Assembly: GCA_964404925.1 (NCBI GenBank)
Contig: CAYOLW010000001.1
Coordinates: forward strand, 2,106 to 66,105
DNA: 64,000 nucleotides
DNA from: an uncultured Candidatus Saccharibacteria bacterium
GTDB taxonomy: Bacteria > Patescibacteriota > Minisyncoccia > Phycocordibacterales > UBA9973
Reading direction: 5' to 3'
The translations under genes were made by a program, and so were the position numbers. Positions 1-64,000 of the stretch are shown piece after piece. Within the stretch, counting starts at the first letter, position 1, and every line of letters starts with the position of its first letter. Under the pieces are notes generated by a model. The model was not told the origin of the DNA. It did no database searches and was given only the letters and a program-made list of their open reading frames with translations.

Positions 1-378
1 GAAGATTATAAAAGGTATGTTGAGCCATATTTCACAGGAGACTATGCTGAGTTTTTATTTGTATCTCGTGATAAAGTCAGCACGGATGCGTTTGACGTAG
101 AAGAATGCATAAAAAAAATGGCTCCAGAAATGCTTGAAGTGGCACGTAAACAAGAAACAGAATTATTGTCTTATATAAGCAGTAATACAAAGAAGATTGC
201 TGATAGATCTAAGAAACTATTAGACTTATACAAAAAACCTGGCAACGAAGCAGAGATAAATAGAGTTCAAAATGAAATCGATTCAGACCGAGGAATAATT
301 GAAGGCCAAAAAGAAGAGTTGAAGGCAGTGCGAAAGAGAATTGCAGTGATAGAAAAAATATTAAGCGCAAAAAGCTAG
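1..378 (+). CDS. Hypothetical coiled-coil protein, 5'-truncated at the window edge. The frame is open from position 1 and the listed ATG at 118 is internal.
   Basis: Frame 1 has no stop from 1 to 378. The C-terminal 86 aa are predicted helical and charged. Confidence 0.4.
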   Translation, partial: EDYKRYVEPYFTGDYAEFLFVSRDKVSTDAFDVEECIKKMAPEMLEVARKQETELLSYISSNTKKIADRSKKLLDLYKKPGNEAEINRVQNEIDSDRGIIEGQKEELKAVRKRIAVIEKILSAKS

Positions 379-379
379 T

Positions 380-408
380 TTGACAAAATATGTTTTTTAC
401 AGTATAAT
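380..408 (+). promoter_or_regulatory. Consensus sigma70-type promoter with TTGACA, a 17-bp spacer and TATAAT, upstream of the 491 gene.
   Basis: TTGACA at 380-385, a 17-nt spacer, and TATAAT at 403-408, all seen directly in the sequence. Confidence 0.55.
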
Positions 409-490
409 ATATATTATTCTGTAACTTAATTGGTTTTGTATCTAAATAATTATAAAATAGTTAGTAATATTAATTAATAATAAAAGTACT

Positions 491-2974
491 ATGTTTGGAT
501 TTAACTTTAACAAAAAAGCTAACAACCCACCCAACCCACCAATAGATCCTGATAAAATGAGCAGGAAGCAGAAAGAATCTGCTGCACGTGAGATATTTAA
601 TCAACAAACAGCAACTGAAATACTGGCGCTGATTGAAGCAGAAGAGAAGCCAGCAGGTACACCTCGCCGCAAGGCAATAAGCATAGAGAGGAAAAACGAA
701 ATTACTCGTGAGCATTTTAATAAAAGAAGAGCTGAATTTGATGCACAACTAAAAGAAACACTGGACGGAGATACGAGAAAGGCCCTCGAAAAAACAATGG
801 ATTGGTGGGATGGTCTAGATGAATCGAAAGGAGGAAAGGCACTTAAAATTGGTATTAGCACAACTGTTGTTGTGGGTGGAACCATAGGAGCAGGTGCTGC
901 TTTGGGTATATCACCTGGGCCACTAGGCGCAGCCAGGAAAATACTAACTAGAGTTGGTTTGTCTGTGGCAGCTAATATGATGATGACATCCAATATCCCA
1001 GGACGAATTAAAGAATTATTCAATGGAGATCCAGCACATTCAACCCCAGGACATACACCAGATGAAGGGTGGCTCAAAAAAAATTACAAAAAATTACTGG
1101 TTGGCGGCACAGTGGTAACAATATACATAATGAGTGGACCACTTATGGCTGCGGTATCTGGTGCAGGAATTGCACTCAAGGAAGCTACTAAGAGAATCTA
1201 TGACCATTATATAAAGAAACAAAAAGAACTATCCGAGAAAAAACTCGAGTTGGTGAAAAACGGCTTTACCATAGAAGAAGCTGCTTTTGAAGTGAACAAG
1301 CGAACTCGTAATCCTATAGACATAAAAGTTCTGATTGGAAAACTCGATGAGATGAACAAAGAGTATGATGCTTTTGCCAAAGCAGCTGCTAGTGTAAAAA
1401 CACTGGAAAGACTCAAAGAAGTAACCAACATGGCAGAAACGATGGCGGCCGGTCTCGGAAGTATGGAAATCCATGCTACTGAGTTAGATAAAGTTACTAC
1501 AAGCGATTTAATGCATGGCAGACTAGAACACCAACCACCTCTAGGTGAAGCAAAAGCAGAGGGGGGAGAGAGTGGTAATGTAAAAGCAGAAGGAGAGCTA
1601 AAGGAAAAAAATACAGATAATAACACAAACACACAAGACAATTCTTCTCAAGATGCATTGGCTAAAGCTCGTGCTGATTTAGAAGAAGCTAAAAAAGAAC
1701 TTGAAGAAGCTAACAAAGGTGAGGATAAATCTATATTAGAAAAAGCGGAAGAAAAACTAAAAAATGCAAAAAATGCAGTAGAAAACTTGGCTGAAAAAGC
1801 AAAGAATTCAATTGATAAGACTGTTGAATCTTTAACTCAAGATGAGATAAGGAACATGACTCATGCTGACAATACTGTAGAGGTTAGTTCAAGAGGTGCA
1901 GTAGCTACACTAAATGAACTAAAAGAAAAAATTAAATTACAGTATAAAGACCTAGATAAAGCACCAGAAGAAATACAAGAATTCGTAAAAGGTAAATCAA
2001 TTGAACAAGCTAAAGAATTAGGATTCTATAAACCTGATGAGGTTGCAGAAAGTGCAAACATCCTAAAAGGATCAACTCTATCTATCAATGAAAAAGGTGA
2101 ATTGGTTCTACACGATGCTCGAGATGGAAAATTCATAGTAATAGACGAAGACCATCCATATGGTGGCAAGTTTGGAGACTATATGCACGAAAGAGTTGCA
2201 GTAGGTGGAGGACGTACTGGTGGTTATGACGCACCAGAATTTGTAGGCAACATGCAAGACAACGGATATACGGAACATGATTTTAAAGATCTAGGAGAAG
2301 AGGTAGATTTATATGCAGATGTTCCAGATTTCAAAGAATACATAACAAACTATATCAGAGGAGACTATACAGGAACACCTATGGCTGAATTAGGCGACAC
2401 GTACCGTGAATTGTTGAATAGCGACAAGGATAATGACTTGCCATCACTAGACGAATTGAAGGGTATGACCACAGCAGAAGTTTATAAGAGTATGAAGAAC
2501 ATTGAAAACAATACAGCTTTTGGTGCTGAGCCGGGTGATCAACAGTTTGACTATGAAATCGAAGAAGCACCCGAAAGGATCGAAGTAGACGCTGCTCGCG
2601 TACCACTAAGTAAAAATCCATACGAACTATCAGAAGAACAGCTAAGATCAGCTAATTCCTTGTACGCTAAATTAATAGACCAACTACCGGAAAAAACTGA
2701 GGAAATTTGGAATGAAAGTTTAAAAAATTCCAACGCAACAATTTTAATTCATGGACAAGATGTTGCTAACAATGCACCAGAATTAGCTGGACCAGTAGCA
2801 GCAATTAAATTCCTGTATAATGTAACAGGCCTTGAACCAGCACAACAAACAGATGTGTTAAATCCAGCAGAAACAAATGAACACTATGTGCAACGAGCTA
2901 TACATTATGCTTTTAAAAATGGTTTAAGCATAGAAGGTTTAGAGAGAGCTGGTTTTAGAGAGATTGAGAAATAA
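491..2974 (+). CDS. Large hypothetical membrane-associated coiled-coil protein (827 aa).
   Basis: The N-terminal region is Pro/Asn-rich. Two Gly/Ala-rich hydrophobic segments lie at about aa 115-160 and aa 200-225. A long Lys/Glu-rich helical region follows, with KAEG and EEAKKELEEA repeats, then a globular C-terminus. I do not recognise a family. Confidence 0.5.
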   Translation: MFGFNFNKKANNPPNPPIDPDKMSRKQKESAAREIFNQQTATEILALIEAEEKPAGTPRRKAISIERKNEITREHFNKRRAEFDAQLKETLDGDTRKALEKTMDWWDGLDESKGGKALKIGISTTVVVGGTIGAGAALGISPGPLGAARKILTRVGLSVAANMMMTSNIPGRIKELFNGDPAHSTPGHTPDEGWLKKNYKKLLVGGTVVTIYIMSGPLMAAVSGAGIALKEATKRIYDHYIKKQKELSEKKLELVKNGFTIEEAAFEVNKRTRNPIDIKVLIGKLDEMNKEYDAFAKAAASVKTLERLKEVTNMAETMAAGLGSMEIHATELDKVTTSDLMHGRLEHQPPLGEAKAEGGESGNVKAEGELKEKNTDNNTNTQDNSSQDALAKARADLEEAKKELEEANKGEDKSILEKAEEKLKNAKNAVENLAEKAKNSIDKTVESLTQDEIRNMTHADNTVEVSSRGAVATLNELKEKIKLQYKDLDKAPEEIQEFVKGKSIEQAKELGFYKPDEVAESANILKGSTLSINEKGELVLHDARDGKFIVIDEDHPYGGKFGDYMHERVAVGGGRTGGYDAPEFVGNMQDNGYTEHDFKDLGEEVDLYADVPDFKEYITNYIRGDYTGTPMAELGDTYRELLNSDKDNDLPSLDELKGMTTAEVYKSMKNIENNTAFGAEPGDQQFDYEIEEAPERIEVDAARVPLSKNPYELSEEQLRSANSLYAKLIDQLPEKTEEIWNESLKNSNATILIHGQDVANNAPELAGPVAAIKFLYNVTGLEPAQQTDVLNPAETNEHYVQRAIHYAFKNGLSIEGLERAGFREIEK

Positions 2975-3005
2975 AAAATCTAATTATTAATTATTAATTA
3001 TCTAT

Positions 3006-3326
3006 ATGAACACACAAAACGCACAAAGTGCAATAAGGAACAACATAATAAGTTTATTTGGTATCGACACACTACCAGAAGAAAAACAAGAAGAGGTTAT
3101 AAGTAAAATCGGTAAAATGATTTTTCAAGCTGTTTTGATGAGGGTGCTACCAATGCTTGAAGAAGAAGACCTAAAATCCTATGATGAATTAGTGGCAACT
3201 AAACCAGGACCAGACGAATTAATGGGCTTCCTATTAGATAAAGTCCCTGAATTCCTAGACATAGTAGCAGAAGAATCAGAGAATTTTAGATCAGATGCTG
3301 AAGCAGTCATAAAACAAGTTAACTAA
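3006..3326 (+). CDS. Hypothetical small acidic protein (106 aa).
   Basis: The ORF is followed directly by a rho-independent terminator. Confidence 0.4.
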   Translation: MNTQNAQSAIRNNIISLFGIDTLPEEKQEEVISKIGKMIFQAVLMRVLPMLEEEDLKSYDELVATKPGPDELMGFLLDKVPEFLDIVAEESENFRSDAEAVIKQVN

Positions 3327-3330
3327 ACTA

Positions 3331-3358
3331 AAAACCCCGGGCAACCGGGGTTTTTAGT
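3331..3358 (+). terminator. Rho-independent terminator.
   Basis: The hairpin aaaaccccgg-gcaa-ccggggtttt is followed by a T-run. Confidence 0.7.
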
Positions 3359-3376
3359 TTGTGCTATATTTAGTGG

Positions 3377-5422
3377 ATGCAACACTTAGAAGGACTGAAC
3401 CCTAAACAAAAAGAAGCGGCATCTCATGTGTCTGGACCACTTCTTATCGTAGCTGGAGCTGGTGCAGGTAAAACCAAAACTATAGTACACAGAATTGTTA
3501 ATCTGGTTAAACAAGGCGTGAAACCCGAAGAAATACTGGCTGTGACTTTCACCAACAAGGCTGCTAAAGAAATGCGGGAAAGAGTGGAAAAAGAATTTCA
3601 CAAAAATGCCAGTGAACAGAGTGGTGTGCCGTTTGTTTCAACGTTTCATTCTCTCGGAGTGTTTATCATCAAAGAAAATGCCCCTATGCTGGGGCTTACG
3701 AAACATTTTTCTATATTAGATGAGGGTGATAGCGTTTCACTGGTGAAAGAAATAGTTAAAGAATTCGGTATTGATCCAAAACAGTATGACCCAAAAAAGA
3801 TTAAGGGAATTATTTCACGAGAAAAGGGTAAGTTTGTTAATCAAAGTGATTATGCTGAAAAAGCACTTAACCACGCCGGTGGGCGGGCAGGTTTCGGCAG
3901 CGGTATTGAAAATATTGTCGCCCGTGTTTGGGAAAAATATGAAAGCAAAAAGAAAGCAGAAAATTCATTGGATTTTGATGACCTATTAGTGAAGGCAACA
4001 GAACTACTGATTAATCATGAGGATATACGAGAACGCTACCAAAATAGATGGCAATATGTGCATATCGATGAGTATCAGGATACAAACGAAGTGCAGTACA
4101 GACTTTCAAAAATATTGGCTGAAAAAAATAAAAATATTTGTGTAGTAGGTGATGCTGATCAGAATATTTATTCTTGGCGTGGAGCAAACTTAAAAAATAT
4201 TTTGAGTTTTGAACGCGACTATAAAGATGCAAAAGTTGTACTGCTCGAAGAGAATTATCGTTCAACGCAAAACATATTAGCTGCCGCAAATGAAATAATT
4301 GAGAAGAATCAATTCCGTCCAGAAAAAAATCTTTTTACCAAAAATGAGGAAGGGGAGAAGATATCAATGTATGAAGCGCTAGATGAATCAGACGAGGCAG
4401 AATTTGTGGCAACAAAAATTTTGGAGTTATTAGACGAAGGAAAGCTTAGAGATTTTTCGAGTGGTCTGGTTGAGGGCGCACAGCACAAAGACACAAGCGC
4501 GCCCGACCCAAGGACCCGAGAAAAATCTGCTAAGCTTTCCGAAGTCGCTATCTTGTACAGAGCAAATTTTCAGTCACGAATTTTAGAAGAATCCATGCTA
4601 CGGTACAACATTCCATACCAAGTGCTGGGAGTAAAGTTCTTTGAACGTAAAGAAATAAAAGACACACTAGCCTACCTACGCGCAGCACTCAATCCTGAAA
4701 GTTTATCTGATATAAAAAGAATTATTAATTTCCCAGCTCGAGGAATTGGTAAAGCCAGTTTAGCAAAAATTTTTGCTGGACAGAAAAATGATTTGCCAAT
4801 TAAAATGCAAATTAAACTGCAGAACTTTTATGAACTTCTAGAAGACATCAAAAATGCAATTTTAGAAAACAAAGTTTCAGAGGTTATTAAATATGTAATT
4901 AAAAAGTCTGGGATAGAGGCAGAGTTGCTGGAAGGAGGAGATGAAGAAATGGAGAGACTTGAGAACATTAAAGAATTGGCAACACTTGCACTCAAGTACG
5001 ATAATCTGGAAAACGGATTAGGTGTTGAGAAATTACTTGAGGATGCAGCACTGGCAAGTGACCAAGATTCATTAATAATTAACCGGGAGCAAAAACAAGA
5101 AGTGAATGCGGTTAAACTAATGACTGTCCACGCAGCTAAAGGATTGGAGTTTGATTATGTTTTTATCGTAGGACTAGAGGATGGACTGTTCCCAAACCAA
5201 CGTGCTGGAGAAGTAAAAAACGGAGAGGATGCTGAAGAAGAACGTCGATTGTTTTATGTGGCACTTACTCGGGCTCGAAAAAAAGTATATTTATCTTTTG
5301 CAAACTACCGTACCATATTTGGCTCAAGACAGATCAATGCACCGTCCGAATTCCTCAGTGATATATCACAAGATTTAATCCAAAGAGAACGTGGTAATAT
5401 ATTAAAGACAATATATTTGTAA
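3377..5422 (+). CDS. uvrD: ATP-dependent DNA helicase of the UvrD/PcrA/Rep family.
   Basis: Walker A GAGAGKTKT is near the N-terminus. UvrD-family motifs include TFTNKAAKEM, the DEYQDTN Walker B/DExx motif, VGDADQNIYSWRGA, LEENYRST and the C-terminal VALTRARKKVYLS. Confidence 0.85.
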   Translation: MQHLEGLNPKQKEAASHVSGPLLIVAGAGAGKTKTIVHRIVNLVKQGVKPEEILAVTFTNKAAKEMRERVEKEFHKNASEQSGVPFVSTFHSLGVFIIKENAPMLGLTKHFSILDEGDSVSLVKEIVKEFGIDPKQYDPKKIKGIISREKGKFVNQSDYAEKALNHAGGRAGFGSGIENIVARVWEKYESKKKAENSLDFDDLLVKATELLINHEDIRERYQNRWQYVHIDEYQDTNEVQYRLSKILAEKNKNICVVGDADQNIYSWRGANLKNILSFERDYKDAKVVLLEENYRSTQNILAAANEIIEKNQFRPEKNLFTKNEEGEKISMYEALDESDEAEFVATKILELLDEGKLRDFSSGLVEGAQHKDTSAPDPRTREKSAKLSEVAILYRANFQSRILEESMLRYNIPYQVLGVKFFERKEIKDTLAYLRAALNPESLSDIKRIINFPARGIGKASLAKIFAGQKNDLPIKMQIKLQNFYELLEDIKNAILENKVSEVIKYVIKKSGIEAELLEGGDEEMERLENIKELATLALKYDNLENGLGVEKLLEDAALASDQDSLIINREQKQEVNAVKLMTVHAAKGLEFDYVFIVGLEDGLFPNQRAGEVKNGEDAEEERRLFYVALTRARKKVYLSFANYRTIFGSRQINAPSEFLSDISQDLIQRERGNILKTIYL

Positions 5423-5431
5423 TATTCACCG

Positions 5432-5536
5432 CACGAGATATAAATCTTTTCACGGTACGAAGTTTTTGAAGCTTAAAAACTTCTGCAACGCTCGGCCCGT
5501 CGGCCTCGCGACCCCTAAAAAAGATTATATCTCGTG
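5432..5536 (+). ncRNA. Structured intergenic element, copy A (~105 nt). It has a long outer stem with a single bulge and an inner hairpin, and it ends 11 nt before the rsmA start codon.
   Basis: The outer arms cacgagatataaatctttt and aaaagattatatctcgtg are complementary. The inner hairpin is gaagttttt-gaagctt-aaaaacttc. The second copy at 42573..42675 carries compensatory substitutions in both stems. Confidence 0.5.
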
Positions 5537-5547
5537 CAATAAACCAA

Positions 5548-6336
5548 ATGCATAAAGCAAAAAAATCACTTGGGCAAAATTTTCTTAAATCGGAAGCGGC
5601 CTTACGCGCAATAATTGAAGCTGGAGAAATAAAAAATACTGACACTATTCTCGAGATAGGACCTGGTAAGGGTGCCCTCACAGAGAGACTACTGGAAAAA
5701 GCAGGGAAGGTACTTGCTGTTGAGAAAGATCAAGATTTGATTTTATTCTTGCAAGAAAAATTTAGTGAGGAAATAAAAACCAAAAAACTAATTTTAATAG
5801 AAGGAGATATTTTAGATATAGAAATAAAAGAAAATAAATATAAAGTTATTGCCAATATCCCATACAACATCACCGGTGCAATTTTAAAAAAGTTTTTGTC
5901 TGGAGATAGTCAGCCAGAATTAATGGTTCTTTTAGTGCAGAAAGAAGTGGCAGAGAGAATTGTAACTAGAGATGGTAAAGAAAGCTTGCTTTCTATATCG
6001 GTCAAAGCGTACGGAGAACCCAAGTACATAACCAAGGTAGCCGCCAGGTATTTTAGCCCAGCACCAAAGGTAGACTCAGCTGTGATAAAAATAAGCAATA
6101 TTTCAAAAAATATTTTTACACAAGGAAAGGTTAGCGAACAAGTGTTCTGGGAATTAGTGCGAGCTGGTTTCGCACACAAAAGGAAAAAGTTAATTGGCAA
6201 CCTAAAAACCAATGACAAAAGTACTAACTGGGAAAGAATTTTTGAAAAAACTGGAATCAAAATAGACATTAGACCAGAAAAAGTATCTGTGGAAGAATGG
6301 GTGGCTATTTGCATCAACAAAAATATTGGTAATTAA
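5548..6336 (+). CDS. rsmA: 16S rRNA (adenine1518/1519-N6)-dimethyltransferase RsmA/KsgA.
   Basis: The N-terminal KSLGQNFL motif and SAM-binding LEIGPGKGALT are present, along with the NIPYNIT motif. Length is typical at 262 aa. Confidence 0.9.
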   Translation: MHKAKKSLGQNFLKSEAALRAIIEAGEIKNTDTILEIGPGKGALTERLLEKAGKVLAVEKDQDLILFLQEKFSEEIKTKKLILIEGDILDIEIKENKYKVIANIPYNITGAILKKFLSGDSQPELMVLLVQKEVAERIVTRDGKESLLSISVKAYGEPKYITKVAARYFSPAPKVDSAVIKISNISKNIFTQGKVSEQVFWELVRAGFAHKRKKLIGNLKTNDKSTNWERIFEKTGIKIDIRPEKVSVEEWVAICINKNIGN

Positions 6337-6342
6337 AGGGTA

Positions 6343-6759
6343 TTGGGTTATAATTTGAACATGGAAAGGTTTTTACTTTTTATAGTTTTTGTTTCTTTGT
6401 GTTTTTTTGTCTTAAACCATCCAGTTTATGCTCTTGGCACAACTAAAGATTTCGCTGGGCAAATAATTGCAACCAAGGCAATACAAATCGATGCATTAGA
6501 AAAAGGAAATTATACTTGTGTTGTACCAGGCAAAACCATTCAAATTAAAAGTGTTGGAGTAACAGGATACCAACCAGGAGCTTATTTCATACCTTTTAAT
6601 TCACTTGCACGCTGGCGAAGTAACCTAAAAAGGGGAAAACAGATTTTGGGTCAATATAGTGGAAAATTCTCAATTGTGTGCACCTCAAAAACAGTTCCAC
6701 CAACAGTCCAAACCGTAATGCTGCCAATAGTAGGCATGCATGGAACCCCATCAAAATAA
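6343..6759 (+). CDS. Small secreted hypothetical protein (138 aa).
   Basis: A hydrophobic signal-peptide-like N-terminus (LLFIVFVSLCFFVLNHPVYALG) is present. This is the first gene of the co-directional cluster. Confidence 0.45.
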   Translation: MGYNLNMERFLLFIVFVSLCFFVLNHPVYALGTTKDFAGQIIATKAIQIDALEKGNYTCVVPGKTIQIKSVGVTGYQPGAYFIPFNSLARWRSNLKRGKQILGQYSGKFSIVCTSKTVPPTVQTVMLPIVGMHGTPSK

Positions 6760-6766
6760 TTATAAA

Positions 6767-7825
6767 ATGAATTTTTTAAAAAAAATAAAAAAAATTAGAA
6801 TTAGTAAAAGATACAAGAAATATCTACCTAGTAGTAATTTTATACGTGTAGTTGGTAGTGGTGCTGGTTTTATGTTTGTAGTCTTTCTTATCTTTGGATT
6901 CGGTAATAGTTCAAAGAATTTTTTTAACTCAAAAAAACCAATTTTCAATGAAAATACAACAGTAAGTAGCCTGCTCCAGACCGATACAGATAGTGATGGA
7001 GTTTATGATTGGGAAGAAGCACTGTGGGGAACTGATATTAACAAAAAAGCTTCTTTCAACGACATACCAGACTCTGTTTTTATAGAACAAAGAAAGAGCG
7101 CCTTAGGCGTTGAAGGAGAACAAAACAATAAAGTGTTAAATGAAACAGATCAGTTTGCTCGAGAATTCTTTGCTTCTTATTTAGCGCTCAAGACAGCTGG
7201 TCAAGACCAAGAGACAATTAACAAATTTAGCCAGTCTTTAGGTGAAAAGATTAATAACACCAAATTGGTTGATGTCTACAGCGAAGCAAATATAAAAACA
7301 GCACCAGACAATGATTTTGATGCAAAAAAAGACTATTACTTAATCATACAAGCAGCTTTTGAAAAATATAGAGAATTAGGAATTGGGGATGAATTAGATA
7401 TTGTAAATAAAGGACTTTTAAGTTATACACAAGGTCAAACAAAGGTTAATTATGATAGATTAAAAATGATCGGCCAACTCTACCAAGAATTTGCTAAAAT
7501 TGTTATAGATACAAAAGTACCAAAAAGCTACACTGAAGAACACTTGTCGATGGCTAACACAGCTCACAACACGGGTACTGCTGTTTTGTCTATGGCAAAT
7601 GTGATAGATGACCCATTAGTTGGTTTAACTGGACTAAATCAATATGATTTATATAGCGAGGATTTTATTATGTCTGTAAAAAACCTAGAAGATGATCTTT
7701 TAGAAGAAATTGAGTCAACATATGGTATTAATGAGTACAATACAACCAGCAACGAAGACACCGCAACGGAAAAAGACTATTCTAAATACCCAGATGAAGA
7801 AATTGATTATCTTGATGAAGAATAG
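6767..7825 (+). CDS. N-terminally membrane-anchored hypothetical protein with a very acidic C-terminus.
   Basis: I prefer the ATG at 6767 (MNFLKK) because it follows the upstream stop, whereas the listed 6740 start overlaps the previous gene. One transmembrane segment is GAGFMFVVFLIFGFG. The C-terminus is DEEIDYLDEE. Confidence 0.45.
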   Translation: MNFLKKIKKIRISKRYKKYLPSSNFIRVVGSGAGFMFVVFLIFGFGNSSKNFFNSKKPIFNENTTVSSLLQTDTDSDGVYDWEEALWGTDINKKASFNDIPDSVFIEQRKSALGVEGEQNNKVLNETDQFAREFFASYLALKTAGQDQETINKFSQSLGEKINNTKLVDVYSEANIKTAPDNDFDAKKDYYLIIQAAFEKYRELGIGDELDIVNKGLLSYTQGQTKVNYDRLKMIGQLYQEFAKIVIDTKVPKSYTEEHLSMANTAHNTGTAVLSMANVIDDPLVGLTGLNQYDLYSEDFIMSVKNLEDDLLEEIESTYGINEYNTTSNEDTATEKDYSKYPDEEIDYLDEE

Positions 7826-7856
7826 GTGTTTTCGGTTATAAAATTTATAAGTTATA

Positions 7857-10691
7857 ATGGATAGACAAATGCAAAGCAGTATATTCAAAAACATAGTATC
7901 GGCAATGCTGGTTGCACTTTTTGCTTTTGCGCCAATCCTACAAGTAAAAGAAGCCTTAGCACAATCACAGGGTTCATATAGTTATAGTTCAGGGGGTAAT
8001 GCTAGTGGAGGACTCAAGGGTTATGTAAAAGGTCTAGCTCCCGCAATTGCCCAACTTCCATTATGCCAGAAAGCATTAACAGGTCCAGTTAAAAACATGT
8101 TTAAAGGTATTATAAATAAACTTGGAAAAAAAACTGTAGAAAAAATTTTTAGAAGAAAACTGGAAGAAAAATTGGCTGCTCAACAACAGATAAAAGTTGT
8201 AAACCAGGTGGACAATAAAAAACAAGATAAATTATTGTCAAATGCAAAATCACACAATGAAACCGATAGAGAAGCAAACGACAACGACACTTGTTATAAA
8301 TCAATCGGTCGTATGGTGGTTAAAATGATTTTACAGAAAATAACCTTAAGTACTGTAGAATGGATAAAGAATGGTTTTAATGGTGGACCAGCTTTTGTTC
8401 AAAACCCTGGCAGATTCTTTAAAAATATTGCAAAAGAAGAAGTATTGAAATTCGGCATAGAGTTAAATGCTGGAGCTAATTGTCAGGCAGTTTTCTCTGG
8501 AGATATTACTGGTACGAGTGGTGAAAACGATATAAGTAAATGTATATCACCTTTTGCCAAAGCCTATATGATTGGTTTAGCTGAAACATATAATAAAAAG
8601 TTTTCTGATAATGCTAGGTATTCTTTAAACGAACTTATTGCTAATACTACACCTGAGTACACGGCAGCTAGTTTCTCGGCCGATTTTTCGGCTGGTGGAT
8701 GGAACGCCTGGACAGCCATGACAGAAACACCGGCGAATAACCCTGTTGGTTTTACTGTTATATCTGACATAGAAATAGGCAGGAGAACAGATGGTACAAG
8801 TAAATCAACTGCTGAACAAAAGAAAGAAGCCCTAGAACAGTCTCGTGGTTTCCTTGGAGATTATCGTTGTGCTGATCCAGAAGGTCTAACCCAAGAACAA
8901 GACCGAGAGGAACAAGCCAAACCTGAACCAGACCCGGCTAGATTATGTAAACGTTGGGAATATGTTACCCCCGGAGAAACTGTTGCAGAAGCGGCCACAA
9001 AACTTGTTAACTACCAAGATAACAATCTATTAAAAGCCGAAGATTTAAATGACGCAGTAGCTGCTATTGTAGACGCTTTGATAAGTAGATTAATGGGTGA
9101 TGTTATTAATTATGGCCTAGCAGAGTTTTCAGATGAGGGTGCTGATGGTGATTTGATTATCAACAGTTATGCTATAAATGGTAATTATGAGATTGGCCAG
9201 GCTGAAAAAGACTTTCCTCAACACCTGCAAAGCGAGGGGTGGTTAACGGAGCATCCTAATTTTAATATTCGTACAGACTTAACTCAAGCAATAATAGATG
9301 AGCAAAGAACCTATGTAGAAAAACTAGAAAAACAAAACGAATCTCTTGAGAGGTCTATACTCGGAGCTAAACAAGCTGATTATTGTTTACCAGGACCTTC
9401 ATATGATGTTTATACCTCTATTTCTGATACAGATTTGTTTACTAGTTTTAATGATTTTAGTAGTGGTTTTTTAAAAGGTCGTCAAGAATTAACGGAATTT
9501 GCTCTACAATTTAATCAGTGGACAGCTTTCCAAGTAGCTAATGCTAATGGCTTATTTGTTAATAAAGAAAGAATTGCTAAAAAATTAATAGCAACCTATT
9601 TAGGGGTTAACTTTGGAGTACATGTATATGGTGCATATGGTTATTCAAACGAGGAAGATACAAACAGTAGAAACCAAGACCAGGTTTTAAACAAAGAAGA
9701 TATTCTTGGTTTGCAAAGAAATATATTTACTAGCTACCAAGTTTTAATGCACAATATTTATTTCAATGGTGCAAAATCTATAGCGCCAATGCCTTTAGTA
9801 ACTAAAGAAATAAGAAGTGAGTTAAGTAATGTAGGAGCATATCAGGATATAATTAATGAAAATGATGAAATAATTGCTTTAAAAAGATCTGTAATTCAAC
9901 GTTTAGCAGTAATAAAAAACCTCATAGAGGATTTAGGTCCGGTACCTGAACCAAATGACTCTAATTTTATAGAATACGAAGAAGCAATTAAACCCATAAT
10001 CCAAGATTTTGGTCGATTAACAAATGATATGGTAACAGGTGACGATGTAGCTCAAATAGATACAACGCTCAAAGAAACAGAGGACAAAGAAAAATATATT
10101 TTTGAAGATTTGTTAGAGGCATGTGAGCGTGAAATGCTTGATGTTTATGAAAATGACAAAGAGACATATAGCAGGTTTTGGCGAAGACAACCATATAAAG
10201 AACCAATTTTATATTTATATGGCGACAATGTAGGTGTAGATTACATAAGTGTTACAAACCTGAATGTACCAAAAATACCTCAGCAGCCAGACCACAATTC
10301 ATATGATCCCCATTATCATACACAGTGGAGTGAACAAGCTATCAAAAACTGGAATAGAAACGATATGTTTGCTTATGGTAGTTTTTATTGGAACTACTGG
10401 GTACGACCACACGAGGGAGGAGATGCATTTAATCCTAACGATCCAAAAACCCCTAATCCTCCAGATTTAGTAAAAATAAAAAGTAATTTACAAACAACCT
10501 GCCCTGAGTTTATAGATGTTGTATACTTCTCTTACCCTGGAACCAATGAAGGTCCTACAGGAGAAGAAAAAGGTCAGTTACCAAAAGATATTGAAGGTCT
10601 TGAAGCTGATGGACGAGGATACTCAATAAATTATGGAGATAATATTTGTGGTGTTTTGCATACCATTGAAGACCGAGCTAATATATACTAA
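7857..10691 (+). CDS. Large secreted hypothetical protein (944 aa).
   Basis: The N-terminal signal peptide is IVSAMLVALFAFAPILQVKEALAQ. No transmembrane core is apparent and no family is recognised. Confidence 0.5.
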   Translation: MDRQMQSSIFKNIVSAMLVALFAFAPILQVKEALAQSQGSYSYSSGGNASGGLKGYVKGLAPAIAQLPLCQKALTGPVKNMFKGIINKLGKKTVEKIFRRKLEEKLAAQQQIKVVNQVDNKKQDKLLSNAKSHNETDREANDNDTCYKSIGRMVVKMILQKITLSTVEWIKNGFNGGPAFVQNPGRFFKNIAKEEVLKFGIELNAGANCQAVFSGDITGTSGENDISKCISPFAKAYMIGLAETYNKKFSDNARYSLNELIANTTPEYTAASFSADFSAGGWNAWTAMTETPANNPVGFTVISDIEIGRRTDGTSKSTAEQKKEALEQSRGFLGDYRCADPEGLTQEQDREEQAKPEPDPARLCKRWEYVTPGETVAEAATKLVNYQDNNLLKAEDLNDAVAAIVDALISRLMGDVINYGLAEFSDEGADGDLIINSYAINGNYEIGQAEKDFPQHLQSEGWLTEHPNFNIRTDLTQAIIDEQRTYVEKLEKQNESLERSILGAKQADYCLPGPSYDVYTSISDTDLFTSFNDFSSGFLKGRQELTEFALQFNQWTAFQVANANGLFVNKERIAKKLIATYLGVNFGVHVYGAYGYSNEEDTNSRNQDQVLNKEDILGLQRNIFTSYQVLMHNIYFNGAKSIAPMPLVTKEIRSELSNVGAYQDIINENDEIIALKRSVIQRLAVIKNLIEDLGPVPEPNDSNFIEYEEAIKPIIQDFGRLTNDMVTGDDVAQIDTTLKETEDKEKYIFEDLLEACEREMLDVYENDKETYSRFWRRQPYKEPILYLYGDNVGVDYISVTNLNVPKIPQQPDHNSYDPHYHTQWSEQAIKNWNRNDMFAYGSFYWNYWVRPHEGGDAFNPNDPKTPNPPDLVKIKSNLQTTCPEFIDVVYFSYPGTNEGPTGEEKGQLPKDIEGLEADGRGYSINYGDNICGVLHTIEDRANIY

Positions 10692-10696
10692 CTTAA

Positions 10697-13600
10697 ATGT
10701 TTAAACTAAAAACAAAAATTTTATTATCTATCGCGCTATTGTTAACAACAATACCTATAACCACCTTAGCAGCTTTATATGTTGAGGTTATACCAGTAAC
10801 ACAAAAAAATTTAACGAGTGCAACATTGGTTGGGGTACTAATGGATGATGCTTTTCCAACAGGTGTAAGTACTGAGTATGTAAAATTTAGATATACCACA
10901 ACATCCAGTACTTCATGTGCAAACATGACAACCGAAACAGCAGTACAAACAATAAATTTAGATTTCCAATTACATGAATTTTATAATTTTCAACAACAAT
11001 TAAATTCACTTACTCCACACACTAAATATTACTTTTGTGCTGTAGCTTCTAGTGAAGCAGATTTTTCTGCAAACGTTCTTTATAGTGGAATAAGAGATTT
11101 CACAACAGAACTGCCTCCAGACTTGGCAGATAATGTTGTGACAGGTACCGCAAGTAATATAACACAAAACGGTGCAACAATATATGGAGAAATTTACAAT
11201 GATCACAGCACTCCTATATTTGGAAAATTTAAATATTCAGAAAATTATTCTGTTAGTTGCGCATCATTACCTAATGCTATAAACACACCAGTTCAACCTC
11301 CTGGTGGTGTTGGTGCATCATTGTCTCTTAATTTTTCACACACGTTAACTAACCTAAAAAGCAGCACCACATACTCTTATTGTGCTGTCGGTGATACTAA
11401 CTCTGATTTTCCAAATGCAATTTATGGAGAGGTTAAAGTATTTACTACGCCACCTTCTGCTTCTGGTAATCCAGAAGATATTGGACCAGTTGATACGCAA
11501 GAATCTACGGAAATGGATGACAATGAAGTTACTTTGCAAGGTAATTATTCAGGGGGGGCACCTGGTTTTGCATATTTTAGATTAACAAGTGCTACTGTGC
11601 CTCCTCTTTTTTGTAATGATATTTATGGTTCAGATATGATTGGTATAACCTCTAATGAACCAGACCCTATTGGGTATACAACTGGCGGAGATTTTTCTGT
11701 ACATGTTAACGGACTTGAACCAGAAACAACATATTTTTATTGTGCTATTGTTTCTAACAATGCGCTAACAACAAAATTAAATAAATTAACCTATAGGCCT
11801 CAAATAAAATATGGATCAGTTAAATCATTTAGAACTTTACCTTGTTTAACTTGTAATATTACACAAGTAACAACACTTGGTTCAAATGTAATTGATTCAC
11901 AAAGCGTCAATTTAAAAGGTTCTTACAGAACAAGCAGGCCTGTAAAAATATATTTTGAGTATAGTAAAGATTTTGATGTAAGTACCCCGCCCACAAGTGG
12001 TAATGTTTGGATTCCAACAAACCCACCAAAACTTGGAGGTTTTAATTCTTATGGTAACTATAATTTTTTACTTACTGGACTTGATAGCAATACTAAATAC
12101 AGTTTCAGAATAGTTGGAGAATTAGCTATTGGTGGTGAAATAATCTACGGATCTACTCTAGACTTTACAACAGATGCTTATGATGGTGTTGACCCTATAA
12201 TAACAGAAGACCCTGTAGATGATGTTCCAGTTGAACCAGGTGGAGAAGGTGGAGGTGATGATAATTGTCCAGCTGGAACAATAGGTATATTTCCTGATTG
12301 TACTGTTGGTGAAATAGGCTGTCCAGCAGGATATGAAGGAGTGCCACCAGATTGTGTTAATCTGGGAGGAGGAAGCGGGGATGATGACGCACCGGTTGTA
12401 GAAGTAACAGCTGATCCAATATTTGTTGATCCCGGACAGTCTTCTACTATAACTTGGACTTCTACTAATGCGACGTCTTGTGTTTTAAACGGATACGACA
12501 TACCAACATCAGGATCTGCTGATACTGGTGCTCTCAATACGAGTAAATCGTATTCAGTAATTTGTACAGGACCGGGTGGAGTTGGTTCTGATAATGCTCA
12601 AGTCTACGTAAACATAACAGGCGGAGGTGGGGGTGGTGACATTATCTGGGTTAAAGCTTTGGCTGCACCAGTTTTTGTCACAACAAACAGTTCCTCTGTT
12701 GTATCATGGCAATCAAGCGGTGCAGAATTTTGTGAATCTGGTGGACATGGAAATGGTACTAGCGGTTCTTTTAACACTGGACCACTTACTAGTTCAATGT
12801 CCTACACAATTTCTTGTAGTGGACAATCTGGCAGTGCAGCAAGCACTGCATACATAGAAACACATGATCCTGTTACTCCACCATCTTGTTTCGCAGTACC
12901 ACAAACCCAGTCACTACAATGTCCTGCTGGACAGGTAGGTCTGATCTTACAATCTCGCAGTTCAACTTGTCCTGATCCAAACGGTTCTCCTGTTTGGTCA
13001 AATTGGGAGACAGTGACCAACTCTTGTCAGAGTTCAAGTGGTGGTCCAACTCCACCATCTTGTTTCGCAGTACCACAAACCCAGTCACTACAATGTCCTG
13101 CTGGACAGGTAGGTCTGATCTTACAATCTCGCAGTTCAACTTGTCCTGATCCAAACGGTTCTCCTGTTTGGTCAAATTGGGAGACAGTGACCAACTCTTG
13201 TCAGAGTTCAAGTGGTGGTCCAACTCCACCATCTTGTTTCGCAGTACCACAAACCCAGTCACTACAATGTCCTGCTGGACAGGTAGGTCTGATCTTACAA
13301 TCTCGCAGTTCAACTTGTCCTGATCCAAACGGTTCTCCTGTTTGGTCAAATTGGGAGACAGTGACCAACTCTTGTCAGAGTTCAAGTGGTGGTCCTGGAG
13401 GACCAGGTAGTGGAGTGTTTCCACCGGGACCAGGTAATCCATGGAGCCCTACTGGACCCGGAGGCCCTGGCGGCCCCAATGGTAATGGCGGTACAAACCC
13501 AACCCTACCACAAGGACCAGATAACGATGGTGATGGACTTGGTAATCCAAACGATGATGATACAGACGGGGACTGGGATCCAAATGGAACAGATACAGAC

Positions 13601-14239
13601 GATGATGGTGATGGGATTCCTGATTTAGTTGATGCGACTCCAAACGGACCTGGAAATTCTGATGATTTAGACGGTAATGGAGTAGGTAATGACAAAGACA
13701 ATGATATTGATGGTGATGGTGTACCCAACTATCTAGACAACGATACTGATGCAGATGGTATTCCAAATGCTACAGATTCAGACGATGATGGTGATGGGAT
13801 TCCTGATTGGCTTGACCCTTTACCAAAAGGTCCACACGGAGATAAGGTTGGAGTTATTTTGGGGGTAGGGGATGAGGCCATACCACCTTCGGACGCAATC
13901 GTTCATTATAACGAAGGTGTAGAGACTGTTTTTGCTAGACAAATCAGAAATCGCAACAAACTTTCAGAGAAGTTAGGATATTCAGGCAGAGGCAACCTAG
14001 AATCATTTGCTCAAAATATGGCTCATACACTCTCTCGATATTACTTTGGTTATGTTGACGAAAGCGGCAAAGAAGTGCGTGTGTCAGTACCTGATGTTTC
14101 AGCATATGAGTTGAGGATTGTTGGCAACAAATTAGCTGTTTATGAATATTATCGAAACAAAATAATAGATATACGAGTGCAAAGCATCCAATTCAAGAGT
14201 AAGAATCCGTACGAATATTATTTCCAGAAAAGGTTTTAG
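10697..14239 (+). CDS. Giant surface protein or adhesin (1180 aa). It has a signal peptide, repeated Ig/FN3-like modules, three identical 58-aa Cys-containing tandem repeats, thrombospondin-type-3-like Ca-binding Asp-rich repeats and a C-terminal globular domain.
   Basis: The signal peptide is LLSIALLLTTIPITTLAA. Recurrent module endings are YYFCAV, YSYCAVGD, YFYCAI and YSFRIV...FTT. The DxDxDGxxDxxD-type repeats are DNDGDGLGNPNDDDTDGDWDPNGTDTDDDGDGIPD and related copies. Confidence 0.6.
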   Translation: MFKLKTKILLSIALLLTTIPITTLAALYVEVIPVTQKNLTSATLVGVLMDDAFPTGVSTEYVKFRYTTTSSTSCANMTTETAVQTINLDFQLHEFYNFQQQLNSLTPHTKYYFCAVASSEADFSANVLYSGIRDFTTELPPDLADNVVTGTASNITQNGATIYGEIYNDHSTPIFGKFKYSENYSVSCASLPNAINTPVQPPGGVGASLSLNFSHTLTNLKSSTTYSYCAVGDTNSDFPNAIYGEVKVFTTPPSASGNPEDIGPVDTQESTEMDDNEVTLQGNYSGGAPGFAYFRLTSATVPPLFCNDIYGSDMIGITSNEPDPIGYTTGGDFSVHVNGLEPETTYFYCAIVSNNALTTKLNKLTYRPQIKYGSVKSFRTLPCLTCNITQVTTLGSNVIDSQSVNLKGSYRTSRPVKIYFEYSKDFDVSTPPTSGNVWIPTNPPKLGGFNSYGNYNFLLTGLDSNTKYSFRIVGELAIGGEIIYGSTLDFTTDAYDGVDPIITEDPVDDVPVEPGGEGGGDDNCPAGTIGIFPDCTVGEIGCPAGYEGVPPDCVNLGGGSGDDDAPVVEVTADPIFVDPGQSSTITWTSTNATSCVLNGYDIPTSGSADTGALNTSKSYSVICTGPGGVGSDNAQVYVNITGGGGGGDIIWVKALAAPVFVTTNSSSVVSWQSSGAEFCESGGHGNGTSGSFNTGPLTSSMSYTISCSGQSGSAASTAYIETHDPVTPPSCFAVPQTQSLQCPAGQVGLILQSRSSTCPDPNGSPVWSNWETVTNSCQSSSGGPTPPSCFAVPQTQSLQCPAGQVGLILQSRSSTCPDPNGSPVWSNWETVTNSCQSSSGGPTPPSCFAVPQTQSLQCPAGQVGLILQSRSSTCPDPNGSPVWSNWETVTNSCQSSSGGPGGPGSGVFPPGPGNPWSPTGPGGPGGPNGNGGTNPTLPQGPDNDGDGLGNPNDDDTDGDWDPNGTDTDDDGDGIPDLVDATPNGPGNSDDLDGNGVGNDKDNDIDGDGVPNYLDNDTDADGIPNATDSDDDGDGIPDWLDPLPKGPHGDKVGVILGVGDEAIPPSDAIVHYNEGVETVFARQIRNRNKLSEKLGYSGRGNLESFAQNMAHTLSRYYFGYVDESGKEVRVSVPDVSAYELRIVGNKLAVYEYYRNKIIDIRVQSIQFKSKNPYEYYFQKRF
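12875..13396 (+). repeat. Perfect 3 x 174-bp in-frame tandem repeat inside the adhesin gene. Each unit encodes ...PPSCFAVPQTQSLQCPAGQVGLILQSRSSTCPDPNGSPVWSNWETVTNSCQSSSGGPT.
   Basis: The unit boundary actccaccatcttg recurs at 12875, 13049 and 13223. The three units are identical at every base I compared. Confidence 0.9.
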
Positions 14240-14313
14240 TAGATTTGAGTGAATTGTTAGTCTTATAAAATAGTTTTTGTGTAGCTAATTTGATAGAATA
14301 TTATTAGTTACGA

Positions 14314-17049
14314 ATGAATTTTTCAAAGAAAAAAATTGGTAGAAAAATAGTGTTGTGGACACTGGTCTTGTACTTTGTATTTTTTCCTATTGCTAACACC
14401 TACGCTCAAAACTCAGGAACAACTGGTACCGTCAACAACAACACATATGCAACCAGTGGCGAAACATTGCTTCTTAATAAAGATTTAAGCACTGTAACCA
14501 ATACAACAGCATCGCTTAGTTTTACCGCTAGTACTACTCGCGAAGACCAATACGAACCTCTTTTAGTCAGAATTTATAAAGATAGCAATTTAAACGATGG
14601 AGATAATTCCGGGGTTTGGGATTATTCTACTAATACTGTACCAGCCGGCGTAGAAGAAGCAGTTTTGTGGCAAACAGCTGTTTTAGCCAGTAATACACCG
14701 GGACAAATAAAAGAAGTTACTTTTAGTTCCCTGGAACCAAACACTAATTACTTTGTTGTTGCTTATTTGTATAATGTTAATAAAATTGGTCTGCCATTTT
14801 TCTCTGGAGATTGGGATACTTTAATTACGGTAAATCTAACACTGACAACAGCCAAGGCTGTGGATACACTAGGTACTGTTAATAGTGTGGGTGGATCTAA
14901 TTATCACAATGACCCAGGTCCGGATTTAGGATGTTCTCCTTTATTTTTTGCTACACTAAAAAATTGTTTAGGTGCATTGTTTTACTACGTACTCTATGAA
15001 CCAGCAGCAGCCTTGGCACGACTTGCAGCGCACTTCTTGGACTTCTTTGTTTACTATGCAACTAATAGTGATTCATATAGATCAGAATTCGTACTAAAAG
15101 CTTGGGGGGTTGTAAGAGACGTTTCTAATATGTTTTTCATTGTGGCGCTTATGGTTTTAGCAATACGGATGATACTCGATATAGACAAGGCTCACGTTAA
15201 AAAAACATTGTCTGTCATAATACTAGTAGCACTAGTTATTAACTTTAGTTTATTTATTACTCGAGTGGTTATTGATGCTTCAAACATTCTAGCTAAAGTT
15301 TTCTACAACAACATTTCTTCTGTGGATGCATATGGTAACCCAACAGTTGGTGAAAGTGGAGAAAAATCTATAACCATAGGACTAACTAAGGTCATAGACC
15401 CAGTTAAAATAGTCAATAAACCACAAGACAACCTGAAGAACTTTATTTTTGTGGTATTTCTTTGTTTCTTCCTTATGCTTGGAATGGCATGGATATTCTT
15501 TACCAGCGCTTTGTTTTTCGTAGGGCGGGTAATATCACTATGGTTCTCAATGATTTTTGCGCCACTGGCCTTTATATCATACGCAGTGCCATTTAAAATA
15601 CCTGAATATGGACACACCGAATGGTGGAGTGGTTTATTCAAGGCTGCCTTTATGGCGCCATTGTTTGTATTTTTCTTGTATATAACAGCTTTGTTTGGTG
15701 GTACACTCGGCGCAATACCAGGAGACATTGCAAATGCAGACGATTGGTTTATGTCAGTAGTAGGGGAACTTGTACCATTCATACTTATATTCGGATTATT
15801 AAAAGCAGCTCAAAAAATAGCTAAAGAATATTCAGGTAAATTTGGCGATATGGTAAGTAAAACTGGTGCTGTATTGGGTACATTGGCCCTCGGCGGTGCA
15901 GGACTCGCAACCGCTGCTTTAGGTAGAAAATTCATAGGTTCACAAATTGCTAAAGGTTCACAAAGTCAGAAAGCAATGGATTGGGCGGGGCATAGAATGA
16001 AGTTTGATGAACAACTTAATCAATGGAAGGCCTCAAGCAAAAAAACTCGTGGAGCTAAACCAACCTGGGACCAATATTCTAAGAGTAATGGTGTTGATAG
16101 AAATAATATGGGCTTACGCGAAAGACTGGGAGCTCGTGCTAATTATTCTAAACTAAAAGTTAAGAGTGTTGAGCATGCTCGCCACGAACTTGAAGAAACA
16201 AAGAAGAAGCTTGGTTATGAAGGGGTTAATAACAATCAACTAGGTGGACAAGCTCAAAAAGATATTAAAGATCAATTCTTAAAAGACCATAAGTCAGAGT
16301 TTGAGAACTCAGTTAGGAACGGTAACGAGGTTCTGGTTGTTAATGTAAACGGAATAGACACTATTGTAAAAGGCCAAAATGAATACGAGGCAACCATGCG
16401 AAAAGTACTAAGTAAAGAAGTTTTGGGTGATGGCGATAAGACAAAAGAAGCTGAAGCAATTAAAGACGGTGATGCCATGTATAAACGTGTTGATAAAATA
16501 GACCCTGCAACAGGCCAAGTAATGAAAGACTCTCGTGGAAGGAAACTCACCGAAGATAAACTAGTATTAACTGATCAGGGTAGGAAGAAGGTAGAAAATA
16601 GACTGCATACAAGCTACAACAAAGAGGTTGGTGAGAAGGTCAAGAAAATGTCTGAAGTTAAGTATGAACATCTAGAAACAGAAGCAAAAATGAAATTAGG
16701 GGTTAAAGACAGACTGTCTGCTAGATCTGATGTTGGTACATATGACACCAGGAATCTGTCTCAGATAATTACCAAAATGTCTGCCAAAGATAAAATGTGG
16801 ATGGGAGGTATCCTTGGGTTAATGGTTGGAGGCATACGTGGCGGATTTAAGTCATTAAAACTAGACATGGGCAAAGGCCAAGGCGATTGGAAAAAGGACC
16901 TCGGTAGTACTATTACAGAAGCCTTGAAGAAGGCACCATCTGATTTTAAAGTTAATGTCAATCTAAGTGGTGGAGGAGGTGGAGGGGGAGGACATGGTGG
17001 CGGCGGCGATCATGGCGGTGGACACGGGGGAGGACATGGAGGACACTAA
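14314..17049 (+). CDS. Polytopic membrane protein (911 aa) with a secreted N-domain, a multi-TM core, a long charged cytoplasmic tail and a Gly/His-rich C-terminus. The topology is VirB6/TrbL/TcpH/PrgH-like.
   Basis: A signal/anchor sequence is followed by at least six hydrophobic helices between about aa 200 and 520. The protein sits two genes upstream of VirB4. The C-terminus is GGGGGGGHGGGGDHGGGHGGGHGGH. Confidence 0.45.
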   Translation: MNFSKKKIGRKIVLWTLVLYFVFFPIANTYAQNSGTTGTVNNNTYATSGETLLLNKDLSTVTNTTASLSFTASTTREDQYEPLLVRIYKDSNLNDGDNSGVWDYSTNTVPAGVEEAVLWQTAVLASNTPGQIKEVTFSSLEPNTNYFVVAYLYNVNKIGLPFFSGDWDTLITVNLTLTTAKAVDTLGTVNSVGGSNYHNDPGPDLGCSPLFFATLKNCLGALFYYVLYEPAAALARLAAHFLDFFVYYATNSDSYRSEFVLKAWGVVRDVSNMFFIVALMVLAIRMILDIDKAHVKKTLSVIILVALVINFSLFITRVVIDASNILAKVFYNNISSVDAYGNPTVGESGEKSITIGLTKVIDPVKIVNKPQDNLKNFIFVVFLCFFLMLGMAWIFFTSALFFVGRVISLWFSMIFAPLAFISYAVPFKIPEYGHTEWWSGLFKAAFMAPLFVFFLYITALFGGTLGAIPGDIANADDWFMSVVGELVPFILIFGLLKAAQKIAKEYSGKFGDMVSKTGAVLGTLALGGAGLATAALGRKFIGSQIAKGSQSQKAMDWAGHRMKFDEQLNQWKASSKKTRGAKPTWDQYSKSNGVDRNNMGLRERLGARANYSKLKVKSVEHARHELEETKKKLGYEGVNNNQLGGQAQKDIKDQFLKDHKSEFENSVRNGNEVLVVNVNGIDTIVKGQNEYEATMRKVLSKEVLGDGDKTKEAEAIKDGDAMYKRVDKIDPATGQVMKDSRGRKLTEDKLVLTDQGRKKVENRLHTSYNKEVGEKVKKMSEVKYEHLETEAKMKLGVKDRLSARSDVGTYDTRNLSQIITKMSAKDKMWMGGILGLMVGGIRGGFKSLKLDMGKGQGDWKKDLGSTITEALKKAPSDFKVNVNLSGGGGGGGGHGGGGDHGGGHGGGHGGH

Positions 17050-17055
17050 AAATAT

Positions 17056-18036
17056 ATGGATAAAGAAGATTTACAAAAAGTAATAGCAGAATATCACACA
17101 AGGTTGTCACCAAGGCTACAACAAGTTTTCTCTTCGCTTGGCTGGCTAGAAACATTGAAATCAATTGGGGACAGGTACAAACTCGACGATTCTCAAATGA
17201 ACGACCTCTCAATAGAGACAACCATGCTTATGCTTGGGGCTACGCACTGGAGTGACTATGCCAAACATTTGTTTGATGTAATGAAACTACCTCAATCTAA
17301 ACTAGACGAAGTGTTGGGTGAAATAAAAACTTTCGTCTATGGACCAGTAGAAGAAGAATTATCTGACGCTTACTATATTAATGCAATAATTCTAGAAGAG
17401 GTTGAAAAAAACATGGTTGAAGAAGAAAGCAAGTTAGTGCAGGCTGGTCTTGATGAAAGATTCAAGAAACTTGAACCAAGGATTCAGAAAATTGTACAAG
17501 ATTCTAATTATCAAGTTAAAATTTATTCAATTGGTAAAAGGAATAATTTAACCTTTGCCCAAATAACTGAACTAGAAGAAGTTATTACTGAAACAATATT
17601 AGGGAATATTCCCATAGACAAGTTCGAGGGGGAACTAAAAAACCGAGCGAACCTACCCACAGAAAGAATGGATTTTATTGTTAACGAAGTAAACGATAAA
17701 ATCCTTAGAGATATTAGAAGCTCAATCTTAAGTCTGGGTAGGCAGTCTGAAAACAAAGAAAATAGTCTAACTCTAAAACCAAACCATTCTATTTCTAATA
17801 GATTAAACATTAGTATTGAAGCAGAAAAGAAATTAGCCCCAATCGAACCAGAAAAAAAAGAAGAAGTATCCTCCACAAACTCAATCATAGCAGCTAAAAT
17901 GCAAGATTCTTTTAGTATGCCTAAAGTTACAACTGAATATACAATTGGTAAAATAAGCAAAGAATCTGACAAACCAACAACTAATACTGAAGTAAAAAAA
18001 TGGAGTGATCCATACCGCACAGATCCCAACGAATAG
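17056..18036 (+). CDS. Hypothetical soluble protein (326 aa) in the T4SS-like cluster.
   Basis: The ORF is tightly packed against its neighbours and no family is recognised. Confidence 0.4.
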   Translation: MDKEDLQKVIAEYHTRLSPRLQQVFSSLGWLETLKSIGDRYKLDDSQMNDLSIETTMLMLGATHWSDYAKHLFDVMKLPQSKLDEVLGEIKTFVYGPVEEELSDAYYINAIILEEVEKNMVEEESKLVQAGLDERFKKLEPRIQKIVQDSNYQVKIYSIGKRNNLTFAQITELEEVITETILGNIPIDKFEGELKNRANLPTERMDFIVNEVNDKILRDIRSSILSLGRQSENKENSLTLKPNHSISNRLNISIEAEKKLAPIEPEKKEEVSSTNSIIAAKMQDSFSMPKVTTEYTIGKISKESDKPTTNTEVKKWSDPYRTDPNE

Positions 18037-18090
18037 TATCGTTTTAATTCAAATACTTGTATAATAGATAAAGTCCAAAGGACTTTATCT

Positions 18091-18519
18091 ATGCAATTTA
18101 AAGTTCCACAATTTTTAGATATTGAAGACAAGATATTCGGCCCATTTACTTTTAGCGAATTCGTTTATTTAGCAGGAGGGGCAGGTCTGTGTTATGTGCT
18201 TTTTAAATTGCTTGGTTTTTTTGTAGGTTTTGTACCGATACTTTTGGTTGGTGGATTTTCTTTGGCTTTAGTTTTCTATAGACCAAACGGTAAACCTTTT
18301 ATAAATATGGTTGAGAATAGTATTAGTTACTATACTCAAAACAGATTATATGTATGGAAAAGACAAGACAGAAGTGATAATAAAAACAAACAACCAATAA
18401 ACAATGCAGTGTTAACAGAAAATGAACACATAGTTAAATTAAACAAAAGTAAACTTAAGGATTTATCATGGAGTTTAGATGTACTTGATGTTAAAAACAA
18501 AAGTGAAGAAAATATTTAA
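18091..18519 (+). CDS. Small two-TM membrane protein. Its size and its position immediately upstream of VirB4 are VirB3/PrgI-like.
   Basis: Two hydrophobic helices are YLAGGAGLCYVLFKLLGFFVGF and VPILLVGGFSLALVFY. The assignment rests on position alone, without sequence-family support. Confidence 0.3.
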   Translation: MQFKVPQFLDIEDKIFGPFTFSEFVYLAGGAGLCYVLFKLLGFFVGFVPILLVGGFSLALVFYRPNGKPFINMVENSISYYTQNRLYVWKRQDRSDNKNKQPINNAVLTENEHIVKLNKSKLKDLSWSLDVLDVKNKSEENI

Positions 18520-18524
18520 TTAAA

Positions 18525-19175
18525 ATGGCACTAAACGCACGCGCAACTCAAGATTTTGTACCTATCAAAGAAGTAAGAGATGGGGTAATAATGCTAAAAG
18601 ATGGCAGTTTGCGTGCCGTTGTTTTGGCTAATTCTATAAACTTATCTTTAAAATCAGAAGACGAACAAAAAGCTACTATTATGCAATTTCAGTCTTTCTT
18701 GAATACATTAGACTTCCCGGTACAAATTTCTATTCAATCAAGACGTTTAGATATTAGACCTTATTTATTACTCTTGGAGAATCGAGTGAAGGTACAAACA
18801 GAACCCTTGCTTAAAATGCAAACACAGGAATATATGGAGTTTATTCGAAGTTTTACAGATACGGTTAGTATTATGACAAAAAGTTTCTTTGTGGTTGTGC
18901 CGTATACAGAATCGGTGGTAACCGAAAACAGCAATCCTCTATCTAAGCTACTTGCTTTTGGTAATAAAAAAAATGTAGCTTTAGAAGTAGAAATGGATTT
19001 CGAAGAAAAAAGGTCACAACTAGAACAACGTGTTGGTGTTATACAACAAGGTTTGTCTCGATGTGGAATAAAAACAGCACAGCTCGGCACCGAAGAGGTA
19101 ATTGAGGTATTATATAAAGTATTTAATCCAGGCGAATTAGAAGGTAAAATAAAATTAGAAAACACAGAACAGTAA
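18525..19175 (+). CDS. VirB4/TrbE-like N-terminal region (216 aa), encoded as a separate ORF from the ATPase part.
   Basis: The stop TAA at 19173-19175 is followed one nt later by the ATG of the ATPase ORF, in a different frame. Together the two ORFs give 827 aa, a typical VirB4 size. The N-terminal-domain pattern FVPIKEVRDGVIMLKDGSLRAVVL is like Gram-positive VirB4 N-termini. Confidence 0.5.
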   Translation: MALNARATQDFVPIKEVRDGVIMLKDGSLRAVVLANSINLSLKSEDEQKATIMQFQSFLNTLDFPVQISIQSRRLDIRPYLLLLENRVKVQTEPLLKMQTQEYMEFIRSFTDTVSIMTKSFFVVVPYTESVVTENSNPLSKLLAFGNKKNVALEVEMDFEEKRSQLEQRVGVIQQGLSRCGIKTAQLGTEEVIEVLYKVFNPGELEGKIKLENTEQ

Positions 19176-19176
19176 T

Positions 19177-21012
19177 ATGGGATTATTTGATTCAATTTTA
19201 GGTGGTGACAAAACGGACAACAATAAAAAGCCGACAATATTGCCGATACTACCTGAGGAAATACACGAATCAGCGGCACTAGAACTCCAAGACGTAATTG
19301 CGCCTTCAGCTTTAAAAATAAATCCTAAATCTATCAATCTGGGGGATAAAATAGCTCGAACCTTCTTTATTATTTCTTATCCTAGATATTTGGCCGATAA
19401 CTGGTTTTCTCCAATTATTAACTTGGATCAAATTTTTGATGTATCAGTATATGTAAATCCAGTAGACACTTCTTTGGCAATGCGTCAGTTCCAAAAGAAA
19501 GTGGCTGAGGTAGAAAGCCAGATCAATACTCGTGAATCCAAAGGTATTGTACGTGACCCAATGCTAGACACAGCTTACCAGGATTTAGAAGAACTACGAG
19601 ATAAACTTATTCAAGCTCAAGAAAAGATGTTCGATGTAGGTATTTACATAACTATCTATGCTAATAATGAAATGGAGCTTTTTAAGGTTGAGAACGAAGT
19701 AAAATCCATTTTAGAATCAAAATTAATATACATTAAACCAGCCCTTTTCCAGCAAGAAGAAGGTTTTATGAGCGTGGTGCCTGTAGATACCGATAGGCTT
19801 AATATTACCCAGAGATTAAATTCTGAACCACTTTCTTCTGTGTTTCCTTTTATTTCTTTTGACTTAACTTCAGATAAAGGAATATTGTATGGTGTCAATA
19901 GACACAATTCTTCTTTGGTTATTTTTGATCGATTTTCTCTTGAGAACTATAACTCTGTTACTTTTGCTAAATCAGGTAGTGGTAAAAGTTATGCTACAAA
20001 ACTAGAAATTTTACGTAGTCTAATGTTTGATATTGATGTCATTGTCATAGACCCTGAAAGGGAATATGAATTCTTGTCTGAGGCTGTAGGAGGAAGGTAC
20101 TTCAACATCTCTCTTTCCTCAGATCACCACATAAACCCATTTGATTTACCTGTTCCCAGAGAGGACGAAACACCAGAAGACGTATTACGCTCAAATATAA
20201 TTAACTTGGTTGGTTTATTTAGATTGATGCTAGGTGGACTAACACCCGAAGAAGATGCTTTAGTTGACCGGGCGATATCTGAAACATACGCTATTAAAGA
20301 CATTACACCAGACTCTGATTTCACTAATATTGAACCTCCACTTTTGTCTGACTTTGAAATGGTTCTTTCTGGAATGGAAGGTTCTGAGTCTGTTGTGCAG
20401 AGATTGGTAAAATATACCAAAGGTTCTTGGTCCACGTTCATTAACCGACCGTCCAACGTAGATATCAACAAAAAGTTTGTTGTTTTCTCTGTTCGTGATA
20501 TGGAAGATGAATTAAAGCCAATCGCCATGTATATAGTTACTCACTATATATGGAATACAATCCGTAAAAACCTAAAGAAAAGACTTTTAGTAGTGGACGA
20601 GGCTTGGTGGATGATGAAATCTGAAGACACAGCATCTTTCTTGTATTCACTAGCTAAAAGAGGCCGCAAATACTATCTAGGTCTGGCTACAATAACTCAA
20701 GACGCTGCGGACTTTATGAAATCTCCGTACGGTGTACCTATTGTTACCAACTCATCAATCCAAATACTCCTCAAACAATCCCCAAGTACCATTGAAGTGC
20801 TCCAAAAGATATTTAATCTAACCGATGAAGAAAAATATCTTTTACTTGAATCTGGGGTAGGGGAAGGTATATTCTTTGCCGGTTTGAAGCATGTTGCTAT
20901 TAAGGTTGTAGCTTCTTACACAGAAGATCAAATCATTACTTCAGACCCATCACAAATATTGGCTATCAAAAAATCAAAAGACGATTTTGAAGAAGTGTCA
21001 CAAGGAAAGTAA
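19177..21012 (+). CDS. virB4: Type IV secretion/conjugation ATPase VirB4/TrbE/CagE-like (AAA_10/DUF87 type), C-terminal ATPase part.
   Basis: Walker A is AKSGSGKSY and Walker B is LLVVDEAW. The arrangement of RGRKYYLGLATITQD and the C-terminal TEDQI region is typical of VirB4-family ATPases. Confidence 0.85.
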   Translation: MGLFDSILGGDKTDNNKKPTILPILPEEIHESAALELQDVIAPSALKINPKSINLGDKIARTFFIISYPRYLADNWFSPIINLDQIFDVSVYVNPVDTSLAMRQFQKKVAEVESQINTRESKGIVRDPMLDTAYQDLEELRDKLIQAQEKMFDVGIYITIYANNEMELFKVENEVKSILESKLIYIKPALFQQEEGFMSVVPVDTDRLNITQRLNSEPLSSVFPFISFDLTSDKGILYGVNRHNSSLVIFDRFSLENYNSVTFAKSGSGKSYATKLEILRSLMFDIDVIVIDPEREYEFLSEAVGGRYFNISLSSDHHINPFDLPVPREDETPEDVLRSNIINLVGLFRLMLGGLTPEEDALVDRAISETYAIKDITPDSDFTNIEPPLLSDFEMVLSGMEGSESVVQRLVKYTKGSWSTFINRPSNVDINKKFVVFSVRDMEDELKPIAMYIVTHYIWNTIRKNLKKRLLVVDEAWWMMKSEDTASFLYSLAKRGRKYYLGLATITQDAADFMKSPYGVPIVTNSSIQILLKQSPSTIEVLQKIFNLTDEEKYLLLESGVGEGIFFAGLKHVAIKVVASYTEDQIITSDPSQILAIKKSKDDFEEVSQGK

Positions 21013-21023
21013 AGTGTTATAAT

Positions 21024-22037
21024 ATGCAAAGCATGTTTAATAAAAATATGTTAAGAAAAACATCTCTATTAATCTTGGTTTTGTCTTTTATTGTTTCCTT
21101 TACAGGAGTGAACAATGTTTTTGCACAACAAATTCAAGATAACGATATATTGATGAGCGTATATCCCAAATATCCAAAACCAGGGGATAATGTTCGTGTC
21201 TCAATTAACAGTTATACTGTTAATCTTGATAAGTCGTTTATTGTTTGGTCTTTAAATGGGGAAGAAAGGTCTAGGGGAATCGGTAAAAAGACATTTTCTT
21301 TTGACTTAGAAAAAACAAATAGTCAAAATCAGGTTACAGCTTCTATTGATTTGGTGGGTGGTATTACTGTTGTTAAAAGTAATACTATTGTTGCTTCGGA
21401 TATAGACATGCTTTGGGAAGCGGTAGATTCATACGTACCACCATTTTATAGAGGCAAGGCCCTTGGTGTACAAGACGGTAGTTTCAAGATTGTTGCTATA
21501 CCGAGTATTTTGTCCTCTGGTGGAAAAGTAAGCCCTAACAACCTTTCATATGTTTGGAAAAAAGACGGTGATGGCCAAGTAGGCGCTTCTGGTTTTGGTA
21601 AAAATTACCTTATCTTTACTAAAAGCTACCTTGATTCAGAAAACGAAATAGAGGTTGAAGCATCAGATATTGAAGGCAAAGTAAAAACAGGTAATAAAAT
21701 TATGGTGACAGGTTTAAAGAAACCAAAGGTTGTCTTATATAAAAAAGACTCTAAAATAGGCTTTAGATTAAACCAAGCACTGAGTGATAATTATAGTATT
21801 TCCGAACCAACAACAATAATTGCAGTTCCGTACTTCTTTTCTTTTAGCAATATCAATTCAGAGGATATGGCTTTTACCTGGTCAGCGGGCGGTAAACAAA
21901 TACAACCAAACAGAAATAAAAATGAAATAACAGTTATTCCACCCAAAGAAAGGGGTGGTACTGATATTTCATTAGCAGTAGAAAAAGCTAATTCTTTCTA
22001 CCAGAGTGTTAAAAAAAGGATCAATGTTGATTTTTAA
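21024..22037 (+). CDS. Secreted hypothetical protein (337 aa), predicted beta-rich.
   Basis: The signal peptide is LLILVLSFIVSFTGVNNVFAQQ. Confidence 0.45.
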   Translation: MQSMFNKNMLRKTSLLILVLSFIVSFTGVNNVFAQQIQDNDILMSVYPKYPKPGDNVRVSINSYTVNLDKSFIVWSLNGEERSRGIGKKTFSFDLEKTNSQNQVTASIDLVGGITVVKSNTIVASDIDMLWEAVDSYVPPFYRGKALGVQDGSFKIVAIPSILSSGGKVSPNNLSYVWKKDGDGQVGASGFGKNYLIFTKSYLDSENEIEVEASDIEGKVKTGNKIMVTGLKKPKVVLYKKDSKIGFRLNQALSDNYSISEPTTIIAVPYFFSFSNINSEDMAFTWSAGGKQIQPNRNKNEITVIPPKERGGTDISLAVEKANSFYQSVKKRINVDF

Positions 22038-23100
22038 TGAAAAAATAAAAAAGGTTACTGCTTTTATTTTTATACTGTTCTTTTGTGTTGGTTTTATAAT
22101 AAAAACACCTGTAATTATAGCCCAGGACCCTTGCACAACAGATTCAGATGGTGATGGACTTGTGGATGGAATGGATCCAATAAATGATACAACCAGCCAA
22201 ACTAATCCAAATATAATAAATTGTAATGAATTACAAAACACTCAAAATGATAGCGATGTAACATACACACTACTCGAACCTATTGGTGATTTGAGTAAAT
22301 TTAATGCAACTCAACCTTGTCCTTTGGTTGATTATATTAATAAATTTATAAAAATATTCCTTGGTATTTGTGCTGCACTTGCTATGGTGATGATTGTTGT
22401 TGGGGGACTCCAATACATGACCAGTGAATTATTGTCTTCAAAAGAAGCGGGAGTTAAGCAAATTCAAGGCGCGGCTTTTGGTTTTATTATGGCACTGGCC
22501 GCTTATGCTATTTTAAACACCGTTAATGCTGATTTACTTAACTTCTGTCCACACATACCAGATGCAAAAGTAACAGTTGTTGAAGATATAAGTGACGAGG
22601 CAACCACCTTAACAGGTGGAGGTAAAGCAACATACCACCCATACAAAGCTTATTCTCCTAATAATGCTTGCCCAGGACAACCAGGTAAAGAAACAAGCAC
22701 TTGTGTAAAAATGAACACAACTAATTTACCTAAAAAATATGATCAGAGTTTAGAAAAAGACACTCTAGATAAAATGGTAATATTTGATAACATCATGCGT
22801 TCTAAAGGAATTGTATGGTATGTGACTGAAGGGTGGCCAGCATCTAGCTCACATAAATCTAGTTGTCATGGTAATGGAACATGCTTAGACTTAAATACAC
22901 CAAACGCAACACCAGAAACAGTTAAATTAATGATTGGCGGTTTAATAGCTGTTGGTATGTGCCCAAACTATGAAATTTTACAGTCTGGAGGTATTACCAG
23001 GGAACAACTTAATGCTATTGGTATTCCCGATGCACGTATTTGGGTTACCAAAGGTACAGGGGCTCATATACATGTTGTTAATGCTAGGTGTGGTAGTTAA
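22006..23100 (+). CDS. Membrane-anchored cell-wall peptidase. An N-terminal anchor and Asp-rich Ca-binding-like motif are followed by a pilin-like double hydrophobic helix and a C-terminal LAS/M15 (VanY-like) metallopeptidase domain.
   Basis: The M15/LAS signature S-x-H-x-x-G-x-[AC]-x-D appears as SCHGNGTCLD, and HxH appears as GAHIHV near the C-terminus. The TSP3-like motif is TDSDGDGLVDGMDP. The paired hydrophobic helices are FLGICAALAMVMIVVGG and AFGFIMALAAYAIL. The start may instead be the in-frame ATG at 22024. Confidence 0.5.
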   Translation: MLKKGSMLIFNEKIKKVTAFIFILFFCVGFIIKTPVIIAQDPCTTDSDGDGLVDGMDPINDTTSQTNPNIINCNELQNTQNDSDVTYTLLEPIGDLSKFNATQPCPLVDYINKFIKIFLGICAALAMVMIVVGGLQYMTSELLSSKEAGVKQIQGAAFGFIMALAAYAILNTVNADLLNFCPHIPDAKVTVVEDISDEATTLTGGGKATYHPYKAYSPNNACPGQPGKETSTCVKMNTTNLPKKYDQSLEKDTLDKMVIFDNIMRSKGIVWYVTEGWPASSSHKSSCHGNGTCLDLNTPNATPETVKLMIGGLIAVGMCPNYEILQSGGITREQLNAIGIPDARIWVTKGTGAHIHVVNARCGS

Positions 23101-23125
23101 TCTGCTATAATATATTTAAATAAAT

Positions 23126-24442
23126 ATGTCCAAAAAAAATATAATTCTTTTAGCTGTTTTAATACTAATCATTGGACTGGTTGTGCTAGTTGCGTCTTTG
23201 CCTAAAAAAAGCAACGAGCCGGGTAGCGAAGGTGGAACAAACTTTTTCTCTGATTTATTTAATTTAGTTGGATTAAAGAACAAAAACTCTGATGATGGCA
23301 CACCAACCAAAAACATAGGTGGCACACCAGGCGGGGAAGAGGCAAGAGGTTCTTTATTTAAAATGTCTTCAATGCCTGTGGCAGGTTTTGGTGTATTAAA
23401 AAGAGAAGTTTACACTTATGTAGCACCACCAGAAGTAACAGATTTAGCTTCCAGCACTGAAAATGATACCAGAACCAATACTTTAAGTGTTCCAGAAACA
23501 GAATACAAACTAGATGTTAGATATGTTACAGCTGAAAATGGCAGTATCTATCAATATGACATTGAAAACGGACAAGAAAAGAAGTATTCAAGCTCTGTAC
23601 TACCGTATATGTACGAAGCCTTTTTTGGTAAAAATGCCTCATCAATTGCACTCAGATATATATCAGTGAACAAGCCAACAATCGAGACTTTTGTTCGTCA
23701 GTTACCAGAAGACCTACTGGGTTCAGATGCTGAACCTGAGGATAAAATATCTGGTAATTTCTTACCTCAAAACATAAATGATATTTCTATTTCTCCGGAT
23801 GGTATGAATATGTTTTATCTTTTAAAGATTTCATCCGGGATATCCGGCACTGTAGCGTCTTTGTCTGGTGCAAATAAAAACCAGGTGTTTGATTCAAGTT
23901 ATACAGAGTGGCTGTCTCAGTGGCCAAACAAGGATTTAATCACTGTTACGACCAAACCTGCTGCTGGTATTCCAGGTTTTATGTATGGAATCAATCCAAA
24001 CATAAAAGACTTTAAAAAAATATTAGGGGGTGTTAATGGTTTAACCACACTTACTAGCCCAAACGGTAAACTAGTCTTGTACTCTGCCGATGATTTAAAT
24101 CTATACTTATATGACACAGAAGAGAATAATTCAAAAAATTTAAATGTTCGTACATTACCTGAAAAATGTGTTTGGGGTGCATTAAGTGATCGTGTTTTTT
24201 GTGCTGTACCCCAGTATATTAATACTGATAAATACCCGGACTCTTGGTACCAAGGAGAAGTCTCTTTTATAGACTCATTAGAAGAAGTTTCTTTAACAGG
24301 TGGATTGCCTATCACTTTGACAAAAGAAGGGGAGGTTATTGACCCGATAGACGCAATTAAACTAACATTAAGTGAAGATGGCAACTTCTTGTTCTTTATG
24401 AATAAGAAAGATTTATATCTATGGGGTTTGCGTTTAAAATAA
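23126..24442 (+). CDS. N-terminally anchored extracytoplasmic protein (438 aa) with TolB/PD40-like beta-propeller repeat signatures.
   Basis: The transmembrane segment is IILLAVLILIIGLVVLVASL. Repeat-like segments are SPDGMNMFYLL and SPNGKLVLYSADDLNLYLYD. Confidence 0.35.
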   Translation: MSKKNIILLAVLILIIGLVVLVASLPKKSNEPGSEGGTNFFSDLFNLVGLKNKNSDDGTPTKNIGGTPGGEEARGSLFKMSSMPVAGFGVLKREVYTYVAPPEVTDLASSTENDTRTNTLSVPETEYKLDVRYVTAENGSIYQYDIENGQEKKYSSSVLPYMYEAFFGKNASSIALRYISVNKPTIETFVRQLPEDLLGSDAEPEDKISGNFLPQNINDISISPDGMNMFYLLKISSGISGTVASLSGANKNQVFDSSYTEWLSQWPNKDLITVTTKPAAGIPGFMYGINPNIKDFKKILGGVNGLTTLTSPNGKLVLYSADDLNLYLYDTEENNSKNLNVRTLPEKCVWGALSDRVFCAVPQYINTDKYPDSWYQGEVSFIDSLEEVSLTGGLPITLTKEGEVIDPIDAIKLTLSEDGNFLFFMNKKDLYLWGLRLK

Positions 24443-24443
24443 A

Positions 24444-24923
24444 CTAGATTTGCCCTACATACCTAATAACCACACGCCTATCGCGGCCAACACCATTTGA
24501 TTCTGTTTTTAAATCATTAGCGAGTGACAATATCTCATGTACAATCCTCCTGTCGTAGGCAGACATTGGCTCAAGCTCTATGCTTGATTTAAAGTACCTT
24601 GCTCGCTCTGCCATCATATGGACTAAACTTTTCAAAGTCTCAATCTTTTTCTTTTGAAAACCATTTATATCAACTACAATGTTTTCGTTTGGGGTTTTAC
24701 TTGTTGGATTTTTTGATTCAACGATCCTGCGAACAATATGATTAAGTGCTTGCAGCGCTTCTCCTTCGCGGCTTAGAAATGGGTGAGCATTATTAAGCTC
24801 AACAGAGAAACAGTGACCACCTAATTCATCGTCTAAAACACACTCAGTAACAACAACATTATCTGAAACGTTAGTTTTATCAATTAGTTCTTTGATTATT
24901 GTTTTTATTTCTTCTTTGTTCAT
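24444..24923 (-). CDS. jag: Jag/KhpB-like RNA-binding protein with an R3H domain.
   Basis: The gene lies downstream of yidC in the conserved rpmH-rnpA-yidD-yidC-jag order. The R3H-type motif is YDRRIVHEIL. Confidence 0.65.
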   Translation of the reverse strand: MNKEEIKTIIKELIDKTNVSDNVVVTECVLDDELGGHCFSVELNNAHPFLSREGEALQALNHIVRRIVESKNPTSKTPNENIVVDINGFQKKKIETLKSLVHMMAERARYFKSSIELEPMSAYDRRIVHEILSLANDLKTESNGVGRDRRVVIRYVGQI

Positions 24924-24927
24924 ATAT

Positions 24928-25656
24928 TTATTTTGTGTTTAAAGTAAGAACCTCTTTTTTCTTGGCTAAATATATCTGTTGCAGGGTAGCAAAAACATTA
25001 CTTGTTATCCAATATAATGCAATTGCCCCAGAAATGCTATAGGCAATAAAGGTAACAACAACAGGGAAGACATATTTCATTTGAATTTGTAAGCTTTTTT
25101 GTAGACTTTCATTAAAAGAACCCTTGGTTGCAGTACTAACTGGTGGCTTAGGCATAAAATACGCTTGGAGGAACTGAGACAAACCAGCCAAAACAGCTAA
25201 AATAATACTTTTACTTGTTAGGTCCAACAAACCTAGGAAATTATTACTAGTAATTGTTGGTATTGGGGTAAAGGAGTACAAAGTGCTTGGATCTATATTT
25301 ATACCTTTATAGAAAGCATAGTATAAAGCAAAAATAATCGGTATCTGAATTAAAACCAGTAAACAACCTGAAAAAGGATTGGTTTTGTTTGTTTTATATA
25401 ATTCAAAAGTTAGTCGAGCTTGTTCTTCTTTGGTCTTACCAGAATTCTTTATTTTATCAATTTCAGGCTGTATCAGGTTCATTTTAACCTGACTTTTTAT
25501 AGATTTACTAGCCAAAGGGAAGAGGATTACCTTGACCAAAACGGTTAATAAAATAACAGCTAAGCCGATATCCCCACCAGGAACCAAGGCCACAAAAGCA
25601 GCCAACAGGTTAACCATTGGTTTATAAAGTAGCATTTCCCATAAACTATGTAACAT
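24928..25656 (-). CDS. yidC: Membrane protein insertase YidC/Oxa1 (short form).
   Basis: Five hydrophobic helices are present with a conserved YidC core (PLASKSIKSQVKMNLIQPEI, LIQIPIIFALY). The operon position is conserved. Confidence 0.85.
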   Translation of the reverse strand: MLHSLWEMLLYKPMVNLLAAFVALVPGGDIGLAVILLTVLVKVILFPLASKSIKSQVKMNLIQPEIDKIKNSGKTKEEQARLTFELYKTNKTNPFSGCLLVLIQIPIIFALYYAFYKGINIDPSTLYSFTPIPTITSNNFLGLLDLTSKSIILAVLAGLSQFLQAYFMPKPPVSTATKGSFNESLQKSLQIQMKYVFPVVVTFIAYSISGAIALYWITSNVFATLQQIYLAKKKEVLTLNTK

Positions 25657-25692
25657 CCAACCATTCTATACTAAAAGAACAGAATTTCAAAG

Positions 25693-25902
25693 TTATGGCA
25701 CAGGATCTATATGGTTCTTTTGCCAAGGATGGCAACGCAAAATCCTAAAAAAGCTTAAAACTACACCTTTAAGTGCACCATGTTTTTGTATTGCTTCTTT
25801 TGCGTAACTTGAACAGGTGGGGTAAAAGACACAAGAGGGTTTTTTGAGCGGACTTATGTTTTTCTGATATAAATCAATTAATTTTATTAAGTATTTTTTC
25901 AA
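25693..25902 (-). CDS. yidD: Membrane protein insertion efficiency factor YidD.
   Basis: YYQKNISP...[23 protein letters not shown] matches the YidD hallmark CxFxPTCSxY. Confidence 0.8.
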
Positions 25903-26200
25903 CGTCTTGTTTGATTAATTCAGTGTTTATTTCTTTATTTTTTAAAGTAAAAACACCATTAAAACCCAACGGGAGTTTATGCATAAAACTCTTTATAGCT
26001 AAATAACCCTTTCTTTTTAAGGCATTTCTCTTGTTGGCTAGTTTTTCCACCTTCTTAGAAACAACAAAAGACACCTTAGGTGGTGTTTTTAAGGTGCTTT
26101 TATAAAATTTAAGGCCTACATTTTTACCCCAAAAAGAAACACCTTTTTGAAAAACAGTGCCCACATCCTTTCTAGTTGTTCTATTTTTCTTAGGTAGCAT
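25874..26200 (-). CDS. rnpA: RNase P protein component RnpA.
   Basis: A basic 108-aa protein lies immediately downstream of rpmH and contains RnpA-like [10 protein letters not shown]. Its start overlaps the rpmH stop in a TAATG junction. Confidence 0.85.
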
Positions 26201-26346
26201 TAAGCCTTCTTTTGCACTGCCAGGCGAGCTCGTCCTTTTTGACGTCTTCGGGCCAGAACCTTTTTACCATTCTTAGTCTTGTTTCTAACTAAAAATCCGT
26301 GGGTTTTGGCTCGTTTTCGTTTTTTAGGATTATATGTTTGTGACAT
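26200..26346 (-). CDS. rpmH: 50S ribosomal protein L34. It is absent from the ORF track because it is under 60 aa.
   Basis: Manual minus-strand translation gives [48 protein letters not shown]. This is the classic L34 sequence. Confidence 0.85.
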
Positions 26347-26483
26347 TCGGGAAGTATACTGTAAAAGCAGGCTAAAGTCAAAACCCTTATTTATTAAAAT
26401 ATATATCTTATCAACAGGTTATTAACATATTTTATAACTTTTAATAATTTGTGTATTAGGTCTCGAATAGTATAATTTGTCCC
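26347..26483 (+). promoter_or_regulatory. rpmH/dnaA divergent control region. It holds DnaA-box-like sites and a dnaA promoter whose TATAAT is 7 nt from the ATG.
   Basis: TTATCAACA is an 8/9 DnaA box. TTGTGT, a 16-nt spacer and TATAAT at 26466-26471 lie just before the ATG at 26484, so dnaA is possibly leaderless. Confidence 0.4.
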
Positions 26484-27830
26484 ATGGATACTAAACAGCT
26501 TTGGAAAAATTGCTTGGGGGAGATTGAACTTGGTGTTTCAAAAGCTAATTTCAGTACTTGGTTTAAAAATACCAGTATTGTTAAGGAGGATGGTGGTGTT
26601 ATATACATCGGTGTACCTAATGAATTCGTAAGAGACTGGCTGAAGAATAAATATCATAAACTAATAACCAAAACCCTTACAGATACCTACGACACATTAC
26701 GCGCTGTTGAATACATAATAAGTAAAACAGACCACAATAAAGCAGAACCGGCTCCGGTTATCGCTGAAAGCACTATAAACAAAGAGTTACCCCTAAAAGA
26801 CCTTTATGTCAGCCCAGAAGACAACCTAAATCCACGCTATCGTTTTGATTCTTTTATTGTTGGTGGTTTTAATGAGTTAGCTTATGCGGCCGCACAAGCA
26901 ATCATCGAATCTCCTGGTACAAAATACAATCCATTTTTTGTATATGGTAATACAGGGCTTGGGAAGACCCACTTATTACAGTCTGTTGGTAATGGTATTA
27001 AAGAAAAATACCCAAACAAAAAGGTTTATTACCTAACTTTGGAGAAATTTGCTACAGATTTTATAAATTCACTCCAAGGGAACAAAGCCAACTCTTTCAA
27101 AGAAAAATATAGAAAATATGACCTATTAATCATAGATGATATTCAATTTATTGGTAAAATGGAGAAAATACAAGAAGAATTGTTTCATACTTTCAATACT
27201 TTTTATGAAAGTAATAAACAAATTATATTTTCTTCTGACAAACACCCAAACTATATACCTGAATTAGCTGACCGGCTCAAGTCTCGTTTCGCTGCTGGTA
27301 TGATTGTGGATGTTTCAGAGCCAGAATATGAGTCTAGATTAGCTATTCTAAAAATAAAAACAAAAGAACAGGGTATTGAGTTAGAACAAGACAGCCTAGA
27401 ATTCGTGGCTTCGTCTATTCGAGGGAATATAAGAGAGCTTGAAGGTTGTCTAAACTCAATCGCATGCCAAGCAAAACTAAAAGGGAAGCAATTGTCTTTA
27501 GTAGAGATCAAAAACATACTTAAGAACAATATAAAACCCAAGAAAACAGTAGCTGTAAAAGATGTGGTTAAGATAGTTAGCGACCATTACAACATCGAGG
27601 AAGCCGCTGTATACGACAAAACAAGACGTAAAGAAATTGTACGTGCTAGACAATTAATAATGTATATCTTGCGGGAAGATTTTAATGTTTCCTACCCTTT
27701 AATTGGACAGAAACTTGGTGGTAAAGATCACACAACCGTTATTCACTCTTATTTAAAAATTAAAGAGGACTTAAAAAATGATCCACAGTTATTACAAGAG
27801 TTGGAGCAGGTGCGTATTATGTTTAAATAG
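26484..27830 (+). CDS. dnaA: Chromosomal replication initiator DnaA.
   Basis: Walker A is GNTGLGKTHL and the box is IDDIQFIGKMEKIQEEFFHTFN. The C-terminal DNA-binding domain has the DnaA signature ...IGQKLGGKDHTTVIHS. Confidence 0.95.
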   Translation: MDTKQLWKNCLGEIELGVSKANFSTWFKNTSIVKEDGGVIYIGVPNEFVRDWLKNKYHKLITKTLTDTYDTLRAVEYIISKTDHNKAEPAPVIAESTINKELPLKDLYVSPEDNLNPRYRFDSFIVGGFNELAYAAAQAIIESPGTKYNPFFVYGNTGLGKTHLLQSVGNGIKEKYPNKKVYYLTLEKFATDFINSLQGNKANSFKEKYRKYDLLIIDDIQFIGKMEKIQEELFHTFNTFYESNKQIIFSSDKHPNYIPELADRLKSRFAAGMIVDVSEPEYESRLAILKIKTKEQGIELEQDSLEFVASSIRGNIRELEGCLNSIACQAKLKGKQLSLVEIKNILKNNIKPKKTVAVKDVVKIVSDHYNIEEAAVYDKTRRKEIVRARQLIMYILREDFNVSYPLIGQKLGGKDHTTVIHSYLKIKEDLKNDPQLLQELEQVRIMFK

Positions 27831-28058
27831 CTGTGTATAAAGTGTTTATTTTTAATTAATGTTGTGTTAATTATTTGTTGAAAGAAAATTGTTTTTAGAA
27901 AGTTTTACCAATAGGTGTGTATAAACCAAAATTAACATAACAAGTAATCAACACCACTAATTCAATTCAAATCTTTATAAATAACACATAAAAGATTTAT
28001 CCACTTATCAACACCCCTAATAATATTAATAGATTTAATATATAAAGATATAAACATT
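27831..28058 (+). promoter_or_regulatory. Putative oriC, an AT-rich dnaA-dnaN intergenic region with at least four DnaA-box-like 9-mers.
   Basis: TGTGTATAA (reverse complement TTATACACA) occurs at 27832-27840 and 27916-27924. TTATCCACT is at 27997-28005 and TTATCAACA at 28005-28013. The region also has AT-rich tracts. Confidence 0.55.
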
Positions 28059-29156
28059 ATGAAACTCGAATGTGGGATAGAAAAAATTAAGAACGCGATT
28101 TCATTAACAGAGCGAGTAACAAGTGGTAATCTAACCCTACCAGTTTTAAACTCAATACTTTTAATTGCAGAAGGGAAGAATCTGAAACTTAGATCAACCA
28201 ATCTGTCTATTGGTGTAGAGGTGGATATACCAGCCAAGATTGAAGTAGAGGGAACTATAGCTATCACTGGAACGTCTCTTTCTAATGCTTTTACAAATAT
28301 ACACGGAAATGAAAACATCACCCTAGAGGTAGAGAATGGGAATCTTTTAGTTAAAACTAAAAAAAGTAAAATACGTTTTAAAGCAAACCCTCATGAAGAT
28401 TTCCCAACCATACCAAAAGTAGAAGGGAATAGTTTTGAAATTGAAAACAAAAAATTAATAGAAGGTATAAAATCAGTTTACTATAGTGCTTCAGTTACAG
28501 ATATTAAACCAGAAATATCAAGTGTTTATATTTATAAAGAGGAAGAGAACCTTGTTTTTGTATCTACAGATTCTTTTCGTTTAGCGGAGAAGAGGGTTAA
28601 AATAAAGAAAAGTTTTGATTTGAGTGGTATTTTAATACCTTATAAAAATATCCCAGAAATAATTAGGATTCTAGGTGAAGTGAATGAGGTTATTCAAGTT
28701 AGTTTTAATAAAAACCAAATATCTTTCTACGTTTCTGGTATATATTTAACATCCAGGATTGTTGACGGGGGTTTCCCTGATTATAAACAAATAATACCAA
28801 AAACATTTAGCACAGAAATTGTTTTACTTAAACAAGATTTATTGAACGCTTTAAAATTATCAAATATATTTTCTGACAAGTTCAATCAATTAAACTTAAA
28901 AGTTGATGTAAAAAATAAAAATTTAGAACTTTTTTCTGAGAATACTAATGTTGGAGAAAATAAAACTCAAATAGACGCAGCTATAACAGGAGAGGATACT
29001 GAATTAAGTTTTAATTATAAATATTTTCTAGACTGTTTTCCTTCATTAACTACAGATAGTGTAGTTATTAAAATAAACAACTCCTCAAAACCAATGGTTA
29101 TTGAACCTGTATCAGACAAGTCTTTTACTTACCTGGTAATGCCAATGAATAAGTAA
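28059..29156 (+). CDS. dnaN: DNA polymerase III beta sliding clamp.
   Basis: The gene is 365 aa, sits immediately after dnaA, and begins with MKLECGIEKIKNAISLTERVTS, a typical DnaN N-terminus. Confidence 0.9.
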   Translation: MKLECGIEKIKNAISLTERVTSGNLTLPVLNSILLIAEGKNLKLRSTNLSIGVEVDIPAKIEVEGTIAITGTSLSNAFTNIHGNENITLEVENGNLLVKTKKSKIRFKANPHEDFPTIPKVEGNSFEIENKKLIEGIKSVYYSASVTDIKPEISSVYIYKEEENLVFVSTDSFRLAEKRVKIKKSFDLSGILIPYKNIPEIIRILGEVNEVIQVSFNKNQISFYVSGIYLTSRIVDGGFPDYKQIIPKTFSTEIVLLKQDLLNALKLSNIFSDKFNQLNLKVDVKNKNLELFSENTNVGENKTQIDAAITGEDTELSFNYKYFLDCFPSLTTDSVVIKINNSSKPMVIEPVSDKSFTYLVMPMNK

Positions 29157-29160
29157 TCTT

Positions 29161-29418
29161 ATGCCAGAGATTAGCGAACTACTTCTACGTTTCGAAAAAA
29201 TACTTGGTGGACAAAGAAATCAAAAACACATAATTATTGAAATTGTAAAAGACAAAATAAATATATCTTTGAACACGGACTCAATAACACTTAAAAACGG
29301 AGTTGTTTTTTTTAAAGTTAAGCCAATTATTAAAAACGAAATCTTATTTAAAAAAGATGAGCTTTTAATGGAGATAAAAAAAGAAATTCCTGGTTTAGTT
29401 GTGGAGGATATTAGGTGA
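29161..29418 (+). CDS. Small protein (85 aa), possibly DUF721/DciA-like, in the position after dnaN.
   Basis: The position after dnaN fits. The C-terminal pattern LKNGVVFFKVKPIIKNEILFKKDELLMEIKKEI resembles the DUF721 fold pattern. This identification is weak. Confidence 0.35.
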   Translation: MPEISELLLRFEKILGGQRNQKHIIIEIVKDKINISLNTDSITLKNGVVFFKVKPIIKNEILFKKDELLMEIKKEIPGLVVEDIR

Positions 29419-31977
29419 TTATCGTACTTTAAAATGTACAACAGATTCTGTTTTGTTATATACAGAGTCGTAAACAATGAGTTTGAATTCGTTGTTGTCG
29501 GATAAATTAGTCAACTTGTTTGGTATAAAAGAGTAACTAAAAGGTATGCTTATTGTATCTAAATAAATTCCATTAATTAAAACATCAGCTTTTGTTATTG
29601 GGTACGCACCAGAACTATTAGCTTGTAAACTAATTAATTCATTAGCGTTGTAATATGTATCACTATTCGGTTGAATTATTTCAACCTTAGGTTTTGAACC
29701 TTCGGTGTGAAGTCTGTCTGTTTCAGATGGTTTTGTATATATAAAATCATTTCCATATCTATAGCTATTGTTTTTCCACCAGTTTTGTACACCAACTTCC
29801 CAGTGTGAGAATTGTGGGTCGTTGGATGGGTTGGTTGGGGGTGGACCCATAATGTTGTTTTTATTTACCCAATATAGGATGGAGTGAACATTTGTTAAAA
29901 CCTTCTCTACTCGAGTTTCTTTTGGTGTTAAATTGGTGGCTAAAGCACCAGTTAATTTATCAACATAAAAGCTTTCGTTTCCTTGCCACAAACCACGTAA
30001 TACTGGTTTGTACTCACTTGGGTCAAAGTATATATCAGGTTTTTCAAACTTTTCTTCAGGTAGTTTCGTTAAAGCATAAGAAATAAAATTATTCCAAATA
30101 GGACCTGCTACAGCCGAACCTCCTTTTTTCATTGGTTTATTGTCGTTATTACCAGCCCACACACCTACTGCTATGGATGGGGTATAACCAACAGTCCAAG
30201 CGTCTTTGTTGTTATTAGTGGTACCGGTTTTTACCGCCACCTGGTGTCCAGAAACTACTAGACTTGAATTTGATCCAAATGTTGGTGTGCGAGCAGTATT
30301 ATCAGATAAAATATCTGAAACCAACAATGCTGTGTTTCTTGGTAAAACATCAACTGGGTTTGGTTTATATTCTTCTAAAATATTTCCATCCCTATCCTCA
30401 ACCTTAAGTATTCCTGTGTATTTATTTTTTATACCACTATTAGCAAAAACACTATAAGCTGAAGTTATATCAAGTAAGCTTACTTCGCCACCTCCAATAA
30501 CAAGTGTTAATCCATAGCGGTTAATATCCGAAAGGGTTGTTATACCCATTTCCTCAGCTGTTTTTAAAGAGTCTTTAAGTCCAGATAAATAAAATAGTTT
30601 AACAGCTGGTATGTTTATAGATTGGGCTAATGCATTTCTGAGACTTAATGGTCCACGAAACTTGCCATCATAGTTGTCCGGCATATAACAATTTGCTTGA
30701 TCGCGTCCTGGTAGAGCTTTGCCATAAGGGTCACAGGTTGTTTGGAATTCAGTTGGCACATCAAATAAAACTGTATCAGGGGTAAAGCCTTTATTAAAAG
30801 CAGTAGCGTAGATAAATGGTTTAAAAGAAGAGCCTGGCTGCCTCACAGCTGTACCTACATTAAAGTTTCCATCAACCAACTTGTCATTGTAGTCACGAGA
30901 GCCTACCATTGTGATTAAATGCCCTGTTTTAGGGTCTATTGCTACAAGAGCAGCGTTGCTACCATTCCAGTCTTTTTCGTTCTGTAGAGCGCCGTTTTTC
31001 ACATATTCTTCAGCTTTTTGTTGCAAGTCATAATCAAGGGTGGTTGTGACTCGTAAACCTCTTTCTTCAACAGCCTCTTCGCCGTATTTTTTTTCTAAAT
31101 AATCCTTAATGAAGAAAACAAAATGAGGCGCTTTAATTCCACCAGCTTCTTTAGGCAAGAAAACAACAACTTCGTTTTTTGCTTTGTCATATTCTTCTTG
31201 GTTTATGTATCCAAGTTGTTTCATTCTAAATAAAACCAAGTTTTTTCTTTCATCTAATTTATCTCTATTTTTTCCATAAGGTGATAGTTTGGTTGGGGAT
31301 TGAGGTACAGCTGCCATATACGCAGCTTCAGTTACATTTAAATCATAAGAATGTTTACCAAAATATGTTTTAGAAGCTTCTTCAATTCCGTAGATAGTAC
31401 CTCCATAAGGTGCCTCGTTCAAATATAGTTCAAGTATTTTTTCTTTCGTTAGTTTTTGTTCAATCTTTATAGCTAAAACCCATTCTTTGATTTTGCGACT
31501 AATTTTCTTTTCGGATGTGAGTAAGGTGTTTTTAATAAGTTGTTGGGTTATGGTAGAACCACCTCCACCAATACCTATATTAAATATATTTGATAAAACT
31601 GCCCGAATCGTAGAGGTAACTCGCACACCACTATGTTGATAAAATTCAGCATCTTCGATGGCAACGGTTGCATTTTTGATATTAACCCCCATATCTCCAA
31701 AAGGAATACTAGTCCTTTTGGTATCGGCATGTATGTCGTACAACAACACTTCACCAGTCCTGTCATAAATTTTTGTTGAGTTTACAATCTTTCTATCCTC
31801 AAAGTCATTAAAATCAGGTATATCCATTAAAGACAACCAAACAACCAGGCTTCCTGTGGTTAGTAAAAATAAACTTAAAAAACCCATCCAAAAATTCTTA
31901 CCAAAAAAAAACTTTCTTTTTTTGTTTTTCTTTATATGAATAATATTTTTTAATATTTTCTTAGATTTTTTTATCAC
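29419..31977 (-). CDS. Class A penicillin-binding protein (bifunctional glycosyltransferase/transpeptidase, PBP1A-like) with an extra C-terminal domain.
   Basis: GT51 motifs are EDAEFYQHSGV and GGSTITQQLIKN. Transpeptidase motifs are SSFKP (SxxK) and KTGTT (KTG). The N-terminal membrane anchor is GFLSLFLLTTGSLVVWL. Confidence 0.9.
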   Translation of the reverse strand: MIKKSKKILKNIIHIKKNKKRKFFFGKNFWMGFLSLFLLTTGSLVVWLSLMDIPDFNDFEDRKIVNSTKIYDRTGEVLLYDIHADTKRTSIPFGDMGVNIKNATVAIEDAEFYQHSGVRVTSTIRAVLSNIFNIGIGGGGSTITQQLIKNTLLTSEKKISRKIKEWVLAIKIEQKLTKEKILELYLNEAPYGGTIYGIEEASKTYFGKHSYDLNVTEAAYMAAVPQSPTKLSPYGKNRDKLDERKNLVLFRMKQLGYINQEEYDKAKNEVVVFLPKEAGGIKAPHFVFFIKDYLEKKYGEEAVEERGLRVTTTLDYDLQQKAEEYVKNGALQNEKDWNGSNAALVAIDPKTGHLITMVGSRDYNDKLVDGNFNVGTAVRQPGSSFKPFIYATAFNKGFTPDTVLFDVPTEFQTTCDPYGKALPGRDQANCYMPDNYDGKFRGPLSLRNALAQSINIPAVKLFYLSGLKDSLKTAEEMGITTLSDINRYGLTLVIGGGEVSLLDITSAYSVFANSGIKNKYTGILKVEDRDGNILEEYKPNPVDVLPRNTALLVSDILSDNTARTPTFGSNSSLVVSGHQVAVKTGTTNNNKDAWTVGYTPSIAVGVWAGNNDNKPMKKGGSAVAGPIWNNFISYALTKLPEEKFEKPDIYFDPSEYKPVLRGLWQGNESFYVDKLTGALATNLTPKETRVEKVLTNVHSILYWVNKNNIMGPPPTNPSNDPQFSHWEVGVQNWWKNNSYRYGNDFIYTKPSETDRLHTEGSKPKVEIIQPNSDTYYNANELISLQANSSGAYPITKADVLINGIYLDTISIPFSYSFIPNKLTNLSDNNEFKLIVYDSVYNKTESVVHFKVR

Positions 31978-32029
31978 GGCCTTATTTTAGCTTAAAAACT
32001 ATGTATAATCCATACTAGTAACACAATCA

Positions 32030-32057
32030 AAAAACCTGGGTTACTCCCAGGTTTTTT
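32030..32057 (-). terminator. Bidirectional rho-independent terminator with an A-run, the stem acctggg/cccaggt, and a T-run.
   Basis: The sequence is aaaaaacctgggttactcccaggtttttt. It lies downstream of the small acidic ORF on the minus strand. Confidence 0.65.
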
Positions 32058-32066
32058 GATTTTTAT

Positions 32067-32231
32067 TCAGTATCCATCCTCATTGTCGTCGCCAAATCCA
32101 CCAAAAACTTTATCATCTTCTAAATCAAGATCATCCACCATTGGATCGAAATCATCAGCATCTTCTCCATCAAAATCTTTTTCTTCAGCTAAATCACCAC
32201 CCTCTTTCTCTTCTTCGTTTTTGTAACTCAT
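32067..32231 (-). CDS. Small extremely acidic protein (54 aa), not in the ORF track.
   Basis: Manual translation gives MSYKNEEEKEGGDLAEEKDFDGEDADDFDPMVDDLDLEDDKVFGGFGDDNEDGY. It is co-directional with and downstream of ruvB-ruvC, and is followed by a terminator. Confidence 0.35.
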   Translation of the reverse strand: MSYKNEEEKEGGDLAEEKDFDGEDADDFDPMVDDLDLEDDKVFGGFGDDNEDGY

Positions 32232-32337
32232 TTAAACAAAAATATATATAATTTTTTTACCGACCTTTTAATTTGAGTAATTAATATCAAAATATAAAAA
32301 CCAAAGCAAGACAATTTTTTTAAATATGTGGAAAACC

Positions 32338-32811
32338 CTACCTTAAGTGAGCAAAAGCAGTCAGGGCAATGGCAATAGCGTCAAGTTCGTCGTCTGAGTT
32401 TTTGCTTTTATCTAGGGTAATTAGTAATTTAACCATTTTAATTACATCTCTTTTTTCAGCACGGCCATACCCTGTTGTAGCTATTTTAATTTGCAGTGGT
32501 GTAGCTTCGAATACTTTTAGCCCAGCTAAGCCGCTTTCGTATACAACCACACCTCGTGCCTCAGCTACTTTCATAGCTGTTTTTTGGTTGGTGTTTAGAA
32601 AAAGAGTTTCTATGGATAGAACTTCTGGTTTGTATATATTAATTATTTCTTTAATTTTATTACCCACCAATACCAACCTCTCATTAAAAGGTAGGGTAGG
32701 GGAAGTTTTGAAGCATTCAGAAAAAACTAGGTTCTCTTTTGTGTTGCCAGTTTTTTCAACTATAGCTATTCCAAGTCTTTCATATCCAGGGTCTATTCCT
32801 AATATTCGCAT
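32338..32811 (-). CDS. ruvC: Holliday junction resolvase RuvC.
   Basis: The N-terminus MRILGIDPGYERLGIAIVE carries the catalytic Asp, and the length is typical. Confidence 0.9.
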   Translation of the reverse strand: MRILGIDPGYERLGIAIVEKTGNTKENLVFSECFKTSPTLPFNERLVLVGNKIKEIINIYKPEVLSIETLFLNTNQKTAMKVAEARGVVVYESGLAGLKVFEATPLQIKIATTGYGRAEKRDVIKMVKLLITLDKSKNSDDELDAIAIALTAFAHLR

Positions 32812-32817
32812 ACAAAT

Positions 32818-33807
32818 CTATTCTTTAAACTCGTAACCCAAATGCTCGTATGCTTTTTTTGTAGCGATGCGGCCGCGGGTTGTACGTTCGATTAAACCAA
32901 GCTGGATTAGGTATGGTTCAACCACTTCTTCTACTGTTGCATCTTCTTCACTCATGGCTGCTGCGATGGTTTTAAGCCCAACAGGGCCGCCGTTAAATTT
33001 ATCAATCACTATTTCTAAATACTTTCTGTCTCCATTATTTAAACCCAACTCATCTATTTCAAGCATAGCTAAAGCTTCCTTAACTAATTTTGTTTCTGGT
33101 TTTTTTTTACTTACTTGAGCAAAGTCGCGAACCCTTTTTAATAAATAGTTTGCAATACGAGGGGTGAATCGACTGCGAGTAGCTATTTCAAATAAAGCTT
33201 CTTTATCTACTTCAATGTTCAGTAGGTTGCTAGACCTTTTTAATATCTCAGCAACTTCTTGGTTAGTGTAGAACTCCATTCTAAAAGCTCCACCAGAAAA
33301 TCTAGACCGAAGAGGGGAGGATATCATTGCAGCTCGAGTAGTGGCCGCAATCATTGTAAATGGTGGTAGGTCAAGTTGGATGGTTCTAGCAGAAGGTCCT
33401 TTGCCAATTATAATGTCCAAAACACCAGACTCCATAGCTGGGTATAGAACCTCCTCAACCATTTTATTTAGTCGATGTATTTCATCAATAAATAAAATAT
33501 CTCCAGGAGATAGATTGGTTAGGATTGAAGCTAGATCACCAACCTTCTCAATTGCTGGTCCAGAGGTTATTTTCATTTGTTTACCAGTTTCTTTGGCGAT
33601 TAAGTGTGCCAAGGTTGTTTTTCCTAAACCTGGTGGTCCGTAAAAAAGGATGTGTTCGGGTGTGTGTCCGCGTTCATAGGCAGCCTGAAGGAGTATTTTA
33701 AGGTTGTCTTTTATGTGTTTTTGGCCAATATAGTCATCCCAAGATTGTGGCCGGAGTGTCTGGTCTAAATTGCTATCAGTATTAATTTCTTTTATATTGT
33801 TTTCCAT
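32818..33807 (-). CDS. ruvB: Holliday junction branch-migration helicase RuvB.
   Basis: Walker A is [11 protein letters not shown]. Walker B/sensor is [10 protein letters not shown], and the RuvB-specific C-terminal winged helix is present. Confidence 0.95.
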
Positions 33808-33822
33808 TTTTCACTTGACCTT

Positions 33823-33838
33823 GTCGTTCGCGAACGAC
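33823..33838. promoter_or_regulatory. Perfect 16-bp palindrome GTCGTTCGCGAACGAC about 15 nt upstream of the ruvB start, a candidate operator (an SOS-box-like GTTC/GAAC core).
   Basis: The palindrome is exact and is flanked by the direct repeats TTGACC and TTGACA. Confidence 0.4.
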
Positions 33839-33842
33839 GGGG

Positions 33843-33871
33843 TTGACATATTAATTTAATTATGCTATATT
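33843..33871 (+). promoter_or_regulatory. Sigma70-like promoter with TTGACA, a 17-nt spacer and TATATT, pointing into a gene-free region.
   Basis: TTGACA at 33843-33848, a 17-nt spacer, and TATATT at 33866-33871. Confidence 0.45.
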
Positions 33872-33877
33872 ACAGAA

Positions 33878-34160
33878 AGTTTAAGATATTGACAGTTTAT
33901 CAACAGGCCTTTCCACATTATATCATTTGGCAGGGAAATTGAAGAGTTATAATTTAAAAGTAAGAGAAGAGGGTTCTAATCTCTAAGCAATCAGCCTCTG
34001 GTTCTACAGCTGTGCGTAGGACGTCCTGGATATTTATTAAATTTTCTGGGTCTATCCTTCAAGGAGTTGTTACTTTTGGGGCAAAGCCCTAAAAGGATTG
34101 TTTAGAGATTAGGATTCTTTTTTTATTTAAACCACCAAGTTAGGTGGTTTTTATATTTTA
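33878..34160 (+). ncRNA. Candidate small RNA of unknown identity (~280 nt), running from a promoter to an intrinsic terminator with no ORF and no ATG on that strand.
   Basis: The promoter at 33843-33871 and the terminator hairpin aaccacc-aagtta-ggtggtt plus T-run at 34128-34160 bracket the unit. An internal perfect palindrome aggacgtcct is present. No tmRNA, RNase P or SRP signature motifs were seen. Confidence 0.3.
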
Positions 34161-34849
34161 TACTTTTCGTAGTTTAAACAAAAATCTTTACCACCTACTT
34201 TAAAACTTGAGTACGAATCATTAATTATGTTCATTGCTTCTTCTGGTGTTTTAACGTGAAAGATTAGATTATAGTCTTCTTTGTCTAAATATTTTTTTGC
34301 TAAAGGTTCTTCTTTTATCCAACGGAGTAATCCTTCCCATTCGTTGCCCATTAAAATAATTGGAATGTTACAAATATGATGCACTTGCACAAGTTGCCAT
34401 GTATAAAAAAGTTCTAGGATTGTACCTAACCCCCCAGGGCATACTACCACTGCATTTGTAAGGGTCATAAATTCGTCTAGTCTTCCTGAGAAACGATTAA
34501 ACTGTTCTTTGTATTCTACTGAATCATTAAACTTTTGTTCCCAAGGAAGCTTTATCCCTATTCCTATAGAGTGTGCACCTGTTTTACCTATTGCTTGTCC
34601 TTCTAAATGACCTTCGTTGCCTGCTTTCATTAAACCAGGACCACCACCAGTTATTACATCGATACCTGTTTCCCCGAGCATTTTAGCTAAGTGTTTAACT
34701 TGTTTGTAGATTTCATCATTGTTTTCTATTCTCGAACTACCAAAAATGGTCACTCGGAAATGTTGCTTGTCTTTTTTTAAAAAAAAGTTGAACACCTTGT
34801 TTTTCATATGTTCCACTATAAGATTATTCTTCGTATAGGTCAACAACAC
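34151..34849 (-). CDS. LOG-family protein (putative cytokinin riboside 5'-monophosphate phosphoribohydrolase/lysine decarboxylase-like, TIGR00730 type).
   Basis: The GGGPGLMKAGNEG and PGGLGTILELF motifs match the LOG-family GGGxGxM and PGGxGTxxE. Confidence 0.8.
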   Translation of the reverse strand: MLLTYTKNNLIVEHMKNKVFNFFLKKDKQHFRVTIFGSSRIENNDEIYKQVKHLAKMLGETGIDVITGGGPGLMKAGNEGHLEGQAIGKTGAHSIGIGIKLPWEQKFNDSVEYKEQFNRFSGRLDEFMTLTNAVVVCPGGLGTILELFYTWQLVQVHHICNIPIILMGNEWEGLLRWIKEEPLAKKYLDKEDYNLIFHVKTPEEAMNIINDSYSSFKVGGKDFCLNYEKYKI

Positions 34850-36521
34850 CAGATACTTCTTCGATAGAGGTTATGCCATTTAATATTTTTACCACCCCGT
34901 CTTGTCTCATGGACAAAATACCTTGGTGTTTAGCAATACTTTTTATTTCTCGTTCTGAAGGGTTTTCCGGCATTATTTTTTCAAGTGACTCATCTGTTTT
35001 GACTGCTTCAAAAATACCGATTCTACCTTTGTATCCTGTATTGTTACATTTTTCACAACCTGTTGGGTAAAAGAAGTGCAACTCTTGGTCTTTTTGAAGT
35101 CCATATTTTTTCAATTCTTTACCCTCTGTTTCCATGGTTGCTAATATGTTTTTCATTATTTCCAACTCTCTTTCTTTGGGTGCTTTTTCTATTTTGCAAA
35201 ATTGGCATAATTTTCTAACCAAACGTTGTGCTATTGAAAGAGAAAGTGCTGAAACAAGAATTTTTGGATTGACCTTAAGGTCAATCAAGCGGGGGATTGC
35301 ACCGGCTGCGTTGTTGGTGTGCAGCGTAGAGAAAACCATGTGACCAGTCAATGCAGCCTGGACAGCTGTTTCAGCCGTGTCTGGGTCACGTATTTCACCC
35401 ACCATGATTACATCAGGGTCTTGTCGTAATGCAGCTTTCATTCCTTCGGCGAACCCATACTTAGCATCGTCTTCTTTTTGAGTTTGGGTTATTCCACGTA
35501 GACGGTACTCCACCGGATCTTCAATAGTAATTATTTTTATTTCTGGAGAATAAATTCTGCGCAAGAATGCATACAGTGTGGTGGTTTTACCGCTACCAGT
35601 TGGACCTGTTACCAGAATCAATCCATTGGGCTTAGCTATTTCTTCTTTAATAATTCCAAACAAATACGGCTCAATACCCATATCTTCCAAATCAATCTGA
35701 ATTGATTTGGGATCCAAGATACGCATCACAATGGATTCTCCGTATGATCCAGGAATCATTGAAGTACGAATAGATAACTCTTCTTCACCTTCGGTTATAG
35801 AGAATCTACCGTCCTGGGAATTTTTAGAAGTAAGCTTCATTCCAGAAAGAAGTTTAATTCTAGAGTTTATTAGGTGGTAGGTGTCGAGTCCAAAAAAATC
35901 AATGTCTTGCAAAACACCATCGAGTCTAAAACGCAGTCGTCCACGATCGTTTTCTGGCTCGATGTGTATATCAGATGCCTTAATAGCAATAGCTCCAGCT
36001 AGAATTATTTCCAAGATTCTTGATATTCGGTGGACTTTGTTCGTCTCCATTTCTTTTTTGACCATGCTTGAAATATCTTGGATATGATTTATGTTTTCAG
36101 CTGTTTTGCGTAAAATCTCAGATGAAATATCAAGGCCACCAATTCTGGAGTTTTCGGCTAATGAAAGTTCTGTATACCTTTCCCAGACTTTTTCAATACT
36201 ACCTAAAGATGCCATATAAAAAACTGGAACCAGCCCATGACGTAGTACATCTTCACGGATTCGTTCCTTTAATTCGTCAGTTGGTGTTCTAAGTGCAACA
36301 TAAATATTTTTACCGACAAGTTTAAATGGACCAATTTTTAACTCTCGGGCATCAGCTTCTGAAATAGCACGCAATGATTCATTGTCTATACCGAGTCTGT
36401 ATAGGTCTACGTAAGGCAGATTGTATTTTGTTTCAGCCAGCATGGAGACCAACTGTTCTTCTTCTTTCCTGCGCAATTCATCAATCTGTTTATTTTGTTT
36501 ATCTTCATCAAAGGATGACAT
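34824..36521 (-). CDS. pilB: Type II secretion/type IV pilus assembly ATPase (GspE/PilB family).
   Basis: An N-terminal GSPII_E_N-like domain is present, with Walker A GPTGSGKTTTL, Asp/His boxes, and a tetracysteine motif CEKCNNTGYKGRIG. The gene overlaps the LOG gene by 26 nt. No other pilus genes are adjacent. Confidence 0.85.
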   Translation of the reverse strand: MSSFDEDKQNKQIDELRRKEEEQLVSMLAETKYNLPYVDLYRLGIDNESLRAISEADARELKIGPFKLVGKNIYVALRTPTDELKERIREDVLRHGLVPVFYMASLGSIEKVWERYTELSLAENSRIGGLDISSEILRKTAENINHIQDISSMVKKEMETNKVHRISRILEIILAGAIAIKASDIHIEPENDRGRLRFRLDGVLQDIDFFGLDTYHLINSRIKLLSGMKLTSKNSQDGRFSITEGEEELSIRTSMIPGSYGESIVMRILDPKSIQIDLEDMGIEPYLFGIIKEEIAKPNGLILVTGPTGSGKTTTLYAFLRRIYSPEIKIITIEDPVEYRLRGITQTQKEDDAKYGFAEGMKAALRQDPDVIMVGEIRDPDTAETAVQAALTGHMVFSTLHTNNAAGAIPRLIDLKVNPKILVSALSLSIAQRLVRKLCQFCKIEKAPKERELEIMKNILATMETEGKELKKYGLQKDQELHFFYPTGCEKCNNTGYKGRIGIFEAVKTDESLEKIMPENPSEREIKSIAKHQGILSMRQDGVVKILNGITSIEEVSGVVDLYEE

Positions 36522-36559
36522 TTGTTATTTATTATATAGCAAAGAAGTGAAATGGTATA

Positions 36560-39019
36560 ATGCAGGCAATGAAGAAAGACAAGAAGGTTTTGGTTCTACT
36601 CGACGCGCATGCGATTATTCATCGGGCATATCATGCATTGCCTGACTTTTCAGCGTCCACCGGAGAACCAACAGGTGCACTCTATGGGCTTTCAAACATG
36701 CTCATGAAAATAATTGATGATTTAAAGCCTGACTACATTGTGGCTTGTTATGATTTACCAGAAAAAACATTTAGACACGAAGCCTATGATGGATACAAGG
36801 CTGGCCGAGCTAAATCTGATCCAGCATTGATTGCACAGCTTATAAGTTCTCGTAAAATATTTGAAGCATTTAATATACCAATATATGATGCACCTGGGTT
36901 TGAAGCTGATGATGAGCTTGGCACAATTGCTGAAATGATGAAAAGCGAAAAAGAAGTGGAGGTGGTTATCGCTTCAGGGGATATGGATACAATGCAGCTT
37001 GTCGACGGTAAAAGGGTTCAGGTATATACACTAAAGAAAGGAATTAACGACACAATACTTTATGATGAGGATGCTGTTGTAGCTCGATTTGGATTTGCGC
37101 CAGAATTTCTTCCAGACTATAAGGGACTACGGGGCGACCCTTCGGACAACATAATAGGTATTAAAGGAATTGGAGAAAAAACAGCCACCACTTTAATACA
37201 AAAATTCGGTACAGTTGAAAAGATGTACGAAGCTTTGAAAAAAGTAGGCGCTCAAGATGATTTTAAAAAGTTTGGAATTACAGAAAGAATATTTAATCTA
37301 TTAAAAGACGGAGAAGAAGAAGCGTTGTTTTCTAAAACATTAGCAACCATCAGGCGAGATGCACCGATAGATTTCAAGCTTCCAGAGAAGACTTTCTGGC
37401 AGAATGCAGATGTAAAAAAAATAGAGAAAACTTTTAATGAATTTGAATTTCGTAGTTTGTTTGTCCGCTTACGTAATTTTTTTAGTGCTGGAGAAAGCCA
37501 GGAAAATTTACATGAATTTGTTCAGGTCCTCGGGTTGCCCGCGCAGAATTATAACAAAAGTTCGGGCTCAACCAGACCGCTCACAAATTCAGTAAATTCT
37601 ACTGGCGAAATTAATCCACAAGAATTAGAAGAAACCGCTATTGCACTCTGGCTCGTAAATTCAGAGATTTCTAATCCGAACTTGGATGATATTTTGCGTT
37701 TTGCTAAAACCTATGATTTTAAAGTGGCTCGTGATTTTATATTTGGCAGACTAAAAGGGGATGGGATAGAAAAGGTTTTTACAGAAATAGAAAAACCGAT
37801 TATTGGAATAGTGCATACAATGGAAGAGAGGGGTATCCTGCTTGATCAAGCATACTTTAAAAAAATAAGTGAAGATTATCAGAAAGAATTAGATTCTCTG
37901 ACTAAAAAGATTTATACCCTCGCTGGTACAGAGTTCAACATAAATTCACCCAAGCAAATAGCAGAAGTGCTTTTTGAAAAAATGGGAATAAAAACAAACA
38001 AAAAACGTGGTGCATCAGGTAGTTTTTCTACCAAAGCATCAATTCTAGAAGAGTTAGAAGAGGGGAATCCAATCATCACAGAAATAATGTCATACCGTGA
38101 GATTTCAAAACTACTCTCCACATATATTAATGTATTACCAAGTATGGTTGCAGAAGATGGTAGGCTGCACGCTAAATTTATCCAAAACGCTACTACCACT
38201 GGAAGATTCTCCTCACTTGATCCTAATCTACAAAACTTGCCAATAAAAAGTGAACTTGGTCGCAAAATCCGCGATGGTTTCGTAGCTGCACCAGGACACC
38301 AACTACTCGCACTTGATTACTCGCAGATTGAGCTACGGGTGGCAGCGATATTGTCCGGGGATGAAAACCTAACTCAGATTTTTGCTGAAGGCAAAGATGT
38401 GCATAGTGGAGTGGCGTCTTTTGTCTTTGGTGTGCCGATAGACAAGGTGGATAAAGAAATGCGCCGGAAGGCCAAGGTTATAAACTTTGGCATTATATAT
38501 GGTATGGGGGTGACAGCTTTGCGTAAGAACCTGGGTGGCACTCGCGAAGAAGCACAGAAATTTTATGATAATTACTTCCGTCAATTTAAAGGCGTGGCAG
38601 AATACCTTGAACAGACAAAAGAATTCGCTAAAGCCAAAGGCTATACCGAAACCCTATTTGGCCGCCGCCGATACTTTAAAGATATTAATTCAAGGCTACC
38701 TTTCCTGAAAAATATGGCTGAACGTACAGCCACCAATGCACCTATTCAGGGTACCGCGACCGCAGACATAATCAAACTCGCAATCCGGTACGCACATGAA
38801 GATTTAGAAAAAGCAGGACTTTTGAAAAAAGTACATTTGATACTTCAAATCCATGATGAGCTTGTGTATGAAGTAGAAGATTCTGTATTACAACAAGCAA
38901 CCGAAATAATAAAAAATGCCATGGAAGGCGTGCTGGCTCGATCATATATAAAATACAAAACAGAAATTACACTTATTGTCGGCTATGGCGCGGGCAAAAA
39001 CCTGGGGGAGGTGAAATAA
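36560..39019 (+). CDS. polA: DNA polymerase I with a 5'-3' exonuclease domain and a polymerase domain. The middle region lacks recognisable 3'-5' exonuclease motifs.
   Basis: The 5' nuclease N-terminus is VLVLLDAHAIIHRAYHAL. Pol motif A is DYSQIELR, motif B is RRKAKVINFGIIYG, and motif C is QIHDELVYEV. The true start may be the second ATG at 36569, which lies right after TATAAT at 36556-36561. Confidence 0.9.
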   Translation: MQAMKKDKKVLVLLDAHAIIHRAYHALPDFSASTGEPTGALYGLSNMLMKIIDDLKPDYIVACYDLPEKTFRHEAYDGYKAGRAKSDPALIAQLISSRKIFEAFNIPIYDAPGFEADDELGTIAEMMKSEKEVEVVIASGDMDTMQLVDGKRVQVYTLKKGINDTILYDEDAVVARFGFAPEFLPDYKGLRGDPSDNIIGIKGIGEKTATTLIQKFGTVEKMYEALKKVGAQDDFKKFGITERIFNLLKDGEEEALFSKTLATIRRDAPIDFKLPEKTFWQNADVKKIEKTFNEFEFRSLFVRLRNFFSAGESQENLHEFVQVLGLPAQNYNKSSGSTRPLTNSVNSTGEINPQELEETAIALWLVNSEISNPNLDDILRFAKTYDFKVARDFIFGRLKGDGIEKVFTEIEKPIIGIVHTMEERGILLDQAYFKKISEDYQKELDSLTKKIYTLAGTEFNINSPKQIAEVLFEKMGIKTNKKRGASGSFSTKASILEELEEGNPIITEIMSYREISKLLSTYINVLPSMVAEDGRLHAKFIQNATTTGRFSSLDPNLQNLPIKSELGRKIRDGFVAAPGHQLLALDYSQIELRVAAILSGDENLTQIFAEGKDVHSGVASFVFGVPIDKVDKEMRRKAKVINFGIIYGMGVTALRKNLGGTREEAQKFYDNYFRQFKGVAEYLEQTKEFAKAKGYTETLFGRRRYFKDINSRLPFLKNMAERTATNAPIQGTATADIIKLAIRYAHEDLEKAGLLKKVHLILQIHDELVYEVEDSVLQQATEIIKNAMEGVLARSYIKYKTEITLIVGYGAGKNLGEVK
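37528..37578 (+). repeat. GC-rich palindromic in-frame insertion within polA, encoding ...LGLPAQNYNKSSGSTRP.... It is a degenerate member of the family also found in uvrA and uvrC.
   Basis: The arms gggttgcccg and cgggctcaacc are near-complementary around an AT-rich loop. The core ggNtcaacc encodes G-S-T in the host frame. Confidence 0.45.
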
Positions 39020-39098
39020 CATCCTTGACTAAAAGCACAGAAGTTGTATAAATGGTTTAAGTAAACCCGCTCTTTTCACTTTTTAAACCACCTCCAAC

Positions 39099-39455
39099 AT
39101 GGAAGACTTCATTAACTATCTTCACGAACTTTTTCTGCCGGTGTGTGGCCCATGGTTAGAAGATGTTATACCTTTGCTTGGTTACGTTAATTCTATCGCT
39201 AATGTAATTTACTTATACTTTGGTTTTAGATATACAAAGACACCAAGGCTTGCAGATATTTTTGGAACAGGTGTTTGGTTGCCGGTTCTAATAATTGTTT
39301 GTTTGTCGGGCGTTTATTATAAAAATGCTCACCAGACTATATCTTTTTTTATTGCGTTAGTGTTTTTGTTAACACACCTTATTTTGTTAGTTGTTCGTTA
39401 TAAAAAACGAAAAAAGGCCATAAAACACAGAACCAAAAAACAAAAGAAAAAGTAA
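39099..39455 (+). CDS. Small membrane protein (118 aa) with a basic C-tail.
   Basis: There are three hydrophobic segments. The ORF is followed by a terminator. Confidence 0.4.
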   Translation: MEDFINYLHELFLPVCGPWLEDVIPLLGYVNSIANVIYLYFGFRYTKTPRLADIFGTGVWLPVLIIVCLSGVYYKNAHQTISFFIALVFLLTHLILLVVRYKKRKKAIKHRTKKQKKK

Positions 39456-39458
39456 GTC

Positions 39459-39487
39459 AGCCCTGCACCCCACAGGGCTTTTTTATT
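39459..39487 (+). terminator. Rho-independent terminator.
   Basis: The hairpin agccctg-cacccca-cagggct is followed by a T-run. Confidence 0.65.
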
Positions 39488-39564
39488 TGACAAATCTGTG
39501 TTTTCTTGTAGAGTGAATTTTGAACCCTAATTCTTCGTTAATTTCATAAAAAATCTCTGATAAT

Positions 39565-40605
39565 ATGAAAAGATATCTCTATTTTTTAGCTTTCTGCTTT
39601 TTTTTAAGCGGATGCAGCTTTGGAGATATCGATTCTCCAGAAGCTGCTTACTTTTTTGTCAAAGGATGGATGCCAAATACATTAATGGCATTTCTTTTTT
39701 GTTTTGGAATGGCGATTATTATAGTCGCTACGTGGTCTTTATTTGTTAAGGGGATTGCTTTTTTATACCGTAATATACGGGATATAAAAAACTGGTTCTT
39801 GAACGGATGGAATTACTTTGTGATTGCTTGTATCTGTTTGTTTCTAACAACAATCAGGGACAAGTGGCCAGACTGGATTTGGGATTGGTATCAAGCCTCC
39901 CACCCGGTGTGGTTAACTGCCGAAAACAATATATTTGTTAATGATACAACCTATTCCATAGCTGGTATCGGTGAGATTCAGGAACAAACTATTGTGGACA
40001 TGTACTTGAAACGTTTGAGAGACAGCACTCAATCTGAATATGAGTATAACTCAGTCGTTAAACTTTTTAATGAACTGCAAGACACTCTGAAACTTAGAAC
40101 AGTGTTGTCTCTATACGAGCCAATAAATATTGAATGTGGAATGAACCCATTTCGTGTCCGTGATGACGGGCGTGCGGCGGGGCTTATTCAGTTCACAAAC
40201 GATGGACTTGAAAACATTTTTTATAAAGGCAAAAGGGTTACTCTAGATGCTGTGAAAGAGTGTTGTAAAGTTCGCGACATAGATATGATGTGTAGCATTA
40301 CAAAGATGTATTTGTTGAATGTATTTAAATCTAAAAAAGCATTCAGTAAATATATTGATGTGTATATTGCTATATTTGCACCGGCTCACGTGGGTAAAGA
40401 CGACAACTTTGTCTTGTACCAAGGCAAAAACAACGACGAATATTACTTGAATGCTGGTTTTGATGGCTGGTATTTAAGTAACGCTGGACAAATTCTTTAT
40501 GCCAAAAGTATGAAGGATTACAAGATCACAATCCTGGAAGTTAAACTAACTGTAATCGCAAAACGAGAACGGTTAATGAAACAATATCTAAAACAAAATC
40601 ATTAA
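39565..40605 (+). CDS. Lipoprotein/membrane protein with a lytic-transglycosylase (SLT)-like catalytic motif.
   Basis: The lipobox FLSGCSF is followed by transmembrane segments. ECGMNPFRVRDDGRAAGLIQF matches the SLT E-[SC]-G-x-N...A-x-G-L-[MI]-Q active-site pattern. Confidence 0.45.
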   Translation: MKRYLYFLAFCFFLSGCSFGDIDSPEAAYFFVKGWMPNTLMAFLFCFGMAIIIVATWSLFVKGIAFLYRNIRDIKNWFLNGWNYFVIACICLFLTTIRDKWPDWIWDWYQASHPVWLTAENNIFVNDTTYSIAGIGEIQEQTIVDMYLKRLRDSTQSEYEYNSVVKLFNELQDTLKLRTVLSLYEPINIECGMNPFRVRDDGRAAGLIQFTNDGLENIFYKGKRVTLDAVKECCKVRDIDMMCSITKMYLLNVFKSKKAFSKYIDVYIAIFAPAHVGKDDNFVLYQGKNNDEYYLNAGFDGWYLSNAGQILYAKSMKDYKITILEVKLTVIAKRERLMKQYLKQNH

Positions 40606-40617
40606 AATCACACCGCC

Positions 40618-41511
40618 ATGACAAAAAGATTTTTTTCATTGCTGACGTGCGTTTTATTGCTTTCAGTGGTAAACGCGCAAAAAAGAAACCCTGCCCAAGA
40701 GGAAAAGTTGGGAACACAAATTAACCCTGACCTAGTGTTGAACGATGTGGTTGCCACAATGGGCAACCGTGTTTTTCAGAAGCCAGAAGGGGATGTTTCC
40801 TTTGTTTTCTCAGGGCATGTATTGACCTATGTTGCCCGCGGGAACAAGGATTATGTTGATATTCTTTCCGCCTTAGGTGAGCCCAGAAAGTCCAAATATG
40901 GACCACTTAAAGGTATCTACATTGGTAAAGAATATGTAGCAGGCAGAAGTGTTGAACCAGGCAGAGACCCAGATCCACCAAGAAATCTTAAGACGAAAGA
41001 AGATAAGTATCGGTGGGCTATTACCAACAGCATTTCCAGGGCTGCAGATTATTCAGAAGCTAACAGTCCCGAAATATATCGCGAAGTAGGTTATACGTGG
41101 AGTGAATTCCTGCGCATGGTTATGCCATATATGGGCCTTGTTGTTATTCTGTTGTGTGTTTTGTGGTTATTCCACGACGGACTTGGAAGAGAGTTGGTAA
41201 AAAACTTGAGTTGGCGAAATTTCGGAGTTGGGAAAGGGATATTCTCTTTTTGGGTTGTTATAACAGTGATTTATGTTGTTACTTTGTTGTGTGTAGGTGC
41301 TGGACTTGTGATTAATGCCGGCCTTGCTTTTTTTGAAGGCTACACAAGCAGTGATAATATTTTATGGCCCGCTGCGCAATGTATCGGTATCACATACCTT
41401 GTTGGTATTGGTATTGATTGGCTTGTAAGTTCTGACAAGTACACCACATCAGTTAATCAAATGTGGCTGGCGCAAGCGTCAGGTCACGGCAAAGGACATG
41501 ATCACGATTAA
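40618..41511 (+). CDS. Secreted or membrane hypothetical protein (297 aa) with a C-terminal transmembrane cluster and a His-rich tail.
   Basis: The signal peptide is LLTCVLLLSVVNAQ. C-terminal hydrophobic helices are present, and the tail is GHGKGHDHD. Confidence 0.4.
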   Translation: MTKRFFSLLTCVLLLSVVNAQKRNPAQEEKLGTQINPDLVLNDVVATMGNRVFQKPEGDVSFVFSGHVLTYVARGNKDYVDILSALGEPRKSKYGPLKGIYIGKEYVAGRSVEPGRDPDPPRNLKTKEDKYRWAITNSISRAADYSEANSPEIYREVGYTWSEFLRMVMPYMGLVVILLCVLWLFHDGLGRELVKNLSWRNFGVGKGIFSFWVVITVIYVVTLLCVGAGLVINAGLAFFEGYTSSDNILWPAAQCIGITYLVGIGIDWLVSSDKYTTSVNQMWLAQASGHGKGHDHD

Positions 41512-41523
41512 AACAAAAACATT

Positions 41524-41937
41524 ATGTTGGTTCCAAGATTAGATAAATCAGCTAAAATAGCGCTCGCACTTCTTGCGCTGACCTGTACACTTATCACTAT
41601 TTTTCTACCAGAAGTCTGGTACGATTTATGGAGAATGGTGAAATTTGTAATTCACTATTTTTCTATTGTTGTGTTTTTTATTTCAATCGGCTTTGTTTTT
41701 TACATCAATAACGAAAGGAAAAAACACAAAGAAGCAGAAAAGGGTGAGGCGAAAACCATTGTCATTCCGCAAACGGTTCTCGAAAAAATAAAAATAACAC
41801 TTGCGGATTCAGTGATTGCTTGGGTTGTAATAGGGGTGATTGCATTTTTGCTTTTCACAATAACCAAAGAGGCCCCAGTACCCGGATTTAGGGATGCGAA
41901 CGGCAACAAAATTGAACAAACCATTATCAGAGATTGA
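41524..41937 (+). CDS. Hypothetical membrane protein (137 aa).
   Basis: Three hydrophobic helices are present. Confidence 0.4.
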   Translation: MLVPRLDKSAKIALALLALTCTLITIFLPEVWYDLWRMVKFVIHYFSIVVFFISIGFVFYINNERKKHKEAEKGEAKTIVIPQTVLEKIKITLADSVIAWVVIGVIAFLLFTITKEAPVPGFRDANGNKIEQTIIRD

Positions 41938-41992
41938 TTAAACCCAATACCCCCTAGGGTTTACCTATATGGATTATCAGGGGGAAATTACC

Positions 41993-42025
41993 AAACGGTA
42001 CTCGAACGAGTACCGTTTTTTTATT
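41993..42025 (+). terminator. Rho-independent terminator.
   Basis: The hairpin aaacggtactcg-aa-cgagtaccgttt is followed by a 7-T run. Confidence 0.7.
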
Positions 42026-42055
42026 GCCAAAATATTTGTGTTAATGTGGTAGAAT

Positions 42056-42568
42056 ATGGTTATGGAACCTGAGAATGTACAAGAATCAAAAGACGAGAAA
42101 TTAGAGAGGGAAGCCAAGCATTTGGTTCACCACGTGTTGGCTCACTCATACACTGTTTATTTCTTTGTGCTTTTGGTGGGGGTGGCGCTGGATATGCTTT
42201 TCCCAATTCGTGTTTTTCCTCAGTATTTAAATACTGTTGGCATAGTCATGCTTCTTTTGTCTTCGGCTCTTATAGTCTGGGCTCAGACAAGCTCCATCGG
42301 CAGTCAGCACCACAGAAACAACAAAGAAGACTTAACCCACGATCATTTCAGATGTGGGCCGTACCGCTATAGCCGCACACCGACACATTGGGGACTCTTT
42401 CTTTTGGTATTAGGTTTCGGACTTATAATAAATGCATTCTTTATTACGATTCTAACTATTGTTTCATTTTTTATTACTAAGGTCACATTGATAGCTAAAG
42501 AGGAGAAAATCCTAGAAAGCCGCTACGGTGAGCCGTACAAAGAGTATAAAAAATCAGTCAAACTGTAA
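42056..42568 (+). CDS. Polytopic membrane protein with a possible ICMT/phospholipid methyltransferase-like fold.
   Basis: Four to five transmembrane helices are present. The C-terminal-half motif GPYRYSRTPTHWG resembles the ICMT-family G-x-Y-x-x-x-R-H-P-x-Y motif. This identification is weak. Confidence 0.35.
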   Translation: MVMEPENVQESKDEKLEREAKHLVHHVLAHSYTVYFFVLLVGVALDMLFPIRVFPQYLNTVGIVMLLLSSALIVWAQTSSIGSQHHRNNKEDLTHDHFRCGPYRYSRTPTHWGLFLLVLGFGLIINAFFITILTIVSFFITKVTLIAKEEKILESRYGEPYKEYKKSVKL

Positions 42569-42572
42569 TCAA

Positions 42573-42675
42573 GCAGTATATAAACTTTTTTCCGGTACGA
42601 AATTTTTGAAGCTTAAAAATTTCTGAAGTTGGCTCGCCGTCGCTCGCCAAACCCCTTCAAAAAGTTATATACTGC
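42573..42675 (+). ncRNA. Structured intergenic element, copy B (~103 nt). It ends 7 nt before the likely holA start.
   Basis: The outer arms gcagtatataaactttttt and aaaaagttatatactgc have the same 1-nt bulge as copy A. The inner hairpin gaaattttt-gaagctt-aaaaatttc carries a compensatory g/c-to-a/t change relative to copy A. Confidence 0.5.
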
Positions 42676-42682
42676 TTTCATC

Positions 42683-43330
42683 ATGATTTACCTTTTCGCT
42701 GGCGATGATGCTGACAAGAAAATAGCCAACTATCAAAAGTTTATAACTTTACTGCCCAAGGAAACAGAAGTTTTTAAAATTGCCCGCAATAACTTCGATA
42801 AAGTAGAAATAGAAAGCTTTTTCTCTGGGTCTGGTCTTTTCTTTAAAACATGTGCGGTTGTATTTTCTAATATTTTAGAAAGGGAAGACGAAAGGGGTTT
42901 TGTTTTTTCTAAACTAAATGAATTAGCAGATTCACTGAACACTTTTGTTTTTATTGAAAGTAAATTATTAAAATCTGAACTTGATGAATTCAAAGAGGTT
43001 AAAGCTCAAATAAATTATTTTGAATTACCAAAAGAAAAACACGAAAAATATAATAATTTTATATTAGCCAATGACTTGGGTGCCAGGGATAAGAAAAGTC
43101 TCTGGTTGCATTATCGTGAGGCGGTTGATTTGGGTGTGGGGCTTGAAGAATTGGTTGGGGTAATGTTCTGGAAGGTTAAAGATATGCTCGTAAAGGGTTT
43201 GTACGGCAAGTGGCAAAAGGAGGAATTGCAAAAAGTGGGTGCCAGGTTATCCTACCTGTTGCCTGAGGCCCGTCGTGAAGGTCGCGACGCCGAAATAGCC
43301 TTCGAGCAGTTTATACTAGAAATTTTTTAA
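42683..43330 (+). CDS. holA: Short DNA polymerase III delta subunit (HolA)-like protein.
   Basis: I prefer the start MIYLFAGDD at 42683, because the listed 42629 start lies inside the structured element. The N-terminal YLF-G-D-D and the SGSGLFFKTCAVVF pattern resemble holA N-domains. The protein is about 216 aa, shorter than canonical. Confidence 0.5.
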   Translation: MIYLFAGDDADKKIANYQKFITLLPKETEVFKIARNNFDKVEIESFFSGSGLFFKTCAVVFSNILEREDERGFVFSKLNELADSLNTFVFIESKLLKSELDEFKEVKAQINYFELPKEKHEKYNNFILANDLGARDKKSLWLHYREAVDLGVGLEELVGVMFWKVKDMLVKGLYGKWQKEELQKVGARLSYLLPEARREGRDAEIAFEQFILEIF

Positions 43331-43403
43331 TGTGCGCCCAGCAGGAATCGAACCTGCGACCATCTCCTTAAAAGGGAGCTGCTCTACCAGCTGAGCTATG
43401 GGC
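43331..43403 (-). tRNA. tRNA-Lys (anticodon UUU).
   Basis: Manual fold gives acceptor GCGCCCA/UGGGCGC, a D-arm GCUC-AGCUGGUAGA-GAGC, an anticodon stem GCUCC/GGAGA with loop CUUUUAA, and a T-arm GCAGG-UUCGAUU-CCUGC. The sequence closely resembles E. coli tRNA-Lys. Confidence 0.85.
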
Positions 43404-43427
43404 GCGTAGTGTGATAATATAGTAAAC

Positions 43428-45545
43428 GTGTCGCAAAATCAAGGAAAGGTATTTAAATTAAAGAGTGAATACAAACCTGCCGGGGATCAACCCAAGGCTA
43501 TTTCTGAATTGGTGGATGGTCTTAAAAAAGGAATGAAAAAGCAAACCCTCCTCGGTGCCACCGGTACTGGTAAGACTTTCACCATGGCGAATGTTATTGC
43601 TGAGTATAATCGTCCAGCTTTGGTTATTGCGCACAATAAGACACTGGCTGCTCAGCTGGCCCAAGAGTTCAAAGCATTTTTTCCTGATGCTGCGGTGCAC
43701 TATTTTGTTTCTTATTACGATTACTATCAACCCGAAGCCTATATGCCAGTATCAGATACTTATATAGAAAAAGATGCTCAGATTAACAAAGAGATAGACC
43801 GTTTGCGACATGCTTCAACCCAGGCATTGCTTACTCGACCCGATACAATCATCGTTGCATCGGTATCTTGTATTTATGGTTTAGGTTCTCCCAAGGAGTA
43901 CGAAAAAGTAAATATGAAACTAGAGGCAGGAATGAAGATAGATAGAAACACTCTAATGAAGAGGTTGATTGAAATACATTTTTCAAGGACCAACGCAGAC
44001 CTTTTGCCTGGAACTTTTCGTGCGGTAGGGCCCAAGGTTGAATTTATGCCAGTTTCAGAGAATATCATGTACTCAATAGAGTTTGGTATTACTGGAGTGG
44101 ATAAAATATTTAAAATAGATCCAGTCTCGATGAGAATAGTCCAAGAAGAGAAGCACGTTTTTATTTTTCCAGCCAAGCACTTCATTACTGAAGATAAAAA
44201 AGTAAAAATTGCATTAGATAATATCAAAAAGGAACTAGCTCTTCAGTTAAAGAAATTTGAAAAGGAAGGAAAGTTGCTTGAAGCAGAGAGGATAAAAAGG
44301 AGGACTAACTACGATCTAGCTATGATAAAAGAAGTTGGCTACTGTAGCGGAATAGAAAATTACTCCAGGCATTTGTCTGGGAAAAAAGAAGGTGAGGCTC
44401 CAGACACACTCCTGTCGTATTTTCCAGATGGATTCCTGACAATTATCGATGAATCGCATGTGACCTTGCCGCAACTTTCTGGTATGTATGCTGGCGATGC
44501 TTCTCGCAAAACGACTTTAGTTGAATATGGATTTCGCCTACCTAGCGCAAAAGACAACCGACCACTTAAGTATCCTGAGTTTGGAGAAAGAATTAATTCG
44601 GTAATTTATACCAGTGCTACTCCTGGAGATTTAGAAAGAGAAGAAAGCGCCCAGATTGTAGAACAGATAATTCGTCCAACAGGGCTTGTTGATCCAGAAA
44701 CAATAATCCGTCCAGTTTCCGAGAAGGGTAAATATCCAGGCCAAATTCAAGATTTCATTATTGAAACAGAAGTTACTATAAAACGAGGTTATAGGGTTTT
44801 GGCGACAACCCTCACTAAGAAAATGGCTGAAGACTTATCTGTATACCTAAAGGATAAAAAAATTAAGGCTGAGTATCTACATAGTGATATTAAAACGATA
44901 GACAGAATAAAAATTCTTACAGAATTCCGTAAGGGTAAATTTGATGTATTAGTAGGTGTTAACTTGTTGCGTGAAGGTCTGGATTTGCCTGAGGTGGCAT
45001 TGATTGGAATTTTTGATGCTGACAAAGAAGGATTCTTGCGTAGCGAAACAGCATTGATTCAAACCATTGGCCGAGCTGCCCGTAATGCTGAGGGCCGAGT
45101 TATTTTATATGCTGATCAACTAACCGGATCTATGGACCGTGCACTAGGGGAGACTAAACGCCGTCGAGACATACAGATTGCTTATAATAAGAAGCACGGT
45201 ATAACACCCAAAACTATATTGAAAAACATTAAAGATATTACCGAAGAACTTGAAAGCGAGCACAGTAAGGCTGTAAATGCTGAACTTAATATAGACTTAG
45301 AGGTGTTCAAAAAAGCATATGCAAAAGAGTTGAAATTAGATAAAACAAAAATTACTAAACAAAAAGATGGAACAACAGAGGTAAAACTGCACATGTCAGA
45401 CGAAGAGCGCAGTGATTTGGTGTATGAAAAAATAATAAAAATAAAAGAGAAAGAAATGAATAAAGCAGTGAAGGAACTTGATTTTGAAACTGCCGCTATA
45501 TTGCGCGATGAAATTGTTGTTTTGCGCGAAAGGTCTAAAAAGTAA
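43428..45545 (+). CDS. uvrB: Excinuclease ABC subunit B.
   Basis: The N-terminus FKLKSEYKPAGDQPKAI and Walker A GATGTGKTFT are present. The helicase motif is DESH. The C-terminal UvrB/UvrC interaction helix is FETAAILRDEIVVLRE. Confidence 0.95.
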   Translation: MSQNQGKVFKLKSEYKPAGDQPKAISELVDGLKKGMKKQTLLGATGTGKTFTMANVIAEYNRPALVIAHNKTLAAQLAQEFKAFFPDAAVHYFVSYYDYYQPEAYMPVSDTYIEKDAQINKEIDRLRHASTQALLTRPDTIIVASVSCIYGLGSPKEYEKVNMKLEAGMKIDRNTLMKRLIEIHFSRTNADLLPGTFRAVGPKVEFMPVSENIMYSIEFGITGVDKIFKIDPVSMRIVQEEKHVFIFPAKHFITEDKKVKIALDNIKKELALQLKKFEKEGKLLEAERIKRRTNYDLAMIKEVGYCSGIENYSRHLSGKKEGEAPDTLLSYFPDGFLTIIDESHVTLPQLSGMYAGDASRKTTLVEYGFRLPSAKDNRPLKYPEFGERINSVIYTSATPGDLEREESAQIVEQIIRPTGLVDPETIIRPVSEKGKYPGQIQDFIIETEVTIKRGYRVLATTLTKKMAEDLSVYLKDKKIKAEYLHSDIKTIDRIKILTEFRKGKFDVLVGVNLLREGLDLPEVALIGIFDADKEGFLRSETALIQTIGRAARNAEGRVILYADQLTGSMDRALGETKRRRDIQIAYNKKHGITPKTILKNIKDITEELESEHSKAVNAELNIDLEVFKKAYAKELKLDKTKITKQKDGTTEVKLHMSDEERSDLVYEKIIKIKEKEMNKAVKELDFETAAILRDEIVVLRERSKK

Positions 45546-45562
45546 TTTGGTATACTAGTTAA

Positions 45563-46213
45563 ATGGCAAACATATTGGAAATAGGGGGCGGCAGGACTCC
45601 ATTTTTTATAAGGTACAAGATACCACTCAATAATGAAGATGTTTATATTGCGATAGACTCAGATAAGGAAAATATTCAAATGGCAGAATACTCTCTCCAT
45701 CATCATTTTAAAGAACCAAAACAATTATATAAAACACAAATTAAACAAGCGGATGCGTCCGTGGGCGTCCCTTATCCAGATAATTATTTTGATAAAGTTG
45801 TAATTAGTAACACTTTTTCTGCACCAATCCATAAAAATTGGGATGAGAATGGGTACACCGTAAAAACAAAAATTGGTGAAGAAATAGTTGAACGCAAAAT
45901 TCGTGAAGCATCTTCTAATGAAGACCCTTTTTATATTGAAAGAAGAAAAATGCTAGATGAGGCACTGAGGGTTCTGAAGACTGGGGGAGAATTGTTTATT
46001 TACACTGATTTGATAATCTACGGAATAGAATCATATGAGCGTTTAGTTAAAGAATTAAAAAACGATTATTTTATGTCTTATGTATTTGATACCAAAGAAG
46101 CTTCTAGGATAGACACCTTAAATAAGCAAAAATTAGTATCCAATGAATTTTGTTGTTGTTTCAGGGCGGAAGTTTTACCAAGGTCTGAGGTACACAGAGT
46201 TATTAAGGTTTAG
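45563..46213 (+). CDS. Putative class I SAM-dependent methyltransferase (216 aa).
   Basis: Motif I is LEIGGG, followed by an acidic post-I AIDSD and a motif II/III-like KVVISN ... LKTGGELFIY. The substrate is unknown. Confidence 0.45.
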   Translation: MANILEIGGGRTPFFIRYKIPLNNEDVYIAIDSDKENIQMAEYSLHHHFKEPKQLYKTQIKQADASVGVPYPDNYFDKVVISNTFSAPIHKNWDENGYTVKTKIGEEIVERKIREASSNEDPFYIERRKMLDEALRVLKTGGELFIYTDLIIYGIESYERLVKELKNDYFMSYVFDTKEASRIDTLNKQKLVSNEFCCCFRAEVLPRSEVHRVIKV

Positions 46214-46242
46214 CTTATAAAAAGACACCATATAATTGGCTT

Positions 46243-46270
46243 TGTCAATTAGGGTTGATTTTGCTATAAT
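46243..46270 (+). promoter_or_regulatory. Promoter for uvrA with TTGTCA, a 17-nt spacer and TATAAT.
   Basis: TTGTCA at 46243-46248 and TATAAT at 46265-46270, 9 nt before the ATG at 46280. Confidence 0.5.
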
Positions 46271-46279
46271 ACAACGTTC

Positions 46280-48910
46280 ATGAAAGATAAAAAATCAGAC
46301 AAACACGAATCTATAATTATTCGCGGAGCCAGGACACACAATCTGCGTAATATTGATGTGGAGATGCCCCGTAACAAAATGACGGTTATTACTGGTGTTT
46401 CAGGTTCTGGTAAATCTTCTCTTGCTTTTGACACAGTGTTTGCTGAGGGGCAGAGGAGGTATGTGGAATCACTTTCTTCATATGCTCGACAGTTTTTAAA
46501 CCAAATGCCCAAACCAGATGTGGACGAGATTACCGGACTTTCTCCAGCCATATCAATTGATCAAAAATCCAGGTCTAACAACCCTCGTTCAACAGTAGCA
46601 ACCATTACTGAAATCTACGACTACCTGCGTGTGATGTACGCCCGCATTGGGCACCCGCACTGTCCAGAGTGTGGTGAAGAAATCAAGAAACTGTCTAATG
46701 AAGAAATATTAAATTTTGTTTTAGATAAAGTTAATAGTTTCAGTAAGGCAAAAAAGGGCACCAAAAAAGTTCTAGATGTAGAGTGGAATGAAACTGAAAT
46801 AAGTATTTATGCACCTGTGGTCCGTGGACGTAAAGGGGAGTACTATCAGCTTTTATATGATTTGCTTGGTAAGGGTTTTACTCAAATACGATTAGATGGT
46901 GAGATAAAAAACTTGCGTGAACAAATAACCTTATCAAAAAACAAAGCCCACACCATTGAAGTTTTGGTTGATCACTTTGCATTGCATGAATTTATCGACA
47001 ATAAAGACACAGCCAAGACACGTCTGGCTGAAGCCTTGGAACGTGCCTTATTAGAATCTGACGGGTTAGTAAACATTAAAGTAAGCGATGAAGAGTTTCT
47101 AATGTCAGCTAAATTTGCTTGTAAAAATGATGGTTTTTCCTTTCCAGAAGTTGAACCAAGACTTTTCTCATTTAATTCACCGTATGGTGCCTGCCCAACA
47201 TGTAATGGACTTGGAACGAAATACTTTGGTGGGTTAGACCCATGTGATGATTGTCAGGGTGCACGACTAAGAAAAGAAGCGTTACATGTATTCTTGAGGT
47301 CGGATTCCCGAGGTTCGACCTCGGGAGGGGTAAATATTTTAGATTTAGCAAATCTCTCTGTTGCTGAGGCTTATGCTTTTTTTAAAAATTTAAAATTATC
47401 CGACAAAGAAAAAGAAATATCGCTACCGGTAGTTAGAGAAATAACTGACCGAATCAAATTCATGCTTGATGTAGGGCTCGACTACTTGCAACTTTCTCGT
47501 AAGGCCAACACCCTCTCCGGCGGGGAAGCACAGCGTATCAGGCTTGCTTCACAATTGGGCTCACGGCTCGTAGGTGCATTGTATGTGCTCGACGAGCCAA
47601 CGATTGGATTACACCAGCGGGATAATGATAGACTTATTAAAACATTGCTTGATTTGAGAGATTTAGGAAATACTATTTTAGTTGTTGAACATGATGAAGA
47701 CACTATCTATGCATCAGACTATATTGTGGATATTGGGCCTAAGGCTGGTGTGCATGGAGGGAATGTGGTTGTGTCTGGATATCTAGAAGATTTATTGACT
47801 GCTAAAAAGAACACCAGTGGATCACGTACCTTATCTTATTTGAGAGAAGAAACCAGAATAGAGATTCCTGAAAAGCGTCGTGATGCTAAAGGATGGCTCA
47901 AAATAGTTGGTGGAAAGGTTTTTAATATAGACAATATTAATGTTGAAATACCGCTAGGAGTAATGACTTGCATAACTGGAGTTTCAGGTAGTGGTAAGAG
48001 CTCTTTTATGTATGAAATTTTACACAAGAACCTGCAAGCTAGGTATGAAAGGAAATACCGTACAGCGGAAGTTTTTAACTGTTCTTCTTTTACTGGAACC
48101 GAGTATCTATCCAGAACTGTTCTGATAGATCAGTCACCAATTGGAAGAACACCTAGATCTAATATAGCTACTTATACCGGTACTTTTACGCACATCCGGG
48201 ATTTGTTTGCTGAGACCGAAGAATCAAAGTTCCGTGGTTGGAAGTCCAATAGATTTTCTTTTAATGTTAAAGGTGGTCGCTGTGAAGCTTGTGAAGGTAA
48301 TGGTGAGATAGCTGTTGAAATGCACTTTTTGCCAACAGTCTATGTAACCTGTGATGTATGCGGTGGAAAAAGATTTGATAAAGAAACACTGACAGTCAAA
48401 TATAAAAAGAAAAATATTTATGAAGTTTTGCGAATGACGGTAGAAGAAGGACTTGAATTCTTTAAGGATATTCCAGCTGTATATGATAGATTAGCTACAT
48501 TGATTGATGTTGGTTTAGGTTATCTAGAACTGGGTCAATCTGCCACAACCCTCTCCGGCGGGGAAGCACAGCGCGTAAAAATATCGAGTGAACTTTTTGA
48601 ATACCGAATGTCCCACCTACGTTCAGAGAAGACTATTTATTTATTGGACGAACCAACTGTAGGGTTACACTACGATGATGTAGCCAAACTACTAGAAGTA
48701 TTACAAAAGCTGGTTACCAAAGGAAACGCAGTTGTTTTAATTGAACATAATTTAGATATAATAAAAAGTGCTGATTATTTAATTGATTTTGGTCCCGAAG
48801 GTGGTACTGGTGGTGGTAATGTGGTTGCTCGTGGCACCCCAGAAGAGGTGGCTAATTCTCCTAAGAGTCATACAGGTAAATATTTGAAGAAAGTTTTACG
48901 CAAAAAATAA
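46280..48910 (+). CDS. uvrA: Excinuclease ABC subunit A.
   Basis: Two ABC modules are present: Walker A GVSGSGKSS twice, and signature LSGGEAQR twice. Zinc-finger cysteines are CPECGEE and CEACEG...CDVCGG. Confidence 0.95.
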   Translation: MKDKKSDKHESIIIRGARTHNLRNIDVEMPRNKMTVITGVSGSGKSSLAFDTVFAEGQRRYVESLSSYARQFLNQMPKPDVDEITGLSPAISIDQKSRSNNPRSTVATITEIYDYLRVMYARIGHPHCPECGEEIKKLSNEEILNFVLDKVNSFSKAKKGTKKVLDVEWNETEISIYAPVVRGRKGEYYQLLYDLLGKGFTQIRLDGEIKNLREQITLSKNKAHTIEVLVDHFALHEFIDNKDTAKTRLAEALERALLESDGLVNIKVSDEEFLMSAKFACKNDGFSFPEVEPRLFSFNSPYGACPTCNGLGTKYFGGLDPCDDCQGARLRKEALHVFLRSDSRGSTSGGVNILDLANLSVAEAYAFFKNLKLSDKEKEISLPVVREITDRIKFMLDVGLDYLQLSRKANTLSGGEAQRIRLASQLGSRLVGALYVLDEPTIGLHQRDNDRLIKTLLDLRDLGNTILVVEHDEDTIYASDYIVDIGPKAGVHGGNVVVSGYLEDLLTAKKNTSGSRTLSYLREETRIEIPEKRRDAKGWLKIVGGKVFNIDNINVEIPLGVMTCITGVSGSGKSSFMYEILHKNLQARYERKYRTAEVFNCSSFTGTEYLSRTVLIDQSPIGRTPRSNIATYTGTFTHIRDLFAETEESKFRGWKSNRFSFNVKGGRCEACEGNGEIAVEMHFLPTVYVTCDVCGGKRFDKETLTVKYKKKNIYEVLRMTVEEGLEFFKDIPAVYDRLATLIDVGLGYLELGQSATTLSGGEAQRVKISSELFEYRMSHLRSEKTIYLLDEPTVGLHYDDVAKLLEVLQKLVTKGNAVVLIEHNLDIIKSADYLIDFGPEGGTGGGNVVARGTPEEVANSPKSHTGKYLKKVLRKK
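47297..47327 (+). repeat. GC-rich palindromic in-frame element within uvrA, encoding ...RSDSRGSTSGG....
   Basis: The sequence is gaggtcggattcccgaggttcgacctcgggag, with arms cccgagg/cctcggg and gaggtcg/cgacctc. Its core matches the uvrC copies. Confidence 0.5.
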
Positions 48911-50203
48911 ATGAAACTAGAAAGTTTTAAAAAATTAAATTTACCGGAAAAACCAGGGGTTTATTTTTTCTTGGGTTATGAAAAATCGGGGTTGAACCCC
49001 GGGAATTCTAGGGGTTCAACCCCTGAAATATCTGGAAACGTACTTTACATCGGCAAGGCAACCAGTTTGCGTGACCGAGTTCGGAGTTATTTTTCTAAAG
49101 ATCTTATTGAAACTCGCGGTCCACTTTTAGTGGATATGGTTTGGAAGGCTACTGACATTAAATGGCAGGAAACAGAAAGTGTACTCGAAGCCCTAATCCT
49201 TGAAGCTAATTTAATAAAGAAACATCAGCCGTATTACAATACCAAAGAAAAAGACGACAAAAGCTTTAATTATGTTTGTATTACTTCTGAAAAAAGAATA
49301 CGTGTTATAAGAGGTAAGGATTTAAAACAAACAAAAGAAAAGTTCAAAAATACATTTGGTCCATATACTAACGGAGGACAACTGCGTGAAGCGTTAAAAA
49401 TAATTCGAAAGTTCTTCCCATTCATAGAAGACCGAAAGGGAACTAAAGGCAAAGAAGAATTTTACCGTCAGATAAAATTGATGCCCGAGAACATGAAAGA
49501 CAACACTAAAAATATTCGTAATATAATTTACTTCTTTGAAGGTAAGAAGAAAAAGATTATTAGCGGGCTAGTTCGAGAAATGAAGTCTTTGGCTAAAACA
49601 AAAAAATTTGAAGAAGCAAATGAAATAAAGAAAAAGATTTTTGCCCTAAATCATATTAATGACATTGCTTTGATTAAAAACGACTTGGCGGGCGGGAAGA
49701 GGTTGGACCTCGGGGGTTCTAGAGGTCCAACCTCAAAGAGCCATCAAACATTTCGTATTGAAGCCTATGATATAGCCCATATGGCTGGCAGGAACATGGT
49801 GGGCGTAATGACAGTGGTGGAAAATGGAGAAATAAATAAAAGAGAGTATAAGAAATTTAAAATCAAAACCCAATCTAATGCTAACGACACAGGTGCACTA
49901 ACCGAGGTATTGGAGAGGAGGTTTGGCCACCTTGAGTGGCAATTACCTAATCTGATTGTGGTTGATGGCGGAAAAGCTCAGATAAATTTTGCCGAGAAGG
50001 TTCTACAAAGAATGAATATACAAATACCAATAGTATCTGTCTTGAAAGACGAAAGGCATAGACCCAAAAACATTTTAGGTGACAAAGATTTAGCTAGAAA
50101 GTATGAGAGAGAAATACTACTGGCCAATGCTGAGGCTCACAGGTTCTCTATTGGTTATCATAAACAAATGCGGAATAAAAACTTTTTACCCAATGCAAAG
50201 TAA
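48911..50203 (+). CDS. uvrC: Excinuclease ABC subunit C (short form, 430 aa). It has a GIY-YIG nuclease and a UvrC middle/RNase H-like domain. The C-terminal HhH region appears absent.
   Basis: The GIY-YIG region is PGVYFFLGY...VLYIGKATSLRDRVRSYF, interrupted by a ~14-aa insertion. The gene directly follows uvrA. Confidence 0.8.
   Translation: MKLESFKKLNLPEKPGVYFFLGYEKSGLNPGNSRGSTPEISGNVLYIGKATSLRDRVRSYFSKDLIETRGPLLVDMVWKATDIKWQETESVLEALILEANLIKKHQPYYNTKEKDDKSFNYVCITSEKRIRVIRGKDLKQTKEKFKNTFGPYTNGGQLREALKIIRKFFPFIEDRKGTKGKEEFYRQIKLMPENMKDNTKNIRNIIYFFEGKKKKIISGLVREMKSLAKTKKFEEANEIKKKIFALNHINDIALIKNDLAGGKRLDLGGSRGPTSKSHQTFRIEAYDIAHMAGRNMVGVMTVVENGEINKREYKKFKIKTQSNANDTGALTEVLERRFGHLEWQLPNLIVVDGGKAQINFAEKVLQRMNIQIPIVSVLKDERHRPKNILGDKDLARKYEREILLANAEAHRFSIGYHKQMRNKNFLPNAK
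48988..49023 (+). repeat. GC-rich palindromic in-frame element within the uvrC GIY-YIG motif, encoding SGLNPGNSRGSTPE.
   Basis: The arms ggggttgaacccc and ggggttcaacccc are exact reverse complements, and the loop is gggaattcta. Confidence 0.6.
49699..49734 (+). repeat. Second GC-rich palindromic in-frame element within uvrC, encoding LDLGGSRGPTSK.
   Basis: The arms gaggttggacctc and gaggtccaacctc are exact reverse complements. The loop gggggttcta is nearly identical to the loop of the first uvrC copy. Confidence 0.6.
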
Positions 50204-50669
50204 ACAAAATATTTTAATATTAAACGACATTCGTGGAGCTGAAAATGTGGGTGCTATGTTTCGCACCGCTGATGCAGCCGGGGTCCATAAAATTTATTTG
50301 GTTGGCTATACGCCAACACCTATCGATAGATTTGGACGCAAACAAAAGTCTATAGCTAAGACAGCCCTGGGTGCTGAAGATTATATACCCTGGGAACAGG
50401 TAAAAAGTATAAATACACTTATTAATAAACTCCACAAAAACGGTTTCCAAATTATTGCCATAGAACAAGATGAAAATTCAGTAAATTACAAAAAAGTAAA
50501 ATTGAAAGACAAGAACGCTATAATAATGGGTAGCGAGGTAGATGGTGTAGCTAAAAATGTTTTAGCTAAATGTGACGTGATTGCCGAGATACCCATGCAA
50601 GGTAAAAAAGAGTCCTTGAACGTTTCTGTGGCTTGTGGGGTGGCGTTATACGGTTTATTGGGTAAATAG
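50193..50669 (+). CDS. SpoU/TrmH-family RNA 2'-O-methyltransferase (TrmL-like, about 158 aa).
   Basis: I prefer the start at 50193 (MQSKQNILIL), because the listed 50103 start overlaps uvrC. The protein has the SPOUT motifs NVGAMFRTADAAG, IMGSEVDGV and the C-terminal ESLNVSVACGVALY. Confidence 0.75.
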   Translation: MQSKQNILILNDIRGAENVGAMFRTADAAGVHKIYLVGYTPTPIDRFGRKQKSIAKTALGAEDYIPWEQVKSINTLINKLHKNGFQIIAIEQDENSVNYKKVKLKDKNAIIMGSEVDGVAKNVLAKCDVIAEIPMQGKKESLNVSVACGVALYGLLGK

Positions 50670-50670
50670 T

Positions 50671-50823
50671 TTACCAATACGACTCACCAGTGTTAAGCGG
50701 TGTTGGTGGTTTGATAAATGGACCACCACCGCCTTCAGACTCGTACCTTTGTGGGCCGCCTGTCCAGAGCCAAAAAAACCAAAGCAGTATTACAATTCCA
50801 ATAAATCCTAAAATTATTCTCAT
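50671..50823 (-). CDS. Possible 50-aa single-TM, Gly/Pro-rich membrane peptide (unlisted).
   Basis: Manual translation gives MRIILGFIGIVILLWFFWLWTGGPQRYESEGGGGPFIKPPTPLNTGESYW. No homology is recognised. Confidence 0.25.
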   Translation of the reverse strand: MRIILGFIGIVILLWFFWLWTGGPQRYESEGGGGPFIKPPTPLNTGESYW

Positions 50824-50897
50824 CCCAGTACTAAAAATTTAAATGTTAATTTTAATTTATTTACCCGTAATCAAAATTTTAGTACGGGACAAGTAAA

Positions 50898-51743
50898 TTA
50901 AATTTGATGTTTGTCGCAAAAATGTGCGCTACGGCCATTTACTACTTTTCGTATTATAACACCATGGCAGGACTTTTTCTTGCATTTTTCACCACGAAGA
51001 CCATAGACAGTGTGTTCTGACTGGAAATTTCCTTTTTCGCCATAGACATTAATATAATCTGACATTGAATCACCTCCAAAATCGATACCTTTATTTAAGA
51101 GTATTTTAGTGGATTCATAAATTTTTCGCAGTTCTTTGTTATTAATGTTTCGCACTAGTCTCTCTGGGTGTACATCGGCGCGCCACAGTACCTCATCTGA
51201 ATATATATTACCAACACCAACAAGTATACTTTGATCCATTAAAACTGTTTTTATCTTGCCGTTTGGTTTCTTGGTTAATCTTTCTTTGAATGTTTCAAGT
51301 GTGAAGCCTTTTTCTAGTGGCTCAGGACCGAGGTCTTTCAAGTGTTTAGACTCGTGCATATTTTTAGTATCAAGTAGAGTCATCTTGCCAAATTTGCGCG
51401 GATCAGAAAAAGCGAGTTTTTTACCACCGGATAAGGTAAACAAGACGTGAACATATTTATCGTGATTTTTGACGAGCATTCGCCCTGTCATTTTCATATG
51501 TACTAAAATCGTTTTATTCCCCGACAGGTGTATTAGAATATTTTTGGCTCGACGTTTAACTTCTGTTATCTTTTTACCAACTACTTCCTTTTTAAAAATA
51601 TTGAAAAATGCGGGTTCGGATACCGTGTCTTTTTTCCTTTTGTCTTTGGTTCTAAGGTCAGTCCAAACATCAAGGATTTTATGTCCTACGATTTCTTTCT
51701 GTAACCCTAAAACGGTGGTTTCTACCTCTGGTAACTCGGGCAT
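50898..51743 (-). CDS. mutM: Formamidopyrimidine-DNA glycosylase (Fpg/MutM; the Nei family is not excluded).
   Basis: The N-terminus is MPELPEVETT, with catalytic Pro2 and Glu3. The H2TH region is present. The C-terminal zinc finger is CKKKSC...CDKHQ. Confidence 0.9.
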   Translation of the reverse strand: MPELPEVETTVLGLQKEIVGHKILDVWTDLRTKDKRKKDTVSEPAFFNIFKKEVVGKKITEVKRRAKNILIHLSGNKTILVHMKMTGRMLVKNHDKYVHVLFTLSGGKKLAFSDPRKFGKMTLLDTKNMHESKHLKDLGPEPLEKGFTLETFKERLTKKPNGKIKTVLMDQSILVGVGNIYSDEVLWRADVHPERLVRNINNKELRKIYESTKILLNKGIDFGGDSMSDYINVYGEKGNFQSEHTVYGLRGEKCKKKSCHGVIIRKVVNGRSAHFCDKHQI

Positions 51744-52306
51744 TATTTATTTCCTAAGAATTTTAAAGCTTCCTTTATTTTTGTATTTGTGTCGGCCTCA
51801 GGGTTTAGCTGTTTTAAAATATCACGTACTTCATTTTCTCGATAGCCTATTGCTTTGAGTGCCTCAAGCACATCAAGATTGTTGCTATAACCATCTGCTA
51901 ATGTTTCTTTGCCTAATTTATCTCGAAGTTCAAGGATTATTTTTTCAGCAGTTTTTTTACCAATACCAGATATTTTATTTAAATAAGCCAAGTCTCCAGT
52001 TTTAATAGATCGAGTAAGGGTCTCCACTCCTGAGACTGAGAGTATGCCCATTGCACCCTTAGGTCCAATACCAGACACGCCAAGTAGTAGTTCAAATAAA
52101 GACAATTCTTTTAAATCCTTAAATCCATAAAGGTCGAAAGCATCTTCTCTTACGTGTGTATGTAAATACAAAAATGTTTCTAATTCATTGCCTATACCTA
52201 GCAACAACTCTGGCAACACCGAAATACGGTAGCCAATACCATTATTTTCTACCAAAATATGCTTTTCCCCCCTATGTATTATCTTGCCGCGGATGCTTCC
52301 AAACAT
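51743..52306 (-). CDS. ruvA: Holliday junction DNA helicase subunit RuvA.
   Basis: The N-terminus is MFGSIRGKI, followed by an OB fold and the tandem HhH LLGVSGIGPKGAMGIL ... ISGIGKKTAEKIILEL. The gene is separated from ruvBC by about 18 kb. Confidence 0.85.
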   Translation of the reverse strand: MFGSIRGKIIHRGEKHILVENNGIGYRISVLPELLLGIGNELETFLYLHTHVREDAFDLYGFKDLKELSLFELLLGVSGIGPKGAMGILSVSGVETLTRSIKTGDLAYLNKISGIGKKTAEKIILELRDKLGKETLADGYSNNLDVLEALKAIGYRENEVRDILKQLNPEADTNTKIKEALKFLGNK

Positions 52307-52382
52307 AGGCTAATAATAGCATATTAGTTATTTGACACACCTGGGATTTGCCTTTTTAGTTACTTTTTGTTAAATTACCTTT

Positions 52383-52634
52383 ATGCCAATAACAAAATCA
52401 GCTAAAAAAGCAATTCGCGTTTCTGCTCGCAAAAAGGCAGTTAATGACCAGAACAAGCGCCGCGTAAAGGACGTAATCAAGAAGTTTGAGAAAACAGTCA
52501 AAGCTGACAAGAAAACAGCCGAGTCTATGCTATCCAACGCTTACGCTACTATTGATAAAGCTGCTAAGCGAGGTGTCATAAAGAAGAACAATGCGGCTCG
52601 CAAGAAATCTCGTCTAGCTAGACTAGTTAAGTAA
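52383..52634 (+). CDS. rpsT: 30S ribosomal protein S20.
   Basis: MPITKSAKKAIRVSARKKAVNDQNKRRVK... is typical of S20. Confidence 0.9.
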   Translation: MPITKSAKKAIRVSARKKAVNDQNKRRVKDVIKKFEKTVKADKKTAESMLSNAYATIDKAAKRGVIKKNNAARKKSRLARLVK

Positions 52635-52655
52635 TACACGAGATAAACATACTTA

Positions 52656-52684
52656 AAACCCGCGAAAGCGGGTTTTCTTTTAGC
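52656..52684 (+). terminator. Rho-independent terminator after rpsT.
   Basis: The hairpin aaaacccgc-gaaa-gcgggtttt is followed by a T-run. Confidence 0.75.
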
Positions 52685-52685
52685 C

Positions 52686-53498
52686 ATGTTTAAAAAAGAA
52701 AATCTGTTTAAAACAATTTTAAAAATAGTCACAATAATATTTGCTATTATTGGTTTTATTTTTGTCATGGTTTTTTGTGCTATGCAGTTCGGGTGGTTAA
52801 ATGTGCCAGGTACGATTAAAGATCGTAATTCATTTTTCTCTGAAATTAAAAAGAAGCCAAATTTTGCTTTTACTCCGGAGTGGGGAGTGTTAGGAGATGC
52901 ATTTCTTAAAGATAAAGAAGTTATACAAAAGGTATCATCCGAGACTGATATATCAGAACGCATGTTGATTGCTACTATTACCCCTGAACAGTTACGTTTC
53001 TTTACCTCCAACCGAGAGTCATATAAAAAGTATTTTGAACCACTTAAGATTCTAGGTGTTATGTCTCAGTTTTCTTTAGGTGTGTCTGGGATGAAACCAG
53101 AAACTGCTATTTTTATAGAAAAAAACTTAACAGATAAACAGTCGCCATTTTATCTTGGTAAAAAGTATGAAAAAATATTAGCCTATCAAGAAGGGGAAGA
53201 CCGTAATGCTGTTTTATATCAAAGACTAACAAATCCAAAAGATCGTTACTATCAATATTTATATACAGCTTTGTTTATTAAACAAATAGAGAAACAGTGG
53301 AATGACGCAGGATATAATGTTGAAAACAAGCCAGAAATTATTGCTACTATTTTTAATTTAGGATTTGATAAATCCAAACCTAAAAGAAATCCAGTTTTAG
53401 GTGGAGCGGAAGTTTCACTTGGTGGGGAGACATATATTTTTGGGGAACTAGCCTATCAGTTTTATTTTTCTGATGAGCTAAAATCCTATTTTCCATAG
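52686..53498 (+). CDS. N-terminally anchored hypothetical protein (270 aa).
   Basis: The transmembrane segment is ILKIVTIIFAIIGFIFVMVFCAM. No family is recognised. Confidence 0.4.
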   Translation: MFKKENLFKTILKIVTIIFAIIGFIFVMVFCAMQFGWLNVPGTIKDRNSFFSEIKKKPNFAFTPEWGVLGDAFLKDKEVIQKVSSETDISERMLIATITPEQLRFFTSNRESYKKYFEPLKILGVMSQFSLGVSGMKPETAIFIEKNLTDKQSPFYLGKKYEKILAYQEGEDRNAVLYQRLTNPKDRYYQYLYTALFIKQIEKQWNDAGYNVENKPEIIATIFNLGFDKSKPKRNPVLGGAEVSLGGETYIFGELAYQFYFSDELKSYFP

Positions 53499-53501
53499 AG
53501 T

Positions 53502-54185
53502 TTAGAGTTGTAAAAGAGACAAGAATTTTTCTAACTCTGTTCCAGTAATTTCTCGTGTTTGATTTTGTTTTAAATCTCCAAGTTTGATGTTCATCACTCG
53601 AATACGTTTTAATTCTGCTACTTCTTGAAATAGCGCTACACACATTCGGCGAATTTGGTGTTTCTTTCCTTCGGTTAAGGTAACTCTGAATTTATCTACA
53701 TCTAGTATTTCTACTTTACATGGTTTGGTTTGATAACCTTCTATATTTACACCCTTCTCCATTTTGTCTTTGAAGCTAGATCGTAAGTGGCCTTTAACTC
53801 GCACATCATATCCTTTCTCGTGTTCAAATTTTGGATTCAAAAGCCTGTCAGTTATTCTTCCGTCATTCGTAAGCAGCATGAGTCCGTGTGAGGCTTTGTC
53901 GATGCGGCCAACAGGGAATACTCCAGCCGTTTTTAATTTGGGCATTCTTTCGATTATGTCTTCTGTTTGTACGCCAATTGGTTTATTGTAAGCAAAGTAA
54001 ACATACTTTTGCTTTTCTAAGCCTTTGACATCTACCTTGTCTGATTCACCTACCTTGTCTCCGAGCTTGGCTTTTTTACCATTTATAAAAACTTTGCCCG
54101 ACTCAATAAGTACATCAGCGCCTCGGCGAGTCGAAATACCCTTCAAAGCTAAATATTTATTAATACGCATGGGATAATTTTCCAT
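53502..54185 (-). CDS. rRNA pseudouridine synthase (RsuA/RluB family) with an N-terminal S4 domain.
   Basis: The S4 region is MRINKYLALKGISTRRGADVLIESGKVFINGK. The catalytic motif is GRIDKASHGLMLLTNDG. Confidence 0.8.
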   Translation of the reverse strand: MENYPMRINKYLALKGISTRRGADVLIESGKVFINGKKAKLGDKVGESDKVDVKGLEKQKYVYFAYNKPIGVQTEDIIERMPKLKTAGVFPVGRIDKASHGLMLLTNDGRITDRLLNPKFEHEKGYDVRVKGHLRSSFKDKMEKGVNIEGYQTKPCKVEILDVDKFRVTLTEGKKHQIRRMCVALFQEVAELKRIRVMNIKLGDLKQNQTREITGTELEKFLSLLQL

Positions 54186-54264
54186 TACCGCATTATAGAC
54201 TTTTTTATAAAAACTGCTAATGTAGGAGTATTACCCATCGTTTTGATGAGTAGGGTTTAAATAT

Positions 54265-54339
54265 GCCCTCGTAGTTTAATGGATAGAATGCGAGCTTGCG
54301 GAGTTTGCGATCCAGGTTCGATTCCTGGCGAGGGCACCA
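54265..54339 (+). tRNA. tRNA-Arg (anticodon GCG by manual fold), with CCA encoded.
   Basis: The acceptor is GCCCUCG/CGAGGGC with discriminator A and CCA. The D-loop is UAAUGGAUAG. The anticodon stem CGAGC/GUUUG has two G-U pairs, and the loop UUGCGGA gives anticodon G34-C35-G36. The T-arm is CCAGG-UUCGAUU-CCUGG. Confidence 0.7.
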
Positions 54340-54395
54340 AAACAAAACTTAAAAACACTTACATAAGAGTAAGTGTTTTTAAGTTTTGTTTCCAC
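54340..54395 (+). terminator. Long perfect palindrome (arms of about 24 bp) after the tRNA-Arg gene, a likely terminator.
   Basis: The arms aaaacaaaacttaaaaacacttac and taagtgtttttaagttttgtttcc are separated by ataagag. Confidence 0.55.
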
Positions 54396-54406
54396 AACCA
54401 ATTAGT

Positions 54407-54435
54407 TTGACGTATACCCCCTGGGGGTATAGACT
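54407..54435 (+). promoter_or_regulatory. Copper-operon promoter with an embedded CsoR-type operator. The perfect 9-1-9 palindrome TATACCCCC-T-GGGGGTATA sits between the -35 and -10 elements.
   Basis: TTGACG is at 54407-54412, the palindrome at 54413-54431, and TAGACT or TATAGA follows. It matches the GC-rich ATACC...GGTAT architecture of known CsoR operators and lies directly upstream of csoR. Confidence 0.7.
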
Positions 54436-54441
54436 GTAGAC

Positions 54442-54720
54442 ATGCATACAGATAATAAAAAAAGCGATAAGCAAAAATTAATTAAAAGATTAAAAATAAT
54501 CGAAGGACAAGTGCGCGGGCTGCAAGGGATGATCGACAAAGATACATATTGTATTGATGTAATTACTCAGACTTCAGCGATCAAGCAGGGTTTGTCAGGT
54601 GTTGAGGATGAACTTTTGAAGGGCCACTTGGGCCATTGTGTTGTAAACCAAATCAAAAGAGGGGAAACAGATAAAGCTACCAAAGAAATATTAAAAGTTT
54701 ATCAATTAAAGAAAAAATAA
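54442..54720 (+). CDS. csoR: Copper-sensing transcriptional repressor CsoR (CsoR/RcnR, DUF156 family).
   Basis: RLKIIEGQVRGLQGMIDKDTYCIDVITQTSAI...HLGHCV is present, with the conserved metal-ligand Cys and His-Cys. Confidence 0.85.
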   Translation: MHTDNKKSDKQKLIKRLKIIEGQVRGLQGMIDKDTYCIDVITQTSAIKQGLSGVEDELLKGHLGHCVVNQIKRGETDKATKEILKVYQLKKK

Positions 54721-54724
54721 TTTT

Positions 54725-55288
54725 ATGTCTAAAATTTCAACAACGTTAGCCGTTTCTCTCATGGTTGTTACTGGCGTACTGGGGGGAGTAGTAGGATACG
54801 CCAACACTCCAGAATATAAATCTAGCATGTATGATAAAACAACCATGGATCTGGGTCGGGCAGATAGAACCCTTGACCTTCGGTATATTAATGCAATGGT
54901 TGCTCACCATAGAGGGGCGATGCTTTTAGCAGAGCAAGTATTAACACAAACCGAGCGTCCAGAAATGAAAGGACTTGCAGAGATGATTTTAAAAGACGAA
55001 CCAGCGGCAATCGACGAACTTTATCGATGGAAGGCAGATTGGTATAAAGATACCCGCAAGGTAAAAGATTCTGTGGTGTCGAATCTCGGAACATACGATG
55101 AAAAATTCGACCTCCGTTTCCTTAACGCTCTCATTGCACACCATGAAGCGGGCTTGTTAATGACCAGTGAAGTAAAGGCTAAGTCCAGCAGGAATGAGAT
55201 TTTAAATAACGCAGATGCAGTAGATGCATTCTTGACGACAACATCAAAGGTTTTAAAAGATTGGAGGGCAGAGTGGTATAACATCTAA
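54725..55288 (+). CDS. DUF305-family protein (tandem four-helix repeats), secreted or anchored and associated with copper resistance.
   Basis: Two HH-containing repeats are [14 protein letters not shown] and [14 protein letters not shown]. An N-terminal hydrophobic segment is present. Confidence 0.7.
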
Positions 55289-55302
55289 CACAAAATTTTT
55301 AT

Positions 55303-57573
55303 ATGGCTAACAAAATACTAAAAATTAAAGGAATGCATTGTGCAAGTTGTGCCGCTATCATCACCAACAAAGTTTCAAAGCTGCCAGGAGTAGATAGTAT
55401 CAATGTTAATCCCGCAACAGAAAAAGCGATGGTGTCTTTTAACGCAGAGGTGGTTTCTGTGCCTCAAATGAATAGTGAGATTGAGAAACTTGGGTATGCA
55501 TTTCTTGATGAAGACGAATCAAAAACAATAGAAGACCACAGTATGCATACAGGGATGAACCAATCCAAAGATGAAAAGATGAAAGAATTACTGGACATGA
55601 AAACAAAGACCCAATTTGTTCTGCCCGTCGCCCTCCTCGTTTTTGTTCTTATGATGTGGGACATTGGTGCCAAGTTGGTCACTTCCATCCCAAACATTCC
55701 TTTACCAATGTCTATCTTCAACACCATTTCTATGGTGCTTGCGAGTATTGTAATTTTTTGGATTGGGCAACCTTTTTTGAAAGGAGTAGTGAGGTTTTTT
55801 AAGTATCGTGTTGCTAACATGGATACCTTGATAGGTATTGGAACTCTTGTTGCGTATCTTTATAGTATTAGCATTACATTATTTCCGCAGATTAGAATCG
55901 CTTTAAATCTTCCGGAATTTACATATTTTGATGTTACTATCGTTGTTATTGGTTTTGTAATGCTCGGCAAATACTTGGAAGCACGATCAAAACTTCGTAC
56001 CGGGGAAGCGATAGAAAAACTTCTGGGCCTTCAGGCAAAAACAGCATTACTCTGGCGCGATGGCGTAGAGGTTGAAGTTCCTGTAAATGAAGTGCAAATA
56101 GGAGACACTCTTATTGTAAAGCCAGGGTCAAAAATACCGGTTGACGGAGTTATTGTTGAAGGATACTCATCTCTCGATGAGTCTATGATTACAGGAGAAT
56201 CCATTCCTGTAGATAAAAAAGTAGGGGACTTGGTGGTGGGGGCAACAATTAATAAACAAGGCAATTTCAAATTTAAAGCTACAAAAGTTGGGTCTGATAC
56301 CGTGCTTGCTCAGATAATAAAAATGGTGGAAGAAGCACAGGGTTCCCGTGCCCCTATTCAGGCTTTAGCTGATAAAATATCTAGTGTATTTGTACCAGTT
56401 GTCCTGGTTATAGCAATACTGGCACTAGTCACTTGGCTTACTATTGGTGCGTCGTTTCTAGGATTCTCGAGTGCTCTTTCTTACGGCATCCTTTCTTTTG
56501 TCGGTGTTTTAGTCATTGCTTGTCCTTGTGCATTAGGACTTGCTACTCCAACCGCGATTATTGTTGGAGTGGGTAAAGGGGCAGAATACGGCATCCTTAT
56601 TCGAAACGCTGAAGCGCTAGAGAAGCTCAGTCACGTAGATACTATAGTGCTTGATAAGACAGGAACAATTACCAAAGGGAAACCAGAAGTTACAGATGTC
56701 ATCTCTCTTGATTCTGGATGGACAGAAAAAGACTTGCTTCTTGTAAGTGCAAGTATAGAAAAACTTTCAGAGCATCCTCTGGCAGACGCTGTTGTTGCTA
56801 AAGCCAAAGAGCAAAAAATTGAACTTGAAACAGTTGCAAATTTTCAAGCCTTTGAAGGGGTTGGGGTAGAAGGTACGATCAATAATAAGCATATATCAAT
56901 CCATAAACCATCCGGAGATAATTCAAAAGAAAGCAAGATTAAGTATCTGCAAGAGCAAGGAAAAACTGTTGTGATTGTAGAAGTTGATAAAAAACAGATT
57001 GGGCTTATTGCGCTTTCAGATACATTAAAGGAAGAGTCAAAAGAGGCCATTGTGAAACTTCATGCTAGAAATATTAAAGTAATAATGTTGACTGGTGATA
57101 ACCATTTAGCAGCAAATTACATTGCAAAACTTGCAGGCATTGATGAGGTCATTGCAGAGGTAATGTCACAAGAAAAGAGTGGCAAAATAAAGGAATTACA
57201 AGACAAGGGTGCTATTGTGGCAATGGTTGGTGACGGCATCAACGATGCCCCAGCGCTGGTACAAGCCGATGTGGGTATAGCTATGGGCACTGGCACAGAC
57301 GTAGCCATAGAGTCCGCAGGAATAACCCTCCTGGGTGGTGATGTTTCAAAAATCGCCAAGACGATAAAGTTGTCCAAGATTACCATGAGGGGAATAAAAC
57401 AAAACCTGTTCTGGGCCTTCGTTTTCAATGTTGTTGGCATACCACTTGCAGCCGGGCTATTCTATCCTATTTTTGGCTGGTTCTTGTCTCCAGTTTTTGC
57501 AGGGATGGCTATGGCGATGTCTTCCGTATCTGTGGTTGGAAACTCTCTTAGAATTAAAAGTATTAAATTATAA
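55303..57573 (+). CDS. copA: Copper-translocating P1B-type ATPase CopA.
   Basis: The HMA motif is GMHCASCA. The membrane motif is CPC, the phosphorylation site is DKTGTIT, and the hinge GDGINDAP is present. Confidence 0.95.
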
Positions 57574-57576
57574 TTT

Positions 57577-58590
57577 ATGCAAAAATATACATTTCATGTT
57601 TCGGGTACACATTGTGCATCGTGCAAAATCTTGATTGAAGATGTTTTGAAAGAGCAGGATATTGTTCAAACCGCAGAAGTAAATTTGAAGAATCAAACAG
57701 TTTCAGTAGAAAGTTCTCAGGATGTAGCCGAAGAAGAGCTAGCACAAACTTTAACCGAGAAAATAAAACCTCATGGTTATACTTTATCTGTTGAAAAAGT
57801 AATTCAAGAAAAACAAAGCATTGATGTTATTTGGACTGCGATACCCATTGGACTTCTTTTTCTGGCCTTGTTTTTTGTATTACAGAAGTCTGGGGTTTTA
57901 AATTTAGGATTTGGTAGTACAGTTACTCCAGTTACTAGTTTCTTTATCGGACTCATTGCTTCAGTGTCTTCGTGTTTGGCTGTTGTAGGCGGACTGGTTC
58001 TTTCACTTTCTGCCAAGGTTTCCGAAGACGGGGATAATACGATAGATAAAAAGAATTTTACCCTTTTCCATGTCGGTAGAATCGCAAGTTTTGCACTACT
58101 TGGTGGTGTGCTCGGATCAGTCGGGGGAGTGTTAGGGGTTAACTTTATATTTACTGCAATACTCGGAATTCTCGCTTCAGTTATCATGCTTCTCTTAGGG
58201 CTCAATCTTGTAGGAATTTTCGCCAGGAATAAAGTTACACTGCCTGCAGGACTTTTTAACTTTTTTAGGAAAATAGAACACAAGACTTTGACTCCACTTA
58301 TCATTGGTTTTGCTACATTCTTTCTCCCGTGTGGCTTCACTCAATCAATGCAGGTAGTAGCACTTTCTAGTGGGTCATTTGTATCGGGAATGTTAATCAT
58401 GCTCACCTTCTCACTTGGCACGTTGCCTGTGCTGGCGTTGCTTTCTTTTGGTTCGGCTTCTTTCGCACACTCTCGTTACGCACCACTTTTCTTCAAGTCT
58501 GCTGGGGTAGTAGTGATCGGACTTGGACTTTTCGCACTTCTTTCTGGACTTGCCGGACTAGGTATTATTCCGCCGTTGTTTAATATATAG
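57577..58590 (+). CDS. HMA-domain protein fused to a DsbD_2/CcdA-like multi-TM domain, a putative metal-handling membrane protein.
   Basis: The N-terminal motif is GTHCASCK. The membrane core carries FFLPCGFTQSMQVVALSSGS...FSLGTLP, a DsbD_2-type pattern. Confidence 0.6.
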   Translation: MQKYTFHVSGTHCASCKILIEDVLKEQDIVQTAEVNLKNQTVSVESSQDVAEEELAQTLTEKIKPHGYTLSVEKVIQEKQSIDVIWTAIPIGLLFLALFFVLQKSGVLNLGFGSTVTPVTSFFIGLIASVSSCLAVVGGLVLSLSAKVSEDGDNTIDKKNFTLFHVGRIASFALLGGVLGSVGGVLGVNFIFTAILGILASVIMLLLGLNLVGIFARNKVTLPAGLFNFFRKIEHKTLTPLIIGFATFFLPCGFTQSMQVVALSSGSFVSGMLIMLTFSLGTLPVLALLSFGSASFAHSRYAPLFFKSAGVVVIGLGLFALLSGLAGLGIIPPLFNI

Positions 58591-58594
58591 TAAG

Positions 58595-59029
58595 ATGAAA
58601 CAACCAATGCAAAGTTCAAAAAATACAAAAGAAGACAAAAAAATAACAAGATCTGTTCTGATCGTAATCGCAGTTCTGTTTTTTGTAGGGCTTGGTTTTG
58701 TGGTTTCAAGTGGCCCAAAAAATTCAAACTCAGGCAGCGTAGTGGAAAATGTAGCAATAAAAGACGGTGTGCAGTATGTGACCATTAATGCTAAAGGAGG
58801 GTATTTGCCAAGAGTTTCAAGCGCCAAGGCAGATATACCAACAAAGTTAATTATGAATACCACTGGTACCTTTGACTGCTCAGCTTCTCTTACTATTCCA
58901 AAACTCGGGATTAGAAAAATGCTACCCCCTAATGGCGAGGAGATAATAGATTTAGGTATTCCAAAGGTTGGTACCTTAGATGGGTTGTGTAGTATGGGGA
59001 TGTACAGTTTCTCGATCGACTTCAAATAG
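58595..59029 (+). CDS. Small anchored protein with a possible cupredoxin-like beta-sandwich.
   Basis: The N-terminal transmembrane segment is followed by the C-terminal ...GTFDCSASL...GLCSMGMY pattern, which is reminiscent of cupredoxin-like proteins in copper operons. This identification is weak. Confidence 0.35.
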   Translation: MKQPMQSSKNTKEDKKITRSVLIVIAVLFFVGLGFVVSSGPKNSNSGSVVENVAIKDGVQYVTINAKGGYLPRVSSAKADIPTKLIMNTTGTFDCSASLTIPKLGIRKMLPPNGEEIIDLGIPKVGTLDGLCSMGMYSFSIDFK

Positions 59030-59077
59030 TCTAAGTTAAATTTAAATCGTATTCTCAATAGAGGCCAAAAATAGATA

Positions 59078-59554
59078 CTAGAAACCTATTGCGTTCATTA
59101 TCTTTTCGGTTGGGTGTTCAGCCATTTCTTCTTCTTCAACACCAGCATCTAAAAAGATTGCTTGGATGTCTTCTGCTTGTTCGTTTTCTATTGGTATGGA
59201 TAAATAATGAGCAAACATCTTTTTTGTTTTTAAAAATAGCATGGGTGTTGCGTCGTTCTTTACCCAAAAGGTTAGTATTTCGTTATGAGAGAAAAATGTT
59301 TTATCAACCAGGAGACCTTTTTCGTTTAATTCATATCTGGTTATTCCAGGATGTTTCCCAGCTAAATAACCCATCATTAATCCACCTAACACTAAAAATA
59401 TAGCAAAGAAATAATTTTCATAAATTATTGAGGCGATTGAGCCACAAATGACTATAACGCCAAGTGCCCAATACCAGTCATTGGTTTTTTCTTGGTGGAT
59501 ATATTCAGGTTTGTCCCACACGACTATATCTGTATTTTCTGTAGAATTAATCAC
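59078..59554 (-). CDS. Hypothetical membrane protein (158 aa) with two transmembrane segments.
   Basis: The hydrophobic segments are YWALGVIVICGSIASIIYENYFFAIFLVLGGLMMGYLAG. Confidence 0.4.
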   Translation of the reverse strand: MINSTENTDIVVWDKPEYIHQEKTNDWYWALGVIVICGSIASIIYENYFFAIFLVLGGLMMGYLAGKHPGITRYELNEKGLLVDKTFFSHNEILTFWVKNDATPMLFLKTKKMFAHYLSIPIENEQAEDIQAIFLDAGVEEEEMAEHPTEKIMNAIGF

Positions 59555-59609
59555 CTGTGTATTATATCAAACCCACCCAAAAAGTGTCTATTATTTTTAT
59601 TAGCCTTTA

Positions 59610-61262
59610 GTGTATAATGCGGCTATGGAGAAAAAAAATGCGTCAGAAGTTTTCGTCGAATGTTTAGAAAATGAAGGGGTGGAGTATGTTTTCGGAGTCC
59701 CTGGTGAAGAGAACCTGACATTTCTAGAAGCATTACGCAAATCTAAAATTAAATTTATTACTACCAGGCATGAACAGGGTGCGGTATTTATGGCGGCAAC
59801 TTTTGGGCGGCTGACCGGCAAGGTTGGTGTAGCTATGTCGACCTTGGGGCCCGGGGCTACTAATCTTTTTACTGGGGTGGCTTATGCATATCTAGGTGGT
59901 ATGCCGCTACTTGTAATAACAGGACAGAAGCCAATAAAAAACAGTAAGCAAGGAAAATTTCAAATAATCAATGTGGTAAAAATGTTAAACCCAGTTACCA
60001 AATACGCGGAAACTATTATATCAGGTAACCGTGTTCCTGGAATGGTAACCGAGGCTATCAGTTTGGCAGAAAGCGAGAGACCTGGTCCAGTGCACCTTGA
60101 ATTACCAGAAGACATCGCTGAGGAGGGGTGCGATGCTACACCGATAAATTTCTATAAAGTTAGAAGGCCTATCGCTGATGATAAAGCAATTGATTTAGCT
60201 ATGTCTGAAATAGAAAATGCCAAGAGTCCAATTATCGTTATTGCCTCAGGCGGCAACAGAAAACTTGTTCGCAAACAACTAAAGAACTTTATCGACAAAA
60301 CGGGCATACCTTATGTGGCTACTCAAATGGGCAAAGGAGTAGAAGATGAATTTTCACAATTCTATATTGGAACTACGGCTCTGTCTGCTGGAGATTATAT
60401 ACACGAAGCATTGAATGCTGCTGACTTAATAATATCGATTGGTCATGATGTTAGTGAAAAACCACCGATAGTTCTCGACGGTAAAAAACACAAAACAATC
60501 CATATTAATTTTTACCCAGCATCAATCGATGAAGTGTATGTACCTAGCCTGGAGGTGGTGGGTGATATATCCCACACACTGTGGGCATTTTCTGAAAAAA
60601 TAAAAGTAAATCCAGATTGGGATTTCAGAAAGTTCTTTGCTGTTAGAGACACCATTAATGACGATATTGTTAAATTTTCTACAGACAACAGTTTCCCTAT
60701 GCGACCCGAGAGGATTGTAGCAGACGTACAAAAAGTTTTACCAGCTGATGGAATGCTGGCGCTGGATAATGGTATGTATAAAATATGGTTTGCCAGGAAT
60801 TTTAAAGCTCGAGAACAAAATAGCCTTCTACTTGATAATGCATTAGCGACTATGGGTGCGGGCCTGCCTGCTGGTATCGTTGCCAAAATGATTAATAAAG
60901 ACAAGAAAGTTTTAGTAGTGGCTGGAGACGGTGGTTTTATGATGAATGTAGCTGAACTTGAAACAGCAGTTAGGCTTAAGCTAGATTTAGTAGTGCTTAT
61001 TCTAAACGATTCAGGTTACGGAATGATCCGGTGGAAGCAAGGTAATATGCGTTTACCAGAATTTGGCCTTGATTTTAGTAATCCTGATTTTGTAAAACTA
61101 GCTGAATCATTTAGGGCACATGGATATCGAATCAGCAAAGCAGAAGATTTAGCGAGTACACTAGAAAATGCTTTTTCCCAAAGTGGAGTTTCTGTAATCG
61201 ATTGTCCAATTGATTACAAAGTAGCTAATGAATCATTAGACGCTATAAAAAATAAAAAATAA
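59610..61262 (+). CDS. Thiamine-diphosphate enzyme of the acetolactate synthase family (ALS large subunit or catabolic AlsS-like).
   Basis: The N-terminal Pyr domain is GVEYVFGVPGEENL and the C-terminal PP domain is GDGGFMMNVAELETAVR. Length is 550 aa, and the start may be the ATG at 59625. Confidence 0.8.
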   Translation: MYNAAMEKKNASEVFVECLENEGVEYVFGVPGEENLTFLEALRKSKIKFITTRHEQGAVFMAATFGRLTGKVGVAMSTLGPGATNLFTGVAYAYLGGMPLLVITGQKPIKNSKQGKFQIINVVKMLNPVTKYAETIISGNRVPGMVTEAISLAESERPGPVHLELPEDIAEEGCDATPINFYKVRRPIADDKAIDLAMSEIENAKSPIIVIASGGNRKLVRKQLKNFIDKTGIPYVATQMGKGVEDEFSQFYIGTTALSAGDYIHEALNAADLIISIGHDVSEKPPIVLDGKKHKTIHINFYPASIDEVYVPSLEVVGDISHTLWAFSEKIKVNPDWDFRKFFAVRDTINDDIVKFSTDNSFPMRPERIVADVQKVLPADGMLALDNGMYKIWFARNFKAREQNSLLLDNALATMGAGLPAGIVAKMINKDKKVLVVAGDGGFMMNVAELETAVRLKLDLVVLILNDSGYGMIRWKQGNMRLPEFGLDFSNPDFVKLAESFRAHGYRISKAEDLASTLENAFSQSGVSVIDCPIDYKVANESLDAIKNKK

Positions 61263-61263
61263 T

Positions 61264-62628
61264 ATGCCAATACAAACTAAAAATCCATATACGGAAAAGG
61301 TTGAAAAAACCTTTAAATCACTTAGTCACAAGCAAATTCATGCCGGGGTTAAAAAAGCCGAAAAAGCATATGAATCTTGGAGAGATATTCCATTAAAGAA
61401 GAGGGTGCAGTATGTGAAAAAGATTGCAAAAGTTTTAAGGAAAAACAAAGAAGTATATGCAGAGATAATTACCCGTGAAGTTGGCAAACCCATAACTCAG
61501 TCAATCGCTGAAATAGAAAAATCTGCCTGGAATGCAGAATATATTGCTGAAAATGGACCCAAATTTTTAGCTGATGAGCATATAAAAACTGAAGCTTTAG
61601 AAAGCTTTGTGCGGTATGAGTCGCTCGGGGTTGTGTTGGCAGTCATGCCTTGGAATTTTCCAATGTGGCAAGTGTTTCGTTTTGCCTCTTTGGCACTACT
61701 TGCAGGTAATGCCTGTATTTTGAAACATGCTTCTAATGTGCCCCAGACTGCTTTGCTCATAGAGAGGATAATCCTTGAAGCTGGAATTCCAAGGGATACC
61801 TTTCAAAGTTTATTTATAGAATCTCGTGACATTGAAGAAGTTATTAAGCAAGATTCTGTGCAGATAGTAATACTCACAGGCGGTGAGAAGGCAGGCAGTG
61901 AAGTAGGGGCTTTGGCTGGTAAATATATTAAAAAAAGTGTGCTTGAACTCGGAGGTGCTGACCCGTACATAATACTTAAAGACGCAGATTTAGAAAAAGC
62001 AGTAAAAGAGGGAGTGAAGGCCCGAATGTTAAATGCCGGACAGGTATGTATATCTCCGAAGAGGTTTATTATAGAAGAGAAAGTTTATGATAAAGTTCGT
62101 GATTTATTCATTCGCGAATTAGATATGGTTAAAGTAGGAAATCCAATAGATAAAGAAACCACGTTAGGTCCTCTAGCCAGAGAAGATTCTAGAGAAGAGT
62201 TGAATGATCAGATACAACGTGCAATCAAAAAAGGTGCAAGAATAGTGCGTGGAGGTAAAAAGATTCCAGGCACTGGATATTTCTATGAGCCGACGCTACT
62301 CGACAATATTACAAAAAATAATCCTGCATTTACAGAAGAACTTTTTGGTCCGGTTGTTTGTCTTGTGAAAGCAAAAGATTGGAAAGACGCAGTGATTTTA
62401 GCCAATGATCACATCTATGGACTTGCTGGTTCTGTGTGGGGAAAGAATGATAAAATCATAAGAGAAATTGCTGACAAGCTTGTTGTGGGAACTGTGTCTG
62501 TGAACAGTATTGTTGTATCAGATCCAAGGCTTCCTTTGGGTGGCGCCAAGCGTTCAGGTTATGGGCGTGAAATGGCTTCGCACGGTATTCGGGAGTTTAC
62601 TAATATAAAAACTATTGTAATTAAATAA
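61264..62628 (+). CDS. NAD(P)-dependent aldehyde dehydrogenase, succinate-semialdehyde dehydrogenase-like.
   Basis: ALDH motifs are VMPWNFPMWQ, the Glu in LELGGADP, and the catalytic Cys in GQVCISPKRF. Length is 454 aa. Confidence 0.85.
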   Translation: MPIQTKNPYTEKVEKTFKSLSHKQIHAGVKKAEKAYESWRDIPLKKRVQYVKKIAKVLRKNKEVYAEIITREVGKPITQSIAEIEKSAWNAEYIAENGPKFLADEHIKTEALESFVRYESLGVVLAVMPWNFPMWQVFRFASLALLAGNACILKHASNVPQTALLIERIILEAGIPRDTFQSLFIESRDIEEVIKQDSVQIVILTGGEKAGSEVGALAGKYIKKSVLELGGADPYIILKDADLEKAVKEGVKARMLNAGQVCISPKRFIIEEKVYDKVRDLFIRELDMVKVGNPIDKETTLGPLAREDSREELNDQIQRAIKKGARIVRGGKKIPGTGYFYEPTLLDNITKNNPAFTEELFGPVVCLVKAKDWKDAVILANDHIYGLAGSVWGKNDKIIREIADKLVVGTVSVNSIVVSDPRLPLGGAKRSGYGREMASHGIREFTNIKTIVIK

Positions 62629-62642
62629 TATTGAATAATTTT

Positions 62643-62672
62643 AGCCCTTCTATTTATGGAGGGCTTGTTTGT
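62643..62672 (+). terminator. Rho-independent terminator after the ALDH gene.
   Basis: The hairpin agccct-tctatttatgg-agggct is followed by a T-rich tail. Confidence 0.5.
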
Positions 62673-62761
62673 AATTATAATCTGTTCGAATCGGCATCAG
62701 TCGTATGAGAAGTCGAACTCAGATTATTATCTCAAATTATTAAAATAAATATATAAATTTT

Positions 62762-63427
62762 ATGAAAACAAATAAGAAAGTTCTGATAGTTGGTGTTTTT
62801 GCTTTAGCGTTTGCCTTTACTGTTTCTCCTAGTTTAGTATCAGCAGATTTTTCTCAAATAAGCGGATCAAGCACTATGACAGTTGGCTCAAGAGGGGAAA
62901 ATGTTCGAAGCCTGCAGAAGTTTATTAGTTCTAATGTAGATATGTATCCTTCTGGTGTTCAAGATGGAAACTTTGGTCTACAAACTAAAAATGGTGTTAT
63001 CCAGTTTCAACTTGCATACAATCTAGCAGCCGACGGTATTGTTGGAACCAGTACTCGCAACAAGATAAATACTGTTATTACTGCTGGTAGGGGTATTGAT
63101 GTGTCTGGTCCTATGATAAATAATTTAGCGGTTACTATATCTGGCCGAAATGCTACTATATCATTTAATACTAATGAACCTGTGAAGACAACAGCCTTTT
63201 TCGATACTAACTCTATTAATTGGAGCAATTGGGATGATTCAGTTACATCACTTGCAATACCAGCAATATCTGGAATGCAAAACACTGATTCAAATTTTAG
63301 TACATCTAAGCAGATAGTTTTAACTAATCTTTCTGCAAATACAAACTATAATTATACAGTTACTGCAACTGACCCAAGTGGAAATATCTCAGTAGTGTGG
63401 CCAAAGGTGTTTAGAACAGCACAGTAA
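62762..63427 (+). CDS. Secreted protein with a peptidoglycan-binding (PG_binding_1-like) domain followed by an FN3-like domain.
   Basis: The signal peptide is VLIVGVFALAFAFTVSPSLVSA. The PG-binding pattern is VRSLQKFI...DGNFGLQTKNGVIQFQLAYNLAADGIVGTSTRNKI. Confidence 0.6.
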   Translation: MKTNKKVLIVGVFALAFAFTVSPSLVSADFSQISGSSTMTVGSRGENVRSLQKFISSNVDMYPSGVQDGNFGLQTKNGVIQFQLAYNLAADGIVGTSTRNKINTVITAGRGIDVSGPMINNLAVTISGRNATISFNTNEPVKTTAFFDTNSINWSNWDDSVTSLAIPAISGMQNTDSNFSTSKQIVLTNLSANTNYNYTVTATDPSGNISVVWPKVFRTAQ

Positions 63428-63434
63428 AGTGTTA

Positions 63435-63480
63435 AGCCATAAATAAAAAACCACTTTAAAAGTGGTTTTTTATTTATGGC
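63435..63480. terminator. 46-bp perfect palindrome between convergent genes, acting as a bidirectional terminator.
   Basis: The arms gccataaataaaaaaccactttt and aaaagtggttttttatttatggc are exact reverse complements of each other. Confidence 0.7.
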
Positions 63481-63989
63481 TTATAAAGCAACTTTAGCTT
63501 TTCGAGCCCACGATGTAATTGTACTGCTAAATAGTTTTTTGAGTGGCCAGTAATAAGTGACATTTCTTCAAGAGATAAATCTTGTACATGCCGCATTCGC
63601 ATAATCTTGCGGTACGCTATTGGTAATTTACTGATTAATAAAACAGCAGCTTTGCCATCTAAAATATGTAACATTCTATTAGAAGTGTTTTCGCTCGGCT
63701 CAAACCCTTTTTCTAGCAAAGAGTCCAAAGATACTGCCTTATGTTTTCTATACTGATCAATTATCAGAGCATTTAATACGTGAAATAGAAATGATTTCAT
63801 CGTTTCTATTTTTCCAACTTTTACCAAGTATTTCCATGTTTTAAGGAAGGTATCTTGAACTAAATCATCACTTACTGCATGATCGCCAGTTTTAAAAAAT
63901 GCTCGGGCATTCAGGCCTCTCCCATAGTCCTTGTGTGCTAGAGATATTATGGCTTGCCGCAAGATTCTTTGTTTTGGAGTCATGGTCAT
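63474..63989 (-). CDS. ECF-type RNA polymerase sigma-70 family factor.
   Basis: Region 2 is DLVQDTFLKTWKYL...IIDQYRK. Region 4 is YRKIMRMRHVQDLSLEEMSLITGHSKNYLAVQLHRGLEKLK. Confidence 0.75.
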   Translation of the reverse strand: MTMTPKQRILRQAIISLAHKDYGRGLNARAFFKTGDHAVSDDLVQDTFLKTWKYLVKVGKIETMKSFLFHVLNALIIDQYRKHKAVSLDSLLEKGFEPSENTSNRMLHILDGKAAVLLISKLPIAYRKIMRMRHVQDLSLEEMSLITGHSKNYLAVQLHRGLEKLKLLYKP

Positions 63990-64000
63990 GTGATTAAGCC

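Follow-up and report, generated by a model that had tools for sequence, protein, structure and literature searches.

The 64-kb stretch of DNA analysed here (the window) carries, within the GIY-YIG nuclease motif of uvrC, a short GC-rich palindrome, element B, which raises the question of whether this segment is an ordinary protein loop, a selected nucleic-acid signal or one copy of a dispersed repeat. The preliminary description of the locus had noted an in-frame GC-rich palindrome in an AT-rich gene, and this was confirmed, as element B lies within the uvrC ORF and the surrounding DNA has a G+C content of about 37%. Its arms are exact reverse complements around a 10-nt loop, as had also been described, and the 36-mer as a whole is a palindrome, self-complementary over 89% of its full length (table 1). 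Element B is bounded by the flanks AATC/GGGG and CCCC/TGAA, is free of stop codons in a single frame per strand, and encodes the peptide (S)GLNPGNSRGSTP in uvrC. Regarding stability, the RNA fold has an energy of -28.7 kcal/mol (z = -5.5), equalled by none of 200 shuffled sequences, and the DNA fold reaches -16.3 (z -5.7). When up to two mismatches are allowed, the 13-mer has three matches in the window against 0.41 expected, a number that none of 100 shuffles attained. The host protein has GIY-YIG, UVR and RNase H-like endonuclease domains, according to homologues and precomputed Pfam domains, and a Logan contig assembled from one run (SRR12762285) encodes exactly the same UvrC protein.

Table 1. 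Positions of the palindromic elements, their host genes and the variable loop of UvrC, in window coordinates
Feature	Position	Strand	Description
uvrA host gene	46280..48910	+	876 aa, from the ORF list; carries element A
Element A	47296..47326	+	Truncated copy in uvrA, GAGGTCG-GATTCCC-GAGGTTCGACCTC-GGGA
uvrC host gene	48911..50203	+	430 aa, from the ORF list, homologues and precomputed Pfam domains; carries elements B and C
UvrC variable loop	48974..49039	+	Residues 22-43, GYEKSGLNPGNSRGSTPEISGN, between the GIY and YIG beta-strands
Element B	48988..49023	+	36-nt nested palindrome GGGGTTGAACCCC (48988-49000) / GGGAATTCTA (49001-49010) / GGGGTTCAACCCC (49011-49023)
Element C	49691..49742	+	Core 49699-49734 = GAGGTTGGACCTC / GGGGGTTCTA / GAGGTCCAACCTC; UvrC linker

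Protein alignment, together with codon-level comparison with homologues, confirmed that the insertion point lies between the GIY and YIG strands. The nearest UvrC homologues read FFLQEEKILYIGKA (P0002) and FFRRGQEILYIGKA (P0001) at this point, and the loop has 22 residues in the window protein against four in P0002. Both of these proteins, which are 80-82% identical to the UvrC of the window, and a third one, P0027, are without element B. The gain had been put at about 14 residues; relative to the closest homologues there are 18 extra residues, of which the palindrome itself encodes 12. The UvrC stretch at the insert reads SGLNPGNSRGSTPE. Homologous proteins do not carry the residues of element B, as an ordinary conserved loop would have it, and the peptide signature of the family, at any site, was found in only four of the 120 closest UvrC homologues. 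Many UvrC homologues have loops of variable length at this position. Comparison at the sequence level thus supports the reading of element B as an insertion relative to homologues. The AlphaFold2 model of UvrC gives residues 26-41 a pLDDT below 50, against high values for the strands on either side (residues 15-21 and 44-50).

At least four related elements had been counted in the window. Position-weight and pattern scans of the window yielded three, namely B, C and the truncated A, and five 13-mers in total. The motif proposed in the preliminary description has six matches at three loci (0.14 expected). A filter for perfect hairpins (stem of 9 bp or more, GC of 50% or more) retained just four in the whole window: the three elements and a terminator-like site at 52655-52676. 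A candidate fourth copy at 43482 was rejected, as it encodes the UvrB peptide PAGDQPKAI and its score falls within the range of shuffled sequences. Element C encodes GGKRLDLGGSRGPTSKS, and its flanks, GGCGGGAA...AAAGAGCC, contribute a GGC/GCC lower stem, with which the fold reaches -32.1 kcal/mol (z -5.8); UvrC residues 250-279, in the region of this element, have a pLDDT below 50 in the AlphaFold2 model. In other genomes, copies in ComEC, LeuRS and RecJ genes have these flanks too, oriented the other way round. The orthologue of element C in one genome (L069) has decayed, and its arms are no longer complementary. Element A, which encodes RSDSRGSTSG, has 9 nt deleted in comparison with full copies at the same uvrA site elsewhere: this site holds full 36-nt copies in L015, L065 and L048 and is empty in L001, the window UvrA being 83-87% identical to the UvrA of these four genomes. 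A search of the window against Rfam 15 matched only two tRNAs, neither of them on the elements, and in 20 further loci no Rfam match overlapped an element either, so a tRNA T-arm or another known RNA was discarded as an explanation.

The elements belong to a family that extends far beyond the window. Its unit is the 13-nt near-palindrome GRGGTYSRACCYC. Two such units, inverted and 10 nt apart, usually make up a doublet of 36 nt, to which some sub-families add about 8 nt of flank per side. Among neighbouring pairs of 13-mers, 49 have a spacing of 23 nt, a value partly imposed by the search pattern. A scan with the doublet pattern recovered 62 stretches in species-representative genomes, where about 0.27 would be expected by chance assuming uniform base composition, and at least 120 stretches in metagenomes. 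The idea of a dispersed family of in-frame palindromic elements therefore holds, with many further copies, beyond chance, in many genes of reference genomes and metagenome contigs. The record titles of the matches name Patescibacteria almost throughout, from many lineages; strict copies number one to four per reference genome, with four in JAGOSH01, and copies are present in assemblies from NCBI, JGI, ENA and Logan. Homologous copies of about 52 nt with common non-palindromic flanks occur in RecJ, ComEC, LeuRS and UvrC genes. A scan of viral contigs gave no match, and a phage origin was rejected on that basis. The literature on palindromic or MITE insertions in Patescibacteria/CPR returned nothing relevant and no description of the family.

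Among the matches listed, ORFs of 150 aa or more contain 82 of the 121 distinct copies, and one third of the copies are intergenic. The codon phases of the 82 intragenic copies are distributed 34/30/18; because all three reading frames are occupied, it is the DNA and not the peptide that is conserved, and a conserved peptide motif was ruled out. The common frame and the G-[SP]-T core reported earlier apply to the three copies of the window but not to the family; the peptide core that these copies have in common results from their frame and is not what is conserved. All elements of the window had likewise been placed in DNA-metabolism genes. The host typing of metagenome copies indicates a real bias, but exclusivity had to be dropped. 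The hosts include UvrA/B/C/D, PolA, RecJ, RecG, TopA, Xer and ComEC; among the others are tRNA enzymes, aminoacyl-tRNA synthetases, enolase, the ATP synthase gamma subunit, a P-type ATPase, glycosyltransferases and TPR proteins. UvrABC accounts for seven of about 47 distinct sites, against an expectation of about 1% (P = 4e-7). Within genes the positions are scattered, from codon 26 to the C-terminus.

Comparison of filled and empty sites gives hints as to how the element may be gained. The uvrB, polA and P-type ATPase genes of the window are empty at sites occupied in other genomes. At one uvrB site, the difference between L014 and the window is exactly the 36-mer, and at a polA site there is a difference of 12 codons between L172 and the window, with no target duplication visible at either. 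This clean 36-nt difference concerns the uvrB and polA sites only; at sites A, B and the C-terminal one in uvrC, the genomes are too divergent for a check of duplication, and the net differences are 27, 54 and 39 nt. L001, a close relative, is without any of the three copies found in the window. Neither a recent burst nor a strain-level event of insertion or excision was seen.

The arms vary in a coordinated manner. At the GIY-YIG site they are GGGGTTGAACCCC in the window, GGGGTTGGACCCC in L003, GAGGTCGGACCTC in L023 and GACGTTGGACGTC, within 17-nt arms, in L069; the sequences differ, and in each case the two arms are perfectly inverted around a 10-nt loop. Over the family, complementarity between the arms at the positions left free by the search pattern is 120/121, 110/121 and 119/121, against 50% expected, and complementarity inside a single arm is found in just 95 of the 121 copies. 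Between genomes, the arms at the uvrA site agree at 25-26 of 26 positions, whereas identity at third-codon positions of the flanks is only 33-47%; one uvrB site has a 36-mer identical at 36/36 positions next to codons that differ. Complementarity of the arms remains perfect where nearby synonymous sites are saturated.

Taken together, element B is best read as a member of a dispersed family of hairpin repeats in Patescibacteria, very short and REP-like, a reading to which we give a probability of about two in three. The repeat would be selfish and tolerated where it encodes a disordered loop. At one site it is seen to have entered an existing gene as an exact 36-nt block with no target-site duplication, and from this we infer movement through a single-stranded hairpin intermediate, mediated by a trans-acting HUH/Y1-type enzyme or by replication template switching; a cut-and-paste DDE transposase is a less likely mover. 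As weak tests of this point, a tblastn search of 1.33 Mb of element-bearing loci with an approximate IS200 TnpA query gave no match, and no recurrent transposase family was present among 91 ORFs adjoining intergenic copies. To judge from where copies occur, the intragenic survivors would be those that are in frame, stop-free and placed in permissive surface loops. The intact frame suggests that the uvrC element is most likely transcribed and translated within the protein, where it is predicted to extend the GIY-YIG turn to a disordered Gly/Ser/Arg/Pro-rich loop, and it would be dispensable for UvrC, since relatives are without it. The perfect complementarity of the arms in spite of sequence drift points to copying or correction between arms by quasipalindrome template switching, an established mutational mechanism (PMC7202029), and a trans-acting protein recognising the arms is perhaps a further constraint on their pairing. 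The mRNA hairpin of about -29 kcal/mol begins 78 nt after the ORF start and might reduce the speed of translation or serve as a mark on the transcript, but this would be a side effect and we do not think that it is the reason for the existence of the element. The excess in nucleotide-excision-repair (NER) genes is beyond what a purely selfish model explains.

This excess is among the observations that favour a different reading, in which the hairpin is a selected mRNA stem-loop (a translational pause, an RNase III site or a stability element) or, in DNA, a cruciform or a site bound by a protein, and as such marks repair and RNA-enzyme genes, maintained by purifying selection, with mobility as its origin only. 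The near-identical arms at the uvrA and uvrB sites, beside saturated synonymous positions, may just as well stem from purifying selection on a hairpin that has a function; compensatory changes are coordinated across all four half-arms, the folds are highly stable (z of about -5.5 to -6.4), and unrelated REP families of other phyla have the same gene bias (PMC3733652). A signal under selection is nevertheless hard to reconcile with a close relative that lacks all three window copies, the rarity of the family signature among the closest UvrC homologues, decayed and truncated copies that remain in intact genes, scattered positions in functionally mixed hosts, from enolase to TPR proteins, and the third of copies that is intergenic. 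We therefore regard this reading as unlikely; the conserved mRNA hairpin that the preliminary description had offered as an alternative is weakened in particular, because close relatives are without the element and one orthologous copy has decayed. More doubtful still is a wider version, in which the doublets are selected signals, structures in DNA or mRNA through which a common factor in Patescibacteria acts on uvrA/B/C/D, polA, recJ and recG as well as on certain genes of tRNA enzymes, perhaps with a feedback between hairpins and NER in several phyla. If true, it would account for the perfect orthologous arms beside saturated synonymous flanks, the coordinated half-arm changes and the recurrent repair-gene bias, and the uvr genes would be the preferred home of hairpin repeats across phyla.

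The 13-10-13 inverted repeat also resembles the layout of tyrosine-recombinase core sites, and neisserial DNA-uptake sequences (DUS) are, like the present family, biased to genome-maintenance genes. A binding or recombination-machinery site, or an uptake signal of the DUS kind, would agree with palindromic 13-mers at a fixed 23-nt spacing, with Xer-type recombinase and ComEC genes among the hosts and with the repair-gene bias. However, DUS/USS occur roughly once per kb, and five 13-mers per 64 kb, or one to four strict doublets per reference genome, is a density far too low for uptake. In 110 of 121 copies the central base of one arm pairs with that of the other, which fits a hairpin or inverted duplication better than two equivalent binding sites, and most relatives do not have the element. 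Such a role is very improbable. An ordinary lineage-specific protein loop with a coincidental palindrome could explain why the insert is in frame where many homologues vary in loop length, but the homologues are without the insert, the same DNA is present in dozens of unrelated genes in three frames, and shuffling controls exclude chance. The occurrence of copies across assemblies of four sources, including the exact UvrC on the Logan contig, speaks in the same way against an assembly artefact. Loop and artefact are refuted by these results and have practically no probability left.

The elements had been likened to Rickettsia palindromic elements (RPEs) or Correia-like MITEs but much shorter. 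They are indeed far shorter, but among known kinds it is the short stem-loop repeats of the REP type that come closest. REP units are imperfect palindromes of 20-40 nt, and their cognate RAYT (Y1/HUH transposase) gene is typically bordered by the repeats. REP doublets (REPINs) are said to be mobilised by RAYT transposases, as Bertels and Rainey reportedly described in 2011. RAYT and IS200-type enzymes make no target duplication, and none is seen here. Further likenesses to REPs are a short palindromic unit with stems of 5-13 bp (here the 13-nt GRGGTYSRACCYC and the 36-nt doublet, whose folds are highly stable), a predominance of inverted dimers that form a larger hairpin (between-arm pairing of 110-120/121 here), a dispersed distribution with some copies in frame inside genes and encoding short peptides, and a host spectrum of excinuclease ABC, UvrD, PolA, aminoacyl-tRNA synthetases and tRNA-modifying enzymes. 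The REPs surveyed by Di Nocera et al. (2013, PMC3733652) are GTAG- and CGTC-tagged stem-loop repeats, with the tag at one end, and head-to-head dimers of these; in other phyla, intragenic dimers encode 20-30 aa and concentrate in uvrA/B/C, uvrD, polA, aminoacyl-tRNA synthetases and tRNA-modifying enzymes. Patescibacteria, the host phylum here, was not included in that survey. In contrast to those REPs, the Patescibacteria family carries no such tag: of 484 arm edges, 13 have GTAG and none has CGTC. It is also about two thirds intragenic, REPs being mostly extragenic, its copy number per genome is low, and no RAYT gene was seen near copies in the loci searched, in weak tests with an approximate IS200 query. 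As intragenic REPs in uvr genes have already been reported, the category is not new; what remains of the suggested novelty is a family with no description found, no GTAG/CGTC tag and a mostly intragenic distribution.

RPEs, reportedly described by Ogata et al. in 2000, are likewise selfish palindromes that lie in frame in housekeeping genes unrelated to one another, in a genome that is small and AT-rich, and they yield additional protein segments on translation. The Patescibacteria elements, of 36-52 nt, differ from RPEs (about 100-150 bp) in length, organisms and core sequence, and they are read in all three frames, unlike the family-conserved peptides of RPEs. Classical RPEs have about 150 bp (PMC10969869), and the short RPE-4 and RPE-6 families are CGTC-type REPs (PMC3733652). 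With Correia elements and MITEs the family shares its small size, inverted symmetry and a non-autonomous, dispersed character. Correia elements are well over 100 bp in length and mostly intergenic; their terminal inverted repeats are long, and a TA target is duplicated on insertion. Unlike these and other DDE MITEs, the filled and empty states at one uvrB site differ by exactly 36 nt, with no duplication. A review gives 204 bp for Correia elements, and their transcripts can form hairpins cut by RNase III (PMC10969869). Mitochondrial palindromes offer an analogy by resemblance only, not homology, as they belong to organelles and have unrelated sequences; they too can be in frame in protein genes and show presence/absence polymorphism. 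For instance, yeast mitochondria have GC-rich palindromic clusters and fungal mitochondria double-hairpin elements; like the elements here, these are short GC-rich palindromes in AT-rich genomes with a nested or double hairpin. Coding palindromes are also found in mitochondrial genes of Nematomorpha (PMC6649704).

If element B is a REP-like repeat, the in-frame selfish palindromes of Rickettsia, some Proteobacteria and Verrucomicrobia would now extend to Patescibacteria, a large uncultured phylum with very small genomes, and with a unit of 36 nt (12 codons), far below the RPEs of about 150 bp. The family would also be an independent case of the unexplained concentration of repeats in nucleotide-excision-repair genes, a pattern that becomes harder to dismiss and easier to test. 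The orthologous copies, with differing yet perfect arms, provide a natural system in which hairpin selection can be set against template-switch self-correction. Finally, such repeats account for a class of odd low-complexity insertions in Patescibacterial proteins, which can impair domain detection; the GIY-YIG domain of the window UvrC, for instance, gives only a faint Pfam match.

Element B, the 36-nt palindrome lying in frame in uvrC, has arms that are exact reverse complements, and the full 36-mer is an 89% self-complementary palindrome in DNA of about 37% GC. Its 13-mer, with up to 2 mismatches, has three matches in the window (0.41 expected), and the degenerate motif of the preliminary description matches at three window loci (0.14 expected). 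The element folds at -28.7 kcal/mol as RNA (z = -5.5) and at -16.3 as DNA (z = -5.7), and a scan of the whole window for perfect GC-rich hairpins whose stem is 9 bp or longer yields just the three elements of the family and a single site that resembles a terminator. Motif counts, fold z-scores and the hairpin scan together exclude a chance origin of the palindrome. The family is not an assembly artefact, because it is present in NCBI, JGI, ENA and Logan assemblies. A Logan contig from run SRR12762285, a run that may share its source with the window, codes for an identical UvrC protein.

By its UvrC homologues, the organism belongs to the Patescibacteria, in the Paceibacteria or a Nomurabacteria-like group. 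The two closest (80-82% identical) read FFRRGQEILYIGKA and FFLQEEKILYIGKA between the GIY and YIG strands, with four residues in the turn that has 22 in the window protein. The alignment thus bears out the earlier proposal that B is an insertion between these strands. A syntenic 71-kb contig (L001), whose UvrA and UvrC are 87% and 80% identical to those of the window, has none of A (the shortened uvrA copy), B and C (the second uvrC copy). In an AlphaFold2 model based on 44 homologues, pLDDT falls below 50 exactly at residues 26-41, between strands 15-21 and 44-50, and also at residues 250-279, which include C; both inserts are therefore predicted to form disordered loops at permissive positions.

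UvrC of this lineage is short (394-476 aa), and precomputed Pfam assignments include GIY-YIG, UVR and RNase H-like endonuclease only, with no C-terminal helix-hairpin-helix domain. At the place of C, the linker from HIND(I/V) to FRIEAYD, the closest homologues have a different, longer insert of about 25 residues, YALRRS(R/H)SSLEGQ...SEDS..., whose ends appear partly inverted-repeated (ATGCTCTCCG...GAGCAT). Other UvrC homologues have further odd inserts (DLPAGRQE, KPARNATHSVAGGE, FGPAPFFGRNFGDKVGPS); there may be several further palindromic insert families in these bacteria.

The preliminary description had counted at least four related elements in the window, a number reduced to three (A, B and C) by a position-weight scan, in which nothing else exceeded the range of shuffled sequences. 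A weak match at 43482 encodes the UvrB peptide PAGDQPKAI and was rejected. All three elements are read in one shared frame, giving ...SRG[SP]T... Element A is a copy lacking 9 nt of its first arm, since other genomes have full copies at that position of UvrA.

Features of the window and of other loci (L numbers: other genomes and metagenome contigs)
Feature	Location	Strand	Remarks
Element B, first arm	48988-49000		GGGGTTGAACCCC
Element B, loop	49001-49010		GGGAATTCTA
Element B, second arm	49011-49023		GGGGTTCAACCCC
Element C, core	49699-49734		GAGGTTGGACCTC GGGGGTTCTA GAGGTCCAACCTC; uvrC linker ahead of endonuclease domain
Element A	47296-47326		GAGGTCG GATTCCC GAGGTTCGACCTC GGGA; in uvrA
uvrC	48911-50203		430 aa; hosts B and C; starts directly after uvrA stop codon
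uvrB	43428-45545		empty site
polA	36560-39019		empty site
P-type ATPase gene	55303-57573		empty site
Dense DNA-repair cluster	36560-52306		polA, uvrB, uvrA, uvrC, fpg, ruvA
fpg	50898-51743	minus	
ruvA	51743-52306	minus	
Uracil-DNA glycosylase gene	62762-63427		synteny with L001
Other GC-rich hairpin	52655-52676		AAAACCCGCGAAAGCGGGTTTT; resembles an intrinsic terminator, unrelated to the family
uvrC with 25-residue linker insert	L001, 3262-4530		
uvrC with 25-residue linker insert	L070, 173-1468		
uvrC with 25-residue linker insert	L071, 1781-3088		
Palindrome at GIY-YIG site of uvrC	L069, 1119-1162		17-nt arms GTCGGACGTTGGACGTC / GACGTCCAACGTCCGAC, 10-nt loop
Conserved intergenic element	L081, 4398-4542		about 145 nt
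Intergenic sub-family	L079, 957, 6376, 11926		metagenome contig
Intergenic sub-family	L030, 83, 5167		titled Saccharibacteria
Intergenic sub-family	L113, 3198		metagenome contig
Doublet upstream of tmRNA gene	L129, 3393-3428		16 nt upstream; gene at 3444-3857
Tandem array	L009, 1-128		GC-rich contig
Tandem arrays	L073, 7-65, 7483-7541		GC-rich contig; at both contig ends
1180-aa ORF	10697-14239		26-residue repeat at 13043 and 13217
911-aa ORF	14314-17049		GC-rich end tract 16962-17047

Related palindromes occupy the GIY-YIG site in L003 and L023 (with a variant in L069), the C-terminal uvrC site in L004 and L023, and the uvrA site of A in L003, L015, L065 and L048. A scan of reference genomes, one per species, with the pattern GRGGTYSRACCYC-N10-GRGGTYSRACCYC found 62 stretches against about 0.27 expected by chance under uniform composition, and at least 120 were found in metagenomes; none was found with this pattern in viral contigs. 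The titles of the matching reference records are overwhelmingly Patescibacteria, with Paceibacterota, Saccharibacteria and Uhr-, Falkow-, Lipton-, Yanofsky-, Azam-, Nomura-, Portnoy- and Nealsonbacteria among the named groups; the few reference matches in GC-rich or other genomes may be due to chance or be unrelated. These further copies bear out the core interpretation of the preliminary description: B is a palindromic micro-element, lies in frame and is one member of a family of repeats. The strict pattern has 1-4 copies per genome, and of the 120 closest UvrC homologues just 4 have the peptide signature, so the family is widespread but sporadic.

Host ORFs were typed by Pfam and sites were counted from alignments. 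Hosts in DNA repair, recombination, topology and uptake are UvrA (2 sites), UvrB (2), UvrC (3-4), UvrD, PolA, RecJ, RecG, TopA, a Xer-type recombinase (2), ComEC (2) and a nuclease; those among tRNA and RNA enzymes are TsaD (at least 4 sites), TGT, MiaA, TrmD, the CCA-adding enzyme, RNase J, an RNA methyltransferase and five aminoacyl-tRNA synthetases; the third group contains ATP synthase gamma (2), enolase, phosphoglycerate mutase, SecA, a P-type ATPase, glycosyltransferases, TPR proteins and others. Automatic clustering gives fewer sites for UvrC (3), ComEC (1) and ATP synthase gamma (1). Because the hosts span these three groups, the bias towards DNA metabolism noticed at the outset is real but not exclusive. 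Among the matches listed, UvrABC genes, about 0.6-1% of such a genome, hold 22 of the 99 copies found inside genes and 7 of some 47 distinct sites (binomial P = 4e-7 for sites, with an expectation from gene length alone that ignores genome kinship). The repair cluster of L001 goes on with an HhH-GPD glycosylase, RadC and a MutH-like gene.

The conserved feature is the DNA and not the peptide, as all three codon phases are used: among the matches listed, 121 distinct copies lie at loci below 55% GC, of which 82 are inside ORFs of at least 150 aa (phases 34, 30 and 18) and 33 have no long ORF around them. At the free arm positions, unconstrained by the search pattern, complementarity between arms holds in 120, 110 and 119 of the 121 copies (50% expected), and self-complementarity within arms holds in fewer, 95 of 121. 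What is maintained is therefore the long inverted repeat, although each arm is still nearly palindromic. Flanks and loop ends are complementary at 34-51%, against 25% expected from base composition, and in some copies a perfect palindrome extends over 52-58 nt. One sub-family, in RecJ, ComEC and LeuRS genes, has common asymmetric flanks, GGCTCYTY...TTCCCGCC, which contribute a GGC/GCC lower stem and recur in opposite orientation at C and at the GIY-YIG-site copy of L023. These shared flanks are direct evidence that a repeat of about 52 nt has been dispersed.

In the window, uvrB, polA and the P-type ATPase gene lack the element at sites filled in other genomes, and the comparisons are clean, with gaps of 12, 14, 12 and 10 residues. 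At one uvrB site, the filled locus L014 minus its 36-mer has exactly the window's length, and at one polA site filled and empty genes differ by 12 codons. No sign of target duplication was seen at the uvrB and polA sites, which speaks against a MITE of the DDE type. Routes that leave no such duplication include template switching and Y1/HUH enzymes working on single-stranded hairpins, and either could account for the insertions. No Y1 transposase was found in the DNA searched, by weak tests covering 1.33 Mb of loci with an IS200 TnpA probe and the neighbours of intergenic copies.

The arms at the GIY-YIG site vary by lineage (GGGGTTGAACCCC, GGGGTTGGACCCC, GAGGTCGGACCTC, GACGTTGGACGTC), yet those of orthologues are always perfectly complementary around a loop of 10 nt. 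In the L069 palindrome (-34.9 kcal/mol) the third base pair is altered, relative to GAGGT...ACCTC, in all four half-arms. At the uvrA site 25-26 of 26 arm positions are identical between genomes, compared with just 33-47% of flanking third-codon positions. Such concerted evolution probably results from hairpin-templated correction by quasipalindrome template switching (PMC7202029), and a trans-acting recognition requirement may also act on the arms. The main rival explanation is a functional hairpin kept by selection. Decay also occurs: the C orthologue in L069 is degenerate and A is damaged by deletion.

No description of in-frame palindromes or MITEs in Patescibacteria/CPR was found in a full-text literature search. 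The phenomenon as such is already known, and the family is not a new category. Short stem-loop repeats (REPs) with a GTAG or CGTC tag occur predominantly as dimers and are partly intragenic, many intragenic ones being dimers or groups encoding 20-30 aa (Di Nocera et al. 2013, PMC3733652). Many of the proteins that carry them have roles in DNA synthesis and repair (excinuclease ABC, UvrD, PolA, RecBCD), others being aminoacyl-tRNA synthetases and tRNA pseudouridine synthases, and Rickettsia RPE-4 and RPE-6 were equated with CGTC REPs (PMC3733652). The Patescibacteria family shares their architecture and, strikingly, their host spectrum. It differs in being untagged (GTAG at 13 of 484 arm edges, CGTC at 0 of 484), mostly intragenic and low in copy number, and in that no Y1 transposase was found with it, in weak tests of the DNA searched. 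The best place for it is among REP-type hairpin repeats, as a new variant that has no tag and lies predominantly within genes; the system is clean and widespread, and brings into sharper focus the questions of movement, arm perfection and preference for nucleotide excision repair genes. Classical RPEs, of about 150 bp, and Correia elements are more distant than REPs. Correia elements have terminal repeats, duplicate a TA and are well over 100 bp long. Mitochondrial GC clusters, double-hairpin elements and Nematomorpha coding palindromes offer an analogy only.

An intergenic sub-family lies on AT-rich contigs (L079, L030, L113); GTA precedes some of its units, giving GTAGGGGTC..., the GTAG tag of classical REPs. 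The conserved element of about 145 nt in L081 is also present in L085, L094, L122, L125, L161, L171, L186, L188 and L191, in nearly identical copies with unrelated flanks, five contigs from one metagenome among them. It is closed by terminal pairing of GGGACTTACGCA...TGCGTAAG(T/C)CC, has the hairpin doublet (GAGGTTCAACCTC aagatgtccc GAGGTTGAACCTC) as one of three branches, folds at -49 kcal/mol (z -4.2) and has no Rfam match; it may represent an ncRNA that annotation has missed, or else a larger MITE with the doublet inside it. The tandem arrays of L009 and L073 have a 23-nt period of 13-mer palindrome and 10-nt spacer (GGGGTCCGACCCC gaccttctat; GGGGTCGAACCCC tattagaggg), and may be a different repeat class or a circular-contig overlap. 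GC content in the window peaks (0.449) at 12001-14000, within the 1180-aa ORF, whose exact 26-residue repeats, ETVTNSCQSSSGGPTPPSCFAVPQTQ, are 174 nt apart. The end tract of the 911-aa ORF, read in frame by eye, consists of repeated GGN glycine and CAT/CAC histidine codons (GGTGGAGGAGGTGGAGGGGGAGGACATGGTGGC...).

What the first reader, a model, noticed from the sequence alone, without database searches (positions are those of the whole stretch)
49699..49734. Second in-frame palindromic element in uvrC (LDLGGSRGPTSK)
The arms gaggttggacctc and gaggtccaacctc are exact reverse complements. The loop gggggttcta is almost identical to the loop of the first copy. The arm sequences differ from copy 1 while staying self-complementary, which again conserves structure rather than sequence. 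Two such insertions sit in one 1.3-kb gene, and this uvrC also lacks the usual C-terminal HhH region.
Basis: seen in the sequence. Interest (0 to 1): 0.6.

Follow-up and report, generated by a model that had tools for sequence, protein, structure and literature searches.

The report
In-frame hairpin insertion element in uvrC
A 36-base perfect hairpin sequence sits in frame inside the DNA-repair gene uvrC of an ultra-small (Patescibacteria) bacterium. It is one copy of an apparently undescribed family of short palindromic insertions found inside housekeeping genes, especially DNA-repair genes, across this bacterial group.

Summary
Window 49699-49734 has 13-nt arms (GAGGTTGGACCTC / GAGGTCCAACCTC) that are exact reverse complements around a 10-nt loop, in frame in uvrC. 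It folds at -32 kcal/mol (z -5.8) and has 61% GC in a 37% GC gene.

It is an insertion, not UvrC core. Most of 120 homologs lack it. It lies in the linker just before the RNase H-like nuclease domain, where the model has pLDDT below 50.

A covariance model finds three copies in the 64 kb: this one, copy 1 (48988-49023) and a 9-nt-deleted relic in uvrA (47296-47322).

Scans of public genomes and metagenomes found 129 distinct 36-mers of the same design, nearly all in Patescibacteria. In 99 the arms pair perfectly, although the pattern left five positions per arm free. All three reading frames are used. About 70% lie in open frames of housekeeping genes, and none interrupts one. At least seven sites fall in uvrA, uvrB and uvrC.

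Best reading: a selfish or neutral palindromic insertion element, like the Rickettsia palindromic elements but much smaller. It is translated into disordered loops, and its arms are probably kept symmetric by arm-to-arm copying. How it moves, and why it favours repair genes, is unexplained.

The parts
49699..49734 (.). Copy 2, the finding. A 36-nt perfect palindromic core: arm GAGGTTGGACCTC, loop GGGGGTTCTA, arm GAGGTCCAACCTC. It is read in frame on the + strand as (K)RLDLGGSRGPTS.
   Evidence: The RNA fold is -32.1 kcal/mol with z -5.8. The family covariance model scores it at 52.7 bits.
49691..49742 (+). Extended 52-nt unit of copy 2: the core plus outer flanks GGCGGGAA (49691-49698) and AAAGAGCC (49735-49742). 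The same flanks bracket copies in other genes and genomes.
   Evidence: One search finds the flanks GGCGGGRA ... RARGAGCC at UvrC site 2 (L001, L003), UvrC site 1 (L025), RecJ (L015, L019), LeuRS (L049) and ComEC (L033). The predicted fold closes them with GGC/GCC pairs.
48988..49023 (.). Copy 1 in the same gene: GGGGTTGAACCCC GGGAATTCTA GGGGTTCAACCCC. It is read as (S)GLNPGNSRGSTP and sits in the loop between the GIY and YIG strands.
   Evidence: The fold is -28.7 kcal/mol with z -5.5. The model scores it at 49.5 bits. The copy at the same site in L005 carries a compensated arm change.
47296..47322 (.). Decayed third copy in uvrA, read as RSD-SRGSTS. It is orthologous to intact 36-nt copies in the uvrA of relatives and is 9 nt (3 codons) shorter.
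   Evidence: The model scores it at 16.7 bits, E 0.011. The fold is -21.1 kcal/mol with z -2.8.
48911..50203 (+). Host gene uvrC (430 aa): GIY-YIG, UVR and RNase H-like endonuclease domains, with no (HhH)2 domain.
   Evidence: Pfam, PDB matches and the AlphaFold model.
46280..48910 (+). Host gene uvrA (876 aa), which carries the relic copy.
43428..45545 (+). uvrB (705 aa). It has empty sites at the two positions where relatives carry the element, near 44067-44123 and 44706-44750.
   Evidence: At the first site, the filled gene (L016) and the empty gene (window) differ by exactly 12 codons.

Best explanation
The segment is one copy of a family of very short palindromic insertion elements of Patescibacteria (the candidate phyla radiation).

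**Anatomy.** The core is 36 bp: two 13-bp arms of the form GRGGT-YSR-ACCYC in inverted orientation around a variable 10-bp loop. In one subfamily, including this copy, the core carries 8-bp outer flanks.

**What is shown.** Copies have landed inside genes and survive where 12 or more extra residues are tolerated. In uvrC those places are the GIY/YIG hairpin loop and the linker before the nuclease domain. Because the core is a multiple of three bases and the arms are almost free of stop triplets, it is read through as a hydrophilic, disordered loop peptide.

**What is inferred.** Translation through the element is inferred from open frames only. The element itself probably contributes nothing to UvrC. 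It is selfish or neutral DNA, comparable to Rickettsia palindromic elements but about a third of their size. The perfect pairing of the arms is probably maintained mechanically, by copying one arm from the other (template switching at a hairpin, or inversion between the arms), and not by selection on an mRNA fold. The enzyme or process that spreads the element is unknown.
For: 1. **It is an insertion.** Most UvrC homologs lack it. Site 1 has the minimal 5-residue spacer in 72 of 113 homologs, and site 2 varies from 9 to 52 residues. The closest relative sampled (L190, 76% identity) has site 1 and the uvrA site empty. At one uvrB site, filled and empty genes differ by exactly 12 codons.
2. **It is a dispersed family.** The pattern scan found 62 stretches in one-genome-per-species bacteria and archaea, nearly all Patescibacteria. 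It found at least 120 more in metagenomes. About 0.3 chance hits are expected in the genome set, by my estimate from pattern degeneracy and database size.
3. **Identity lies at the DNA level.** In 99 of 129 distinct copies the arms pair perfectly, against about 13 expected if partners were shuffled. All five free positions covary. All three reading frames are used, 41/32/23, giving unrelated peptides.
4. **It is tolerated and read through.** 91 of 128 perfect copies lie in open frames, and none truly interrupts a gene. The uvrA relic lost exactly 9 nt. Both uvrC sites are disordered loops in the model and lie outside the solved UvrC domains.
5. **Hosts are unrelated housekeeping genes.** Pfam-confirmed examples are RecJ, RecG, UvrD, PolA, TopA, TsaD, SecA, enolase and ATP synthase gamma. 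Tgt and LeuRS were identified by reading the translations.
6. **It decays in some lineages.** The site 2 copy in L191 has decayed, so it is not universally maintained.
7. **Arm copying is plausible.** At UvrC site 1, L191 has perfect 17-nt arms with the same flanks and loop length. That is a length change mirrored in both arms. The loop occurs in both orientations relative to conserved flanks.
Against: - No transposase, target-site duplication or autonomous parent element was found. No copy was found in viral contigs or phage records. Mobility is therefore inferred, not shown.
- Copy number is very low: 3 in 64 kb, and 1-4 strict hits per genome. That is unusual for a selfish repeat.
- Copies at orthologous sites stay 35/36 identical between genes whose proteins are only 63% identical (window against L001). 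GC-rich arms also persist in a 37% GC genome. Both facts suggest constraint or repeated renewal.
- The concentration in uvrA, uvrB and uvrC (at least 7 sites) and in other genome-maintenance genes is not predicted by random insertion.
Confidence: 0.6

Rival explanations
1. The hairpin is a functional cis-acting RNA element. A stable stem inside the coding region of uvrA, uvrB, uvrC and other housekeeping mRNAs is bound or cut by a conserved factor, for example a double-strand-specific RNase or a dimeric RNA-binding protein. This would tune translation or mRNA half-life, and the stem would be kept by selection.
For: The predicted stems are very stable. All variable stem positions covary. Compensated changes occur at orthologous sites, for example window copy 1 against L005. 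The L003 copy has one G-T mispair, which would be a G-U wobble in RNA. The stem duplex has its own two-fold symmetry, as expected for a dimeric binder. All three copies in the window lie in nucleotide-excision-repair genes.
Against: Presence is patchy even among close relatives. L190 has none in uvrA or at uvrC site 1, and the window's own uvrB has none. Copies decay in some lineages. No Rfam family matches. Copies occur on either strand relative to the host gene, and also between genes. Mirrored length changes and loop inversion point to a DNA-level process.
Confidence: 0.13
2. The arms are DNA-level recognition sites. Each 13-bp arm (GAGGT-YSR-ACCTC) is itself a dyad-symmetric site for a dimeric DNA-binding protein. 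The function would be recombination, uptake or chromosome organisation, and the sites would be preferentially kept in genome-maintenance genes, as was once reported for DNA uptake sequences.
For: Each arm is a near-perfect palindrome of 5+3+5 bases. Single arms also occur alone at the tip of other hairpins. Roughly 19 of about 75 distinct coding sites, by my count from the host clusters, are in UvrA, UvrB, UvrC, UvrD, RecJ, RecG, PolA, TopA, XerC/D or ComEC. A bias of uptake sequences toward genome-maintenance genes was reported by Davidsen et al. 2004, as summarised in PMC2817400.
Against: Density is far too low for an uptake signal. There are five arms in 64 kb, all within 2.4 kb, and only one strict hit on a 693-kb Parcubacteria contig. 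The re-analysis in PMC2817400 did not confirm a strong genome-maintenance bias even for true uptake sequences. The centre triplets of the two arms are inverted, not repeated directly, in 101 of 129 copies (25 are direct). A site read only as duplex DNA would not require this.
Confidence: 0.1
3. The encoded peptide (RSDL-x3-RGPTS) is a functional module shared by the Uvr proteins, for example a docking or modification motif. The palindromic DNA would then be incidental.
For: In uvrA, uvrB and uvrC of the window's close relatives the same frame and nearly the same peptide recur at seven sites. These genes encode UvrA and UvrB proteins 75-84% identical to the window's UvrA and to the UvrB of locus L001.
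Against: Across the family all three frames are used, 41/32/23, giving unrelated peptides. A distant UvrC (L142) carries the element at site 3 in another frame. Copies also lie between genes. The peptide is predicted to be disordered, and most UvrC homologs lack it.
Confidence: 0.03
4. The palindrome is a chance match or an assembly artefact.
For: None was found. Palindromes can arise from chimeric reads.
Against: The same element sits at the same codon position in independent assemblies from different samples (L001 and L002, L003 and L004, L006 and L007). Chance expectation is far below the number observed.
Confidence: 0.01

Closest known systems
Rickettsia palindromic elements (RPE; Ogata et al. 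2000, as listed in the review PMC3184786)
   Same: Both are palindromic repeats found inside protein-coding genes, in frame, in unrelated housekeeping genes, and apparently read through. No transposase or target duplication is known for either. Both occur in reduced genomes.
   Different: RPEs are about 105-146 bp and confined to Rickettsia. This element is 36 bp (52 bp with flanks). No comparison with RPE sequences was made. It is spread across many Patescibacteria lineages, has very low copy number per genome, and has arms that are themselves dyad-symmetric.
REP / BIME elements (repetitive extragenic palindromes)
   Same: Both are about 35 bp, GC-rich and form a stable stem-loop.
   Different: By definition REPs are extragenic and occur in high copy number. 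Most carry a GTAG or CGTC tag (PMC3733652; abstract seen). Here about 70% of copies lie inside open frames, only 10 of 121 have such a tetranucleotide nearby, and copy number is 1-4 per genome.
Coding palindromes and GC-rich hairpin elements of mitochondrial genes (Nematomorpha coding palindromes, PMC6649704; yeast GC clusters and Allomyces double-hairpin elements, from my own knowledge)
   Same: Both are perfect inverted repeats embedded in translated genes. In both, hairpin structure and protein function coexist, and arm symmetry may be kept by a DNA-level process.
   Different: Those are organellar. The Nematomorpha arms encode conserved protein regions and reach 284 bp. Here the element is an added, disordered loop in bacterial genes.
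DNA uptake sequences (DUS/USS) of Neisseria and Pasteurellaceae
   Same: Both are short conserved motifs tolerated in coding regions. DUS are often paired as inverted repeats (from my own knowledge). A bias toward genome-maintenance genes has been reported for them.
   Different: Uptake sequences occur hundreds to thousands of times per genome (PMC2346458 abstract). This element occurs a handful of times. No uptake data exist for these organisms.
Miniature inverted-repeat transposable elements (MITEs)
   Same: Both have inverted terminal sequences, are non-coding in themselves, are dispersed, and are sometimes fused in frame to genes.
   Different: MITEs are typically longer, have target-site duplications and have a related full-length insertion sequence (from my own knowledge). 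No clear duplication was seen here, and no parent element was found.

Membership tests
Rickettsia palindromic elements (RPE) | A palindromic repeat that forms a stable hairpin | tested here: met
   13-bp perfect stem, -32.1 kcal/mol, z -5.8
Rickettsia palindromic elements (RPE) | Inserted in frame within unrelated protein-coding genes at tolerated, surface-exposed positions | tested here: met
   91 of 128 perfect copies lie in open frames of many gene families. Both uvrC sites are low-confidence loops in the model.
Rickettsia palindromic elements (RPE) | Length about 105-146 bp and membership of the RPE sequence families of Rickettsia | tested here: not met
   The core is 36 bp, or 52 bp with flanks. 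The hosts are Patescibacteria. The RPE size is taken from PMC3184786. No sequence comparison with RPE consensus sequences was run.
REP / BIME | Extragenic location | tested here: not met
   About 70% of copies are inside open reading frames.
REP / BIME | GTAG or CGTC tetranucleotide tag at one end | tested here: not met
   Only 10 of 121 copies have such a tetranucleotide within 8 nt of an end.
REP / BIME | High copy number | tested here: not met
   Three copies in 64 kb and 1-4 strict hits per genome.
REP / BIME | An associated REP-specific transposase (RAYT) in the same genome | not tested
MITE | Target-site duplication flanking the element | tested here: inconclusive
   There is only a weak excess of 2-4 nt direct repeats, 26 observed against about 11 expected, and none longer.
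MITE | A related autonomous insertion sequence with the same terminal repeats | not tested
   Solo arms in the fetched loci sit at hairpin tips, not at the ends of transposase genes. No systematic search was possible.
DNA uptake sequences | Hundreds to thousands of copies per genome | tested here: not met
   Five arms in 64 kb, all within 2.4 kb. One strict hit on a 693-kb contig.
DNA uptake sequences | Enhances uptake or transformation of DNA that carries it | not testable with these tools
   This needs an experiment in a cultivated host-symbiont system.
UvrC (host gene) | GIY-YIG nuclease, UvrB-binding UVR motif and RNase H-like endonuclease domain | tested here: met
   Pfam gives PF01541 and PF08459 above their cut-offs and PF02151 just below its cut-off. 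PDB UvrC chains match residues 41-119 and 280-426.
UvrC (host gene) | C-terminal (HhH)2 DNA-binding domain | tested here: not met
   There is no HhH match. The protein ends a few residues after the nuclease domain. The match to 2nrt_A (T. maritima per my own knowledge) covers only residues 22-166 of its 220.

The most novel reading that the evidence does not exclude
The element is not junk. It would be a conserved cis-signal of Patescibacteria whose dyad-symmetric arms (GAGGT-N3-ACCTC, as duplex DNA or as an RNA or DNA hairpin stem) are recognised by a dimeric host protein. It would be retained preferentially in nucleotide-excision-repair and other genome-maintenance genes, because it couples their expression, recombination or repair to that protein. 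This would be a new kind of intragenic control or recombination signal in organisms that have few known regulators.
Probability: 0.12. Interest if true: 0.8.

Novelty: new variant of a known kind. Interest (0 to 1): 0.55.

Why it matters
In-frame palindromic 'selfish DNA' inside genes is best known from Rickettsia. This finding shows a much smaller, sequence-defined version spread across the candidate phyla radiation, a very large and poorly understood part of bacterial diversity.

It matters in three practical ways:

- It explains part of the erratic length variation of conserved proteins in these genomes.
- It warns annotators and structure predictors that such loops come from DNA elements.
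- It offers natural markers of positions where proteins tolerate insertions.

Three observations give testable leads on how palindromes are maintained and spread in streamlined genomes. The arms stay perfectly paired through substitutions, and apparently through a length change and loop inversion. The arm sequence recurs across many lineages of the phylum. Copies cluster in uvrA, uvrB, uvrC and other genome-maintenance genes. These leads also bear on whether the elements have been co-opted for a function.

Tried and rejected
- **Loop motif alone.** GGGRRTTCTA as a genome-wide motif is not significant: 10 matches against 11 expected.
- **Known RNA families.** The gathering-threshold scan of the window found only two tRNAs. 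The permissive scan of 47200-49800 found only a meaningless microRNA match at E 0.32.
- **Phage or viral origin.** There were no hits in IMG/VR contigs with the family pattern and no blastn hit in phage records.
- **REP or MITE membership.** There is no GTAG/CGTC tag and no clear target duplication.
- **Genes interrupted by a copy**, which would suggest removal at the RNA level. The single candidate (L035) is a false alarm, because the other strand has the real open frame.
- **tRNA resemblance.** The arm GGTTCGACC and the flank TTCCCGCCA in some copies resemble a T-arm plus acceptor end. I rejected this because the loop is two bases short, the complementary 5' strand is not in the same copy, and ARAGORN and Rfam call only the two real tRNAs in the window.
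- **Peptide-level function.** Rejected on frame usage.
- **Literature.** Seven full-text searches, five of them aimed at this question, found no description of such elements in Patescibacteria. The library is incomplete, so prior description elsewhere cannot be excluded.
Full report
**1. The observation**

At window 49699-49734 the sequence is GAGGTTGGACCTC GGGGGTTCTA GAGGTCCAACCTC. The two 13-nt arms are exact reverse complements around a 10-nt loop.

The segment lies in frame in a 430-codon ORF (48911-50203) and is read as K-RLDLGGSRGPTS. Pfam identifies the ORF as UvrC, with GIY-YIG, UVR and UvrC_RNaseH_dom matches and no helix-hairpin-helix match.

Its loop matches at 8 of 10 positions, and its arms differ at three positions, each compensated.

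As RNA, the two copies fold at -32.1 and -28.7 kcal/mol. Shuffled sequences give about -17 and -15, and none of 200 shuffles folds as well. Each element has 61% GC in a gene and window of 37% GC.

**2. How many copies are in the window**

The 13-mer arm motif GRGGTYSRACCYC occurs five times in 64 kb. Four occurrences are the arms of the two uvrC copies, and the fifth is in uvrA.

I built a covariance model from 99 family members and ran it over the whole window without filters. It finds only three elements:

| Position | Score | Identity |
|---|---|---|
| 49699-49734 | 52.7 bits | copy 2 |
| 48988-49023 | 49.5 bits | copy 1 |
| 47296-47322 | 16.7 bits, E 0.011 | relic in uvrA |

The uvrA match sits at the codon position where relatives (L017, L067, L050) carry an intact 36-nt copy. 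It is 9 nt shorter: RSD-SRGSTS against RSDLKGARGPTS. It is a decayed copy that lost exactly three codons.

**3. It is an insertion, not UvrC core**

The 120 best homologs are all from Paceibacterota, Nomurabacteria and similar groups. They are 354-476 aa long (the shortest is annotated as partial), and none lists an HhH domain.

- **Site 1** lies between the GIY strand (GVYFF) and the YIG strand (ILYIGKA). It has the minimal 5-residue spacer in 72 of 113 sequences and insertions in the rest.
- **Site 2** lies between the UVR helix and the first strand of the nuclease domain. It ranges from 9 to 52 residues.

The AlphaFold model has mean pLDDT 81.7. Apart from the last three residues, confidence is low only at 26-38 and 251-278. 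These segments are flanked by strands 16-21 and 44-50, and by helices 233-248 and 251-254 and strand 282-289.

Solved UvrC domains align to residues 41-119 and 280-426, so they stop at both insertions.

**4. Relatives with filled and empty sites**

Element-like peptides at site 2 occur in P0020, P0008 and, in decayed form, P0005. One occurs at site 1 in P0007, and one at a third site near the C-terminus in P0027. Their DNA shows the same design.

| Locus | Site | Sequence | Note |
|---|---|---|---|
| L001 | 2 | GAGGTTGGACCTC GGGGATTCTA GAGGTCCAACCTC | 35/36 identical to the window; the proteins are 63% identical |
| L003 | 2 | GAGGTCGGACCTC AAGGGGGTTC GAGGTTCGACCTC | one compensated change and one G-T pair |
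| L005 | 1 | GGGGTTGGACCCC AAGAATTCCA GGGGTCCAACCCC | differs from window copy 1 by a compensated pair |

The closest relative (L190, 76% identity) has site 1 and the uvrA site empty, and carries a different insertion at site 2.

The window's own uvrB (43428-45545) is empty at two positions where relatives carry the element. At one of them the filled and empty genes differ by exactly 12 codons.

In L191 the site 2 copy has decayed. In a neighbour-joining tree the site 2 carriers sit in one part of the tree, interspersed with non-carriers. This fits an old insertion with later loss or replacement. Repeated insertion cannot be excluded.

**5. The family at large**

I scanned with the pattern GRGGTYSRACCYC-N10-GRGGTYSRACCYC, which does not require the arms to pair. 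By my estimate from pattern degeneracy and database size, about 0.3 chance hits are expected in 596 Gb.

- It found 62 stretches in one-genome-per-species bacteria and archaea. Nearly all are Patescibacteria: Paceibacterota, Saccharibacteria, and the Lipton-, Uhr-, Yanofsky-, Azam-, Nomura-, Falkow-, Portnoy- and Nealsonbacteria.
- It found none in viral contigs.

Of 129 distinct 36-mers, 99 have perfectly complementary arms, against about 13 expected if partners were shuffled. The centre triplet is inverted in 101 and direct in 25. The direct-repeat cases are mostly tandem or high-GC repeats from Streptomyces, gammaproteobacterial, Prevotellaceae and other assemblies, and look unrelated.

All five free stem positions covary. 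Standard pairs form in 97.4% of cells against 90.0% in shuffles, and 187 cells show a change on both sides against 82.5 (0 of 500 shuffles reach either value). The pattern fixes eight positions per arm, so these counts say nothing about conservation at those positions.

**6. Where copies sit and how they are read**

Of 128 distinct perfect copies, 91 lie inside long open frames with no stop codon inside the element. Another 36 lie at gene edges, in short ORFs or between genes. The single apparent interruption is a false alarm.

All three reading frames are used, 41/32/23. They give RSDL..RGPTS, RGRTS..EVRP and EVGP..RSDL. The identity of the element is therefore in the DNA or RNA, not in the peptide.

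Hosts, with the number of sites where more than one:

- **Genome maintenance:** UvrA (2 sites), UvrB (2), UvrC (3, plus an independent hit at site 3 in a distant UvrC in another frame), UvrD, RecJ, RecG, PolA, TopA, XerC/D (2), ComEC (3).
- **tRNA-related:** TsaD (4), Tgt (3), LeuRS (3), CysRS, the CCA-adding enzyme.
- **Other:** CopA, SecA, RNase J, enolase, ATP synthase gamma, phosphoglycerate mutase, a glycosyltransferase and others.

The hosts checked with Pfam are RecJ, RecG, UvrD, PolA, TopA, CopA, the glycosyltransferase, enolase, SecA, RNase J, TsaD, ATP synthase gamma, phosphoglycerate mutase and the CCA enzyme. UvrA, UvrB and UvrC were assigned by BLAST against reference Uvr proteins. 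The rest were identified by reading the translations.

**7. Sub-structure of the element**

Each arm is itself nearly palindromic (GAGGT-YSR-ACCTC). Single arms also occur at the tip of other hairpins, including terminator-like ones.

One subfamily has conserved outer flanks, GGCGGGRA ... RARGAGCC. It includes window copy 2 (49691-49742), L001, L003, L025 site 1, and copies in RecJ, LeuRS and ComEC. Relative to these flanks the loop occurs in both orientations: GGGGATTCTA in some copies, and TTGAATCCCC or TAGTGATCCC in others.

At UvrC site 1, L191 carries a perfect palindrome with 17-nt arms, the same flanks and a 10-nt loop. That is a length change mirrored in both arms.

There is no GTAG or CGTC tag and no clear target-site duplication. 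About half of the copies extend the palindrome beyond 13 bp.

**8. Interpretation**

The evidence fits a dispersed palindromic insertion element that survives where extra residues are tolerated and is read through. This is the behaviour described for Rickettsia palindromic elements (review PMC3184786), but with a 36-52 bp unit instead of 105-146 bp.

Compensated substitutions alone could mean selection for a hairpin. However, the mirrored length change, the loop inversion and the decay in some lineages are more simply explained by arm-to-arm copying at the DNA level, such as template switching or recombination between the arms. This is an inference, and no experiment supports it here.

Four facts do not fit a purely passive element:

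- Copy number per genome is very low.
- GC-rich arms persist in AT-rich genomes.
- The window and L001 copies are near-identical while the surrounding genes have diverged.
- Copies are concentrated in uvrA, uvrB and uvrC. All three copies in this window are there, and so are about 10 of roughly 14 strict hits in the seven closest genome assemblies (my tally).

As a rough estimate, at least seven of about 75 distinct coding sites are in these three genes. Those genes make up roughly 1% of such a genome, so chance would give this about 2 times in 100,000. Hits are not independent, however, and sampling is uneven.

Possible reasons for the concentration are:

- local re-insertion within the uvrB-uvrA-uvrC cluster;
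- longer survival of insertions in large, conserved genes, where only precise in-frame deletion can remove them;
- a real function.

I could not separate these.

**9. Rivals**

- **Regulatory mRNA hairpin.** It is supported by the covariation and the clustering in repair genes. It is weakened by patchy presence among close relatives, by occurrence in either orientation and between genes, and by the DNA-level rearrangements.
- **DNA recognition or uptake signal.** The dyad-symmetric arms suggest it, and so does the reported bias of uptake sequences toward genome-maintenance genes. The density is orders of magnitude too low, and that bias was not confirmed on re-analysis (PMC2817400).
- **Peptide function.** Excluded by frame usage.
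- **Artefact.** Excluded by recurrence in independent assemblies.

**10. Novelty**

Seven full-text searches, five aimed at this question, found no description of such elements in Patescibacteria. The closest analogues found are Rickettsia palindromic elements and the coding palindromes of nematomorph mitochondria (PMC6649704).

I rate it a new variant of a known kind: real, apparently undescribed, moderately surprising, with an unexplained link to genome-maintenance genes.

Noticed in passing
window 47296-47322 (uvrA): A third, decayed copy of the element, read as RSD-SRGSTS. It sits at the same codon position as intact copies in the uvrA of relatives and is shorter by exactly three codons.
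   Followed up: yes
window 43428-50203; loci L016, L017, L025, L043, L050, L059, L066, L067, L073, L103, L113, L115, L137, L152, L156: Copies are concentrated in uvrA, uvrB and uvrC, at seven or more distinct sites. Several other host genes were hit at multiple independent sites: TsaD 4, Tgt 3, LeuRS 3, ComEC 3. The reason is unknown. Local re-insertion, differential survival and function are all possible.
   Followed up: partly
window 48911-50203 and 120 homologs: UvrC in this whole clade ends right after the RNase H-like nuclease domain and lacks the (HhH)2 DNA-binding domain. The listed homologs are 354-476 aa (the shortest is partial).
   Followed up: partly
UvrC homologs P0001-P0120, sites 1 and 2: The same two loops host several other recurrent insertion peptides. 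Examples are SPHPSPLLxKERG, FSQVLGS..AQPDHSK, IFGPAPFFGRIKGNKVGPSDTKI, RHSHSVLEGQ..SGRSEDS and LGTPKRSEGG. They look like translations of other repeat-element families. The L190 example is a degenerate palindrome by eye.
   Followed up: partly
window about 37515-37600 (polA, 36560-39019): PolA contains FVQVLGLPAQNYNKSSGSTRP, which resembles the FSQVLGS..AQPDHSK insertion family seen in the UvrC of other genomes. The DNA there is GC-rich but is not a clean palindrome.
   Followed up: partly
L191 about 1090-1190 (UvrC site 1): A perfect palindrome with 17-nt arms, GTCGGACGTTGGACGTC / GACGTCCAACGTCCGAC. It has a 10-nt loop and the same GGCGGAAAG flank as the 13-nt-arm family. This is a length change mirrored in both arms.
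   Followed up: partly
L033, L049 against window 49691-49742, L001, L025, L015: Relative to the conserved outer flanks GGCGGGRA ... RARGAGCC, the 10-nt loop occurs in both orientations. This looks like inversion of the spacer between the arms.
   Followed up: partly
L058 4119, L151 4119, L032 3431/3490, L077 2635/2694, L111 1591/1650: Single 13-mer arms (GAGGTYSRACCTC) sit at the tip of longer hairpins. Some are followed by T runs like terminators. The arm motif is therefore used outside the 36-nt element.
   Followed up: no
window 63433-63483, 54340-54391, 32025-32061, 3325-3360: Perfect AT-rich inverted repeats with 16-25 nt arms. The one at 54340-54391 begins just after tRNA-Arg. They are probably transcription terminators and are unrelated to the element.
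   Followed up: no
window 49004-49009 and 49718-49723: The loop of copy 1 contains an EcoRI site (GAATTC). The loop-arm junction of copy 2 contains an XbaI site (TCTAGA). Several family loops are themselves small palindromes, for example GGGATCCC. The significance is unknown.
   Followed up: no
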